Shown in pieces: positions 1 to 32,000 of a DNA stretch of 32,000 nucleotides. The stretch spans positions 300,001 through 332,000 of the forward strand of contig NC_010085.1 in assembly GCF_000018465.1 (NCBI RefSeq). The letters run 5' to 3'. The notes under the pieces were generated by a model. That model saw only the letters and a list, made by a program, of their open reading frames with translations, was not told the origin of the DNA and made no database searches. How positions within the stretch are numbered: the first letter of the stretch is position 1; each line of letters opens with the position of its first letter. Source of the stretch: Nitrosopumilus maritimus SCM1 (GTDB lineage: Archaea > Thermoproteota > Nitrososphaeria > Nitrososphaerales > Nitrosopumilaceae). Made by a program: the position numbers and the translations under genes.

Positions 1-359
1 GCACACATTTTTTTAAATTTCATTGCTACATACGACAATTTTTCTGGTGACATTGTTGTGGTAACTGGTGCCATTCCCAATGGATCCATCACATTGATTC
101 CTACAACTTTGGTATCTGGACCAATTGATTTGTGCAACATATCTGGGTGTCCAATGAATACATCTTCTCTATTGTAACCTCCTTGAATCAATGAACTTTC
201 AATTCTTCTTAATCCAATTTGTGCAACCTTTGCTTCCCCCGTGATTGGATCTGTTTCAACTGATGGACAAAACACTTTGTCAAAAACCCATTCTGGCAGA
301 ACTTCATATGGTCCACATGCAATAAATCCATACAGAAAGTTTCCCCTGTAATTTGTCAT
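1..359 (-). CDS. Partial CDS (N-terminal 119 codons, continues past window start); function unknown, only a weak memory-based resemblance to the B12-binding-like N-domain of some radical SAM enzymes
   Basis: Minus-strand ATG at 359-357 with an open frame to position 1 (MTNYRGNFLYGFIACGPYEVLPEWVFDK...KVVGINVMDPLGMAPVTTTMSPEKLSYVAMKFKKMC). Absent from the ORF track only because it runs off the edge. Confidence 0.55.
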   Translation of the reverse strand, partial: MTNYRGNFLYGFIACGPYEVLPEWVFDKVFCPSVETDPITGEAKVAQIGLRRIESSLIQGGYNREDVFIGHPDMLHKSIGPDTKVVGINVMDPLGMAPVTTTMSPEKLSYVAMKFKKMC

Positions 360-473
360 TAAACTACGATCAGCAGTAAGTACAACACGTTTGCCGGACA
401 ACTATCACATTTCGTTTAACTATGTTATATATCATTTACGAGGTTAATTTGCCTCTTGAATTGTAAATTTTCC

Positions 474-1250
474 TTATTCTTTTTTTCTTATTGTTCTGTT
501 TGCAATATTGGCTGCAATCCCCCCTGCTGCAATACCATTGTCTATGTTTACAACAGATAGTCCTAATGAACAACTCTGAAGCATTGAAGCAAGAGCTGCA
601 ATTCCTTTTTCTCCATACCCATACCCTACTGATGTTGGAATTCCAATAATTGGAATGTCTACTAGTGTGGAAACTAGTGTGGCTAGTGCACCCTCCATTC
701 CTGCAGCTACTATGATGCAATCAACATCTTCTTCTATCATTTCTTTTAAAATTGGAAAAATTCTCTGAATTCCTGCTACTCCTACGTCATAACTTGTAAT
801 GCATTTACAATTCATTGCCTCACAAACTAGTCTGGCTTCTTCAGCTACTCCAATATCTGAAGTACCTGCAGTTAGAATACCTACTTTTCCTCCCTGAAAT
901 TTAATTGGTTTTTTGAATAACAATAGGGTAGATGATTTTTTTCCTGTCTTGACTTTGACTTTCAGTTTTTTTGCAAACGTCTGAATCTTTGGATAATCTG
1001 TTTTCTTTAATCTTGAAACAATAACTGAGTTTGATTTTTGCAAAGTCCTTTTTATGATTTTTCTAATATCTTCCAGTTCTTTTGTCTCTGCAAAAATTAT
1101 TTCTGGAATCCCTCTTCTTTTTCTTCTGTTGATGTCTATTTTGGCAATTCCTTCTATCTCTTCAATTGAATATATTGACAAAAGTTTTTTTGCATCATTT
1201 ATTGAAATTTTTCCTGTTTTTACGGCTTTAAGAATTTCATGAGTTTCCAA
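474..1250 (-). CDS. larB: LarB-like nickel-pincer cofactor biosynthesis protein (PurE/NCAIR-mutase fold, pyridinium-3,5-biscarboxylic acid mononucleotide synthase)
   Basis: 258 aa. PurE-like core (KVGILTAGTSDIGVAEEA, VAAGMEGALATLV, PIIGIPTSVGYG) plus the N-terminal extension typical of LarB. Lies next to larC/larE. Confidence 0.8.
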   Translation of the reverse strand: METHEILKAVKTGKISINDAKKLLSIYSIEEIEGIAKIDINRRKRRGIPEIIFAETKELEDIRKIIKRTLQKSNSVIVSRLKKTDYPKIQTFAKKLKVKVKTGKKSSTLLLFKKPIKFQGGKVGILTAGTSDIGVAEEARLVCEAMNCKCITSYDVGVAGIQRIFPILKEMIEEDVDCIIVAAGMEGALATLVSTLVDIPIIGIPTSVGYGYGEKGIAALASMLQSCSLGLSVVNIDNGIAAGGIAANIANRTIRKKE

Positions 1251-1283
1251 TAATGGGTTTTTGTTTTATGGATAAAAAAAGGC

Positions 1284-2198
1284 TTAGATTTCAACACCTG
1301 AAAGTGCACCTTTAACATTCTCTACTGCTTTGTTAAAGACTTGCTTTTCTTCATCATTTAGATCTAATTCTATGATTTTTTCTACACCATTCTTTCCTAT
1401 TACTGCAGGAACTCCAATGGTAACATCAGAGTGATCATATTCTCCATCAAGATAAGTTGCTACTGGAATTACTTGTTTTCTGTCTCTTACAACTGCTTCA
1501 ACAATTGCAGAAATTGCATTTCCTGGTGCATGTACTGTAGCACCTTTTAGTTCAATTACTTTTGCTGCAACTTGCTTTGTGTTTTGAACTAGTTCCTCTA
1601 ATTTTTCTTTTGGAAGCAATGATGGTAGTGGAATTCCTGAAACAGATGAAAATCTTGGTAAAGGTAACATGTTTTCACCATGTTCTCCAATTACTAGTGC
1701 TCTAATTGAGTCACGAGAGTGTCCAGTTGCTTCGTGGATAAATTGTCTAAATCTTGATAAATCAAGCATACCTCCCATTCCAAATACTCTACTTCTATCA
1801 AATCCTGATACTTTGTATGTGATGTATGCCATTGGGTCTAATGGATTAGTTACTGGAATAATCATGGAATCATCTGCATATTTTTTCACATTTTCTACCA
1901 CGCTTTTTACAATTGATGCATTAATCTTCAAAAGATCCATACGGGTCATTCCTGGTTTTCGTCCAGAACCTGCAACTACTACTACAATATTGGAACCTTT
2001 CATATCTTCAAAATTATTGGAACCTTTTACTTCAACATCAATTCCTTGTTCTGAAAGCATATGGTTGATATCCATTGCTTCGCCTTGAGGAAGTCCTTCA
2101 GCAACATCTAATAACAAAATTTGATCATCTAATCGTTTTAGTGCTGAAAACAATGCAGCATCTCCGCCTACTTTTCCTGAACCAATTATAGTAATCAT
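1284..2198 (-). CDS. mdh: Malate dehydrogenase, LDH-like family
   Basis: 304 aa. Rossmann GSGKVGG at the N-terminus. Substrate loop [14 protein letters not shown] has Arg at the MDH/LDH discriminating position. Catalytic IGEHG is present. Confidence 0.9.
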
Positions 2199-2288
2199 AA
2201 AAATCGCTGTTAATTTTCAATAATTAAATCTAATGAAATTTCAGACCGATCAGACGAATTTATAAGCATTTTCAATAATTTTTAATCA

Positions 2289-3509
2289 ATGGTTTTGGTA
2301 ATTGATCCTCAAATTGCAGGAATATCTGGGGATATGCTTCTTTCTTCATTAATTGATTTGGGCGCAGATAAGGGAAAGATAATTGATGGAATTAAAAAAT
2401 CTGAACAATTTTTTTCAGATTCTACTATTACAAAAATCGATTTTCAAAAAACCAAAAAAAGAGGAATCGAAGCTATTCAACTCGTTTTAGAAATAGATGA
2501 ACATTCTCATGAAAAAAAAGGCTCTGAAATAAAAAAAGCAATTAATGACTCTACATCAAATTTAGATCTATCAGATAAAGCAAAGATATTTGCTGAATCA
2601 TGTATCAATTCACTCATTTCTTCAGAATCTAAAATTCATGGTGTTCCAGAGGATTCTGTGCATTTTCATGAGGCCTCTAGCATTGATACCCTAGTTGACA
2701 TTGTCGGAATTACAATTGCCTTAGATGATTTGGGATTATTTGATGAAAAAATTATTTGCATGCCTGTTTCTGTAGGTGGTGGAAGCGTAACTTTTTCCCA
2801 TGGCACTATGTCTAATCCTGCCAGTGCAATTTTAGAGATTTTCAAAGATTCTTATCTGAAAATTAAAGGTAATGATGCAAATGCGGAATTGACCACTCCA
2901 ACGGGGGCGTGTATTTTGGCTAATCTGACAAATACTTGTATGGATTATTATCCTGCAATGAAAATTGATTCAATTGGTTATGGTGCAGGGCAAAAAGATT
3001 TTCAAAATTTTTCAAACGTGCTAAAACTAGTTAGAGGCTCTACAAATAACTTGGAAAGTGACTCAGTAAAAATTCTTGAAACTAACGTTGATGATATTTC
3101 AGGAGAAATACTTGGAAATCTAATTGAAAAGATCATGCAAAAAGGTGCTAGAGATGTTTCAATTTATCATGGAATTACAAAAAAAGGAAGACCTACAAAT
3201 TTGGTATCTGTAATATGTGATGATCAAAATATTGATGAAATTGTTGATACATTGGTATTAGAAACTGGTACTTTGGGAATTAGGATATCTGAATCAAATA
3301 GATTTGTTGTACCAAGAACAAATGAAAACATTTCATTAACAATTGATGGAAATTCCTTTGATGTGAGATACAAAAAATCAACATTTAAGGGAAAAACTGA
3401 TTTCAAAATAGAATTTGATGATCTTAAGGATATTTCAAACACCGTTGAAAAATCAATTAAAGAAATAGAATCATTACTTCGAAAAGAAATTGAAAAGTTG
3501 GAGAACTAA
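2289..3509 (+). CDS. larC: LarC-like nickel insertion protein (DUF111 family cyclometallase)
   Basis: 406 aa. The N-terminus MVLVIDPQIAGISGDMLLSSLIDLGAD is the DUF111/LarC signature. The stop at 3509 abuts the larE ATG at 3510. Confidence 0.85.
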   Translation: MVLVIDPQIAGISGDMLLSSLIDLGADKGKIIDGIKKSEQFFSDSTITKIDFQKTKKRGIEAIQLVLEIDEHSHEKKGSEIKKAINDSTSNLDLSDKAKIFAESCINSLISSESKIHGVPEDSVHFHEASSIDTLVDIVGITIALDDLGLFDEKIICMPVSVGGGSVTFSHGTMSNPASAILEIFKDSYLKIKGNDANAELTTPTGACILANLTNTCMDYYPAMKIDSIGYGAGQKDFQNFSNVLKLVRGSTNNLESDSVKILETNVDDISGEILGNLIEKIMQKGARDVSIYHGITKKGRPTNLVSVICDDQNIDEIVDTLVLETGTLGIRISESNRFVVPRTNENISLTIDGNSFDVRYKKSTFKGKTDFKIEFDDLKDISNTVEKSIKEIESLLRKEIEKLEN

Positions 3510-4307
3510 ATGACAAAATTAAATGAACTAGAAAATTGGTTTGCTGATAAAAATAAAGTCATGATTGCATTATCTGGTGGTGTAGATAGTGCTCTTGTTG
3601 CATATGCTGCTTATCAAAAATTAGGTGATTTTGCAATTGCGGTAACTGCTGATTACAAAACCCTTTCTGAGGAAGAACTTCAAACTGCTAAACAAATTTG
3701 CTCTGAAATAGGAATAACTCAATTTTTCTTAGATTATGACGAACTTGAAAATGAAGAATTTACAAAAAATGATTCAACTAGATGTTTTCACTGTAGGCTC
3801 GAATTAGGAGTTCATCTCTTAAAATTGGCAAAAGAACATCACGTAGATGTAATTGTTGATGGAACTAATTTAGATGATTTAGGTGAATATAGGCCAGGAA
3901 TTGATGCCTTACGTCAAAATGGAATTAGAAGTCCTCTTGTTGAAACAAATCTTTCAAAATCACAAATTAGACACATTGCAAAGTCAGTCGGACTATCAGT
4001 TCATGACAAACCTTCAAACTCTTGTTTGGCTTCACGTATACCTTGGGGTCAAAGAGTTACTGCTGAGAGATTAGCTAGAATTGAATTTGGTGAGACTGTT
4101 GTCAAACAACTAACCAAAGTTAAACAAGTTCGTGTTCGTGATTTTAATGGTTCTGCAAAAATTGAAGTAGAAAAAAACGATATTTCTGAATTTAATAATC
4201 TTGTATTAGATAAAATCACAGAAAAACTAAAGCTGATTGGATTTACTTCAGTTGAAATTGATCCAGAAGGGTATAAACCAGGAAAAATTAACGTGATTGC
4301 AGATTGA
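3510..4307 (+). CDS. larE: LarE-like ATP-dependent sulfur transferase (PP-loop ATP pyrophosphatase)
   Basis: 265 aa. PP-loop ALSGGVDSALVAY. Conserved Cys in SNSCLASRIPWG (codon 172) plus a CFHC pair (codons 92/95). Confidence 0.85.
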   Translation: MTKLNELENWFADKNKVMIALSGGVDSALVAYAAYQKLGDFAIAVTADYKTLSEEELQTAKQICSEIGITQFFLDYDELENEEFTKNDSTRCFHCRLELGVHLLKLAKEHHVDVIVDGTNLDDLGEYRPGIDALRQNGIRSPLVETNLSKSQIRHIAKSVGLSVHDKPSNSCLASRIPWGQRVTAERLARIEFGETVVKQLTKVKQVRVRDFNGSAKIEVEKNDISEFNNLVLDKITEKLKLIGFTSVEIDPEGYKPGKINVIAD

Positions 4308-5470
4308 TTTATCTTGATAATGCAGCATCAACTCAAATTCACGATGATGTACTAGAGTCAATGCTTCCATATCTTAAAGAGCAATATGGAAATCCTTCCT
4401 CCATTCATCGTTATGGCAGATTATCTCGGAAGGCAATTGAAAAGGCAAGAAAACAAATTGCGTCTTTGATTAATGCAGATCCTTCTGAAATTTTTATCAC
4501 CTCTGGTGGTACCGAATCAAATAATACTGCGTTACGAGGAATTGCAACAAAATACTCTTCAGGTCAAATCATAACTTCTTCAATTGAACATGATGCAATT
4601 TTAGAGCCATGTAAAAAATTATCTCAAGAAGAATTTGATGTAGTTTACCTTCCTGTAGATAACTTTGGTATGATTAGTCTCTCTAACCTTAAAGATTCTC
4701 TATCTGAAAAAACTAGAGTTGTTTCAATTATGTTTGGTAATAATGAAGTTGGTACAATTCAACCAATTGCAGAAATTGCCAAATTATGTCATGAACACGA
4801 TGTGGTACTTCATACTGATGCTGTACAGGCAATAGGGAAAGTACCAATTGATGTTCATGAATTAGGGGTGGATTTACTATCAATTTCATCTCATAAGCTA
4901 TATGGACCAAAGGGAATAGGTGCTCTGTATATCAAAAAAGACACTCTTCTTAATCCAATGATTTTAGGTGGTGGGCAAGAACATGGATTACGCTCTGGTA
5001 CTGAAAATGTTGCAAATATTGTTGGTTTTGGTAAGGCATGTGATATTGCTAAATCAAATTTGGATGAGAATATTTCTCATATGAAAAAACTCAGAAATCT
5101 TTTGGTCCAAACTGTATCTGATGAAATTTCTCAAGTAACTGTTAATGGTCATCCTGAACGTCATTTGCCAAATAATGCTCATTTTACTTTTCTTGGTGTA
5201 AATGGCGAAGATCTGATTATAAAACTTGATGAGTATGGTGTTGCTGCATCTACTGGTTCGGCATGTTCTGTTCATACTCAAAAGGCATCTCATGTATTAC
5301 AAGCAATGGGATTTTCACACGAGCAAATTACTGGCTCATTAAGATTGACAACTGGAATATTTAATGATCAAAAAGAAATTGAACAAACTGTGGAAATTTT
5401 GAAAAGAGTTGTTGAAGAACTAAGATCTGTGTCTCCATTTAAAGAAAAATATTCTTTCTCAAAAAACTAA
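4304..5470 (+). CDS. Cysteine desulfurase, NifS/IscS-like class V aminotransferase
   Basis: 388 aa. N-terminus IYLDNAAST, PLP-lysine motif SSHKLYGPKGIG, active-site loop STGSACSV. The TTG start overlaps the larE stop by 4 nt (TTGA). Confidence 0.9.
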   Translation: MIYLDNAASTQIHDDVLESMLPYLKEQYGNPSSIHRYGRLSRKAIEKARKQIASLINADPSEIFITSGGTESNNTALRGIATKYSSGQIITSSIEHDAILEPCKKLSQEEFDVVYLPVDNFGMISLSNLKDSLSEKTRVVSIMFGNNEVGTIQPIAEIAKLCHEHDVVLHTDAVQAIGKVPIDVHELGVDLLSISSHKLYGPKGIGALYIKKDTLLNPMILGGGQEHGLRSGTENVANIVGFGKACDIAKSNLDENISHMKKLRNLLVQTVSDEISQVTVNGHPERHLPNNAHFTFLGVNGEDLIIKLDEYGVAASTGSACSVHTQKASHVLQAMGFSHEQITGSLRLTTGIFNDQKEIEQTVEILKRVVEELRSVSPFKEKYSFSKN

Positions 5471-6294
5471 ATTTTAATCTGAAATTTGTTTCTTGTTAGA
5501 ATAATTGCTGTCATAATTCCGACTAGCAAAACAATCATTGCAATTGTTCCAAACTCTGGGACAACATAAGTTCCAATAATTAGAATATCTGTATCTCCTT
5601 GCTCAAAATTAATTGTAATTGTTCTATGATCTGAATGGACTGGTGCTTCCTCATAATCTGCCTCGATTCCATTTGGATTATCTGGACTTGAAATTAAGAT
5701 AATAAATTTTTCATCTTTCCCATCTTGTTTTTCAGCACCTATGAATTCTCTTGGTAATTCTAATGTGATTGAACCTTCATCTGTAGAATTGATGCTTATT
5801 GCTAGTGCAAAATTCTCTGATTCGACCACCATGTCTTCAACTTCTCCTCCTTTAATTGAATATTCTACATCAAATGTCCCATGACTTCCAGCGTCAACTT
5901 CAAAATTGGTTGTAGTTGTCACCACTTCTGATTTTGGAGTGTAACTAAATTCAGTTTCAGCTATAGTTCCACCTGCTACTTCATATGATGCTCTTACTAG
6001 TATTGTTCCTGAATTGGTCCATAATGGTCCTTCTGCAAGAATTGTGTGTGAAAATGTTCCATCTTGGGCTACTTTTATTTGAGCAATTTCTAACATGTTT
6101 CCTTCTCTAAATAATTGCAGTACTACATCTACCCCTGCTATCTTTGTATTTACTTTTCCTGAAACAACAATTGTGTCTCCTTCATCATAATTATTATCAT
6201 CTGTTTGTACAGTAATTGGAGATTCTTGTGCATACACAAAACTTGTAGAAATTATCAATAAGGAAATTACACCATAAAATATTTTAGAATTCAC
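5467..6294 (-). CDS. Secreted PEFG-CTERM sorting-domain protein (divergent tail variant)
   Basis: 275 aa, GTG start. Signal peptide MNSKIFYGVISLLIISTSFVYA. C-terminus is VVPEFG, then a hydrophobic helix, then a basic tail (TRNKFQIKI). The N-terminal module D..Y.EGDTIVVSGKV is shared with its neighbours. Confidence 0.8.
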   Translation of the reverse strand: MNSKIFYGVISLLIISTSFVYAQESPITVQTDDNNYDEGDTIVVSGKVNTKIAGVDVVLQLFREGNMLEIAQIKVAQDGTFSHTILAEGPLWTNSGTILVRASYEVAGGTIAETEFSYTPKSEVVTTTTNFEVDAGSHGTFDVEYSIKGGEVEDMVVESENFALAISINSTDEGSITLELPREFIGAEKQDGKDEKFIILISSPDNPNGIEADYEEAPVHSDHRTITINFEQGDTDILIIGTYVVPEFGTIAMIVLLVGIMTAIILTRNKFQIKI

Positions 6295-6340
6295 AAGTTT
6301 TGAATGGTATGTTTGTATATTTCTTTTACTATCAAAAATG

Positions 6341-6513
6341 AAAAAATGAAAAAAGATGTGATTTTAGTATCTTGGCATAATGCTAAGTCTTGATTTTGCA
6401 GATACTGCAATTATTGAGATAATTGCTACTGCTAGAATCATGGCTGCAATTGTGCCAAACTCTGGGACTACAAAGGTACCAATAATTTCAATTTGTTCAG
6501 TTCCTGCTGGGAA
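6341..6513. repeat. Junction repeat copy 1 (3' end of PEFG gene plus downstream non-coding)
   Basis: Read by eye, it differs from 8208-8381 at only 2 positions (gatgTGatt versus gatgAAatt). It is identical to 7288-7418 over the shared span. Confidence 0.9.
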
Positions 6514-7248
6514 CATGACTGTTACTTTGTTTGCAACAATCTCAACATCATCCCATTCTTCTCCGTCAACTAGTACCATGAAGATACCATCTTGGACTGT
6601 TTTTGATGGTGTTACAGTTAATGTTCCATCATCAGTAGAGCTGATGTTGACAACAATTGAGTTGTCATTTGTATTGAGAGTTGCACTTGTAACTGCACCA
6701 CCTGAAATACTAAATGGTACACAATAACCATTTGCAGTAATCTCATTAGCTCCACATTGTTTGGACTTTTGTGGTGTTTCATAGGTTGGTGTATATGCAA
6801 CTCCTCCCATTAATTGAACTTTGACACTATTGCTCTTTTCAGCACTGCCATAGTTTGCTTTAATGGTGTAGGTACCGCTGTATTTCCACATTGCACCTGC
6901 TGTGTTTAATGTTGTCTCAAAACTACCCTCATCTGTTACAGCGATTTGATCAACTGTGATGATTGAGTTTAGAGGACTCACAACAGTAATTGTAACTGGA
7001 AATCCAGATGCTACATTTGCTACTTGCCCTTGTACTGAAATCATGTCTCCTTGGTCATACCCTGTTTTATCTGTCCAAACAGATACTGGGATATCTGCAC
7101 GCAACATTTCATTTGCTGTTGCTCTTGCATCTGCCATGGTACATCCAACACATGCTTGTGGAATTTCATCTGCATATGCTGCTGACATGGTTAAAGTACC
7201 GACTGCAGTCAAAACGGCTAGTAGCGCGAACGACGTACGGCTGTTCAT
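6364..7248 (-). CDS. Secreted PEFG-CTERM sorting-domain protein
   Basis: 294 aa. Signal peptide ends AAYA. C-terminal 35 aa (VVPEFGTIAAMILAVAIISIIAVSAKSRLSIMPRY) are identical to those of the next two genes. Confidence 0.85.
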   Translation of the reverse strand: MNSRTSFALLAVLTAVGTLTMSAAYADEIPQACVGCTMADARATANEMLRADIPVSVWTDKTGYDQGDMISVQGQVANVASGFPVTITVVSPLNSIITVDQIAVTDEGSFETTLNTAGAMWKYSGTYTIKANYGSAEKSNSVKVQLMGGVAYTPTYETPQKSKQCGANEITANGYCVPFSISGGAVTSATLNTNDNSIVVNISSTDDGTLTVTPSKTVQDGIFMVLVDGEEWDDVEIVANKVTVMFPAGTEQIEIIGTFVVPEFGTIAAMILAVAIISIIAVSAKSRLSIMPRY

Positions 7249-7272
7249 CTTGTTGCGATTTGAACCTGTCTC

Positions 7273-7418
7273 TATTTATGTATATTTAAAAAATGAAAAA
7301 AGATGTGATTTTAGTATCTTGGCATAATGCTAAGTCTTGATTTTGCAGATACTGCAATTATTGAGATAATTGCTACTGCTAGAATCATGGCTGCAATTGT
7401 GCCAAACTCTGGGACTAC
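7273..7418. repeat. Junction repeat copy 2
   Basis: Same sequence as copies 1 and 3, from tatttatgtatatttaaaaaatgaaaaaagatg through ...gtgccaaactctgggactac. Similarity then stops abruptly. Confidence 0.9.
7281..7290 (-). promoter_or_regulatory. TATA-box-like element (TTTAAATATA on the minus strand) for gene 6364..7248
   Basis: About 33 nt upstream of ATG 7248. On the minus strand it is preceded by T-tracts (cttttttcatttttt) that could terminate the upstream gene. It lies inside the junction repeat. Confidence 0.5.
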
Positions 7419-8168
7419 CACGCCGTCTTGAATATCTACCTCAGCTGAAGCAGTATATTTTGGATCGTTAAATTGTTGTGCTGTAACAGTGTAAAAACCA
7501 TCTTGTGTCCATAATGGTCCACCTGTTGTGATTGTTGCTGTAAACTTTCCATCAAGCATTGGTGATACTTGATCAACTGATACTACATTTCCATTTGGAG
7601 CAGTTACGGTTAATGTAATGTCTGCACTTACTCTATCTGTATTTCCTGTAACTACAATTGTATCAGATCCCATTTCAGTTTTGGCGGTACTAATTTCAAT
7701 TCCTGCATCTATTGTAACAACTGGTTTTATTGGTTCAAAGATATCTGAACTATAACTGGATTCAGTCACAGCAGTTTTTTCTGCCATTCCACCATTTACT
7801 TCAACAAGAACTTCCATTGTGTATAGTGCTGCGCTGCCTTGTTGTGCTTTGATTTCATAGAATCCATCTTCGGTCCATGTTGGGCCTATCTTGAATTCAG
7901 TACCAAACATTCCTTCTGCATCTGGTGTTGTCTGACCAATAGCAACTACATTATTTCCACTTGGGGACTTTACAGTAAATGAAACATCAGTGAATGTTGA
8001 AATCGTTTTACCTGTTACGGTAATTGTTTTAGATCCACTGTCTGCCATAGCTGTTAGGGTCATTCCTTGTGTTTGAGCAAATGCATCTTGTTGAATTGAG
8101 GTCACTGAAATTAATGACACTGCCAAAAGGGCTATTGCCATTGATGTTGTAGAACGTTTAAAATTCAT
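7311..8168 (-). CDS. Secreted PEFG-CTERM sorting-domain protein with two copies of the N-terminal beta-sandwich-like module
   Basis: The ORF track starts at TTG 8183. ATG 8168 (MNFKRSTTSMAIALLAV...) gives a better signal peptide and fits the TATA spacing. It has the identical C-terminal 35 aa. Confidence 0.8.
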   Translation of the reverse strand: MNFKRSTTSMAIALLAVSLISVTSIQQDAFAQTQGMTLTAMADSGSKTITVTGKTISTFTDVSFTVKSPSGNNVVAIGQTTPDAEGMFGTEFKIGPTWTEDGFYEIKAQQGSAALYTMEVLVEVNGGMAEKTAVTESSYSSDIFEPIKPVVTIDAGIEISTAKTEMGSDTIVVTGNTDRVSADITLTVTAPNGNVVSVDQVSPMLDGKFTATITTGGPLWTQDGFYTVTAQQFNDPKYTASAEVDIQDGVVVPEFGTIAAMILAVAIISIIAVSAKSRLSIMPRY

Positions 8169-8193
8169 CCTAATTTTCCCCAAGTTACCTTGG

Positions 8194-8381
8194 TATTTAT
8201 GTATATTTAAAAAATGAAAAAAGATGAAATTTTAGTATCTTGGCATAATGCTAAGTCTTGATTTTGCAGATACTGCAATTATTGAGATAATTGCTACTGC
8301 TAGAATCATGGCTGCAATTGTGCCAAACTCTGGGACTACAAAGGTACCAATAATTTCAATTTGTTCAGTTCCTGCTGGGAA
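8194..8381. repeat. Junction repeat copy 3
   Basis: The longest copy. It shares the upstream TATA part with copy 2 and the extended coding part with copy 1. Confidence 0.9.
8202..8211 (-). promoter_or_regulatory. TATA-box-like element (TTTAAATATA on the minus strand) for gene 7311..8168
   Basis: Identical element with the same ~34 nt spacing to ATG 8168. Confidence 0.5.
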
Positions 8382-9071
8382 TGATATGGTTAGTGTTCTA
8401 TCTGTTGTTGATTTTGTTTCATCAAACTCAACTTCTTCTCCGTCAATTAAGACAAAGAAATCATCATCTGCACCATCTGGGAAAGTTGCATCCAACACCG
8501 ATCTAGGAATTGTCAGTGTGATTGATCCATCTTCCGTACCATCAATTGAAACGATTAGTGAATTTGCATCCACATCAGGCATAATTCCAAGTAATTTACC
8601 ACCTGTGATTTCATATCCTACCAAATCAGATGAACCCTGTACTGCAGCGGTTGTATCTGTGACATCTGGATTGACTACATTTTCAACTGGTGGTGCTGTT
8701 GAACCTCCAAATTCAAATGTGGTCTCTGCGGATCTATTCTCACTTCCATATGTTACAATTACTGTGTAAGTTCCTTCCACTTTCATTGTTCCTCCAGCAG
8801 TAATTTCAGCACTGAATTTCTTATCTGCACCTACTGTTATTTGATCAATGGCTACAATGCTGCCATTAGGAGATGTAACAATTAGGCTAACAGGAGTTCC
8901 TGCATATAGATCTCTGACTTCACCTGTTACCATGATAGTTTCACCCTCTGAATAGGATGTCTTATCTGTAGTAACAATAATCGTACTTTGTATTTGTCCA
9001 AATGCTGGTGCCATACCAATACTTGCAACTAGAATTGCTGATAAGGCAAACACCATCAATTGTGATTTCAT
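8232..9071 (-). CDS. Secreted PEFG-CTERM sorting-domain protein
   Basis: 279 aa. Signal peptide MKSQLMVFALSAILVASIGMAPAFG. Its C-terminal 51 aa (FPAGTEQIEIIGTFVVPEFG...PRY) are identical to those of 6364..7248. Confidence 0.85.
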   Translation of the reverse strand: MKSQLMVFALSAILVASIGMAPAFGQIQSTIIVTTDKTSYSEGETIMVTGEVRDLYAGTPVSLIVTSPNGSIVAIDQITVGADKKFSAEITAGGTMKVEGTYTVIVTYGSENRSAETTFEFGGSTAPPVENVVNPDVTDTTAAVQGSSDLVGYEITGGKLLGIMPDVDANSLIVSIDGTEDGSITLTIPRSVLDATFPDGADDDFFVLIDGEEVEFDETKSTTDRTLTISFPAGTEQIEIIGTFVVPEFGTIAAMILAVAIISIIAVSAKSRLSIMPRY

Positions 9072-9251
9072 TGATTTTACGCTTGAATTTATCCTATTTA
9101 AGGTTGTGAAAAGATTAATTGACTAAATAGAAAAATAACTACTTTCTTGACGAATTTCAGATTAGATATATATTAACCTGAGCGTGAGATTTTGACAGTT
9201 TGTGTGTATTCATTACTGTTACATTTAATGTTCGACGTGGGGGTTTTGTAA

Positions 9252-9503
9252 TTGGCAACTAAGAAAAATCAAATTCTTGTACCTGATCATATCTATGTTC
9301 CAAAACATGAAATCATTTCAAAAACAGAAGCTGAAGAAGTTTTAAAAAAATACAATTGTAAACCAACCGAATTACCATTAATCTTTGTAAACGATCCTGC
9401 AATTTTGGGACTTGGTGTAAAACCAGGTGATATGATAAAGATCACAAGAAAAAGTCCAACTGCCGGTGAAGGTCTCTATTATAGATACGTGGTGGAAGTA
9501 TAG
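9252..9503 (+). CDS. rpoH: DNA-directed RNA polymerase subunit H (Rpo5/Rpb5 homologue)
   Basis: 83 aa (VPKHEIISKTEAEEVLKKYNCKPTELPLI...ITRKSPTAGEGLYYRYVV). TTG is the only usable start, with a G-rich patch (gtggggg) 8-14 nt upstream. The stop abuts the rpoB ATG. Confidence 0.85.
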   Translation: MATKKNQILVPDHIYVPKHEIISKTEAEEVLKKYNCKPTELPLIFVNDPAILGLGVKPGDMIKITRKSPTAGEGLYYRYVVEV

Positions 9504-12500
9504 ATGGCAGATTCATCCACAAAACGTTGGCCAGTAATTCAAGATATTTTGAAAAGAGAGGGTATTGCACGTCAGCACCTAAACTCATTTGATGAATTTT
9601 TAGAAAGAGGATTACAAAGTATTATCAACGAGGTTGGTCAGATCGATATTGAAAATGCTGAGTACCCTTACAAAATTCAACTAGGTAAAGTCAAATTACA
9701 ACAACCAAGAATGATGGAACTTGATGGTTCTATTACTCATATCACTCCTGCAGAAGCTAGATTGAGAAACGTATCTTATTCTGCACCTGTAATGATGGAA
9801 GCAAGTGTTGTTGAAGATGGAAAAATCCTTGAATCAAGATTTGTCCACATTGGTGATGTTCCCGTTATGGCAAAATCAAACGCTTGTATCTTACACAATT
9901 TTTCTACTCAAAAACTAGTTGAACATGGTGAGGATCCAAACGATCCTGGTGGTTACTTTATCATTAATGGTTCTGAGAGAGTAATTGTTGGATTAGAAGA
10001 TCTTTCTTACAACAAAATCATTGTTGATAGAGAAACAGTAGGTGGAAACATTGTACACAAAGCCAAAGTTTATTCTTCAATTGTTGGCTATCGTGCAAAA
10101 TTAGAACTTGTCATGAAAAATGATGGACTAATTGTTGCCAGAATTCCTGGTTCTCCAGTTGATATTCCAGTAGTTACTTTGATGAGAGCTCTAGGTTTAG
10201 AATCTGATAGAGAGATTGCAGCAGCAGTTTCATTGGTAGATGAACTCCAAGATGAACTAGAAGCATCTTTTGAAAAAGCAGGAGATGTTCCAACTGCAAA
10301 AGATGCCATTGTTTACATCAGTAAGAGAATTGCCCCTGGAATGCTTGAAGAATTTCAGATTAAACGTGCTGAGACTTTACTTGATTGGGGTTTGTTGCCT
10401 CACTTGGGCAAACACCCTGAAAATAGAAAAGAAAAAGCGCAATTCTTGGGAGAAGCAGCTTGTAAATTATTAGAACTAAAACTTGACTGGATTAGACCTG
10501 ATGACAAAGACCACTATGGAAACAAAGTCATTAAATTTGCAGGACAGATGCTTGCAGACTTGTTTAGAACTGCATTTAGAAATCTTGTCCGTGATATGAA
10601 ATATCAATTAGAACGTTCTGGACAAAAACGTGGAATTAATGCAGTAGCTGCTGCAATTCGTCCAGGAATTATTACTGATAAACTAAACAACGCAATTGCC
10701 ACTGGAAACTGGGGTCGAGGCAGAGTAGGTGTTACTCAATTACTTGATAGAACAAACTATCTTTCTACAATTAGTCACCTTAGAAGAATTCAGTCTCCAC
10801 TAAGTAGAACTCAGCCAAACTTTGAAGCAAGAGACCTGCATGCAACACACTTTGGAAGAATTTGTCCAAGTGAAACTCCTGAAGGCTCTAACTGTGGTCT
10901 TGTAAAGAATCTTGCATTATCTGGAATAATTTCTGTAAACGTACCATCTGAAGAAATTGTAGAGAAACTCTATGATCTTGGAACTGTCCACTTCTTTGAT
11001 GCAAAAGAAGATTTGAAGAAAGACGGAACTAGAATCTTTGTTGATGGTAGACTAATTGGATATTACAAAGATGGTGAACAACTAGCAGAATCTCTTAGAG
11101 ACTTAAGAAGAAACTCAAAGATTCATCCACATGTTGGTGTATCCTTCCACAAATCTGAAATTGAAGGTTCAACCCGAAGACTTTACGTAAACTGTAATGC
11201 AGGACGTGTTTTAAGACCACTAATCATCATTAAAGATAACAAACCATTACTTACTGCTGATTTACTAGACAAAATTTCAAAGAAACTCATCTCGTGGACT
11301 GATCTCTTGAGAATGGGTGTTTTGGAAATGATTGATGCAAATGAAGAAGAGAACTGTTATGTCACACTAGATGAAAAGGATACAAAGAAACACACTCACC
11401 TTGAAGTCTTCCCACCAGCAATCCTTGGTGCAGGTGCTTCAATCATTCCATATCCTGAACACAACCAATCTCCAAGAAACACATACGAGTCTGCAATGGC
11501 AAAACAGAGTTTAGGATTCTCAACCCCTATGATGAATACAAGTACATATGTTAGACAACACTTTATGCTATATCCTCAGGTTCCAATAGTTAACACAAAA
11601 GCAATGAAACTTTTGGGATTAGAAGATAGACCTGCAGGTCAGAACTGTGTGGTAGCAGTGTTACCATTTGATGGTTACAACATTGAGGATGCCATCGTTC
11701 TTAGTAAAGCATCAGTTGATAGAGGATTAGGAAGAACATTCTTCTTTAGAATCTATGATGCTGAAGCAAAACAATATCCTGGTGGAATGCGTGACGCATT
11801 TGAAATTCCAAATGCTGAAGATAACATCAGAGGTTACAAGGGAGAACGTGCATACAGACTCTTAGAAGAAGATGGTGTTGTTGCAACAGAAGCTCCAGTA
11901 AAAGGTGGAGATATTTTAATTGGAAAAACTAGTCCTCCAAGATTTATGGAAGAATACCGAGAGTTTGAATCATCTGGTCCTTACAGAAGAGATACATCAA
12001 TTGGTGTTAGACCTTCAGAAACTGGTGTTGTTGATACTGTAGTTATGACCCAATCAAATGAAGGTGGAAAGATGTACAAGATTAGAGCAAGAGATATGAG
12101 AATTCCCGAAATTGGTGACAAGTTTGCATCAAGACATGGACAAAAAGGTGTCTTAGGAATTTTAGCTAAAGCAGAAGATTTGCCATATACTGCAAGTGGA
12201 ATGTCTCCTGATGTTTTGATTAATCCTCATGCATTCCCATCTAGAATGACTGTTGGTATGATGATGGAATCCATATGTGGAAAATCTGCCGCATTACGTG
12301 GAAAGAGATTTGATGGTTCTGCATTTGTTGGAGAAAAAATGGATGAAGTAAGAGAAGTAATGGATGCACATGGCTTTGAATATTCTGGTAAAGAAATAAT
12401 GTATGATGGAAGAACTGGAAAATCATTCCCAGTCGAAGTTTTCATCGGAGTTGTATATTATCAAAAATTACACCACATGGTTGCAGACAAGATTCATGCA

Positions 12501-12851
12501 AGAGCACGTGGACAAGTTCAAATGTTAACAAAACAACCAACAGAAGGAAGAGCAAGAGGTGGTGGCCTTAGATTCGGTGAAATGGAGAGAGATTGTCTTA
12601 TTGCTTATGGCGCTTCTATGATTCTTAAAGACAGATTACTTGACGAGTCTGATAAATCTGATATTTTTGTATGTGAGAGGTGTGGTCTTGTTGCTTATCA
12701 TGATGTTAAACAAAGAAAATATGTTTGCAGAGTTTGTGGTGATAAAGCCAAAGTCTCATCAGTTTCAGTTGCTTATGCATTCAAACTACTCTTACAAGAG
12801 ATGCAGAGCCTCAACGTCGCACCAAGATTGTTAATCAAGGAGAAACTATAA
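9504..12851 (+). CDS. rpoB: DNA-directed RNA polymerase subunit B (unsplit)
   Basis: 1115 aa. Conserved GDKFASRHGQKGV and C-terminal zinc ribbon CERCGLVAYHDVKQRKYVCRVCG. One ORF covers both the B'' and B' regions. Confidence 0.97.
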   Translation: MADSSTKRWPVIQDILKREGIARQHLNSFDEFLERGLQSIINEVGQIDIENAEYPYKIQLGKVKLQQPRMMELDGSITHITPAEARLRNVSYSAPVMMEASVVEDGKILESRFVHIGDVPVMAKSNACILHNFSTQKLVEHGEDPNDPGGYFIINGSERVIVGLEDLSYNKIIVDRETVGGNIVHKAKVYSSIVGYRAKLELVMKNDGLIVARIPGSPVDIPVVTLMRALGLESDREIAAAVSLVDELQDELEASFEKAGDVPTAKDAIVYISKRIAPGMLEEFQIKRAETLLDWGLLPHLGKHPENRKEKAQFLGEAACKLLELKLDWIRPDDKDHYGNKVIKFAGQMLADLFRTAFRNLVRDMKYQLERSGQKRGINAVAAAIRPGIITDKLNNAIATGNWGRGRVGVTQLLDRTNYLSTISHLRRIQSPLSRTQPNFEARDLHATHFGRICPSETPEGSNCGLVKNLALSGIISVNVPSEEIVEKLYDLGTVHFFDAKEDLKKDGTRIFVDGRLIGYYKDGEQLAESLRDLRRNSKIHPHVGVSFHKSEIEGSTRRLYVNCNAGRVLRPLIIIKDNKPLLTADLLDKISKKLISWTDLLRMGVLEMIDANEEENCYVTLDEKDTKKHTHLEVFPPAILGAGASIIPYPEHNQSPRNTYESAMAKQSLGFSTPMMNTSTYVRQHFMLYPQVPIVNTKAMKLLGLEDRPAGQNCVVAVLPFDGYNIEDAIVLSKASVDRGLGRTFFFRIYDAEAKQYPGGMRDAFEIPNAEDNIRGYKGERAYRLLEEDGVVATEAPVKGGDILIGKTSPPRFMEEYREFESSGPYRRDTSIGVRPSETGVVDTVVMTQSNEGGKMYKIRARDMRIPEIGDKFASRHGQKGVLGILAKAEDLPYTASGMSPDVLINPHAFPSRMTVGMMMESICGKSAALRGKRFDGSAFVGEKMDEVREVMDAHGFEYSGKEIMYDGRTGKSFPVEVFIGVVYYQKLHHMVADKIHARARGQVQMLTKQPTEGRARGGGLRFGEMERDCLIAYGASMILKDRLLDESDKSDIFVCERCGLVAYHDVKQRKYVCRVCGDKAKVSSVSVAYAFKLLLQEMQSLNVAPRLLIKEKL

Positions 12852-15800
12852 TGTCGATTCAAGCAGTAAAAGCAATTGATGGAATCAGATTCTCTGTTTG
12901 GTCTCCAACTGAAATCAGAAAATACTCTGTTGCAGAAATCACTGCTCCAGAAACTTATGATGAAGATGGAATGCCTGTTCAAGGAGGTTTGATGGATGGC
13001 AGACTTGGAACACTTGAACCTGGACAAAAATGTCTCACTTGTGGAAACACTGCAGCAAGATGTCCTGGACACTTTGGACATTTGGAATTAGCAGAACCAG
13101 TATTACATATTGCATTTATTGATAACATCTACAAATTACTACAATCAACTTGCCGTTCTTGTGCAAGATTAAAAGTTCCACAAGAAGATCTTAATGTTTT
13201 CAAAACTATTAAAGAGAAACACGCAGCTTATACTGTAATTTCTCAAAAACGTATTCCAGAACAAATTATTGAAAAAGCAAAGAAAGCAAAAGAATGTCCT
13301 CACTGTGGTAAAACACAATACGAACTAATCTTTACAAAACCAACTATCTTTGTAGAAAAAACAGAAATTGGAGAGCACAGATTACTCCCAATAACAATCA
13401 GAGAAAGATTCTCACAAATCATTGATGAAGATTTAGAATTATTATCATATGATCCAGTAACTGCAAGACCTGAATGGTTTGTCTTACAAGCATTCCCTGT
13501 TCCCCCAGTAACTGTTAGACCCTCAATCATTCTAGAAACTGGAATTAGATCTGAAGATGATTTGACTCACAAGATGGTAGATATCATCAGAGTTAATCAG
13601 AGATTAAAAGAAAGTAAAGATGCTGGTACCCCTCCACTAATCGTTCAAGACTTGGTCGACCTATTACAATATCACACTACAACATACTTTGATAACGAAG
13701 TATCTGGAATTCCACAAGCTCATCATCGTTCTGGACGTCCTCTCAAAACCTTAACTCAAAGACTCAAAGGAAAAGAAGGAAGATTCAGAGGTTCACTATC
13801 TGGAAAGAGAGTTGACTTTTCTAGTAGAACTGTAATCTCTCCTGATCCTAACTTGGACTTGAGTGAGGTTGGTGTCCCAGAAGCAGTAGCCATGAAACTA
13901 ACCATTCCTGAAATCGTTACAGAATGGAATATTGAAAGAATGAGAAAACTTGTAATTAATGGACCTGAGAAATTCCCAGGCGTAAACTATATCGTCAGAC
14001 CCGATGGTGTAAAGATTAGACTTGATTTCGTAGAGGATCGCTCTACAATTGCTGAAACACTTGAGATTGGTTACTTGGTAGAAAGACATCTTGCAGATGG
14101 TGACATTGTCATGTTCAACAGACAACCATCACTTCACCAAATGTCTATCATGGCGCACTATGTCCGTGTACTCCCAGGAAAAACATTCAGATTACATCCA
14201 TCCGTTTGTCCTCCTTACAACGCAGACTTTGATGGTGATGAAATGAACCTCCACGTTCCTCAAAGTGAGGAAGCAAGAGCAGAAGCAATTCTCTTAATGA
14301 GAGTTCAAGACCAATTAATCTCACCAAGATATGGTGGTCCAATTATTGGTGCACTAAGAGACTTTGTAACTGGTGCATATCTTCTAACTAAAGACGATAC
14401 AGTATTGACTGTTCAAGAATTCTCAAACCTTGCAATGCTTGGTGGTTATACAGATCCTTTACCAAAACCCGGAACCAAAACCAAAGACGGTCCGGCATAC
14501 ACTGGTAAACAACTTTTCTCGTTGTTCTTACCAAAAGACTTCAACTATGTAATTACATCAAAATGGTCAAAGGGAACAAAAGGACAAGCAAAAGATGTTG
14601 TAATTAAAAATGGTGAACTAATCAGCGGTGTCATTGACAAATCTTCAATTGGTGCAGAAGAACCAGAAAGTGTTCTTCACAGAATTGCAAAAGATTACGG
14701 TAATGCAGTTGGAAAAAGTTTCCTCAACTCTATTCTCATTATGGTAAAACAATTCATCACCCACTATGGCTTCAGTTATGGTTATGGTGACCTTATTGTT
14801 CCTGACAAAGACAAACAACAGATTCTTGATGATATTCAAGGAACTTATGATATTGTAAGTGATTTGACTGATCAATACAAGAAAGGAACACTCAAGCTTA
14901 CTAGAGGTATGAAACCTGAAGAAGCCTTAGAGGCATACATTGTAAATGAATTAGGTAAAGCAAGAGACAAGGCAGGCTCTTCTGCAAATGACTGTCTTCC
15001 AGCAGACAATGCAGGAAAAATCATGGCTACAACAGGTGCAAGAGGTTCATCACTTAACGTAGGTCAGATGGCCGGGGCTCTTGGACAACAATCAAGAAGA
15101 GGAAACAGACTCCATGAGGGTTACAACAACAGAGCATTAACTCACTATCAAGAACATGATGATAATCCTGATGCACATGGATTTGTAAAATCCAATTACA
15201 GAGAGGGTCTATCTGCACTTGAATTCTTCTTCCACGCAATGGGAGGTCGTGAAGGACTTGTAGACACTGCAGTTAGAACACAACAAAGTGGTTACATGCA
15301 GCGTAGATTAATCAACGCATTAGAGCACATTAGATTAGAATATGATGGAACAGTAAGAGATCCACACGGCCACATTGTACAATTCCTTTATGGTGAAGAT
15401 GGAATTGATGTGCAAAAGAGTGATCACGGTGAAGCATTTAACCCAAGCAGATTAATTGAATCTCAAAAAATTATTGATTCTGGCAAAAAGGCAACAAAAG
15501 AAGAGATTGAAACACTAGCTAAGAAATACACAAAGACATTCAATCCAAGATTAACTAAACTTGTAACTGATGCATTACAAAATTCTGAATTAAGCAAAGA
15601 TGGTGTTGAAGCAGTATGTAAGAAAGGACTGTTACTTTACAACAAAGCAAAAGTAGAACCAGGACAAGCAGTTGGAATTATCACTGCACAGTCAATCGGT
15701 GAACCTGGTACTCAGATGACATTAAGAACATTCCACTTTGCAGGAATTAAAGAAAGAAACGTAACATTAGGTCTTCCAAGATTAATTGAACTCGTTGATG

Positions 15801-16642
15801 CAAGAAAGAAACCAGTAACACCAACTATGGATATTTATCTTGATGATGAATCAAAGAAATCAAGAGAAAAAGCAATTGAGGTTGCAAGAAATGTTTTGCA
15901 AACCAAAGTTAGCGCCTTGATTGCAGATAGTGAGACTGATTATGCTACTGAAATCAAACTAATTTTGAGTGAAAATAGGCTCAGAGAAAGAGGATGCTCT
16001 ATTGCAGAAGTTGAAGCTGCCTTGTCCTCTAACAAGAAATTCAAGATGGAAACAACTGGCGAACTAATCACCCTAAAACTAGTTGAGGAATCTGATACTG
16101 CTACAGTAATTGCAATCAGAAACAAGGTTCTCAACACCACTGTCAAAGGTGTACCTGACATTGAACGTGTAACCCTTGTCCAAAAAGATGATGAGTGGGT
16201 TATTCAAACAACTGGTTCTAATGTTGCCAAAGTCTTAGAGGTCAAAGGAATTGATAAGAGAAACGTTAGAACAAACAACGTCTTTGAGATTGCCGGAACT
16301 CTTGGAATTGAAGCTGCAAGAAATGCATTAATCAATGAACTTAACAGTACTCTGGAAGACCAAGGACTTGAAGTTGATAATAGATACATCATGTTAGTAG
16401 CTGACTTGATGTGTTCACGCGGTTACATGCAACAAATTGGAAGACATGGAATTGCTGGAACCAAAGATAGTGTCTTAGCAAGAGCTGCATTTGAGATTAC
16501 TGTTCCAACAATTGCACATGCTGCACTTGGTGGAGAAATTGAACAACTCAAAGGTATTACTGAAAACGTAATTGTTGGTAGTAACATTCCAATTGGAAGT
16601 GGTACAGTTGATTTGTACATGCAAGTAAGCAAGAAGAAATAG
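12851..16642 (+). CDS. rpoA: DNA-directed RNA polymerase subunit A, with the A' and A'' parts fused in one ORF
   Basis: 1263 aa. Zinc motif CLTCGNTAARCPGHFGH and catalytic NADFDGDEMN (A' part), then AQSIGEPGTQMTLRTFHFAG (A'' part) in the same frame. The ATG overlaps the rpoB stop (TAATG). Confidence 0.97.
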   Translation: MSIQAVKAIDGIRFSVWSPTEIRKYSVAEITAPETYDEDGMPVQGGLMDGRLGTLEPGQKCLTCGNTAARCPGHFGHLELAEPVLHIAFIDNIYKLLQSTCRSCARLKVPQEDLNVFKTIKEKHAAYTVISQKRIPEQIIEKAKKAKECPHCGKTQYELIFTKPTIFVEKTEIGEHRLLPITIRERFSQIIDEDLELLSYDPVTARPEWFVLQAFPVPPVTVRPSIILETGIRSEDDLTHKMVDIIRVNQRLKESKDAGTPPLIVQDLVDLLQYHTTTYFDNEVSGIPQAHHRSGRPLKTLTQRLKGKEGRFRGSLSGKRVDFSSRTVISPDPNLDLSEVGVPEAVAMKLTIPEIVTEWNIERMRKLVINGPEKFPGVNYIVRPDGVKIRLDFVEDRSTIAETLEIGYLVERHLADGDIVMFNRQPSLHQMSIMAHYVRVLPGKTFRLHPSVCPPYNADFDGDEMNLHVPQSEEARAEAILLMRVQDQLISPRYGGPIIGALRDFVTGAYLLTKDDTVLTVQEFSNLAMLGGYTDPLPKPGTKTKDGPAYTGKQLFSLFLPKDFNYVITSKWSKGTKGQAKDVVIKNGELISGVIDKSSIGAEEPESVLHRIAKDYGNAVGKSFLNSILIMVKQFITHYGFSYGYGDLIVPDKDKQQILDDIQGTYDIVSDLTDQYKKGTLKLTRGMKPEEALEAYIVNELGKARDKAGSSANDCLPADNAGKIMATTGARGSSLNVGQMAGALGQQSRRGNRLHEGYNNRALTHYQEHDDNPDAHGFVKSNYREGLSALEFFFHAMGGREGLVDTAVRTQQSGYMQRRLINALEHIRLEYDGTVRDPHGHIVQFLYGEDGIDVQKSDHGEAFNPSRLIESQKIIDSGKKATKEEIETLAKKYTKTFNPRLTKLVTDALQNSELSKDGVEAVCKKGLLLYNKAKVEPGQAVGIITAQSIGEPGTQMTLRTFHFAGIKERNVTLGLPRLIELVDARKKPVTPTMDIYLDDESKKSREKAIEVARNVLQTKVSALIADSETDYATEIKLILSENRLRERGCSIAEVEAALSSNKKFKMETTGELITLKLVEESDTATVIAIRNKVLNTTVKGVPDIERVTLVQKDDEWVIQTTGSNVAKVLEVKGIDKRNVRTNNVFEIAGTLGIEAARNALINELNSTLEDQGLEVDNRYIMLVADLMCSRGYMQQIGRHGIAGTKDSVLARAAFEITVPTIAHAALGGEIEQLKGITENVIVGSNIPIGSGTVDLYMQVSKKK

Positions 16643-16646
16643 TTGG

Positions 16647-16889
16647 ATGAAAATTATGGCTGATGAAATCTCAACACTAATGACAAACTCCAAAGACAAA
16701 GTTGTATTGCTTCGACTAAGAAATAATAAAACAGTTCAAGGAACTCTCAAAGATTTTGATATTCACATGAATCTTACATTAGAAAACGCTGAGGATGTTT
16801 CTGAAGAAAAACCCAATCCTATAGGCAAAGTCTTGCTTCGTGGCGATAATATTTTAGCAATTTCTCTTCCTGAGGAAGAATCCAACTAA
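16647..16889 (+). CDS. Sm-like (LSm/SmAP) RNA-binding protein
   Basis: 80 aa. Sm1/Sm2-like pattern VVLLRLRNNKTVQGTLKDFDIHMNLTLENAE...VLLRGDNILAIS. An alternative ATG lies at 16656. Confidence 0.8.
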   Translation: MKIMADEISTLMTNSKDKVVLLRLRNNKTVQGTLKDFDIHMNLTLENAEDVSEEKPNPIGKVLLRGDNILAISLPEEESN

Positions 16890-16925
16890 CAAACCATAAA
16901 TCTGAAACCTTCTATATGAAAAGTA

Positions 16926-18104
16926 TTGTTTGATTTTTTATTTTTAATTTTTATTTTGCCATTTGCAACAGCTCAGGAAATTCCTGATTATGACAAACCG
17001 TATGCTCCAATATTCTTTGATAAACCAATTTACTCTTGGACTGATAAAATACAAATCAAAATAATTGCTCCTAGTTGGAACACAGACAAAGACTTGATTG
17101 ATTCAATTGGCGATAACAATGATAATCCCATAAAAATATCAACACGAAGTCACTCGCTAGAACCATACAGACTAACTGAAACAGATGTGTCAAGTGGAAT
17201 ATTTACTGGCGAAATTATCCTAACTGGTTTCTTACATGATGCAGATGGTGATGGTGACTATGACACAACTCCTAGGACTATTGGTACCGGTCCTACTAGC
17301 GGGTTTTTGGAGGTTGAAAGAGATTCAGCAATTACGGTATCTTTTGAGTTTGCTGATGGTGTAGTGCTATCTGAATCTGTACCTGTGTCTTGGAATCTTG
17401 GAACAATAGAATTTGAAAATGATGTTTTCTTTAATGATGAATCTGTTACAGTTAGAATAATTGATCTTGACATGAATCTAAACCCTGAAGCGATTGATCA
17501 TGTTCCTGTAGAAGTTTTTTCAGATTCTGATGTTGGTGGAATTACTGCAAATGCAATAGAAACCTCTGAAAGCTCTGGTTATTTTGTAGCTACAATATCA
17601 CTTACTCAAAACTCTGCATCAAGCGGAAACAGACTCTACGCTGTTCCTGGAGATGAAATTTCTGCTAGATACAGTGATCATACTTTACCAAAGCCCTATT
17701 CTGAATCTGATAATTTGGAAATTCAGGCTCAATCAAGAGTTGAATCATCTGTTCCTTCAACAATGAGATTGGAAAATTCTGAAATTAATATTTCTGATAG
17801 TTTTGGAAATTATCTCACTTCATTTTCTTCTAATCAGCAAATTCAGATTGTCGGAAGTTTATCAAACATGCAAGAATTTGATCAAAAATTCGTTTATCTC
17901 TTTCAAATAAAAAACTCTCAAAACTATATTGAATCCCTCTCTTGGATTCAAGGTCAATTATCATATGGACAAAATCTTGATGTATCTCAATCTTGGATCC
18001 CAAAAAATTCTGGAGACTACTTTGTTGAAACATTTGTTTGGACTTCACTAAAAGATCCAACTGCATTGTCTGATCCACTTACAAGATTAATTTCAGTTGA
18101 ATGA
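16926..18104 (+). CDS. Secreted protein of unknown function (beta-sandwich-like repeats, DxDxDG-type acidic loop)
   Basis: 392 aa. Hydrophobic N-terminus FDFLFLIFILPFATAQE. DADGDGDYD loop. Repeat pattern D.DMN..PE..D.V.V...S......ETS..SG.F......GDEI...Y.D. The only start candidate after the upstream in-frame TGA is TTG 16926, so the start is uncertain. Confidence 0.65.
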   Translation: MFDFLFLIFILPFATAQEIPDYDKPYAPIFFDKPIYSWTDKIQIKIIAPSWNTDKDLIDSIGDNNDNPIKISTRSHSLEPYRLTETDVSSGIFTGEIILTGFLHDADGDGDYDTTPRTIGTGPTSGFLEVERDSAITVSFEFADGVVLSESVPVSWNLGTIEFENDVFFNDESVTVRIIDLDMNLNPEAIDHVPVEVFSDSDVGGITANAIETSESSGYFVATISLTQNSASSGNRLYAVPGDEISARYSDHTLPKPYSESDNLEIQAQSRVESSVPSTMRLENSEINISDSFGNYLTSFSSNQQIQIVGSLSNMQEFDQKFVYLFQIKNSQNYIESLSWIQGQLSYGQNLDVSQSWIPKNSGDYFVETFVWTSLKDPTALSDPLTRLISVE

Positions 18105-18159
18105 AAAAGTATCAATTATACGTGATTATTAAATAGAAAATTATGTGTTTTTTGGTGTA

Positions 18160-19821
18160 ATGCGATTAATCTTAGGAATCACCCTAGTGTTAACAGCTTT
18201 TACACCACTTGCATTCAATGATGTTTTTGCTGATTCATTTAATGTGAGTTTTAATCAGGATAGTTATCAAACTGGTGACACACTAGTAATTTCTGGTCAA
18301 ATAATTGATTTTGGAATGCCTGTCATTGCTATGAGTATATTTGATCCTGATGAAAAAATCCTCACTGCAAATAGTTTAGAACTTTCTTCTGATGGTAGTT
18401 TCTCAAAAACCATTCCTTTAGAGTCTCCATTTTATGAAATGTCTGGAGATTATCTCATAAAATTAGACTATGGACAAGTCACTGAAGAACATAACTTTGT
18501 AATTGGTGACATTATTTCTGAATCTGAAATTGCTCCTCAGGAGGTTGTTGCACTTGAAATTATGTCTCTCTATACTGAAAAAGAGCATTACTTTGATGGT
18601 GATACAGTCAACATTTTTGGAACTGTGTCATCCATAGATTCTCCTACTATTCTCATAGGAGTTCATGATCCATTTGGAACTCCTGCTGGATTTTATTTTG
18701 GAAATATAAACAATAACTTGGAGTTTTCCACAAACTTTCTAATCAAAGATGGAGTGAATTTTAAAGCTGAAGGAACTTACTCGATTAAAGCTCATTATGC
18801 TGAAACTAGTGTAGAATACTTCTTTGAATATTCTGCAGAATCATCTACAGAAACACAAACAACTGAAGACACAACACAAACAACTGAAGACACAACACAA
18901 ACAACTGAAGACACAACACAAACAACTGAAGACACAACACAAACAACTGAAGACACAACACAAACAACTGAAGACACAACACAAACAACTGAAGACACAA
19001 CACAAACAACTGAAGACACAACACAAACAACTGAAGACAATATACCTAGAGAATCTGTTGAAGAAAAAATAGTTTCACAAAATGAAGCAATAACTGAAAC
19101 AATAAATGAAAAAACAGAAACTGAAACAAAAATTATTACAAAAGAAACTCAAACAAAAAATGATTCTGAAAATATTTTAGAAAATGAAGAACATGATAAT
19201 CTTTCTGTAGAAGATATTGAGCTTGGAAAATTATTAAATCAAATTAATCTCGATTGTGATTCTAGCACTTTTGTTGATACTATTTCTTACTATGATGGTA
19301 TGGGTCCTGCACTTTACAGATTATGTCAATTTGATAGTTCTTTGAATTTTTTTAATGAGTCTTTGACTAGTGATCCTGATAATGTTGAAATTCTTGTCAA
19401 TAAAGGGTCTACACTAGGAAAAATTGGATTTGTTTCTGAAGCAATAGCATATTATGATCATGCTATCTCTCTTGATCCCCAATACCTGCCTGCAAAAAAT
19501 AACAAAGCAAATGCCTTGGCTAATCTTGGAAATCTTGATGATGCCATTTTACTCTACAATGAAATCTTAGAGGAAAATACGAATTACTATACTGCAAGAA
19601 CAAATCTCAATACTGCATTATTACTAAAATCTGAAACTTCTGAAACTTCTGATGTGATAAGTACTGTTAAATCTGAAATTGAAACTTCACCTGAAAATAC
19701 TTCACCTGAAAACATTTTCCCTGAAAAAACAATCTCAACAGAAAACAAAAATGAAACACAATCAAACTTTTTTGAAGAATTAACTCGTGTATTTTCATCT
19801 TTGTTTGGTTTTACTGAGTGA
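18160..19821 (+). CDS. Secreted protein: two N-terminal modules like those of the PEFG proteins, a TTEDTTQ repeat linker, and C-terminal TPR repeats
   Basis: The ORF track starts at GTG 18145. ATG 18160 gives the signal peptide MRLILGITLVLTAFTPLAFNDVFA and sits ~25 nt after the TATA-like attattaaatag. TPR-like helices run from ALYRLCQFDSSLNFFNESL to LNTALLL. Confidence 0.8.
   Translation: MRLILGITLVLTAFTPLAFNDVFADSFNVSFNQDSYQTGDTLVISGQIIDFGMPVIAMSIFDPDEKILTANSLELSSDGSFSKTIPLESPFYEMSGDYLIKLDYGQVTEEHNFVIGDIISESEIAPQEVVALEIMSLYTEKEHYFDGDTVNIFGTVSSIDSPTILIGVHDPFGTPAGFYFGNINNNLEFSTNFLIKDGVNFKAEGTYSIKAHYAETSVEYFFEYSAESSTETQTTEDTTQTTEDTTQTTEDTTQTTEDTTQTTEDTTQTTEDTTQTTEDTTQTTEDTTQTTEDNIPRESVEEKIVSQNEAITETINEKTETETKIITKETQTKNDSENILENEEHDNLSVEDIELGKLLNQINLDCDSSTFVDTISYYDGMGPALYRLCQFDSSLNFFNESLTSDPDNVEILVNKGSTLGKIGFVSEAIAYYDHAISLDPQYLPAKNNKANALANLGNLDDAILLYNEILEENTNYYTARTNLNTALLLKSETSETSDVISTVKSEIETSPENTSPENIFPEKTISTENKNETQSNFFEELTRVFSSLFGFTE
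18853..19038. repeat. Perfect 21-bp tandem repeat, ~9 copies (acaacacaaacaactgaagac), in-frame coding for TTEDTTQ
   Basis: aactgaagac recurs at 18861, 18882, ... 19029 with an exact 21-nt period. No substitutions were seen. Confidence 0.95.
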
Positions 19822-19895
19822 TCTTTGTTTTTTGCGTGCGTAATTTTTCCATAAACCTATAAAGCCCTGTTGAGACGATGCTCATAAGGAAAAAC

Positions 19896-20219
19896 ATGAG
19901 TAAGATACTTGAAAAATCTTTGAAGGATGCCCATAAAGAAGGTAAATTAACAATGGGTACTAAACAAGTCTTGAACTCTGTAAAAAATTCCAAGCTAATT
20001 GTATTGTCTCAATCTGTAGAGAAAGAAATGATTGAGCAAATTGAAACAGATGCAAAAAAAGAAAAAATACCTTTAGTGAACTTCCAAGGAACTTCAGTCG
20101 CATTGGGTAGATTGTGTGGCTTACAATTTAGAATTTCAACAATTTCATTCACATCAATTGATGACGCAAACATCAAATCAATTTTAAAAGATACAGAAGC
20201 TGAGGAAAAAAATGATTAG
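19896..20219 (+). CDS. rpl30e: Ribosomal protein eL30 (L7Ae/L30e family)
   Basis: MSKILEKSLKDAHKEGKLTMGTKQVLNSVKNSKLIVLS..., in the conserved position before nusA-rps12-rps7. The TATA-like cctataaag at 19856-19864 favours ATG 19896 over the track's 19878. Confidence 0.8.
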   Translation: MSKILEKSLKDAHKEGKLTMGTKQVLNSVKNSKLIVLSQSVEKEMIEQIETDAKKEKIPLVNFQGTSVALGRLCGLQFRISTISFTSIDDANIKSILKDTEAEEKND

Positions 20220-20270
20220 AACTATTGAAAGTTTAAATGAGACATTTTTTGTTTGGAGACATTAAGAATT

Positions 20271-20735
20271 ATGACACAATCAATCAAACTAACAACGGAT
20301 CAAATGAGAATGATGTCTTTGTTCCAAAATGTTACTGGTGCAACAGCACGTGATTGCGTTGAAGATGAAAAACAAGATAGAGTAATTTTTGTAGTAAATA
20401 CCGGAAAAATGGGACTTGCAATTGGCAAGGGTGGAATGCATATCAAATCATTACAAAACATTGTAAAAAGAAATGTTGAACTAGTCGAATTTGATGAAGA
20501 TCCTGCAAAATTTTTGTCCAATTTGCTTAATTCCAAACTAGTATCTGAAGTAAAAATAAATACACGGGCAGACGGGACAAAACAGGCAATTGTTATGGTA
20601 GACCCAAGAAAGAAAGGTATTGTTGTTGGAAGAGAAGGCAGAAATGCTGAGAAGGCAAGAATGCTTGCAAAACGATATTTTGATATTACTAGTGTCTTGA
20701 TTAACAGTCCTGAAAGACAAACTTTGGAGATGTAG
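20271..20735 (+). CDS. nusA: Archaeal NusA-like transcription factor (two KH domains)
   Basis: Two KH GxxG motifs (AIGKGGMHIKSL and VVGREGRNAEKA). Conserved position before rps12. ATG 20271 is preferred over the track's TTG 20253. Confidence 0.85.
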   Translation: MTQSIKLTTDQMRMMSLFQNVTGATARDCVEDEKQDRVIFVVNTGKMGLAIGKGGMHIKSLQNIVKRNVELVEFDEDPAKFLSNLLNSKLVSEVKINTRADGTKQAIVMVDPRKKGIVVGREGRNAEKARMLAKRYFDITSVLINSPERQTLEM

Positions 20736-20738
20736 AAT

Positions 20739-21176
20739 ATGAGAAAATCACCACTTGGATTATTTGCAGGCAGAGTTCTAACTACTAAAAAGAAAAGACA
20801 GAGATGGGCAATCTCTACTTACAAGAGAAGAGAATTAGGTATTGATAAAAAAGCAGACCCTCTTGGTGGTGCTCCACAAGCAAGAGGCATCGTTTTAGAA
20901 AAAGTTGGTGTTGCAGCAAAACAGCCAAACTCTGCAATTAGAAAATGTGTTCGAGTACAATTAATTAAAAATGGTAAAACAGTTACAGCCTTCTTGCCAA
21001 GAGACGGTGCAATGAACTTTATTGATGAACACGATGAAGTTCACATTCAAGGAATGGGTGCAACTCAAGGTGGTGCAATGGGTGATATTCCTGGTGTTAG
21101 ATTCAAAGTATTCAAAGTAAATGGTACTTCACTTCATGAATTAGTAATCGGAAAGAAGGAGAAACCAAGGAGATAG
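20739..21176 (+). CDS. rps12: Ribosomal protein uS12
   Basis: 145 aa. [20 protein letters not shown] is the uS12 hallmark. Confidence 0.95.
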
Positions 21177-21178
21177 AA

Positions 21179-21778
21179 ATGGCACAAACAAAAAACTTGT
21201 TACTATTTAGAAAATGGGATTTGTCTGACATCGAAGTCAAGGACCCAGGTCTTAAAACTGCAATTTCCCTAAGAAAACAAATCCTACCATACACTTTTGG
21301 TCGTTCTGCACTCAAAAGATTCAACAAGGCAGATGTCAACATTGTTGAGAGATTAATCAACAAGACAATGCACTTTGGTAAAAAATATGCAAAGAACACT
21401 GGTAGAATGACTGGAAAGAAAACCAAAGTTCTCAACACAGTTAGAACAGCATTTACAATTATTGAACTCAAAACTGGTAAAAATCCCGTAGAAGTATTAG
21501 TTAGAGCAGTTGAAAATTCAGCTCCTAATGAAGATACAACTAGAATTGTTTATGGTGGTACTGTTTACCACGTATCAGTTGATGTTGCACCAATTAGAAG
21601 AGTTGACTTGGCTTTGAGATTCATTGCTGATGCAATCAAAGAATCAACATTCTCCAATCCAAAACCAATTGAAGAACACATGGCAGAACAACTAATCTTG
21701 GCTGCAGAAAACGATCCTAATGCTCCTTCTGTAAAGAAGAAGAATGAATTAGAAAGAATCGCACAAGCATCAAGATAG
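21179..21778 (+). CDS. rps7: Ribosomal protein uS7
   Basis: 199 aa. Follows rps12 by 2 nt. uS7-like central region (NKTMHFGKKYAKNTGRMTGKK...VENSAPNEDTTRI). Confidence 0.9.
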   Translation: MAQTKNLLLFRKWDLSDIEVKDPGLKTAISLRKQILPYTFGRSALKRFNKADVNIVERLINKTMHFGKKYAKNTGRMTGKKTKVLNTVRTAFTIIELKTGKNPVEVLVRAVENSAPNEDTTRIVYGGTVYHVSVDVAPIRRVDLALRFIADAIKESTFSNPKPIEEHMAEQLILAAENDPNAPSVKKKNELERIAQASR

Positions 21779-21799
21779 AATTTTTAAAAATTATTCCAG

Positions 21800-21890
21800 T
21801 AGCCCGAGGCAGATTCGAACTGCCGTCTCCGCCTATATCCACTTTGTGAGATCCAGAGGGCAGAATCCTTGACCGCTAGACTATCGGGCT
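21800..21890 (-). tRNA. tRNA-Gln (anticodon CUG) with an 18-nt intron after position 37
   Basis: Hand-folded on the minus strand: AGCCCGA-TA-GTCT-AGCGGTCAA-GGAT-T-CTGCC-CTCTGG[ATCTCACAAAGTGGATAT]A-GGCGG-AGAC-GGCAG-TTCGAAT-CTGCC-TCGGGCT-A. It has A1-U72 with an A73 discriminator, as in archaeal tRNA-Gln, and no encoded CCA. TATA-like gattatatt lies ~26 nt upstream. Confidence 0.8.
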
Positions 21891-21936
21891 ACTTGAAAGA
21901 AATTTTGAATGTTCAGAATATAATCATTTGTTGTAA

Positions 21937-22266
21937 TTACTTTAGTCTAACTTCTCTAATTGCAGTTGCATAATCACATCTTGCTCTTAATCTCATATAT
22001 GGAATTAATTTGTAGTGGATAGAGTATATTGTTCCTTCTTTGAGTATGATTCCTTTTTGTTGTAATGATGCTAATCCTCGTGATGGAACATTGATTGATA
22101 GATTGTGTTGTTGACAAATTTTATCACGTCTGTCCTGGAATTGTTTTAGAGTAAACACAACATCGTTTAATTCTAAAATTAAAGGCCAAATTATTTCTGA
22201 CCAAACAAATCTTCTGTTTTCTGTAGCTGAAGCATATTTGCCTTTTTCACTCAACATTAATAACAT
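21937..22266 (-). CDS. Small hypothetical protein, possibly a winged-helix DNA-binding protein
   Basis: About 105-111 aa. The track start is TTG 22272, with in-frame ATGs at 22266 and 22257. The segment NVPSRGLASLQQKGIILKEGTIYSIHYKL looks like a recognition helix plus wing. Function is a guess. Confidence 0.4.
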   Translation of the reverse strand: MLLMLSEKGKYASATENRRFVWSEIIWPLILELNDVVFTLKQFQDRRDKICQQHNLSINVPSRGLASLQQKGIILKEGTIYSIHYKLIPYMRLRARCDYATAIREVRLK

Positions 22267-22993
22267 CTGCAAAAGATGTTATAACTTATTGTCCCAAAAA
22301 GAGATTGAGGAATCATTAGATTTACTGCAAAAAGATTGGGATGTTGATCCAACACTTCGAAATTTTATGCTAGGGAAAATTACCGATGTTTCTGATAGAC
22401 CAATTAAAGTAAAAGATGTTGTATTTCATGTACCTTATCTAAATTCTGAAAAAAAATTCATTTTGTGGAAGTGTTTTTGGCCTGATTGCCATAATTGTTG
22501 TGATAGACAAGGAAGATTGCCACTGACTTCTGATGATTTGATTACAATTGGCAAGGGTTTGAAATACCAAAAACCTTCAGAGTTTATTAAAAATGAAACT
22601 TTGACTGTCACTTATTCTGAGCCAGGACCTTCTGGGCAGATGACTACAATGACTACAATAAATCTCAAAAGAAAAACAGATGAAACTGAAGCAGATGATG
22701 GTACCCACATTTCTTGTAGGTTCTTGAATGATGAAGGTGGATGTTCTATGCATCCAGACCGACCTGGTGTGTGTTACCTGTATCCATTTTCCAGCTGGCT
22801 TGAAAATGAGAAAGGAAAACCACGTGTTCATGCAACATATCAATTCACAGGAGACTGTCCTGGATTTTATTTGGCAGAAGACTTGGAACCAATGAAAGAA
22901 GAGTTCAAAGAATACTCGAAGATAATCTATGATTACAATATGGCATCAAATAGAACAAACAGAGAGGGTTTTGGTTCTGTAAGTTTTAGTTGA
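22238..22993 (+). CDS. YkgJ/UPF0153-type Cys-rich putative Fe-S/zinc protein
   Basis: Motifs WKCFWPDCHNCC and CRFLNDEGGCSMHPDRPGVCYLYPF. The start is ambiguous: TTG 22238 overlaps the divergent ORF, with alternatives TTG 22289 and ATG 22367. Confidence 0.65.
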   Translation: MPFSLNINNICKRCYNLLSQKEIEESLDLLQKDWDVDPTLRNFMLGKITDVSDRPIKVKDVVFHVPYLNSEKKFILWKCFWPDCHNCCDRQGRLPLTSDDLITIGKGLKYQKPSEFIKNETLTVTYSEPGPSGQMTTMTTINLKRKTDETEADDGTHISCRFLNDEGGCSMHPDRPGVCYLYPFSSWLENEKGKPRVHATYQFTGDCPGFYLAEDLEPMKEEFKEYSKIIYDYNMASNRTNREGFGSVSFS

Positions 22994-22994
22994 A

Positions 22995-23444
22995 ATGACA
23001 AACGTGACGATTAGAGAAGCAACAGATAAAGACATTCCAATAATTCTTGGATTGTTATATGAACTTGGACGTCCAAAACCCCAACAAGATTCTGATGTTG
23101 ATTCATTTAGAAAACTTGTAAAGACCTACATTCAAGAATCTGACAAAAAACTTCTTGTTGCAATTCTTGATGATATGAAAATTGTTGGTATGATTAGTAT
23201 GATGCTCTTGCCAAGACTTAATCGTGATACCTTGGAAATGTATGTTCCAGAACTAATTGTTCTTGAAAAATATCAAGGTAAGGGAATAGGGAAAAAACTG
23301 ATCAATTCCTGCATTACTTTTGCTATTGAGAAAAAATGTCATAGAATTAGACTAGAATCTGGAAATCAACGTAAAGAATCTCACAAATTCTACAAACATC
23401 TAGGATTTGAACAATCTTCGCTTTCTTTTACCAAGAATCTCTAA
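22995..23444 (+). CDS. GNAT family N-acetyltransferase
   Basis: 149 aa. Acetyl-CoA motif A is LEKYQGKGIGKKLINSCITFA. The gene starts 1 nt after the upstream stop. Confidence 0.85.
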   Translation: MTNVTIREATDKDIPIILGLLYELGRPKPQQDSDVDSFRKLVKTYIQESDKKLLVAILDDMKIVGMISMMLLPRLNRDTLEMYVPELIVLEKYQGKGIGKKLINSCITFAIEKKCHRIRLESGNQRKESHKFYKHLGFEQSSLSFTKNL

Positions 23445-23445
23445 G

Positions 23446-24459
23446 TTATGCTTTAGCTACTTTCATCAAATCGGCAATTTTGATATCCATTCCAAACCTG
23501 TCTTCATTCTTTTTCATGTAACGGAAGATTGCAAGAAAGTCTGGCAATGATTTGAAGAAATTGAAGTCTTTCTTGATTTTAGCTCTAACAAAATTAAAGA
23601 CTTTGGCATATACTTTGTAGTGTTCTTCAACTGCTTTTTCATATGCTTTGAAATCATTCATGTTCTTCAGGAATAATTCAACACATTGCATTGATGGAAT
23701 GATTCCTTCACCTAATAATGCATAGACTGTCCCAATTGATTCTCCAACACCAACAACTTTTCCTGAATAGTATGGTTTGCATCTATCAGGAGTTGCAAGT
23801 CTGATTGGTCTTCCTTTTGTTTTGAGAACTTTGCCACCATGTTTTTTCAAAAAGTCATCAGTTGCTTTGATGTGATTTTTATTGTAATCCCCTGCTCCAA
23901 TATGAGCCCATTTTTCTCCTAGAGGGAAATACCAGAAATATCCTGACATTCCAGGAAATGGTTCAATGTAAAAGTCATCATATGGAACTCCATTTTCATA
24001 TTCTACTTTGTATTCGTATGTTGGCAAAAAGAAATCTTCCTTGAGTTTTGGTAAGTACACTCTATGAAATCCAGTACAATCCACTATCATGTCGTACTCT
24101 TTTTCTAATTCTTCAAGTGATGGTGGTTTACCGTAGATAATTTTTGAATCTTTGATAAAATCTTTGATTAAACCAATCTTGTCATATGTACACAATCCAT
24201 GTAATCCAATGTCAAACTTTACATCATTGTTCATCTTAACATGCATATTTTTTCCATCGTGGATTAGAAAGTCGTTAAAATCTCTGCCAGTTTTTTTGCA
24301 GTATTCAGTAAGTATTGGTTTGATTGTACCCCATGCGCAAATAGAATCATGCCTTTCTTTTGGATTTAGTTCATATCCTGTAACGTCATGTTCTGAGTCT
24401 TTGAGCCTGGCCATTAGATAGGAACCTGCTACACCCATTCCCATTACTGCAATCTTCAA
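23446..24459 (-). CDS. FAD/NAD(P)-binding oxidoreductase (geranylgeranyl-reductase-like family)
   Basis: 337 aa. N-terminal Rossmann KIAVMGMGVAGSYLMARL...YE. A TTG start is needed to keep the beta1 strand. Confidence 0.7.
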   Translation of the reverse strand: MKIAVMGMGVAGSYLMARLKDSEHDVTGYELNPKERHDSICAWGTIKPILTEYCKKTGRDFNDFLIHDGKNMHVKMNNDVKFDIGLHGLCTYDKIGLIKDFIKDSKIIYGKPPSLEELEKEYDMIVDCTGFHRVYLPKLKEDFFLPTYEYKVEYENGVPYDDFYIEPFPGMSGYFWYFPLGEKWAHIGAGDYNKNHIKATDDFLKKHGGKVLKTKGRPIRLATPDRCKPYYSGKVVGVGESIGTVYALLGEGIIPSMQCVELFLKNMNDFKAYEKAVEEHYKVYAKVFNFVRAKIKKDFNFFKSLPDFLAIFRYMKKNEDRFGMDIKIADLMKVAKA

Positions 24460-24546
24460 GATATTTTCTGAATCTCTGGGGTGTAATAAATAGACTATCT
24501 GAATTTGTTCAGGTTATTTGCCACTAGTAGAAATTATCAGTACCTG

Positions 24547-24554
24547 TTAAATAT
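24547..24554 (+). promoter_or_regulatory. Candidate TATA box (ttaaatat) upstream of the triple-hairpin element
   Basis: The predicted start site, ~25 nt downstream, falls ~10-15 nt before the first 43-nt unit. AT-rich background makes this weak. Confidence 0.3.
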
Positions 24555-24589
24555 CAAATTCACATAAACTGATTAAGAAAAGACAAGTC

Positions 24590-24718
24590 TGTCGTCTGAA
24601 AACAATCGTTTCAGACCTTAAGATGAAATCACTGTCATCAGAGGACAACCGTTTCTGATCTTAAGTGATAAGAGATGTCATCAAGACACTTTTGGTCTTG
24701 GTCTTAATCTCGATTGTC
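24590..24718 (+). ncRNA. Candidate structured RNA: three tandem 43-nt hairpin modules (either an independent sRNA or a structured leader)
   Basis: Units start at 24590, 24633 and 24676. Each has an 8-bp stem at unit positions 5-12/20-27, a 7-nt loop, a 5' TGTC and a 3' CTTAAG or CTTAAT. Compensatory substitutions occur between units, and the G.U pairs only work on the plus strand. Confidence 0.45.
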
Positions 24719-24759
24719 TTTTCGTTTAATTTATTTTAGATTAATTTTGAATTGATTCT

Positions 24760-25362
24760 ATGGATGTTTTCGAAGCTGTATCAACAAGACGTGCAATCAA
24801 AAAGTTTGATCCAAATCACAAGATGAGTTCTGATGACGTAAAGAAACTCATGGAGCATGTTATACTGTCTCCAACTAGCTACAACCAACAAAACTGGAGA
24901 TTTGTTTATGTTACTGATCAAGACGTCAAAGAGAAAATATCAGAAGCTGCTCGTGGACAAGCACAACCAAAAGACGGTTCTTTGGTTATTGTATTGTGTG
25001 GTGATATGACCGCATGGAAGACTGAACCATTACGTTATTGGAAGAATCATCCAACTGAAAAACAAGAACTAGTAAAAGCTAGTCTTGAAAGAAAATACTC
25101 TACTGACACTCAAGCTCAAAGAGATGAAGCAATTCGTTCATGTGGAATGGCAGCTCAAACTATAATGTTATCTGCTAGAGATATGGGACTTGATTCTTGC
25201 CCAATGGTTGGTTTTGAGTATGATGAACTTGCTAAAGTAATCAATCTGCCAGAAAATCACTTGATTGTAATGATGGTTGTAGTTGGAAAAAGATCTGAAG
25301 ATGCAGCGCAACGTGGAGGCCAGCTACCTTTGAACGAGATTGCATTTGAAAATTCTTTCTAA
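24760..25362 (+). CDS. Nitroreductase family NAD(P)H-flavin oxidoreductase
   Basis: 200 aa. The N-terminus FEAVSTRRAIKKFDP...LSPTSYNQQNWRFVYV is typical of the nitroreductase fold. Confidence 0.85.
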   Translation: MDVFEAVSTRRAIKKFDPNHKMSSDDVKKLMEHVILSPTSYNQQNWRFVYVTDQDVKEKISEAARGQAQPKDGSLVIVLCGDMTAWKTEPLRYWKNHPTEKQELVKASLERKYSTDTQAQRDEAIRSCGMAAQTIMLSARDMGLDSCPMVGFEYDELAKVINLPENHLIVMMVVVGKRSEDAAQRGGQLPLNEIAFENSF

Positions 25363-25542
25363 ATCATCATAATTGAAAAATTCACAAATAATACAATGAA
25401 CCCTAAACCCTAAATTCTGTTAGGATGTAAATTAGTCATTGAGTTATAGAACTGCAGTTTTTTCTAAAAAGGAACTTGGAATTATTATTGGTATTTCCAG
25501 TGTTGTTTCCATAGCATTGTATGTGGCCTATATTTCAGGACG

Positions 25543-25788
25543 ATGAGACCAATAATCCCGTTATCTATTGTAATTGTCGTTGCAGCTATTGTTGGAATTC
25601 TAGGCAGCTCAAACTATGATGTGTATGTTGCAGAACGTGATCAGAGAAATCTTCAACTCGCAGTAGATGATTGCAAGAAATTATTCCCACAGGGAATAAA
25701 TCAGGAAGAATGTATTACAAAATCCCTTGATGTATTTGGAACTGAATATCAAAAGGAGCAATGGAGTCAAAGAGACATTTATCCATAA
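25543..25788 (+). CDS. Small membrane-anchored protein, unknown function
   Basis: 81 aa. N-terminal TM helix IIPLSIVIVVAAIVGILG followed by a soluble part with two Cys. Confidence 0.55.
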   Translation: MRPIIPLSIVIVVAAIVGILGSSNYDVYVAERDQRNLQLAVDDCKKLFPQGINQEECITKSLDVFGTEYQKEQWSQRDIYP

Positions 25789-25823
25789 ACTCTTAATTTG
25801 ATAATTGATTCACTTTTTGTAAC

Positions 25824-26018
25824 TTGTCTTTTGAAAAGGATGTAACGGCGCTAAGAGAAGCTCTGAATGACACTGATTCTAGAATCAAGAAACTTGAGGA
25901 ACATAAAGAATCTGAGAGTAAAAAACCAGACTCTGATTCTGAAACATTATGTAGACTGGAGAAAAACTTGGATAATCTGCACAAAAAGCGTGCCCTCATC
26001 TTATCTGAACTAGATTGA
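25824..26018 (+). CDS. Small coiled-coil protein, unknown function
   Basis: 64 aa, TTG start. Charged heptad-like sequence (ALREALNDTDSRIKKLEEHKE...LEKNLDNLHKKRALILSELD). Preferred over the Ser-rich antisense ORF 25793..25999. Confidence 0.35.
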   Translation: MSFEKDVTALREALNDTDSRIKKLEEHKESESKKPDSDSETLCRLEKNLDNLHKKRALILSELD

Positions 26019-26057
26019 ATCCAATACGCTTAATTTGAGAAATATTTTACCCGAAAC

Positions 26058-26291
26058 ATGCCCCTTTATTGTAAACAATGTGAAGAGAGACGCTATCCTC
26101 AGTATAGCGCAGACGACAAGGGAACTTTGTGGTTATGCAACAAATGTCAAAATTATGCTGATGCTGAGGATGTGATTATTAGAGAACAAACTCAAGAAGA
26201 GAGAGATGAGATCAAGGCAAAAGCTGAAGAGTTTGAGAGAACTAGCAAGTTTTCAGGCGAAAAACTTTCTAGAAGAAAGGGTGTAAACTAA
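26058..26291 (+). CDS. Small zinc-ribbon protein
   Basis: 77 aa. CKQC...CNKC pair followed by a charged helical tail. Confidence 0.6.
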   Translation: MPLYCKQCEERRYPQYSADDKGTLWLCNKCQNYADAEDVIIREQTQEERDEIKAKAEEFERTSKFSGEKLSRRKGVN

Positions 26292-26294
26292 ACC

Positions 26295-26474
26295 ATGGGA
26301 TTCAAGGACCTTTTTGTTGGTGGAAATTCTGAGAACATTCCAGTTAAAGTACAATGTACTGGATGCCAAAGAATCACTGTAGTCAAAATTCCATCTAACA
26401 AACCATTTCAAAAATGGAATGAAAAGGCAAGTTGCAGTCATTGTAATGCAACTAACTGCTGGCAAAAAGTTTGA
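26295..26474 (+). CDS. Small zinc-ribbon protein (59 aa, below the ORF-track cutoff)
   Basis: ATG lies 3 nt after the upstream stop. Translation is MGFKDLFVGGNSENIPVKVQCTGCQRITVVKIPSNKPFQKWNEKASCSHCNATNCWQKV, with a CxxC...CxxC pair. It competes with the implausible antisense ORF 26253..26465. Confidence 0.45.
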   Translation: MGFKDLFVGGNSENIPVKVQCTGCQRITVVKIPSNKPFQKWNEKASCSHCNATNCWQKV

Positions 26475-26497
26475 TTTTAAAAAATAAGAAAAAAAGA

Positions 26498-28084
26498 TTA
26501 GTTTGCAGGAACTGCAATACCTCTATCTATCATCTTTAGTGCAGTATCAGCTTTTAGACACATTGCTACACCATTTGATGTTTTCATGACAAGACTGTAT
26601 CCTTCACGACATTCTACCTCTGATGCATCAACACCAGCTGCAATCTGAATTCGTGGAGAAATCCATGCTAGTTGCATGTCTTTTGCCTTTTCAATGAATT
26701 CTTCTCTAAGTTGTTGTTTCTCTTCACTAGTCATCTCTGCTGCTCTTTCACGAAGTTCTGATTTGAAAGCCTTCATCTCTGCAATTCTATCATGAATCAT
26801 AGATTTTCTTTCATCAGAGACACTGTGTTTCATCTTTTTCATGTGTTCTTTGAACTTCATCTTTAATTCAGAATGTTTCTTGTCAAGATCACCATATTTT
26901 TCACGATATTTTTTCTTGATTTCATCCATTCTTTCATCTGAGATGTCATATTTTGTCATGATCATTGCTTTGAGATGTTTAGATTTTTCTGAAAATTTCA
27001 TGTCATGATGTTTTTCCATCATTTTCTCCTTCATGGAATCATGATGTTTCTTTTTGTAGTCTGCTTTTTCTTCAGGAGTCATAGAACACCAATTAGAAAT
27101 TCTATCGAGTTTTACTGCATCTGTAATTTCTGCAGCACGATCTGATTCAGACATTGCACATAGTTTGTCATAATTCATATGATGTTTTTTCTCATGCATT
27201 TTTTCTTTCATGTGTGCTTTGTATGTCTCTAGATTATCTTTGATGAATGTTTTTCGTTCAGCTTCGTCAGCTTCACAATATGTATTCATCTTTGTTTGGT
27301 GCTCTTCGGTTTTGTCATGCTCAGCAATGTATGCCTTTTTGTCTTCATCAGACATTACACAATAATTCTCTAGTTTTTCTCTAAAATCTACTGCATGATC
27401 TCTTTTGTAGTCAGCTGCATATTTTTTGATGGCAGTTTTGATTTCTCCTTTGTAATTTTCCAAAAGATCCTCAACTGCATCTTGTTCTTCATCAGACATT
27501 TCACAATAGTTTGTTAGTCTATCTCTGAATTGCTCAAGTATGGGACGGTCTGCAAATAATTTGCGTTTATCCTCATCGGTAGCTGCACAAAATCTGTCTA
27601 ACAAATCTCCAAGATCATATTCACCATCATGTTCTTTTTCTCCAGGGAAATTCTCTCTGATAAATTCATCAATGGCATCATCTCTTTCATCTTCAGACAT
27701 TTCACAATAATTTGCTAATCTGTCTGCAAACTGTTCAATCCTTGGATGGTCTGCAAAGAACTGACGTTTTTCCTCATCAGTCATCTCACAGAAATGCTCT
27801 AATCTGTCATCAAGATCTGCATGTTTATCGTATCTATCATCGTCATCGTATCTATCATCGTCATCGTATCTATCATCGTCATCGTATCTATCATCGTCAT
27901 CGTATCTATCATCGTCATCGTATCTATCATCGTCATCGTATCTATCATCGTCATCGTATCTATCATCGTCATCGTATCTATCATCATCCATGTCATCATC
28001 TACTTGTGCAAAAGCAGGACCTGCAGATACACCAAGTACCAAAATCATGGATAAAACAACGCTTAGAAGTTGTGTACTATTCAT
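26498..28084 (-). CDS. Secreted, highly acidic repeat protein: RYDDDD x9, then 8 single-Cys helical repeats, His/Met-rich blocks, and a two-Cys C-terminal module
   Basis: 528 aa. Signal peptide MNSTQLLSVVLSMILVLGVSAGPAFA. Repeats are of the form L..YCEMSDEE[KR]. HMKEKMHEKKHHM and KKHHDSMKEKMMEKHHDM blocks are present. I recognise no family. Confidence 0.8.
   Translation of the reverse strand: MNSTQLLSVVLSMILVLGVSAGPAFAQVDDDMDDDRYDDDDRYDDDDRYDDDDRYDDDDRYDDDDRYDDDDRYDDDDRYDDDDRYDKHADLDDRLEHFCEMTDEEKRQFFADHPRIEQFADRLANYCEMSEDERDDAIDEFIRENFPGEKEHDGEYDLGDLLDRFCAATDEDKRKLFADRPILEQFRDRLTNYCEMSDEEQDAVEDLLENYKGEIKTAIKKYAADYKRDHAVDFREKLENYCVMSDEDKKAYIAEHDKTEEHQTKMNTYCEADEAERKTFIKDNLETYKAHMKEKMHEKKHHMNYDKLCAMSESDRAAEITDAVKLDRISNWCSMTPEEKADYKKKHHDSMKEKMMEKHHDMKFSEKSKHLKAMIMTKYDISDERMDEIKKKYREKYGDLDKKHSELKMKFKEHMKKMKHSVSDERKSMIHDRIAEMKAFKSELRERAAEMTSEEKQQLREEFIEKAKDMQLAWISPRIQIAAGVDASEVECREGYSLVMKTSNGVAMCLKADTALKMIDRGIAVPAN
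27826..27987. repeat. Perfect 18-bp tandem repeat, ~9 copies (cgtatctatcatcgtcat on the plus strand), coding for RYDDDD on the minus strand
   Basis: cgtatc recurs at 27829, 27847, ... 27973 with an exact 18-nt period. Confidence 0.95.
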
Positions 28085-28211
28085 TGAATTTTTTTAGGGT
28101 TTTTGATATAAAGAGATGCGTATCTTTGTAGAGGATCTTTTATTATCTATGAGAAATTTGATGAGGTTTTTGTGCCTAAATCCTTAAGTTCAAAATTGTT
28201 CTATAGAATTT

Positions 28212-28352
28212 ATGCCCTGTCTACGTTGTGATGGGAAAGGAAAAGTACGAAACGAGTTTGGTATGTGGGAAAAATGTGAATCATGTCAGAAAAAAGAAAT
28301 GACTTTTGAGAGTGTGCATCCTGAACCTGATGTCAATGAAGAAGGAATTTAA
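28212..28352 (+). CDS. Mini zinc-finger protein (46 aa) with a DnaJ-type CxxCxGxG motif
   Basis: MPCLRCDGKGKVRNEFGMWEKCESCQKKEMTFESVHPEPDVNEEGI. Below the ORF-track cutoff. CLRCDGKG plus CESC. Confidence 0.4.
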   Translation: MPCLRCDGKGKVRNEFGMWEKCESCQKKEMTFESVHPEPDVNEEGI

Positions 28353-28376
28353 TCTGATTAAGTTTGTGTGAGAATT

Positions 28377-28568
28377 ATGGATAATCTAGATAACGCAAAA
28401 CATGATCACCAGAAAAATAAATCCGATATCGTAAATTTGGTAAAACAAATGTTTGCCCAAAACAAATGGGGTGATGAAGAATATCGACAGGCTTTGCAAG
28501 AATTAGTGAAAAAAGATGAAGAACTGGTATCTGAAGTTACAAGAATTATCAAGGAAAGACATGGATGA
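28377..28568 (+). CDS. Small helical protein, unknown function
   Basis: 63 aa from ATG 28377 (the track uses GTG 28368). Its stop overlaps the next ATG by 8 nt (ATGGATGA). Confidence 0.5.
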   Translation: MDNLDNAKHDHQKNKSDIVNLVKQMFAQNKWGDEEYRQALQELVKKDEELVSEVTRIIKERHG

Positions 28569-28878
28569 GAAAAAACTCAAACAAGAAGACTGTCATGAGG
28601 ATGGTATTGGTCAAGGAGTTCTTACACTAACTAACAAAAGAATTGCATTTGATAAAACTAGGTCTCGAATTATGGATTTTTCAAAACACATGGGTGAGAC
28701 AATACTTGACATTCCATTGAATGATATATCTCATACCTGGCGTGAATGATTATTGATGAAAAAAGCTTGTATCTCTGCTAGAACCACTGATGGTGAGAAA
28801 ACCTACAAGTTTGGTGTGTTTAATGTAGGTGGTTGGGTTGATTCTATCCAAGATGCAATAGATGATCAACAATCTTAA
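28561..28878 (+). pseudogene. PH/GRAM-like domain ORF interrupted by an in-frame TGA at 28747-28749 (pseudogene, sequencing error or read-through)
   Basis: The upstream part is MDEKKLKQEDCHEDGIGQGVLTLTNKRIAFDK...DIPLNDISHTWRE. After the stop, the same frame reads LLMKKACISARTTDGEKTYKFGVFNVGGWVDSIQDAIDDQQS to the stop at 28878. Together they resemble one bacterial-type PH domain. Confidence 0.45.
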
Positions 28879-28904
28879 GTTAACAGTTTTTCCTAGTATG
28901 ATTA

Positions 28905-29423
28905 ATGGCTGATGCAAAATTCTCATGGTATGGTAACTTTTATGGAATTGCTTGGAGAACTCATGCTGGAAATCCAATTGCAGTTCCATTGTTTGTAAAA
29001 CAAGATGAATCTCAAAAAATTGCAGATATTATTAAAACATGGAAGCCAAAAGACATCCATCTTACATTCATTGAAAAAGATGATGGCAATTATGCCATTT
29101 GTATCTACCAAGAGGCTGATTCGGGTGAAAATATTGGACTTTATCGATCTGGTATGAGTCAGACAGGAACCTATGGCAAAATAAAACAGATGATTGAAAA
29201 AAAATCTTCAATGTGGAATCCTCTACGGGCATACATTCAGATTGTATATGCTACTGATCCTGCAGATTCTAAAACTTATCAAAACATGACAGACTATATC
29301 ATAATTGGTAGATTAGAGATTATTTCAGAAGATGCTCTAAAATCTAAAAGATTTGTAATAGAGAAAGATGCACACACTACACTTGGCGGATATGATGTAG
29401 AAAATACCACTGATGAGAATTAA
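28905..29423 (+). CDS. Hypothetical protein
   Basis: 172 aa with coding-like composition. I recognise no motif. Confidence 0.6.
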   Translation: MADAKFSWYGNFYGIAWRTHAGNPIAVPLFVKQDESQKIADIIKTWKPKDIHLTFIEKDDGNYAICIYQEADSGENIGLYRSGMSQTGTYGKIKQMIEKKSSMWNPLRAYIQIVYATDPADSKTYQNMTDYIIIGRLEIISEDALKSKRFVIEKDAHTTLGGYDVENTTDEN

Positions 29424-29461
29424 CTCTAGCCTTTATCTTGTAAATTTTTGATATTTGATTT

Positions 29462-29695
29462 ATGGCTGAAATCTGTGAGAGATGCAGTAAATCCGTAGAT
29501 GAAACTGCTAGATATAACAAACATGAAGTAGACAAACTACTTTGTTCTGCTTGCATTTCAGAGATTGATGAATATTATTCCATTACTTGTGCAAAATGTG
29601 GCAAACCTGCTCATATGAGAGGAAATTTGATTGAATATGAGAATGAAAAGATTTGTCCTGTATGTATGGATGAAATAAGAATAAAAGAAAATTAA
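29462..29695 (+). CDS. Small double zinc-ribbon protein
   Basis: 77 aa with four CxxC pairs (CERC, CSAC, CAKC, CPVC). Confidence 0.65.
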   Translation: MAEICERCSKSVDETARYNKHEVDKLLCSACISEIDEYYSITCAKCGKPAHMRGNLIEYENEKICPVCMDEIRIKEN

Positions 29696-29706
29696 AAAAG
29701 AAAAAA

Positions 29707-30012
29707 TTAGTTTGTTGGGTTCATTAGTTCTGCTCTTTCTTTGACCTTTTGATCAACTAGAGCACTAATGTATTGACCAGGTTCTGCATTACATTCTCCA
29801 ATGTTTACTGCATGACCGTCTAGAGTTTCAGCGATACAGCCACTATCAGTAACTGCAACTATTTTTACGGTCTCTAGTACTTCAACTGGTTCAACATAAT
29901 ACATCAGGTATGCAAATCCTGCAAGTCCAATACTTGAAACTATTCCTATTATGATTACCAAGGATTTGTAATCTGATGATTTTTTGATTTTTTTATTTGG
30001 TATTGCTGACAT
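29707..30012 (-). CDS. Small membrane-anchored protein, unknown function
   Basis: 101 aa. Basic N-terminus, TM helix LVIIIGIVSSIGLAGFAYLMYY, and an external part with two Cys. Confidence 0.55.
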   Translation of the reverse strand: MSAIPNKKIKKSSDYKSLVIIIGIVSSIGLAGFAYLMYYVEPVEVLETVKIVAVTDSGCIAETLDGHAVNIGECNAEPGQYISALVDQKVKERAELMNPTN

Positions 30013-30105
30013 GTATAATGATACGCGTCTTTCTAATTTGATTGGTTTTGTGGTTTCTTGTGATTTGAAAATTATCCTATTAATTTAAATTTCTAATTCA
30101 CGTAA

Positions 30106-30759
30106 TTATGTACACAATTTTTTTGCTCTTTTGAAAACTGCATGCCAATCTTTCCAAAGTAGTCTTCCTGTCTGTGTGTTTTGCTTTGATGGATGATATG
30201 ATGTAATAACTTGCATTTCATTATATTTGAACACTTGATTATGCCCAAATTTTCCTGGCTTTACATCTAACAGCTTACAGGTTGCATCATATGCAATTTT
30301 TCCTAGACACAGGATTGTTGTAACATTATTTAGAATTTGGAGCTCTTGCTCTAGGAATGAAAAGCAATTTTGCATCTCTTCTTTAGTTGGCTTGTTTTGA
30401 GGTGGGGCACATCTTACTGCAGCTGTAATGTAGGCATTGTTTAGTGTTAGTCCGTCATCACTGGTTTGACTAGTTGGAATATTTGCAAATCCTGTCTTAT
30501 GCATTACTTTGGCAAGCCAGTCTCCTGAAGAATCTCCCGTAAACATCCTGCCTGTTCTGTTTCCGCCATGAGCTGCAGGAGCTAATCCTACAATGAGTAA
30601 TTTAGCATTGATGTCCCCAAATCCTGATAGAGGTCTACCATAGTATGTTTCATCTTTAAATCGCCTAACTTTGTTTTTGGCAACATCTCTAATGTATGCC
30701 GATAATCTTGTACATCTTTGACATGATTTTATTTTTTTATTGAGAGTTTCTATTTTCAT
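30106..30759 (-). CDS. Uracil-DNA glycosylase, Fe-S containing family 4/5 (motif closest to family 5 UdgB)
   Basis: 217 aa. N-terminal CQRC, motif GLAPAAHGGNRTGRMFTGD, further Cys in AAVRCAPP and QNC, and C-terminal SYHPS. Confidence 0.85.
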   Translation of the reverse strand: MKIETLNKKIKSCQRCTRLSAYIRDVAKNKVRRFKDETYYGRPLSGFGDINAKLLIVGLAPAAHGGNRTGRMFTGDSSGDWLAKVMHKTGFANIPTSQTSDDGLTLNNAYITAAVRCAPPQNKPTKEEMQNCFSFLEQELQILNNVTTILCLGKIAYDATCKLLDVKPGKFGHNQVFKYNEMQVITSYHPSKQNTQTGRLLWKDWHAVFKRAKKLCT

Positions 30760-30771
30760 TTTTTTTGAATT

Positions 30772-32000
30772 TTATTCAATTAGTATTGCTGGTTTGAAAG
30801 GCCTTGCATGTCTAGCTTTTCCTTTAGGATCATAAATGTTAGAATCACTTTCTGAATAAACTTCAATATCTACTCCAAACTCTTTTTGTCCCATACTTGC
30901 AATTTCTGATTTTAGGAACTCTTTTTCATCAAAGCTTTCTGCTTCAAGCTTCATCTTTTTGATTTCCTCTGACTCTGAATGCAAATCCTTAATTGTTTTC
31001 TGTACAAAGTCTGGCATTTTCTTGGCATCTGTAGTATTTGGATCTGCAATGAGTTCTTTCATTACAACTCCCATGTTGTTTTGACCTCCCACCATAATGC
31101 TTAGCATCTTGCGATAGATTTTGGACTTTGTTTCATCTGAATTTACATAGATTACAATCTTTTTTGGAGTAATTTTTGTAACTTTGATAATGTTTGCAAT
31201 ATCGTCAATTGTATTCTTCAATAACTCTTCAGCTTGAATTGATGCAGCATCTACTTTGTCTGCTGAATATTCCGGCCACTGTGATTTTGAAACTAGTTCC
31301 GAGTTTCCAAGATTTTTCCACATCTCTTCGGCTACATGCGGTGCAAATGGAGACAACATTGCAACTCGAGATGAGTTGATTTGATGTAAAATTCCAGAAA
31401 CATCATCACGACCTTTAGCTGCAATTCTCTTTTGATACCAACTCAAATCAGTTTCAAATGTAAAGAGGATATCGTGTAGTGCTTCACGTAATCTCATCTT
31501 CTCAACTGCTTCTGTAATTTCTGCAATCTTGCTCTGAGTTTTGGAGAGAATCCACCTGTCTTCAGCCTGCAACTCACCAATTTCGCTTGTTTTGAGGCTA
31601 GAACATGCCTCTAAAAGCGATTCAAGCTTGCTTTGAATACCTGAAACTGATTCCATGTTAAAATCAGCATCTTGGAGCAATTCAGCTGATGAAATTATAG
31701 CTAATCTGATTGGGTCTGCACCATGATCTTTGATTGCAGCTCGTAATGGAATGATGTTTCCCATACTCTTTGACATTTTAGCTCCATCCATCATTACACT
31801 ACCATTAACAACAATCTCTTGTGGCCACAAATTCTTTTCAAATATTGCAACATGATTTAAAACAAAAAATGACAAGTGATTCTGAACCAAATCACGACCT
31901 GAATGTCTTGAATCAACTGGATAAAAATATGTAAATTCTTTTTTCATTGTATTGATTATGTCTTCAGAAAGTTTTGATGTGCTTGTAGCCAGTGAAACAT
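30772..32000 (-). CDS. leuS: Leucyl-tRNA synthetase, C-terminal part (partial; the frame stays open to the window end)
   Basis: FYPVDSRHSGRDLVQNHLSFFVLNHVAIF...KMSKSMGN matches the archaeal LeuRS catalytic-core end. The frame upstream of the track's Met 31947 has no stop (VSLATSTSKLSEDIINT-MKKEF). Confidence 0.85.
   Translation of the reverse strand, partial: VSLATSTSKLSEDIINTMKKEFTYFYPVDSRHSGRDLVQNHLSFFVLNHVAIFEKNLWPQEIVVNGSVMMDGAKMSKSMGNIIPLRAAIKDHGADPIRLAIISSAELLQDADFNMESVSGIQSKLESLLEACSSLKTSEIGELQAEDRWILSKTQSKIAEITEAVEKMRLREALHDILFTFETDLSWYQKRIAAKGRDDVSGILHQINSSRVAMLSPFAPHVAEEMWKNLGNSELVSKSQWPEYSADKVDAASIQAEELLKNTIDDIANIIKVTKITPKKIVIYVNSDETKSKIYRKMLSIMVGGQNNMGVVMKELIADPNTTDAKKMPDFVQKTIKDLHSESEEIKKMKLEAESFDEKEFLKSEIASMGQKEFGVDIEVYSESDSNIYDPKGKARHARPFKPAILIE

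Follow-up and report, generated by a model that had tools for sequence, protein, structure and literature searches.

The window, a 32-kb stretch of DNA from Nitrosopumilus maritimus SCM1, carries four tandem genes on its minus strand, each encoding a PEFG-CTERM protein. Read along that strand, these are gene A (8232..9071, 279 aa, a PEFG-CTERM surface protein), gene B (7311..8168, 285 aa), gene C (6364..7248, 294 aa) and gene D (5467..6294, 275 aa, GTG start), and the stop of gene D overlaps that of a convergent nifS-like gene (4304-5470). The open reading frame list starts gene B at TTG 8183; the length given here is counted from ATG 8168, the start that matches the MNFKRSTTS with which its orthologues begin. 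Searches for exact copies of proteins A and B, the latter from either candidate start, retrieved no records. The N-terminal domain of gene B is internally duplicated (repeat 7473-7520 / 7839-7886). The product of gene A combines a signal-peptide-like N-terminal segment with two beta-sandwich domains and a C-terminal transmembrane helix, and in its AF2 model (mean pLDDT 66) strands occupy residues 31-121 and 144-241 and the helix residues 249-273. The best Foldseek matches of gene A were complement C3 and alpha-2-macroglobulin chains at a low TM of ~0.3, and the matched parts of these chains can be read as MG domains. Pfam MG2 matches of the ectodomains were below threshold, and a specific ectodomain function based on MG2 was dropped, the structure search giving only generic MG/Ig-like beta-sandwiches. 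“Copper-binding” is present in some UniRef names.

All four proteins matched the PEFG-CTERM model TIGR04296 (45.8-46.8 bits, with 45.9 bits for gene A, E ~1e-12, cut-off 25 bits). The whole model of 30 positions was aligned, with 2-5 residues left between the match and the stop, in agreement with the proposal of the first-pass annotation that the constant 3' end of these genes encodes a sorting signal. The tail consists of PEFG, TIAAMILAVAIISIIAV and SAKSRLSIMPRY, that is, the motif, the transmembrane helix (the C-terminal helix of the gene A model) and a basic cluster, and the N-terminus MKSQLMVFALSAILVASIGMAPAFGQ is signal-peptide-like by inspection. The motif-helix-basic layout on a protein with an N-terminal signal, as expected of PEFG-CTERM members, is therefore present. 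In genes A, B and C even the DNA encoding the signal is the same, the segment VVPEFGTIAAMILAVAIISIIAVSAKSRLSIMPRY at 6367..6471 (minus strand) recurring without change at 7314-7418 and 8235-8339, and the stops of the three tails lie at 6364-6366, 7311-7313 and 8232-8234 on the same strand. By their signal, these proteins would presumably be processed by an archaeosortase. The ORFs of the 32-kb window that were screened or read by eye included no recognisable archaeosortase gene, and we know of no experimental demonstration of PEFG-CTERM protein processing.

A repeat finder, blastn and a stop-anchored base-by-base comparison all placed these tails within three direct repeats, at exactly the coordinates first proposed. 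Copy 1 (6341..6513) covers the 3' end of gene C and the C->D junction, with 49 codons, the stop and 23 nt of non-coding sequence. Copy 2 (7273..7418) covers the 3' end of gene B and the B->C junction, with 35 codons, the stop and 38 non-coding nt that include the promoter-like boxes of gene C, and copy 3 (8194..8381) the 3' end of gene A and the A->B junction, with 49 codons, the stop and 38 non-coding nt that include the promoter-like boxes of gene B. All three are read on the minus strand, and no further copies were found elsewhere in the 32-kb window. The coding share had initially been put at 35-51 codons; the lower figure, common to all three copies, holds, and the upper one has to be corrected to 49, for copies 1 and 3.

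A core of 131 bp is 100% identical across the three copies, bar 2 nt in copy 3 (8227-8228). Copies 1 and 2 are fully identical over these 131 bp (6341-6471 / 7288-7418), copies 1 and 3 share 173 bp with 2 mismatches (6341-6513 / 8209-8381), and copies 2 and 3 share 146 bp (7273-7418 / 8194-8339) with the same two mismatches. Both mismatches fall in the non-coding part, as had been claimed, 4-5 nt past the stop, where copy 3 has TT and the other copies CA. Outside the repeat the three genes have indeed drifted to low similarity, with 30-35% protein, 46-51% DNA and 35-44% third-position identity among the paralogues; the edges of the repeat are sharp, and DNA similarity past them is undetectable. 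The probability of 131 matches in 131 positions with p = 0.6 is ~1e-29, which excludes a chance origin of the repeat identity. The tail of gene D (5470-5565) is distinct and diverged, matching the core at 85% identity over one 52-nt stretch only.

The non-coding part of the repeat holds two kinds of element, both of which had been pointed out in the first-pass annotation and both of which are conserved among related species. Two T6 runs lie 10-23 nt past each stop (the double oligo-T run CTTTTTTCATTTTTT, at 6341-6355, 7288-7302 and 8209-8223, minus strand), and T is found at these positions in 80-98% of tails (n = 156, ~55 species). Archaeal RNA polymerase terminates at oligo-T, a terminator of this kind having at least 5 T just past the stop, and these terminator-like runs probably end transcription. 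Two of the three copies (2 and 3) also carry TTTAAATATACATAAATA, with the TATA-like boxes TTTAAATATA and CATAAATA upstream of gene C (7273..7290, minus strand) and the same sequence upstream of gene B (8194-8211). The distal box TTTAAATATA (7281-7290 and 8202-8211) is 32-33 nt from the next ATG, in line with the spacing of ~33 nt noted earlier; for gene B this spacing holds with ATG 8168, the start used by the orthologues, and not with TTG 8183. Analogous boxes precede gene D (GAAATATA, 6316-6323) and gene A (CTTAAATAGG, 9093-9102), and in all four genes the proximal box is 21-25 nt and the distal box 32-33 nt from the start codon. The boxes are conserved at a level of at least 75-90% across 44-59 species. 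They may well act as promoter elements, and use of the proximal box would imply leaderless mRNAs. In archaeal TATA/BRE promoters the TATA-like box is centred ~26-27 nt ahead of the transcription start. A literature search found no papers with transcript-end mapping for this organism.

All related loci covering the entire array (40/40, from Nitrosopumilus and Nitrosarchaeum) have the order nifS-D-C-B-A-rpoH, and in these loci the ectodomains are orthologous by position, with 45-95% amino acid identity to those of the window (45-95% over 45 loci for the orthologues of gene A). This constant order and positional orthology exclude a recent duplication, and on the same comparison the D-C-B-A array is older than the split between Nitrosopumilus and Nitrosarchaeum. 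The identity of the tails had been ascribed to ongoing gene conversion or very recent duplication; the second of these fails on the age of the array, and the first is favored by tail identities in 43 genomes and by the haplotypes of close relatives.

When the last 108 nt of the C, B and A tails were compared across these 43 genomes, identity was 0.959 (95.9%) between paralogues of one genome, 0.914 (91.4%) between orthologues of different genomes and 0.908 (90.8%) between non-orthologues of different genomes. As non-orthologues from different genomes are as alike as orthologues, the orthology signal has been erased in the tails. At codons for the same amino acid, codon identity was 0.925 within genomes and 0.83 between them. 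The nearest neighbor of a tail (n = 129) lay only in its own genome in 50 cases and only in another genome in 53, the remaining 26 being ties between own and other. Only 12% of the within-genome tail pairs show 100% identity, which puts the window at the homogeneous extreme.

Among close relatives (the window and loci L001-L011), three tail haplotypes are distinguished by the last ~25 coding nt and the first 23 non-coding nt. Every gene retains its own haplotype in L005; all tails of the window are C-type; at their coding ends, those of L010 are all A-type; in L003 both C and B carry the B-type, and L007 and L009 have the A-type in gene C. This distribution among close relatives identifies independent conversions with different donors. 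The 23-38 nt of non-coding sequence are homogenised along with the coding part, and past the stop of gene A the tract is patchy, the A-type TT being retained between flanking C-type positions. The tail of gene D, as already suspected, normally escapes homogenisation, with a third-position identity across species of 0.53-0.55 against 0.80-0.82 for the A, B and C tails. One exception is locus L034, whose chimeric D tail matches its own C tail at 53 of the first 57 nt and then becomes D-type. Loss of orthology within the tract, orthologous flanks, and independent events with mosaic tracts thus occur together, as in concerted evolution.

Very probably, the ancient tandem paralogues A, B and C have this repeat as a common 3' module, which short-tract gene conversion homogenises. 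The module comprises the sorting-signal segment, the stop, the two oligo-T runs and, in copies 2 and 3, the TATA-like boxes that precede the following gene. Short non-reciprocal recombination between direct repeats ~0.9 kb apart, presumably carried out by the recombination machinery of the cell, would repeatedly overwrite one tail with another. Flanking ectodomain and promoter-proximal sequence too diverged for recombination would bound the tracts, at -108 nt where gene B is one of the pair, at -150 nt for C/A, and on the downstream side at +23 or +38 nt. In this genome, the C-type tail would recently have replaced the B- and A-type tails, leaving the patchy tract past the stop of gene A.

Prokaryotic paralogues known to evolve in concert through gene conversion include tufA/tufB in Salmonella and rRNA operons, and the array resembles these in its greater similarity within than between genomes, in non-reciprocal exchange and in tract limits that follow from flanking divergence. 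It differs from them in that only a 130-190-bp 3' module with the signal, the stop, the T-runs and part of the next promoter is homogenised, between tandem direct repeats spaced by 0.9 kb, with protein identity down to ~30% elsewhere in the genes, and in that this state persists family-wide. In marker-exchange studies of Sulfolobus acidocaldarius, archaeal homologous recombination reportedly gave short, discontinuous conversion tracts; those of the array are likewise short (~25-173 nt) and sometimes patchy, a likeness that is an analogy only. Archaeosortase systems, such as PGF-CTERM/ArtA of Haloferax volcanii and PEFG-CTERM (TIGR04296) of Thaumarchaeota, have in common with the array the tripartite C-terminal signal on secreted proteins, but as described they lack the DNA-level homogenisation of the signal that is seen here. 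Our search of the literature on PEFG-CTERM and on gene conversion in Nitrosopumilus found no description of tail homogenisation.

Could the tails be alike through purifying selection on their nucleotides alone, in the absence of any exchange between copies, for example because they act as a 3' element of the mRNA or bind a protein or sRNA, or through extreme codon selection? Third-position identity between species is higher in the A, B and C tails than in the D tail or in nifS, larE and rpoB (0.58-0.69), some 20 third positions have the same base in 150 or more of the 156 tails, and a local hairpin GCAATTAT-CTCA-ATAATTGC can be drawn. However, such selection leaves unexplained the lineage-specific substitutions, synonymous and non-coding, that are common to the paralogues of one genome, as well as the reshuffling of haplotypes among close relatives. 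The best rpoB windows reach 0.79, making the excess in the tails a modest one. The module does not fold more stably than shuffled sequences (z = -1.09), alifold gives the 155 unique tails a weak consensus (-5.4) that lacks the hairpin, and double changes occur in only 1-2 sequences. Rfam gave no match near threshold, its sole match scoring 20 bits against a gathering score of 86, and an RNA element in the module was rejected as unsupported on these three grounds. Antisense ORFs at 6380-6727 and 8248-8769 were likewise discarded as the cause of the third-position conservation, their wobble positions coinciding with those of the sense frame. The frame of these ORFs is the one most often open by chance. 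Taken together, nucleotide-level selection without exchange appears improbable as the source of the identity.

Gene conversion remains the favored explanation, and it may not act by itself. The third-position identity of the tails between species (0.81-0.82) was the highest of any 35-codon window among nine genes, the maximum for rpoB being 0.79. A view of the tail as frozen at the nucleotide level (codon identity 0.82 vs 0.57) was softened after this sliding-window control. As neutral gene conversion alone does not predict such conservation of the tails between species, some extra constraint acts as well, possibly codon selection that gains in efficacy where a family undergoes conversion, or else a function of the sequence itself. 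Multigene-family theory (Mano and Innan 2008) is reported to predict that purifying selection is stronger in a segment undergoing conversion.

The first-pass annotation had also suggested that the direct repeats could drive cassette deletion, duplication or swapping, variable ectodomains then being exchanged on a constant anchor and promoter. A cassette system of this kind would delete, duplicate or swap ectodomains frequently and so generate surface variation. Some metagenome adjacencies are as unequal crossing-over would predict (B->D in 5 cases, A->D in 1, C->C in 3, B->B in 3 and C->B in 1), several diverged lineages are represented among the B->D contigs, and locus L061 shows D-B-A with a C-type junction after B. 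Short-read assembly, however, yields the same odd adjacencies by mis-joining or looping at a repeat that exceeds the k-mer, and the C->C contig of L167 self-overlaps at 100% identity. Of the 74 related contigs, 34 break off within the array, many at 870-1010 nt past the last complete tail and thus in the next repeat copy, so that repeats longer than the k-mer are general in this family. The adjacencies were therefore set aside as unreliable proof of unequal crossing-over, candidate deletions and duplications being indistinguishable from assembly errors. The D-C-B-A order with positional orthology of the ectodomains in 40/40 whole-array loci runs against cassette exchange, and so do the metagenome tails (183 tails from 120 loci, 157 with enough upstream sequence to classify), as all 157 classifiable tails are carried by A, B or C ectodomains only. 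Silent cassettes are absent, all four genes being complete, each with its own start and promoter-like box. Neither silent donors nor strain-to-strain replacement, as expected of programmed cassette or antigenic variation, was observed. The array resembles Neisseria pilE/pilS and Borrelia vlsE in that constant segments of surface-protein genes serve as recombination homology; there, silent donors serve to diversify a variable region, whereas here the constant end is homogenised and the ectodomains are stable. A system of frequent cassette exchange is therefore very unlikely, and the array represents a clear case of a known process rather than a cassette-swapping system.

That the identical ends stem from a very recent tandem duplication, or from assembly collapse or chimerism, which had been named at the outset as grounds for abandoning the biological reading, is scarcely credible, as the 100% identity that includes synonymous sites would fit but third positions are saturated in the remaining gene sequence, A, B and C each have orthologues across two genera, and the array sits in a 1,645,259-bp contig with the same structure in many independent chromosome-scale contigs (1.2-2.5 Mb) of related species.

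The same junction has a second property in relatives, where the boundary between T-runs and TATA-like box is the recurrent, base-exact insertion site of IS6-like cargo transposons. In the window the 8-bp target TTAAAAAN is empty, at 7286..7293 (plus strand) and in a second copy at 8207-8214. The elements encode an IS6-like transposase (Pfam DDE_Tnp_IS240, 1e-12 to 1e-14) with an N-terminal SWIM zinc finger, have the termini GGTTCTGT/GATTCTGT and TIRs of 27-63 nt, duplicate TTAAAAAN as their 8-bp target, and measure 2.4-5.6 kb with the passenger genes Fic, NurA and DUF3467. The IS6 (IS26) family has the terminal consensus GGTTCTG..., and the elements share with it the IS240-type DDE transposase, the termini and the 8-bp target duplication; their length, their TIRs, the passengers and the SWIM finger set them apart from IS6 elements, which are small, single-gene and ~0.8 kb. 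No description of an insertion hot spot was found in the literature on IS6 in Thaumarchaeota. One could imagine that this boundary (plus strand TATATTTAAAAA^) is a sequence-specific landing pad for such transposons across Nitrosopumilaceae, comparable to attTn7, where an element would land between terminator and promoter and harm neither, so that the homogenised module would be more than a by-product of recombination and would be preserved as a safe harbor for new genes. We regard this idea as speculative and on balance doubtful. If true, the two or three identical targets kept by conversion, together with their conservation across species, would preserve a safe harbor beside strongly expressed surface-protein genes. 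By scaling, a genome would hold roughly 770 TTAAAAA sites. The base-exact recurrence of the insertions suggests that an abundant marine lineage harbors a mobile element with a specific target.

The array offers a well-resolved natural case of segmental concerted evolution in Archaea, in which a module of 130-190 bp has been kept uniform in three genes for as long as Nitrosopumilaceae have existed, the rest of these genes diverging to ~30% identity. In practice, the repeat breaks short-read assemblies and can give rise to false gene adjacencies in metagenomes, and the orthology of these proteins cannot be inferred from their tail sequence. For the organisms themselves, the pattern implies one processing and anchoring signal that is common to three proteins and under strong constraint, which bears on the still putative PEFG-CTERM/archaeosortase pathway of ammonia-oxidising archaea.

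The repeat lies at the 3' ends of three of four minus-strand genes, D (5467-6294), C (6364-7248), B (7311-8168) and A (8232-9071), which are ORFs located between a plus-strand nifS-like cysteine desulfurase gene (4304-5470) and rpoH/rpoB. The coordinates were concordant across four methods (repeat finder, four-way alignment, blastn search of the window with the core, and base-by-base comparison), so the first-pass annotation had placed and described the repeat correctly. In the stop-codon-anchored comparison, copy 1 (end of C, 6341-6471) and copy 2 (end of B, 7288-7418) were 100% identical over 131 bp. Copy 1 (6341-6513) and copy 3 (end of A, 8209-8381) showed 2 mismatches in 173 bp, and the same two separated copy 2 (7273-7418) from copy 3 (8194-8339) over 146 bp. 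Both are non-coding, 4-5 nt past the stop (8227-8228 in copy 3). No fourth copy was found in the 32-kb window by blastn of the core. On the minus strand, every copy runs through the final 35 codons of its gene (49 in copies 1 and 3) and then TAA, AATCACAT and CTTTTTTCATTTTTT, to which copies 2 and 3 add AAATATACATAAATA; of the 35-51 codons originally proposed, the lower figure holds and the upper should read 49. Beyond the repeat, the paralogues are 30-35% identical in residues, 46-51% in bases and 35-44% at third positions, and the identity of the copies cannot be due to chance or residual similarity.

All four proteins matched the PEFG-CTERM sorting domain (NCBIfam TIGR04296) with 46-47 bits, well over the cut-off of 25, confirming that the constant 3' end encodes a sorting signal; a six-frame search found no PEFG tails in the window beyond these four genes. 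The model of protein A (mean pLDDT 66) contains two beta-sandwich domains and a C-terminal helix (249-273). Its top structural matches, with low TM-scores, were complement C3 and alpha-2-macroglobulin chains, which we read as probable matches to their MG domains. Based on this model, these matches and Pfam MG2 matches that stayed sub-threshold, A-D are described as putative secreted, membrane-anchored Ig/MG-like surface proteins. According to published work, PEFG-CTERM proteins are, as a group, abundant in marine ammonia oxidisers; their response to H2O2 (PMC6593220) and co-expression with amo genes (bioRxiv 10.1101/175141) are likewise reported for the group and not for genes A-D in particular.

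The nifS-like protein is 94% identical to those of Nitrosopumilus MAGs. Its gene is preceded by larB (474-1250), a malate dehydrogenase gene, larC (2289-3509) and larE (3510-4307), a neighborhood kept in related loci, and is convergent with D, with a 4-nt stop-codon overlap (5467-5470). In relatives (loci L002:3265-3480, L034:3005-3496, L046:3185-3619 and L070:3206-3526), nifS is preceded, at a distance of about 6.5 kb, by a further, distant A/C-like paralogue (26-38% identity), at a position whose equivalent the window does not reach. Gene B carries an internal repeat (7473-7520 and 7839-7886, about 366 nt apart) that doubles its N-terminal beta-sandwich domain. Two perfect in-frame tandem repeats occur elsewhere, one of 21 nt x 9.0 copies (18852-19039, in ORF 18145-19821) and one of 18 nt x 8.8 copies (27827-27985, in ORF 26498-28084, which has a C-terminal WING-49 domain); given their 100% identity, both probably differ in copy number from strain to strain.

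Across 43 genomes, the terminal 108 nt of each of the three genes (C, B and A) were compared. Nucleotide identity was 0.959 between paralogues within a genome (12% of pairs were 100% identical), 0.914 between orthologues and 0.908 between non-orthologues of different genomes, leaving almost no orthology signal in these tails. At codons for the same amino acid, codon identity was 0.925 within and 0.83 between genomes. Lineage-specific amino-acid changes were common to all three paralogues of one genome, such as SARSRL...PRI (L010), IIVIS (L017), TIAVMIL (Nitrosarchaeum) and AISSKSRLSIVPRY (L055). The clearest evidence for conversion came from the closest relatives, where the last about 25 coding nt and the first 23 non-coding nt form three haplotypes: C-type (coding end CTTAGCATTATGCCAAGATAC, downstream AATCACATCTTTTTTCATTTTTT), B-type (CTGAGTATCATACCAAGATAC, again followed by AATCACATCTTTTTTCATTTTTT) and A-type (...AGAATC, then AATTTCATCTTTTTTCTCTTTTT). 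Every gene of L005 retains its own haplotype. The window has C-type in all three genes, with a patchy remnant past the stop of gene A, where the A-type TT is retained and positions further on are C-type. L010 is A-type throughout at the coding end, L003 has B-type in C and B, and gene C of L007 and L009 has A-type. These patterns are independent short conversions, sometimes discontinuous, with differing donors. Tracts end where usable homology does, at -108 nt if the pair includes B, at up to -150 nt between C and A, and at +23 or +38 nt on the downstream side; the -108 limit arises because B lacks the second-domain segment FPAGTEQIEIIGTF common to C and A.

Gene D, in whose tail similarity reaches only some 70-85% across about 50 nt, is normally not part of the homogenised set, as had been suggested. 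The escape is not complete, however: the D tail of L034 (11170-11290) is chimeric, its first 57 nt, beginning after the PEFG codons, matching its own C tail at 53/57 positions before turning D-type, and is a rare conversion into this gene. Ongoing gene conversion, one of two origins offered at first pass, is thus upheld by the excess of within-genome identity and by haplotypes copied from differing donors. The other, very recent duplication, is excluded: when each PEFG-tailed ORF in 80 nifS-anchored loci was assigned by ectodomain, all 40 covering the full array, Nitrosarchaeum among them, had the order D-C-B-A, with ectodomains orthologous by position and 45-95% identical to the window's. Two chromosome-scale loci outside these 40, L063 and L034, lack A beside B. 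In L063 (a 2.39-Mb chromosome record), an inversion broke the array at the B/A junction (1848-5538 versus 11169-13840), placing rpoB-rpoH-A upstream of larE/nifS in reversed orientation and leaving D-C-B unmoved.

Deletion by unequal crossing-over between the repeats is plausible but unproven. Searching metagenome contigs with a degenerate 45-nt tail pattern gave 120 loci and 183 tails. Adjacencies were mostly normal, with 33 A->B, 28 B->C and 38 C->D. Unequal crossing-over predicts the unusual ones, which numbered five for B->D, three each for C->C and B->B, and one each for A->D and C->B; B->D was seen in contigs of several diverged lineages, and L061 has the order D-B-A with a C-type junction following B. 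However, where a repeat exceeds the k-mer in length, graph loops or mis-joins across it would also produce such adjacencies, and the C->C contig L167 overlaps itself at 100% identity; the remaining same-gene pairs are 69-93% identical over the overlap. Short-read assemblies of Nitrosopumilaceae are clearly and systematically interrupted by the repeat: of 74 related contigs, 34 terminate inside the array, many of them 870-1010 nt past the last complete tail, that is, inside the next copy (for example L006, L032, L051, L058 and L062). False adjacencies and loop contigs such as L167 are probably a further product of the repeat. The proposed swapping of ectodomains on a constant anchor found no support, since every metagenome tail with enough upstream sequence followed an A (47), B (53) or C (57) ectodomain, and the anchor is therefore not common to others.

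In 44-59 species, conservation of the two T6 runs and of the box TTTAAATATACATAAATA is 75-90% or higher. A TATA-like box lies 21-25 nt ahead of the start codon in all four genes, and B and C have a second at 32-33 nt. Terminator and promoter roles are plausible by analogy with known archaeal transcription, and the proximal box, if used as promoter, would give leaderless mRNAs.

In relatives, the junction also receives IS6-like cargo transposons. Insertions of 2.4-4.5 kb occupy the B-A or C-B junction in L007 (13621-16177), L012 (13861-17032), L023 (13852-17668), L030 (13871-16428), L072 (C-B gap) and L076 (12931-17342), and L075 and L070 may hold remnants. Their transposase, of the DDE type and about 370 aa long, matches Pfam DDE_Tnp_IS240 (1e-12 to 1e-14) and rve and has an N-terminal SWIM finger. 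The insertions also carry the passengers Fic, NurA and DUF3467, with terminal inverted repeats of 27-63 nt and ends GGTTCTGT or GATTCTGT. The insertion point is invariably plus-strand TATATTTAAAAA^, with an 8-bp duplication TTAAAAAN, in both orientations. It falls precisely at the boundary of T-run and TATA-like box, and so leaves both intact. Eight further cases occur among metagenome loci, and the identical point is used in at least 15 lineages and contigs, at both junctions. Among five transposase homologues sampled by long contig alone, three sit in the junction (L202:3207-8835/L203, L204 and L207) and two elsewhere (L201 and L205); L202/L203 has two different elements in tandem, each beside a target copy. 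TTAAAAA occurs 15 times in the 32-kb window, where both junction sites (7286-7293 and 8207-8214) are empty; target choice therefore looks more specific than this 7-mer. A thaumarchaeal mobile-element survey (PMC6563490) does not mention this hot spot, nor was it described in the literature searched; although a side observation, it may merit investigation in its own right.

Across species in the 43 genomes, third-position identity is 0.80-0.82 for the A/B/C tails versus 0.53-0.55 for the D tail, and some 20 third-position sites do not vary in at least 150 of 156 tails. In a sliding-window control, the tails were the most conserved 35-codon windows among nine neighboring genes (best rpoB window 0.79, rpoB mean 0.69); the excess is genuine, though of modest size. 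Such a slow-down is not predicted by neutral gene conversion. A contribution of some sequence-level function is possible. An RNA element was unsupported (no Rfam match, fold z = -1.09 versus shuffles, no consistent consensus structure or covariation), and antisense ORFs were rejected as the cause, their wobble positions coinciding with the sense frame. In multigene-family theory attributed to Mano and Innan (2008), purifying selection is said to be more effective in a converting gene family. We favor codon-level purifying selection in strongly expressed genes, which membership in a converting family may have sharpened. As for the repeat itself, it adds a new and well-documented case to those of segmental concerted evolution, a known process.

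Follow-up and report, generated by a model that had tools for sequence, protein, structure and literature searches.

The archaea of the Nitrosopumilus type are among the most abundant microbes of the ocean and drive marine nitrification; to our knowledge, very little has been established about their non-coding RNAs or post-transcriptional regulation. In the window, i.e., the whole 32,000-nt stretch of the Nitrosopumilus maritimus SCM1 chromosome that was analysed, three tandem 43-nt hairpin units lie between two divergent genes, and the question is whether they belong to an RNA gene of their own, to the leader of the downstream mRNA, or to a repeat acting as DNA, and what such an element might do. 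The three hairpins are the core of a predicted and apparently undescribed non-coding RNA gene of about 150 nt. The coordinates of the gene and of its surroundings are collected in Table 1.

Three diverged units

The first-pass annotation had reported units starting at 24590, 24633 and 24676 (24590–24718 altogether), each composed of TGTC, a stem and CTTAAG or CTTAAT, and all three were found at these positions with this pattern. The string TGTCRTC-N10-35-YCTTAAK has three matches in the window, against 0.10 expected, and none of 100 shuffles gave three. Plus-strand hairpins with an 8-bp stem and a 7-nt loop, G.U pairs allowed, number only 13 in the 32 kb, and three of these 13 are the units, spaced exactly 43 nt apart. 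A chance origin of the array is excluded. The units share just 49–65% of their sequence in pairwise comparisons and are thus too diverged for Tandem Repeats Finder, which did not list them at a minimum score of 30. ARAGORN found no tRNA or tmRNA, and a scan for bacterial promoters and terminators is uninformative for an archaeal host. An 11-codon open reading frame with its ATG at 24623 was also considered and set aside: it is not conserved, and other clades have AAGACAAAUCG, with no ATG there.

The earlier description of the hairpins was correct as to the units; it overlooked the helix that closes the element, the outer stems and the internal loops. Its 8-bp stem with a 7-nt loop applies to the third hairpin (H3), while for H1 and H2 the comparative data favour 5 bp, a bulged A, 4 bp and a tetraloop. 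Below TGTC each hairpin extends into an outer stem (GUCU/AGAU, AUCACU/AGUGAU and GAGAU/AUCUC, respectively), which makes GUC (from TGTC) and CUUA (from CTTAAG) the opposing strands of a 3x4 internal loop. The CTTAAT variant of the third unit reflects a swap of the adjacent outer-stem pair from C-G to A-U (CG 30, AU 14). The resulting arms have 17–19 bp with their internal loops and are followed by the linkers GAA, AA and GA, and the helix P1, by closing the element, turns it into a four-way junction.

Table 1. Features of the predicted RNA gene and its neighbourhood (positions within the window)
Feature	Position	Strand	Remarks
NAD(P)/FAD-dependent oxidoreductase gene	23446–24459	−	divergent; distantly related to the geranylgeranyl-reductase superfamily
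Oxidoreductase TATA box	~24484–24493	−	
Conserved motif	24522–24533	.	CACTAGTAGAAA; flanked by the divergent TATA boxes
TATA box of the RNA gene	24547–24554	+	TTAAATAT; begins 30 nt upstream of the start of P1
Predicted RNA	24577–24727	+	~147–151 nt; four-way junction of P1 and three hairpin modules; −51.1 kcal/mol; covariance-model score 200 bits
P1, 5' strand	24577–24586	+	GAAAAGACAA; pairs with 24714–24723; perfect 10-bp inverted repeat
P1, 3' strand	24714–24723	+	UUGUCUUUUC
H1	24587–24624	+	outer stem 24587–90 / 24621–24
H1 internal loop	24591–93 / 24617–20	+	GUC / CUUA
H1 inner stem	24594–98 / 24612–16	+	bulged A 24599
H1 upper stem	24600–03 / 24608–11	+	loop AAUC
H2	24628–24669	+	outer stem 24628–33 / 24664–69
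H2 internal loop	24634–36 / 24660–63	+	GUC / CUUA
H2 inner stem	24637–41 / 24655–59	+	AUCAG/CUGAU; bulged A 24642
H2 upper stem	24643–46 / 24651–54	+	loop AACC
H3	24672–24711	+	outer stem 24672–76 / 24707–11
H3 internal loop	24677–79 / 24703–06	+	GUC / CUUA
H3 inner stem	24680–87 / 24695–702	+	loop ACUUUUG
U-runs	24719–24737	+	UUUU, UUU, UUU, UUUU; at and after the end of P1; overlap the nitroreductase promoter
Nitroreductase TATA-like box	24725–24738	+	TTTAATTTATTTTA; ~25–30 nt before the ATG at 24760
Nitroreductase-family gene	24760–25362	+	Pfam PF00881; downstream here, not a constant partner

Fold and strand

The proposal of a structured RNA with compensatory changes in its stems is borne out by covariation across 125 homologues, which supports every helix and the four-way junction as a whole. 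RNAalifold, run on a plain MAFFT alignment, recovered all three hairpins, with compensatory changes in 15 of 31 pairs. In two model-based alignments 94.5% and 92.3% of the cells are paired, versus at most 46% in slid controls, and double changes occur in 32 and 34 of the 51 pairs, respectively. The covariation score of 0.28–0.31 compares with at most 0.06 in slid controls and 0.16 in shuffles, none of 500 shuffles reaching the observed values; these covariation counts derive partly from alignments fitted to the covariance model. When the homologues were folded independently, the minimum-energy structure consisted of an outer helix and exactly three hairpins in 83 of 112 distinct sequences.

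The helices differ in how they vary. P1 covaries among the homologues (GAAAAGGUGA/UUACCUUUUC, ACAAGACC/GGUUUUGU), with double changes in 6–9 of its 10 pairs; in one pelagic clade it is only AAGAA/UUCUU (5 bp). The outer and upper stems of H2 covary as well (GC 20 and AU 17 at one pair; AU, UA and GU at another), and its lower inner stem is invariant. H3 is the most variable arm, double changes being found in seven of its eight inner pairs (for instance CG 22, GC 11 and UA 6), and the apical part of H1, AAACAAUCGUUU, is kept in sequence across clades.

The minimum free energy of −51.1 kcal/mol corresponds to z = −3.84 on the plus strand, the minus strand giving z = −2.33. The homologous alignments contain 191 G.U or U.G cells versus 23 A.C or C.A cells, a bias that fixes the RNA strand as plus. 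The same conclusion had been drawn from the G.U pairs of the three units, and that argument holds, only one of the three in the window still forming a hairpin on the minus strand. The plus strand is the more stable one in 98 of 112 sequences, and the covariance model R1 scores the window at 200 bits on the plus strand versus 12 bits on the minus strand. Two minus-strand motifs were examined and rejected on common grounds, namely the sequence CUGAUGA, complementary to H2 and resembling a C box or a hammerhead core, and the complement of the loops, UAA/GAC: the G.U to A.C ratio and the weaker minus-strand fold stand against both, and neither helix II nor a GAAA arrangement is present.

Distribution of the RNA

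The covariance model was used to scan 81 sources, comprising the window and 80 loci from genomes of Nitrosopumilus-type species (windows of about 1.5–10 kb per side), together with 80 metagenome contigs. It detected a single copy in 47 of the 81 sources and in 78 of the 80 contigs, with the strand constant in both sets, so that the scan of related sequences called for earlier has yielded 47 + 78 homologues. Over about 1 Mb of Nitrosopumilus sequence there is one match per locus, on one strand throughout, and no further copies of the module were found in the window or the 80 loci. These comparisons indicate that the RNA gene is conserved across marine ammonia-oxidising archaea (Nitrosopumilus). 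In ten loci at more distant orthologues of the oxidoreductase (73–83% identity, high GC, including Cenarchaeum symbiosum A) the RNA was not found with the filters off, and thus not every member of the family has it. Viral contigs gave 47 exact matches to the sequence pattern and none to the covariance model; these pattern matches are attributed to chance.

A probable transcription unit of its own

The TATA-like box noted upstream of the units proved to be a constant part of the gene: all 47 aligned loci share its T2, A3, A4, A5 and A7, while the approximately 22 nt that follow are variable. In the pelagic clade GTTATATACC stands at an equal distance from the RNA. The TATA box of archaea usually lies at about −26/−27, and because of this spacing the start of transcription is predicted near 24575–24577. 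The T-runs described after the units follow the closing helix directly in all clades, extending to T7–T9 in other clades (CTTCTTTTTTT, GGTTTTGTTTTTT), irrespective of the gene that comes after. Transcription in archaea stops at oligo-T tracts, and the U-runs are a likely terminator of this kind, with the predicted 3' end of the transcript probably falling within them. At the sequence level the locus thus has what a stand-alone archaeal sRNA gene is expected to have, i.e., its own promoter at about −26, an oligo-T terminator and independence of its flanks. A stand-alone sRNA of about 140 nt had been favoured from the outset, and that reading stands, with the predicted length now about 150 nt.

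A long structured 5' leader, regulating the nitroreductase mRNA in cis, had been kept as the alternative, and in the window the element does lie directly upstream of that gene on the same strand. Of the 78 metagenome copies, however, only 37 have the nitroreductase downstream, many of the others having short downstream flanks, and among the copies with an adequate flank about half have other genes there. The downstream genes differ between clades, being unrelated to the nitroreductase and sometimes convergent, which is not the arrangement of a riboswitch or leader. In addition, the RNA is set apart from the nitroreductase ATG by the U-runs and by a TATA box of that gene's own. This box, already pointed out in the first-pass annotation, is of the CAATTAAATT type and is kept about 20–35 nt before the start codon whether the RNA gene is present or absent. 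The downstream gene being variable, the RNA is to be regarded as a stand-alone sRNA, and we consider the leader reading highly improbable.

The association with the nitroreductase had, moreover, singled out the wrong neighbour. Judging from the contigs compared, it is the divergently transcribed FAD oxidoreductase that constantly accompanies the RNA gene; it occurs upstream of the RNA, at 82–99% identity, in nearly all metagenome contigs with at least about 1.2 kb of flank. Between the divergent TATA boxes of the two genes, a motif of the form [CT]A[CAT]TAGTAG[GA]AA recurs at the position of CACTAGTAGAAA in most clades, and in copies of 'group B' the palindrome CTCATCTAGATGAG takes its place; this motif may be a regulator-binding site. 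A consistently adjacent gene for an RNA-binding protein was not found, the constant neighbour being a flavoenzyme.

Comparison with known RNA families

The statement that no known RNA family could be recognised agrees with a search of the whole 32-kb window against Rfam 15 (4227 families), which gave no match at the gathering thresholds. The only matches at E ≤ 10 were to C/D-box, Lnt and rli43 RNAs, all with E ≥ 2, the best scoring 10–19 bits versus thresholds of 37–100. No description of this three-hairpin RNA was found in full-text literature searches.

In design, the bacterial CsrB, RsmY and RsmZ RNAs come close. They are likewise stand-alone sRNAs with a promoter and terminator of their own, they are composed of several modules whose stems vary and in each of which one short motif is repeated and conserved, and their logic, several equivalent sites for one protein, is the one suggested here. 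Their motif, however, is GGA in apical loops, whereas in the archaeal RNA it is the internal loop NUC/CUUA, the hairpin loops being variable and lacking a conserved GGA; the exact number of three modules, the terminal helix, the four-way junction and the archaeal host also set it apart.

The archaeal H/ACA sRNAs, which have one to three hairpins (e.g., Pyrococcus Pf7), are of similar size and have hairpins whose lower and upper stems are separated by an internal loop, each hairpin binding the same set of proteins. The predicted RNA differs from them in having no ACA box after its hairpins, where the linkers GAA, AA and GA stand; an 'ACA' overlapping the end of the H1 stem in some clades is not conserved. 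The pseudouridylation pocket is large and contains a variable guide, whereas the loops described here measure 3x4 nt and almost all of their unpaired bases are at least 97% conserved. There is also no K-turn or K-loop (no tandem G.A, a single bulged A), and a closing helix joins the ends. The features of C/D-box sRNAs are missing too: UGAUGA does not occur on the plus strand, and the minus strand, which the 191:23 ratio excludes, contains CUGAUGA with a box spacing of about 20 nt, where guides of about 12 nt would be expected between the C (RUGAUGA) and D (CUGA) boxes.

Cloverleaf or tRNA-like RNAs resemble the predicted molecule in the terminal helix that pairs the 5' and 3' ends, in the three arms and in the compact gene with its own promoter and oligo-T stop, and in two contigs integrase genes adjoin it. 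It is, however, about twice the size of a tRNA, its long arms contain internal loops, and ARAGORN detects no tRNA features in it.

ToxI of the type III toxin-antitoxin systems likewise consists of tandem units, of about 36–43 nt, that precede a protein-coding gene and are separated from it by a terminator. The predicted RNA might, like the ToxI antitoxin RNA or pre-crRNA, be a precursor, cleavage at its repeated loops releasing three hairpins of about 40 nt each. The period of about 41–44 nt, the identical motif at the base of each module and the near-duplicate H2 and H3 junctions of some species (CTTAAGCGAAGAGCTATCATC occurs twice in locus L010) would suit such processing. Against it, the conserved, covarying closing helix ties the 5' end to the 3' end, which argues that the functional unit is the whole, intact molecule, and the units have diverged to 49–65% identity with their structure retained. 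Unlike in ToxI loci, no toxin or endoribonuclease gene is linked to the RNA, nor is a Cas6-like or other nuclease gene, the downstream gene being a nitroreductase or another unrelated gene. Processing of this kind therefore appears distinctly improbable to us.

The internal loops and their possible role

Sequence analysis supplies the predicted gene, its strand, its fold, its pattern of conservation and its independence of the downstream gene. The modules share one plan, in which an asymmetric 3x4 internal loop (5'-NUC opposite 5'-CUUA) separates an outer from an inner stem, and the frame of the loop is invariant, with CU/AG below and RUC/GAY above. In a set of 114 distinct sequences, conservation of 97% or more is confined, among the unpaired bases, to xUC and (C)UUA in all three modules. 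The stems vary freely by compensation and the loops with their framing pairs are nearly invariant; from this we infer that the RNA works through its loops.

In the mechanism that we propose, transcription would proceed from the TATA box at 24547–54, starting at or just before G24577 and ending in the U-runs after the closing helix. The RNA would then fold so that P1 joins its 5' and 3' ends and three homologous modules radiate from the junction. The three loops would be equivalent docking sites for one RNA-binding protein, bound as three copies or as a trimer, and the RNA would act as the scaffold of a ribonucleoprotein or as a decoy that titrates the docked protein; the apical part of H1 may add a second, distinct contact. 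A protein-binding scaffold or decoy for three copies of one protein appears to be the most likely role. The full reading, a stand-alone plus-strand structured RNA of about 150 nt whose three loops dock one protein, is one that we hold with moderate confidence, the ends of the transcript, the binding of protein and the role in the cell all being predictions.

Internal loops that do not vary might just as well serve as tertiary contacts, as sites for a ligand or metal, or as cleavage sites. Several known motifs were compared with the loops, i.e., the K-turn, the bulge-helix-bulge, the sarcin-ricin motif and the 11-nt receptor; the sequences misfit all of them by inspection, which is not a formal 3D test.

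A trans-acting sRNA that works by base pairing, with its seed in the H1 apical part or in the A-rich linkers and with the other arms merely stabilising, would agree with the layout of the gene as a stand-alone sRNA, and would account for the apical part of H1 being kept in sequence and not merely in structure. Most of that segment is, however, base-paired inside H1, and the most conserved unpaired bases belong to three short loops of 2–4 nt per side, which provide no contiguous seed. Nor did the 5' regions of the mRNAs on either side show conserved complementarity to the RNA (mean z −0.1 and −0.4, with inconsistent positions). We regard base pairing in trans as an unlikely function.

The loops could also work without a protein, by binding a ligand or metal, by docking with one another or between copies of the RNA, or as a catalytic site. 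Their invariance, asymmetry, invariant closing pairs and threefold occurrence are compatible with this, tandem similar bulged stems are found in some riboswitches (e.g., NAD+-I), and both genes flanking the RNA in the window encode flavoenzymes. The RNA nevertheless lies outside any 5' UTR, with a variable downstream gene, and bears no likeness to any riboswitch or ribozyme of Rfam. As to docking between copies, a 'kissing' dimer through the self-complementary CUUAAG was considered and discarded: the G at its end takes part in the covariation of the outer stem (CG 30, AU 14). Loops that function free of protein seem to us rather improbable.

The locus offers a well-supported structured RNA with strong covariation, a predicted promoter and terminator, and an unusually clear putative functional core that is one small loop used three times. 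Such an RNA is a handle for pull-down of a protein partner, for mapping in the many metatranscriptomes already available and for structural work on a compact new motif.

Mobile elements and genomic context

The compensatory changes and the G.U bias bear on a last reading, that the element acts as DNA, either as an array of protein-binding sites in the divergent promoter or as a small mobile or attachment-site repeat. Its invariant blocks CTGTCATC and GATCTTAAG can be read as DNA, and in one pelagic clade the gene, together with about 70–95 nt of promoter, occurs in at least five flanking contexts, two of them beside tyrosine integrases. However, the compensatory changes and the 191:23 ratio point to selection on one RNA strand, the element is present in one copy per locus, the flanks examined revealed neither terminal inverted repeats nor att-like duplications, and none of the 47 pattern matches in viral contigs is a real homologue. 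A search of the 125 loci for partial, att-like duplicates of the RNA gene found none that reached 15 nt. A dispersed repeat of the MITE or REP type lacking strand bias, proposed earlier as an outcome that would count against an RNA, is likewise not what the data present overall: there is one copy per locus in the sequences scanned, the orientation to the promoter is constant, and the G.U bias is strong. What remains of that proposal is the one pelagic clade with its several contexts. A purely DNA-level function is, in our judgement, very doubtful.

More tentatively, and as a possibility that we would not call probable, the RNA may be the RNA subunit of a new ribonucleoprotein, or may regulate by titrating a protein, in either case specifically in marine ammonia-oxidising archaea and on the basis of a previously undescribed three-fold internal-loop motif, and its gene may also be a landing site for integrase-bearing mobile elements, or travel with them, as tRNA genes do. 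Should integrative elements indeed use the gene as a target or carry it as a passenger, it would point to a hotspot of genome plasticity in the archaea concerned. Use as an integration target is compatible with an RNA gene, as the case of tRNA genes illustrates.

Fold of the element

The three tandem 43-nt hairpin units reported in the first-pass annotation were found in the sequence at exactly the positions that it had given (table below). A degenerate pattern of the unit has three matches in the 32-kb window versus 0.10 expected, and the units, with their exact 43-nt spacing, account for three of just 13 hairpins on the plus strand there that combine an 8-bp stem with a 7-nt loop; a chance cluster is excluded. 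Pairwise identity among the units is only 49-65%, and they are therefore absent from the listing of Tandem Repeats Finder.

The element extends beyond the three units as first described. A repeat search revealed a perfect 10-bp inverted repeat, P1, bracketing all three hairpins, and the plus-strand RNA of 24560-24735 is predicted to fold into a four-way junction (-51.1 kcal/mol, z = -3.84; minus strand, z = -2.33), in which the hairpin modules H1, H2, and H3 continue below TGTC into the outer stems GUCU/AGAU, AUCACU/AGUGAU, and GAGAU/AUCUC. Since the hairpins extend into these stems, TGTC and CTTAAG supply the opposing strands of an asymmetric internal loop (5'-GUC-3' facing 5'-CUUA-3'), which C-G and U-A pairs frame below and A-U, U-A, and C-G pairs above. 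The CTTAAT of unit 3 represents a compensated C-G to A-U change of the adjacent outer-stem pair. For H1 and H2, the comparative data replace the proposed 8-bp stem and 7-nt loop with a stem of 5 bp and 4 bp separated by a bulged A and capped by a tetraloop.

Features of the RNA locus and its surroundings
Feature	Position	Strand	Details
Core block upstream of the RNA locus	9504-21778		rpoB, rpoA, unannotated 392-aa ORF, TPR protein, L7Ae/L30e-family, NusA-KH, S12, S7
Tandem repeat, 21 nt x 9.0	18852-19039		AACACAAACAACTGAAGACAC, 100% identity; in 558-aa TPR-containing ORF 18145-19821
Oxidoreductase, 337 aa	23446-24459	divergent (-)	NAD(P)/FAD-dependent, distantly related to geranylgeranyl reductases
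Intergenic motif	24522-24533		CACTAGTAGAAA; [CT]A[CAT]TAGTAG[GA]AA in relatives
TATA box of the RNA gene	24547-54		TTAAATAT
P1, 5' side	24577-86	+	GAAAAGACAA
Unit 1	starts 24590	+	TGTC-GTCTGAAA-ACAATCG-TTTCAGAC-CTTAAG
Unit 2	starts 24633	+	TGTC-ATCAGAGG-ACAACCG-TTTCTGAT-CTTAAG
Unit 3	starts 24676	+	TGTC-ATCAAGAC-ACTTTTG-GTCTTGGT-CTTAAT
P1, 3' side	24714-23	+	TTGTCTTTTC
Tandem repeat, 18 nt x 8.8	27827-27985	-	encodes (DDRYDD)n; in ORF 26498-28084
Pelagic-clade copies without oxidoreductase	L187:1786-3299, L155:171-2180 (oriented coordinates)		also contigs L138, L182, L160, L196, L203, L195, L152, L134

Homologues, covariation, and strand

Through the downstream nitroreductase, 80 loci were retrieved from species-representative genomes, all of Nitrosopumilus or related Nitrosopumilaceae, which assigns the window to a marine ammonia-oxidising archaeon of the Thaumarchaeota / Nitrososphaerota. 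A covariance model, R1, built from eight gapless close relatives and a hand-drawn structure, gives a single hit of 200 bits in the window with filters off (12 bits on the reverse complement), and one full-length copy on a constant strand in 47 of the 81 sources. In these loci, in contrast to a dispersed repeat, the RNA gene shows neither many copies nor a distribution over both strands. When metagenome contigs were searched for a pair of neighbouring modules irrespective of context, 103 stretches matched, and R1 confirmed 78 of 80 among the matches listed. The same pattern had 47 matches in viral contigs, none of them a real homologue.

No R1 match was found, even without filters, near ten more distant oxidoreductase orthologues (73-83% identity, 58-62% GC), including that of Cenarchaeum symbiosum A; as far as could be seen, only low-GC genomes of the Nitrosopumilus type carry the RNA family. 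In one high-GC lineage, the intergenic region preceding the oxidoreductase orthologue (L232:2144-2500) has a GC-rich sequence of ~85 nt (…cttacg.cc..cgtgatc.gggcgcggg.tcggggggcggcttgttgcagctgggcgcggttccggttcgggcgcaagtct…) in two almost identical copies, with a T-run after them. R1 does not recognise this arrangement, which could represent an unrelated element, structured or repetitive, in the corresponding position.

Standard pairs occupy 94.5% of the cells in the species-genome set and 92.3% in the metagenome set, double changes affect 32 and 34 of 51 pairs, and the covariation scores are 0.279 and 0.308, respectively, values matched by 0 of 500 shuffles in either set. As controls in the species-genome set, shuffles scored 0.158, and sliding the partners by 1-3 columns left at most 46% paired with a score of at most 0.055. 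Two checks independent of R1 were made: RNAalifold on a plain MAFFT alignment recovered each of the three hairpins, 15 of 31 pairs showing compensatory changes, and in single-sequence folding the minimum-energy structure of 83 of the 112 distinct homologues had exactly three hairpins within an outer helix. P1 itself covaries across clades (GAAAAGACAA/UUGUCUUUUC, GAAAAGGUGA/UUACCUUUUC, ACAAGACC/GGUUUUGU) and is shortened to AAGAA/UUCUU in one pelagic clade. The predicted fold is, judging by these comparisons, supported by evolution. Over the whole structure 191 cells are G.U or U.G versus 23 A.C or C.A, 98 of 112 sequences fold more stably as the plus strand, and in the window a single unit of the three is still a hairpin on the minus strand. 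Covariation in both sets and the excess of G.U cells agree with the structured plus-strand transcript with compensatory stems that had been postulated, and the functional molecule is apparently the plus-strand RNA.

When 114 distinct sequences were projected onto R1, the only unpaired positions conserved in at least 97% lay in the internal loops, where every module has xUC on its 5' strand and (C)UUA on its 3' strand. Nearly invariant as well are the pairs that frame the loops and, in H2, the lower inner stem AUCAG/CUGAU, and H1 shows sequence conservation in its apical part (AAACAAUCGUUU); the outer and upper stems, the apical loops of H2 and H3, and the linkers vary.

Predicted promoter and terminator, and the downstream gene

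Five positions of the TATA box are invariant in all 47 loci; ~22 variable nucleotides follow, and conservation begins again with P1, whose start lies 30 nt downstream of the first base of the box. This spacing is that expected for an archaeal promoter, so the transcription start is placed, provisionally, at ~24575-24577. U-runs follow P1, and in other clades T7-T9 stands directly after it, whatever comes next. In the window the predicted terminator and the nitroreductase promoter overlap at 24719-24738.

A leader or riboswitch of the nitroreductase mRNA was considered and rejected, as the RNA has what appear to be its own promoter and terminator, lies outside the 5' UTR, and precedes variable genes. 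The nitroreductase is downstream in only 37 of 78 metagenome copies. Many of the others have little sequence beyond the RNA; among those with sufficient flank, its place is taken in several clades by a small membrane protein or by unrelated genes, some of them convergent. The nitroreductase also has a separate TATA-like box (CAATTAAATT-type), still present ~20-35 nt before the start codon at loci without the RNA. The stand-alone sRNA favoured in the first-pass annotation is hence both supported and sharpened, the underlying observation being real: a stand-alone structured non-coding RNA on the plus strand is very probable.

Nitroreductase loci without the RNA (L023-L025, L031, L034, L035, L040, L042, L049, L051, L053, and further L055, L058, L059, L063, L074) have in common another conserved block, …TATATGAGCCGAAGGTTATCYTGTAATA…GATCGATCATTT…, in the intergenic region that separates a divergent gene upstream from the promoter of the nitroreductase, ~40-110 nt before the nitroreductase start. 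This block may represent a promoter/operator region or a further conserved non-coding element.

Possible function

The comparisons show a putative single-copy, strand-specific RNA gene of ~150 nt, independently promoted and terminated, with a four-way-junction fold and an invariant loop repeated three times. Rfam 15 has no match, in keeping with the earlier failure to recognise a known family, and no description of the RNA was found in the open-access literature. Where stems vary freely but the sequence in and around a small, asymmetric, repeated loop is invariant, the pattern is the typical footprint of sequence- and shape-specific protein recognition. For this reason, and because each alternative meets a specific obstacle, we prefer a model in which the loops would be equivalent binding sites for one protein and the RNA its scaffold or decoy. 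This role is put forward tentatively, as somewhat short of an even chance; blended into one statement with the stand-alone RNA, it stands evenly balanced. The CsrB/RsmZ-type sponge sRNAs are closest in logic, but the RNA lacks GGA loops; the archaeal multi-hairpin H/ACA RNAs are closest in outline, but ACA box, K-turn, and guide pocket are missing. Unlike a ToxI-like antitoxin RNA, it has no nuclease gene, its units have diverged, and a closing helix is present. As a description of the element, a new family of structured sRNAs in Nitrosopumilus fits best.

Genomic setting

Nearly all contigs with sufficient flank have the oxidoreductase (82-99% identity) upstream of the RNA gene, which thus marks the boundary between a conserved block of core genes and a variable region. 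In L233 and L239, loci from other lineages, the oxidoreductase gene directly adjoins the L7Ae-NusA-S12-S7 genes. The motif conserved between the divergent TATA boxes of the oxidoreductase and the RNA gene may be a shared regulator-binding site.

The setting differs in one pelagic clade, where 12 metagenome contigs carry the RNA gene with ~70-95 nt of upstream sequence, including the palindrome CTCATCTAGATGAG, in at least five flanking contexts, all without the oxidoreductase. In two of these contigs a tyrosine integrase (PF00589) directly adjoins the RNA gene, the two integrases being 39.5% identical. Several short contigs end inside the promoter block of the RNA gene; assemblers break contigs at repeats. 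No att-like duplication was found in the short flanks of these contigs. This pattern suggests that the RNA gene may be a target and hotspot of integration, much like tRNA genes, or that there may be a second, mobile copy.

Two perfect tandem repeats lie elsewhere in the window. The 21-nt repeat encodes an in-frame heptapeptide repeat whose copies show no divergence, and the 18-nt repeat is located near the N-terminus of a highly charged 528-aa product with a signal peptide and no Pfam match.

Follow-up and report, generated by a model that had tools for sequence, protein, structure and literature searches.

A Nitrosopumilaceae-specific family of secreted proteins with two-cysteine helical hairpins, His/Met linkers and a WING-49 module: a possible metal buffer of the archaeal cell envelope

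Introduction

The window analysed here, a 32,000-nt stretch of the Nitrosopumilus maritimus SCM1 genome, encodes a 528-aa protein that is secreted and modular, and on the evidence of sequence comparison its gene defines a large and conserved family that is specific to Nitrosopumilaceae, with a sister family using the same helical hairpin. Our best guess on function, a tentative one drawn from amino acid composition, is that the His/Met linkers of the protein may buffer metals. Nitrification in the ocean is driven by marine ammonia-oxidising archaea, which depend on copper enzymes. Our literature search found no paper that names the 528-aa protein.

Gene and Genomic Setting

The features located on the gene and its flanks are collected in Table 1. 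The open reading frame reported in the first-pass annotation was recovered in the ORF list of the window with the same limits, and every feature listed for it there is present in the sequence. Comparison with two orthologs (L001 and L002) gave dN/dS values of 0.11–0.20, indicating that the gene is under purifying selection. The TATA-like box is a candidate archaeal promoter, from which the mRNA would start with a short leader or none, and the oligo-T tract after the TAA codon is a candidate terminator.

Table 1. Features of the gene and its product; nucleotide positions are those of the window.
Feature	Residues	Position (nt)	Strand	Basis and remarks
Complete gene, 528-aa secreted modular protein		26498..28084	(-)	Stop codon included; ORF list, dN/dS, homologs
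TATA-like box TTTATAT		28106..28112	(-)	22–28 nt upstream of ATG, read from sequence
Signal peptide MNSTQLLSVVLSMILVLGVSAGPAFA	1–26	28007..28084	(-)	A-F-A cleavage motif; conservation in 66 homologs
Polyacidic disordered tail, VDDDMDDDRY + 8 x DDDDRY	28–86	27827..28003	(-)	TRF, pLDDT <50
Hairpin unit 1, Cys99 + Cys127 (C-x27-C)	89–150	27635..27820	(-)	pLDDT 90–96, four helices
Hairpin unit 2, Cys166 + Cys194 (C-x27-C), helical extension	157–226	27407..27616	(-)	Sequence, model, family motif
Hairpin unit 3, Cys242 + Cys270 (C-x27-C)	230–290	27215..27397	(-)	Sequence, model, family motif
His/Met block 1 HMKEKMHEKKHHM	291–303	27176..27214	(-)	Conservation in family
Hairpin unit 4, Cys309 + Cys333 (C-x23-C, shorter variant)	304–344	27053..27175	(-)	Family spacing, conservation
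His/Met block 2 KKHHDSMKEKMMEKHHDM, HxxM, MxxxM, MxxH, HxxM	345–362	26999..27052	(-)	Conservation, clustering
Conserved basic helical core, pI about 9.3	363–470	26675..26998	(-)	Conservation, predicted helices
WING-49 domain, Cys492 + Cys509	477–524	26513..26656	(-)	NCBIfam NF058652
Oligo-T tract TCTTTTTTTCTTATTTTTT		26470..26497	(-)	Directly after TAA stop, read from sequence

In the window the gene is surrounded by unrelated housekeeping genes (nitroreductase, small Zn-ribbon ORFs, UDG and LeuRS), and the synteny detected over 70 loci was confined to UDG and nitroreductase, a positional linkage. No copper gene was linked by neighbourhood either in the window or in the 70-locus comparison, and cupredoxin genes were not enriched near the family loci (6 in 768 kb). 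The gene contexts of distant relatives were uninformative; one of these relatives lies near an NMT1-type ABC system, yet separate from it.

Family Distribution and Homology Searches

When the distribution over ammonia-oxidising archaea was mapped, as the first-pass annotation had proposed, more than 500 homologs (sequence clusters) were found and none of them lay beyond Nitrosopumilaceae. Every one belongs to Nitrosopumilus or Nitrosarchaeum, in agreement with the earlier supposition that the DNA came from an ammonia-oxidising archaeon, and the family is, as far as these sequences go, confined to the marine and freshwater ammonia-oxidising archaea of Nitrosopumilaceae. Among its orthologs are WP_048118051.1 of N. 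adriaticus NF5 and WP_179361116.1 of N. cobalaminigenes. Three short paralogs consisting of the core only, which were considered as a minimal functional unit, were discarded because these genes (L052, L064 and L057) are 5'-truncated and lie immediately downstream of DDE transposases.

When the complete protein was scanned against Pfam, NCBIfam and PDB sequences, WING-49 was the sole match. The proposed Foldseek check against PDB returned no match for the full AF2 model and, for a model of the conserved core, a best E value of 0.35 with TM below 0.3. Taken over Pfam, NCBIfam, PDB and Foldseek, no similarity in sequence or fold to any characterised family, metal-binding ones included, was found. 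The Cys-hairpin region of 46 of 66 homologs matches DUF3106 (Pfam PF11304; E up to 0.01), the best match having an E value of 1.3e-8 and 35.7 bits, and some homologs score 25.8–35.7 against a gathering score of 24.3. Because the window protein itself has no DUF3106 match even at E up to 10 while homologs exceed the threshold, we term it DUF3106-like rather than a member. The likeness lies in helical repeats whose helix starts follow a hydrophobic-S/T-P/D-E-E-R/K pattern. DUF3106 comprises uncharacterised bacterial repeat proteins, on whose function the literature search gave nothing useful, and we know of no conserved Cys pair as a feature of this domain. The description of the protein as belonging to an unknown family thus stands in so far as no characterised family was matched, and has to be amended for its C-terminus, which is WING-49, and for the DUF3106 matches among its homologs.

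Signal Peptide, Acidic Tail and Regional Charge

The prediction that the protein is secreted was confirmed by the conservation of the signal peptide and its AFA cleavage site: L6, L7, S8, G18, V19, A21, G22 and A26 show little or no variation in 66 homologs, and a helix is predicted at residues 3–16. After the signal peptide comes the polyacidic tail, and the earlier reading of DDDMDDDRY followed by eight copies of DDDDRY is exact. At the nucleotide level, TRF reports a perfect 18-nt tandem repeat at nt 27827–27985 (8.8 copies, 100% matches); a perfect repeat of this kind, 159 bp long, may be given a wrong size when short reads are assembled. This tract is not repetitive in relatives of 84–87% identity, and other units have been expanded independently in other lineages. 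The tail is hypervariable among relatives: Nitrosarchaeum members have almost none, and in many others it is short, and therefore it cannot be the core function of the family. Extreme acidity is accordingly not supported as a core trait. The whole protein has a pI of 4.76 and a net charge of about -50; residues 28–345 carry a charge of about -57, and residues 346–470 are basic (pI 9.3), so that the acidity is regional and does not extend over the whole length.

Paired Cysteines and Helical Hairpins

Cys residues are found at positions 99, 127, 166, 194, 242, 270, 309, 333, 492 and 509. The first eight had been described as marking eight single-Cys repeats; their positions are correct, and the unit is to be redefined as a two-Cys hairpin with fixed spacing, because the eight repeats pair into four units with Cys spacings of 28, 28, 28 and 24. 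The shorter spacing of unit 4 occurs 128 times in the family, and C309, W332, C333, M335 and T336 are nearly invariant in 66 homologs. The consensus of the unit is L-[DE]-x-[YF]-C-E-[ML]-[TS]-D-E-E-[KR]. Its Cys motif was found in 509 units over 121 homologs with the Cys conserved in 100%, a repeat pattern far beyond chance. In the same 121 homologs the number of Cys ranges from 8 to 16 and is even in 117, the spacing within a pair is quantized, and that between pairs is variable. The Met located two residues after the Cys is swapped for Leu or Ile in 22–48% of units, which identifies it as a packing residue.

The recurring motif M[ST]xEE[KR] is, according to the predicted structure, a helix N-cap box: in 11/11 copies S, T or D immediately precedes the predicted helix start. 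A possible homology to protein A was rejected, since a hairpin-unit profile, when run on the sequences of PDB, matched only a generic helix start, NLNEEQRNAFI, of that protein; the match was taken instead as a sign that the motif is an N-cap box. In the sister family with the same hairpin, 35 of 77 members lack Cys and retain the repeats, together with a His/Met richness of 9.6%. The even Cys counts and this often Cys-less sister family indicate that the repeat Cys residues are probably structural disulfide staples rather than metal ligands.

Basic Core and WING-49 Module

Conservation in the family is highest at residues 363–470. This core is composed of two long helical hairpins, whose SDER and TSEEK helix starts have no Cys, and K372, M374, I389, K392, G398, R433, K441, R445, F463 and K468 are invariant in 66 homologs. 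In another protein, P0147, this same segment is joined to a cupredoxin.

The separate two-Cys module noticed at the C-terminus in the first-pass annotation proved to be NCBIfam WING-49. The match to NF058652 scores 63.8 bits, where the cutoff is 22, with an E value of 1.2e-17, covering profile positions 1–48 of 49, and six other family members likewise pass the cutoff with nearly full-length coverage. It is a small module of a beta-hairpin, a helix and a strand, in which the segment ECREGYSLV... begins at residue 491; strands are predicted at 496–501 and 507–511, and C492 and C509 are invariant in 66 homologs. WING-49 is present also on a cupredoxin, a PQQ dehydrogenase and a Kazal/SNase protein of the same lineage; cupredoxins with which WING-49 and the family core are shared occur in L030, P0147 and P0220. 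These carriers have in common the pattern P..Q...G......C.EG..L..K.SNG..C, its near-terminal position and secretion by Nitrosopumilaceae. They differ at the very C-terminus, which is DRGI(A/V)VPAN in the family described here and RGW in three other aligned WING-49 proteins, and outside WING-49 the 528-aa protein has no relation to these carriers. The literature search found no publication on WING-49 function. Its occurrence on unrelated secreted enzymes and cupredoxins of one lineage suggests that it most likely serves for retention or docking at the envelope, and from its sequence distribution WING-49 looks like a generic envelope module.

His/Met Blocks

Two His/Met blocks had been singled out as resembling copper-binding motifs, and site conservation, shuffles and comparison with the other window proteins all support their being conserved and non-random. 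In block 1, conservation is 74% for H291, 95% for M292, 91% for M296, 86% for H302 and 77% for M303; in block 2, it is 91% for H347, 70% for H348, 71% for M351 and 74% for H or M at position 356. His/Met positions of the family are conserved at 70–100%. Block 2 is the densest His+Met window of the protein (p about 0.015 versus shuffles), and pLDDT is low at residues 352–382. The His+Met content is 9.8% across the family (minimum 7.5%) versus a mean of 4.4% (maximum 7.0%) in the 24 other window proteins, and the density of HxxM, MxxH and MxxxM elements is about 5-fold higher than in those proteins. The same hairpin is accompanied by His/Met-rich segments in divergent architectures, for example HGHMEGM in P0169 and HMKDKMMDKM in P0254, and KHxGMTGM repeats stand beside it in P0196, P0261 and P0281. 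The idea that His and Met are aligned along one helical face was not retained: it was unsupported for block 1 (p 0.79) and borderline for block 2 (p about 0.05–0.065).

Proposed Mechanism and Comparison with SilE and PcoE

The explanation that we favour is that the protein is lineage-specific, is secreted by the Sec route to the cell envelope (pseudo-periplasm) of Nitrosopumilaceae, and consists of six kinds of parts: a signal peptide, a polyacidic disordered tail, four helical hairpins, two His/Met linkers, a basic stalk and WING-49. Each hairpin would probably be stapled by one disulfide between two Cys residues, one at the end of the first predicted helix and the other at the end of the third, and WING-49 would most likely mediate envelope retention or docking. 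The His/Met linkers, aided by nearby carboxylates, may bind soft or borderline metals at multiple low-affinity sites; tethered to the envelope, the protein would in this way buffer or relay metal, with Cys as structural residues and not as ligands. Copper would be the obvious candidate metal in an ammonia oxidiser; ammonia-oxidising archaea depend on copper enzymes, as stated in a previous report (PMC7785015).

In SilE and PcoE, helical His and Met residues with a spacing of i to i+3 or i+4 bind Ag+/Cu+ (PMC5008109). The 528-aa protein resembles SilE and PcoE in being secreted and His/Met-rich, in this spacing, in its (pro-)helical and partly disordered segments, and in having multiple potential low-affinity sites, as judged from its sequence. 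It differs in being about four times larger and mostly folded, in possessing disulfide-type hairpins, a basic stalk and WING-49, and in lacking a resistance-operon context. Scans of Pfam, NCBIfam and PDB sequences detected no homology to SilE or PcoE, and the composite SilE motifs HxxMxxxHxxM and MxxHx5-6HxxM (PMC5008109) were absent from the window protein and present in only 0–1 of 121 family members; the 528-aa protein has only the elementary HxxM, MxxH and MxxxM elements. We counted in favour of metal buffering the His/Met richness kept by the sister family even without Cys, and the sharing of WING-49 and the family core with cupredoxins. Since homology to metal-binding families, SilE motifs and a copper-gene neighbourhood were not found in these searches, the copper or metal role is a reading of composition only, and charged amphipathic helices might by themselves account for the Lys/Glu/Met-rich context.

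Alternative Explanations

The main rival to metal buffering is a non-metal scaffold, spacer or tether of the envelope, which we consider rather doubtful on balance: WING-49 and the basic stalk would be the anchor, and the hairpins with the charged tail would form an extended polyampholyte, which might give order to the pseudo-periplasm, fill it, or make contact with the acidic S-layer. It fits well with the stalk and WING-49, and not the His/Met blocks or the tail, being the most conserved parts, with the free variation of hairpin-unit number (as seen in the Cys counts) and of tail length, with the combination of stalk and WING-49 with Lys-rich instead of acidic tails in P0224, P0237, P0238 and P0243, with the cupredoxin carried on the same stalk in P0147, and with the lack of a functional gene neighbourhood in the comparisons described. 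What it leaves unexplained are the individual His and Met positions conserved at 90–100% and the His/Met richness that accompanies the hairpin into unrelated architectures. Decidedly unlikely, in our view, is an ATP-independent envelope chaperone of the Spy/CpxP/ZraP type that would hold unfolded proteins, possibly in a metal-modulated manner. These proteins are likewise extracytoplasmic, with all-helical hairpins and repeated S/T-x-x-E/Q helix starts, and some of them respond to metals; the repeated M[ST]xEE[KR] starts on helical hairpins, the matches of 46/66 homologs to DUF3106 (an LSPEER-type repeat) and the LTPEEREAK repeats of the sister family all point in this direction. The motif likeness is, however, explained by generic N-capping, the same box matching protein A too; moreover, neither Pfam LTXXQ nor Metal_resist was matched by the window protein (E up to 10) or by 66 homologs (E up to 0.01), and Foldseek detected no similarity to Spy, CpxP or ZraP in PDB, the hairpins having been searched within the full-length model only.

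A polyanionic cation concentrator, in which the acidic tail and hairpins would attract NH4+, Ca2+, Mg2+ or trace cations near the membrane with high capacity and low affinity by analogy with calsequestrin, receives little credence from us. The strong negative charge of residues 28–345 and the independent expansions of different acidic units, suggestive of selection for acidity itself, would agree with it, but the conserved core is basic. Thiol-based binding, in which the eight repeat Cys would be free thiols coordinating Cu(I) or another soft metal, appears very improbable; the complete conservation of Cys within units and the closeness into which two Cys would be brought in each unit are compatible with it, but the protein is extracytoplasmic in an aerobe, and the notion of repeat Cys as ligands is not supported in view of the fixed-spacing pairs, the even counts in 117/121 homologs, and the 35/77 sister-family members that keep repeats and His/Met richness with no Cys. 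An ABC-transporter substrate-binding protein or a periplasmic ligand-binding sensor has in its favour only the names that NCBI and UniRef give to several homologs. We regard it as effectively refuted, because neither the window protein nor 66 homologs contain an SBP domain in Pfam/NCBIfam, the model is helical throughout apart from a module of 50 aa, and no permease or ATPase gene is adjacent in the window.

Significance

A direct outcome of the present analysis is the correction of the propagated misannotation "ABC transporter substrate-binding protein." The reading of the protein as a metal buffer can be extended to a bolder proposal, which we think unlikely though worth stating, that the family is the missing copper-handling component of the envelope in marine ammonia-oxidising archaea: an array of disulfide-stapled hairpins docked by WING-49, whose His/Met linkers and acidic tail would together capture scarce copper in the pseudo-periplasm and pass it to the many WING-49-bearing cupredoxins and copper enzymes. 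If it were true, WING-49 would be an address tag peculiar to this lineage, bringing copper proteins together as neighbours on the surface of the cell. If the protein binds metal, it would be a direct candidate for envelope copper buffering, and if it does not, it would still be a part of the archaeal cell envelope that is conserved and uncharacterised; in both cases WING-49 is a candidate localisation tag.

Gene and protein organization

The gene under study (Table) is real, and its dN/dS of 0.11–0.20 against two orthologs indicates purifying selection. Translation agreed in every detail with the sequence description in the first-pass annotation: a signal peptide is followed by VDDDMDDDRY and eight DDDDRY units, Cys residues lie at 99, 127, 166, 194, 242, 270, 309, 333, 492 and 509, and the C-terminal end is a two-Cys module. 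We calculate a pI of 4.76 and a net charge of about −50, with the charge spread unequally (about −57 for residues 28–345; residues 346–470 are basic, pI 9.3).

The acidic tail is conserved in character but not in sequence. Its perfect 18-nt DNA repeat points to a very recent expansion, whose copy number may have been mis-sized by assembly. The tract is non-repetitive in orthologs 84–87% identical elsewhere to the window protein, other lineages have independent expansions (HDDEK ×7, DDDKDDRH ×5, TDDDRYE ×4), members labelled Nitrosarchaeum have almost no acidic tail, and the AF2 model gives the tail pLDDT < 50. The second perfect repeat in the window encodes TQTTEDT ×9; the 558-aa protein that contains it has a hydrophobic N-terminal segment. 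Two perfect coding minisatellites in 32 kb suggest that repeats are actively expanding in the secreted proteins of N. maritimus SCM1, or that the assembly has been smoothed.

Table. Positions of features in the window, in other Nitrosopumilaceae loci (L) and in homologous or related proteins from protein searches (P)
Feature	Position	Strand	Remarks
ORF, 528 aa	26498–28084	−	window ORF list and translation
His/Met block 1, HMKEKMHEKKHHM	residues 291–303	−	translation
His/Met block 2, KKHHDSMKEKMMEKHHDM	residues 345–362	−	translation
Perfect 18-nt tandem repeat	27827–27985		8.8 copies, 100% matches; encodes acidic tract
TATA-like TTTATAT	22–28 nt upstream of ATG of ORF 26498–28084
Oligo-T run	after stop codon of ORF 26498–28084
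Second perfect in-frame tandem repeat	18852–19039	+	21 nt × 9.0, 100% identical; inside ORF 18145–19821 (+)
Small paired-CxxC ORF	26058–26291	+	77 aa
Small paired-CxxC ORF	26295–26474	+	59 aa
Small paired-CxxC ORF	29462–29695	+	77 aa
5′-truncated gene copies	L052:5926–6720; L064:5992–6588; L057:6341–7156
HGHMEGM linkers	P0169		distant full-length relative
HMKDKMMDKM	P0254
KHxGMTGMSGEYD repeats	P0196, P0261, P0281
WING-49	L030		C-terminus of plastocyanin-like cupredoxin
WING-49	L017		directly after signal peptide of PQQ glucose/sorbosone dehydrogenase
WING-49	L068		internal to Kazal/SNase protein
WING-49	P0220		cupredoxin + acidic linker + WING-49 (representative search)
WING-49	P0147		HYR repeats + cupredoxin + the family's entire basic stalk + WING-49 (representative search)

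Distribution and genomic context

With residues 87–528 as the query, 509 clusters were obtained at E ≤ 0.001, every named one from Nitrosopumilus or Nitrosarchaeum, and when 1.84 billion representatives were searched exhaustively by profile, 755 proteins were retrieved at E ≤ 0.001, 52 of them at E ≤ 1e-30. The exact sequence was not found in a 15-billion-protein collection. Scanning species-representative genomes yielded 70 loci, every one of them in a Nitrosopumilaceae-type genome; the scan relies on exact peptide patterns, and absence from other genomes is thus not proven.

Several members (P0020, P0021, P0029, P0037, P0053 and others, e.g., WP_179361116.1 and WP_300326288.1) are named "ABC transporter substrate-binding protein" at NCBI, and UniRef calls the N. 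adriaticus ortholog "Periplasmic ligand-binding sensor protein". Pfam and NCBIfam found no substrate-binding or sensor domain in the window protein or 66 homologs, and the predicted structure is all-helical; we therefore regard this identity as unsupported and the names as probably propagated misannotation.

The gene is surrounded by nitroreductase, UDG, LeuRS and small Zn-ribbon ORFs. Across the 70 loci the sole recurrent neighbours are UDG (31 loci) and nitroreductase (19 loci), which amounts to no more than positional synteny. We saw no enrichment of cupredoxin genes around family members, with 6 in 768 kb. The three flanking ORFs with paired CxxC are zinc ribbon-like and match no NCBIfam family; L001 and L002, the closest relatives, have about 3 kb of extra DNA between the orthologs of the first two, which the window lacks. 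The 5′-truncated copies could be taken for minimal paralogs, a view we rejected: they lack signal peptides, immediately follow DDE transposase genes (IS240-like, DDE_Tnp_4, DDE_Tnp_1) and are gene fragments in genomes that also carry a full-length copy. In the L057 copy a His/Met repeat is expanded (HNEMKEK ×4), and the next gene encodes a 475-aa plastocyanin-like protein.

Hairpin units and their cysteines

The eight Cys described as single-Cys repeats are present at the positions proposed, but they pair up: among 121 family proteins the within-pair spacing is quantized (28 ×292, 24 ×128, 27 ×56), between-pair spacing varies widely, and the Cys count is even in 117, the exceptions being truncated or mis-started sequences. 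AF2 models each unit as four consecutive helices (pLDDT 90–96 for unit 1); helices 1 and 3 carry the Cys at their ends, which, given short connecting loops, would face the same direction. In the consensus L-[DE]-x-[YF]-C-E-[ML]-[TS]-D-E-E-[KR], Leu or Ile replaces the Met at Cys+2 in 22–48% of units, so that this Met acts like a packing residue rather than a ligand. Since S/T/D directly precedes the predicted helix start in 11/11 M[ST]xEE[KR] copies, three Cys-less ones included, the motif reads as a hydrophobic staple plus N-cap box, which explains why the sole PDB match of the unit profile is the NLNEEQRNAFI helix start of protein A.

Metagenomes also contain a sister family of small (about 160–290 aa) secreted Nitrosopumilus proteins (P0260, P0284–P0353, P0196, P0244, P0261) with 0–2 copies of the same C-x27-C hairpin plus Cys-less LTPEEREAK-type repeats; Cys number 0 in 35 proteins, 2 in 28 and 4 in 9. 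His+Met amounts to 9.6%, some members carry KHxGMTGMSGEYD repeats, and many have precomputed DUF3106 matches. These Cys counts, together with the pairing and even counts, helix-end positions, packing Met and N-cap motif, make structural disulfides more likely than thiol ligands in this extracytoplasmic protein.

Many family members (e.g., P0006, P0021, P0037) have, at residues about 30–60, a two-Cys insert [FY][ED]DCVEAGYP[IV]MES[FY]PEQCxTDDGxVF (C-x15-C), absent from the window protein and unrecognised by NCBIfam and, in members scanned, by Pfam; the 15-residue spacing occurs 48 times in the 121 proteins.

His/Met blocks, conserved core and WING-49

The two His/Met blocks of the first-pass annotation were confirmed and are conserved in a 66-sequence alignment (H291 74%, M292 95%, M296 91%, H302 86%; H347 91%, M351 71%, H/M at position 356 74%), as are M374 (100%) and M376 (89%). 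Family members contain on average 9.8% His+Met (minimum 7.5%), compared with 4.4% (maximum 7.0%) in 24 other window proteins, against which HxxM/MxxH/MxxxM-type spacing is about 5 times denser; clustering has p ~0.015 versus shuffling. His/Met-rich segments accompany the same hairpin in divergent architectures (Table). No clear common helical face was found (block 1, p 0.79; block 2, about 0.05–0.065).

Residues 363–528 are the most conserved part of the family, a basic region with two long helical hairpins and then a 48-residue module. This module, previously noted as a separate two-Cys C-terminus, matches NCBIfam NF058652 "WING-49" along its full length (63.8 bits, cutoff 22), a name with no mention found in our literature search. 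Three further WING-49 proteins (Table) emerged when 768 kb of Nitrosopumilaceae DNA was searched locally with HMMs, and NCBIfam and Pfam confirmed them. The representative search added many without a recognisable domain, and proteins of other sub-lineages with the same stalk and WING-49 but Lys-rich tails. One of its hits, P0270 (244 aa, no Pfam domain), has a Met/His/Asp-rich stretch, DSMRMEGIDSMRMDHEDDDGMRMDHGNDDDDMKMMMDH, so that acidic and Met/His runs co-occur in a second, unrelated WING-49 protein. WING-49 is a promiscuous secretome module; since it can occupy either end of unrelated proteins, it may serve in docking or retention.

Possible function

Neither the full nor the core model retrieved a similar solved structure. 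DUF3106 (PF11304) matches the hairpin region in 46/66 homologs (best E 1.3e-8) and not the window protein; judged by sequence profile the hairpin repeats are DUF3106-like, and that family is likewise uncharacterised. Spy, CpxP and ZraP are also extracytoplasmic helical hairpins with S/T-xx-E/Q starts, but neither a profile match nor a fold match to them was found. SilE and PcoE are likewise rich in His and Met and have the same elementary spacing, but show no homology, and the composite His/Met motifs shown to matter in SilE (PMC5008109) are missing, occurring in 0–1 of 121 family members.

The best-supported reading, which we hold tentatively, is that the His/Met linkers would buffer metal, probably copper, at multiple sites of a tethered protein, while the Cys would form disulfide staples and WING-49 would dock the protein; the evidence comes from composition, from conservation and from shared domains. 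The main rival, held to be a little less likely, is a purely structural or scaffolding role, followed in decreasing order by chaperone, polyanion, thiol-ligand and substrate-binding roles. The sequence features noted in the first-pass annotation are confirmed; their interpretation is supported in part, with corrections that include probable disulfides for the Cys and a variable tail. With high confidence, the window protein is an uncharacterised, secreted, modular envelope protein specific to Nitrosopumilaceae.
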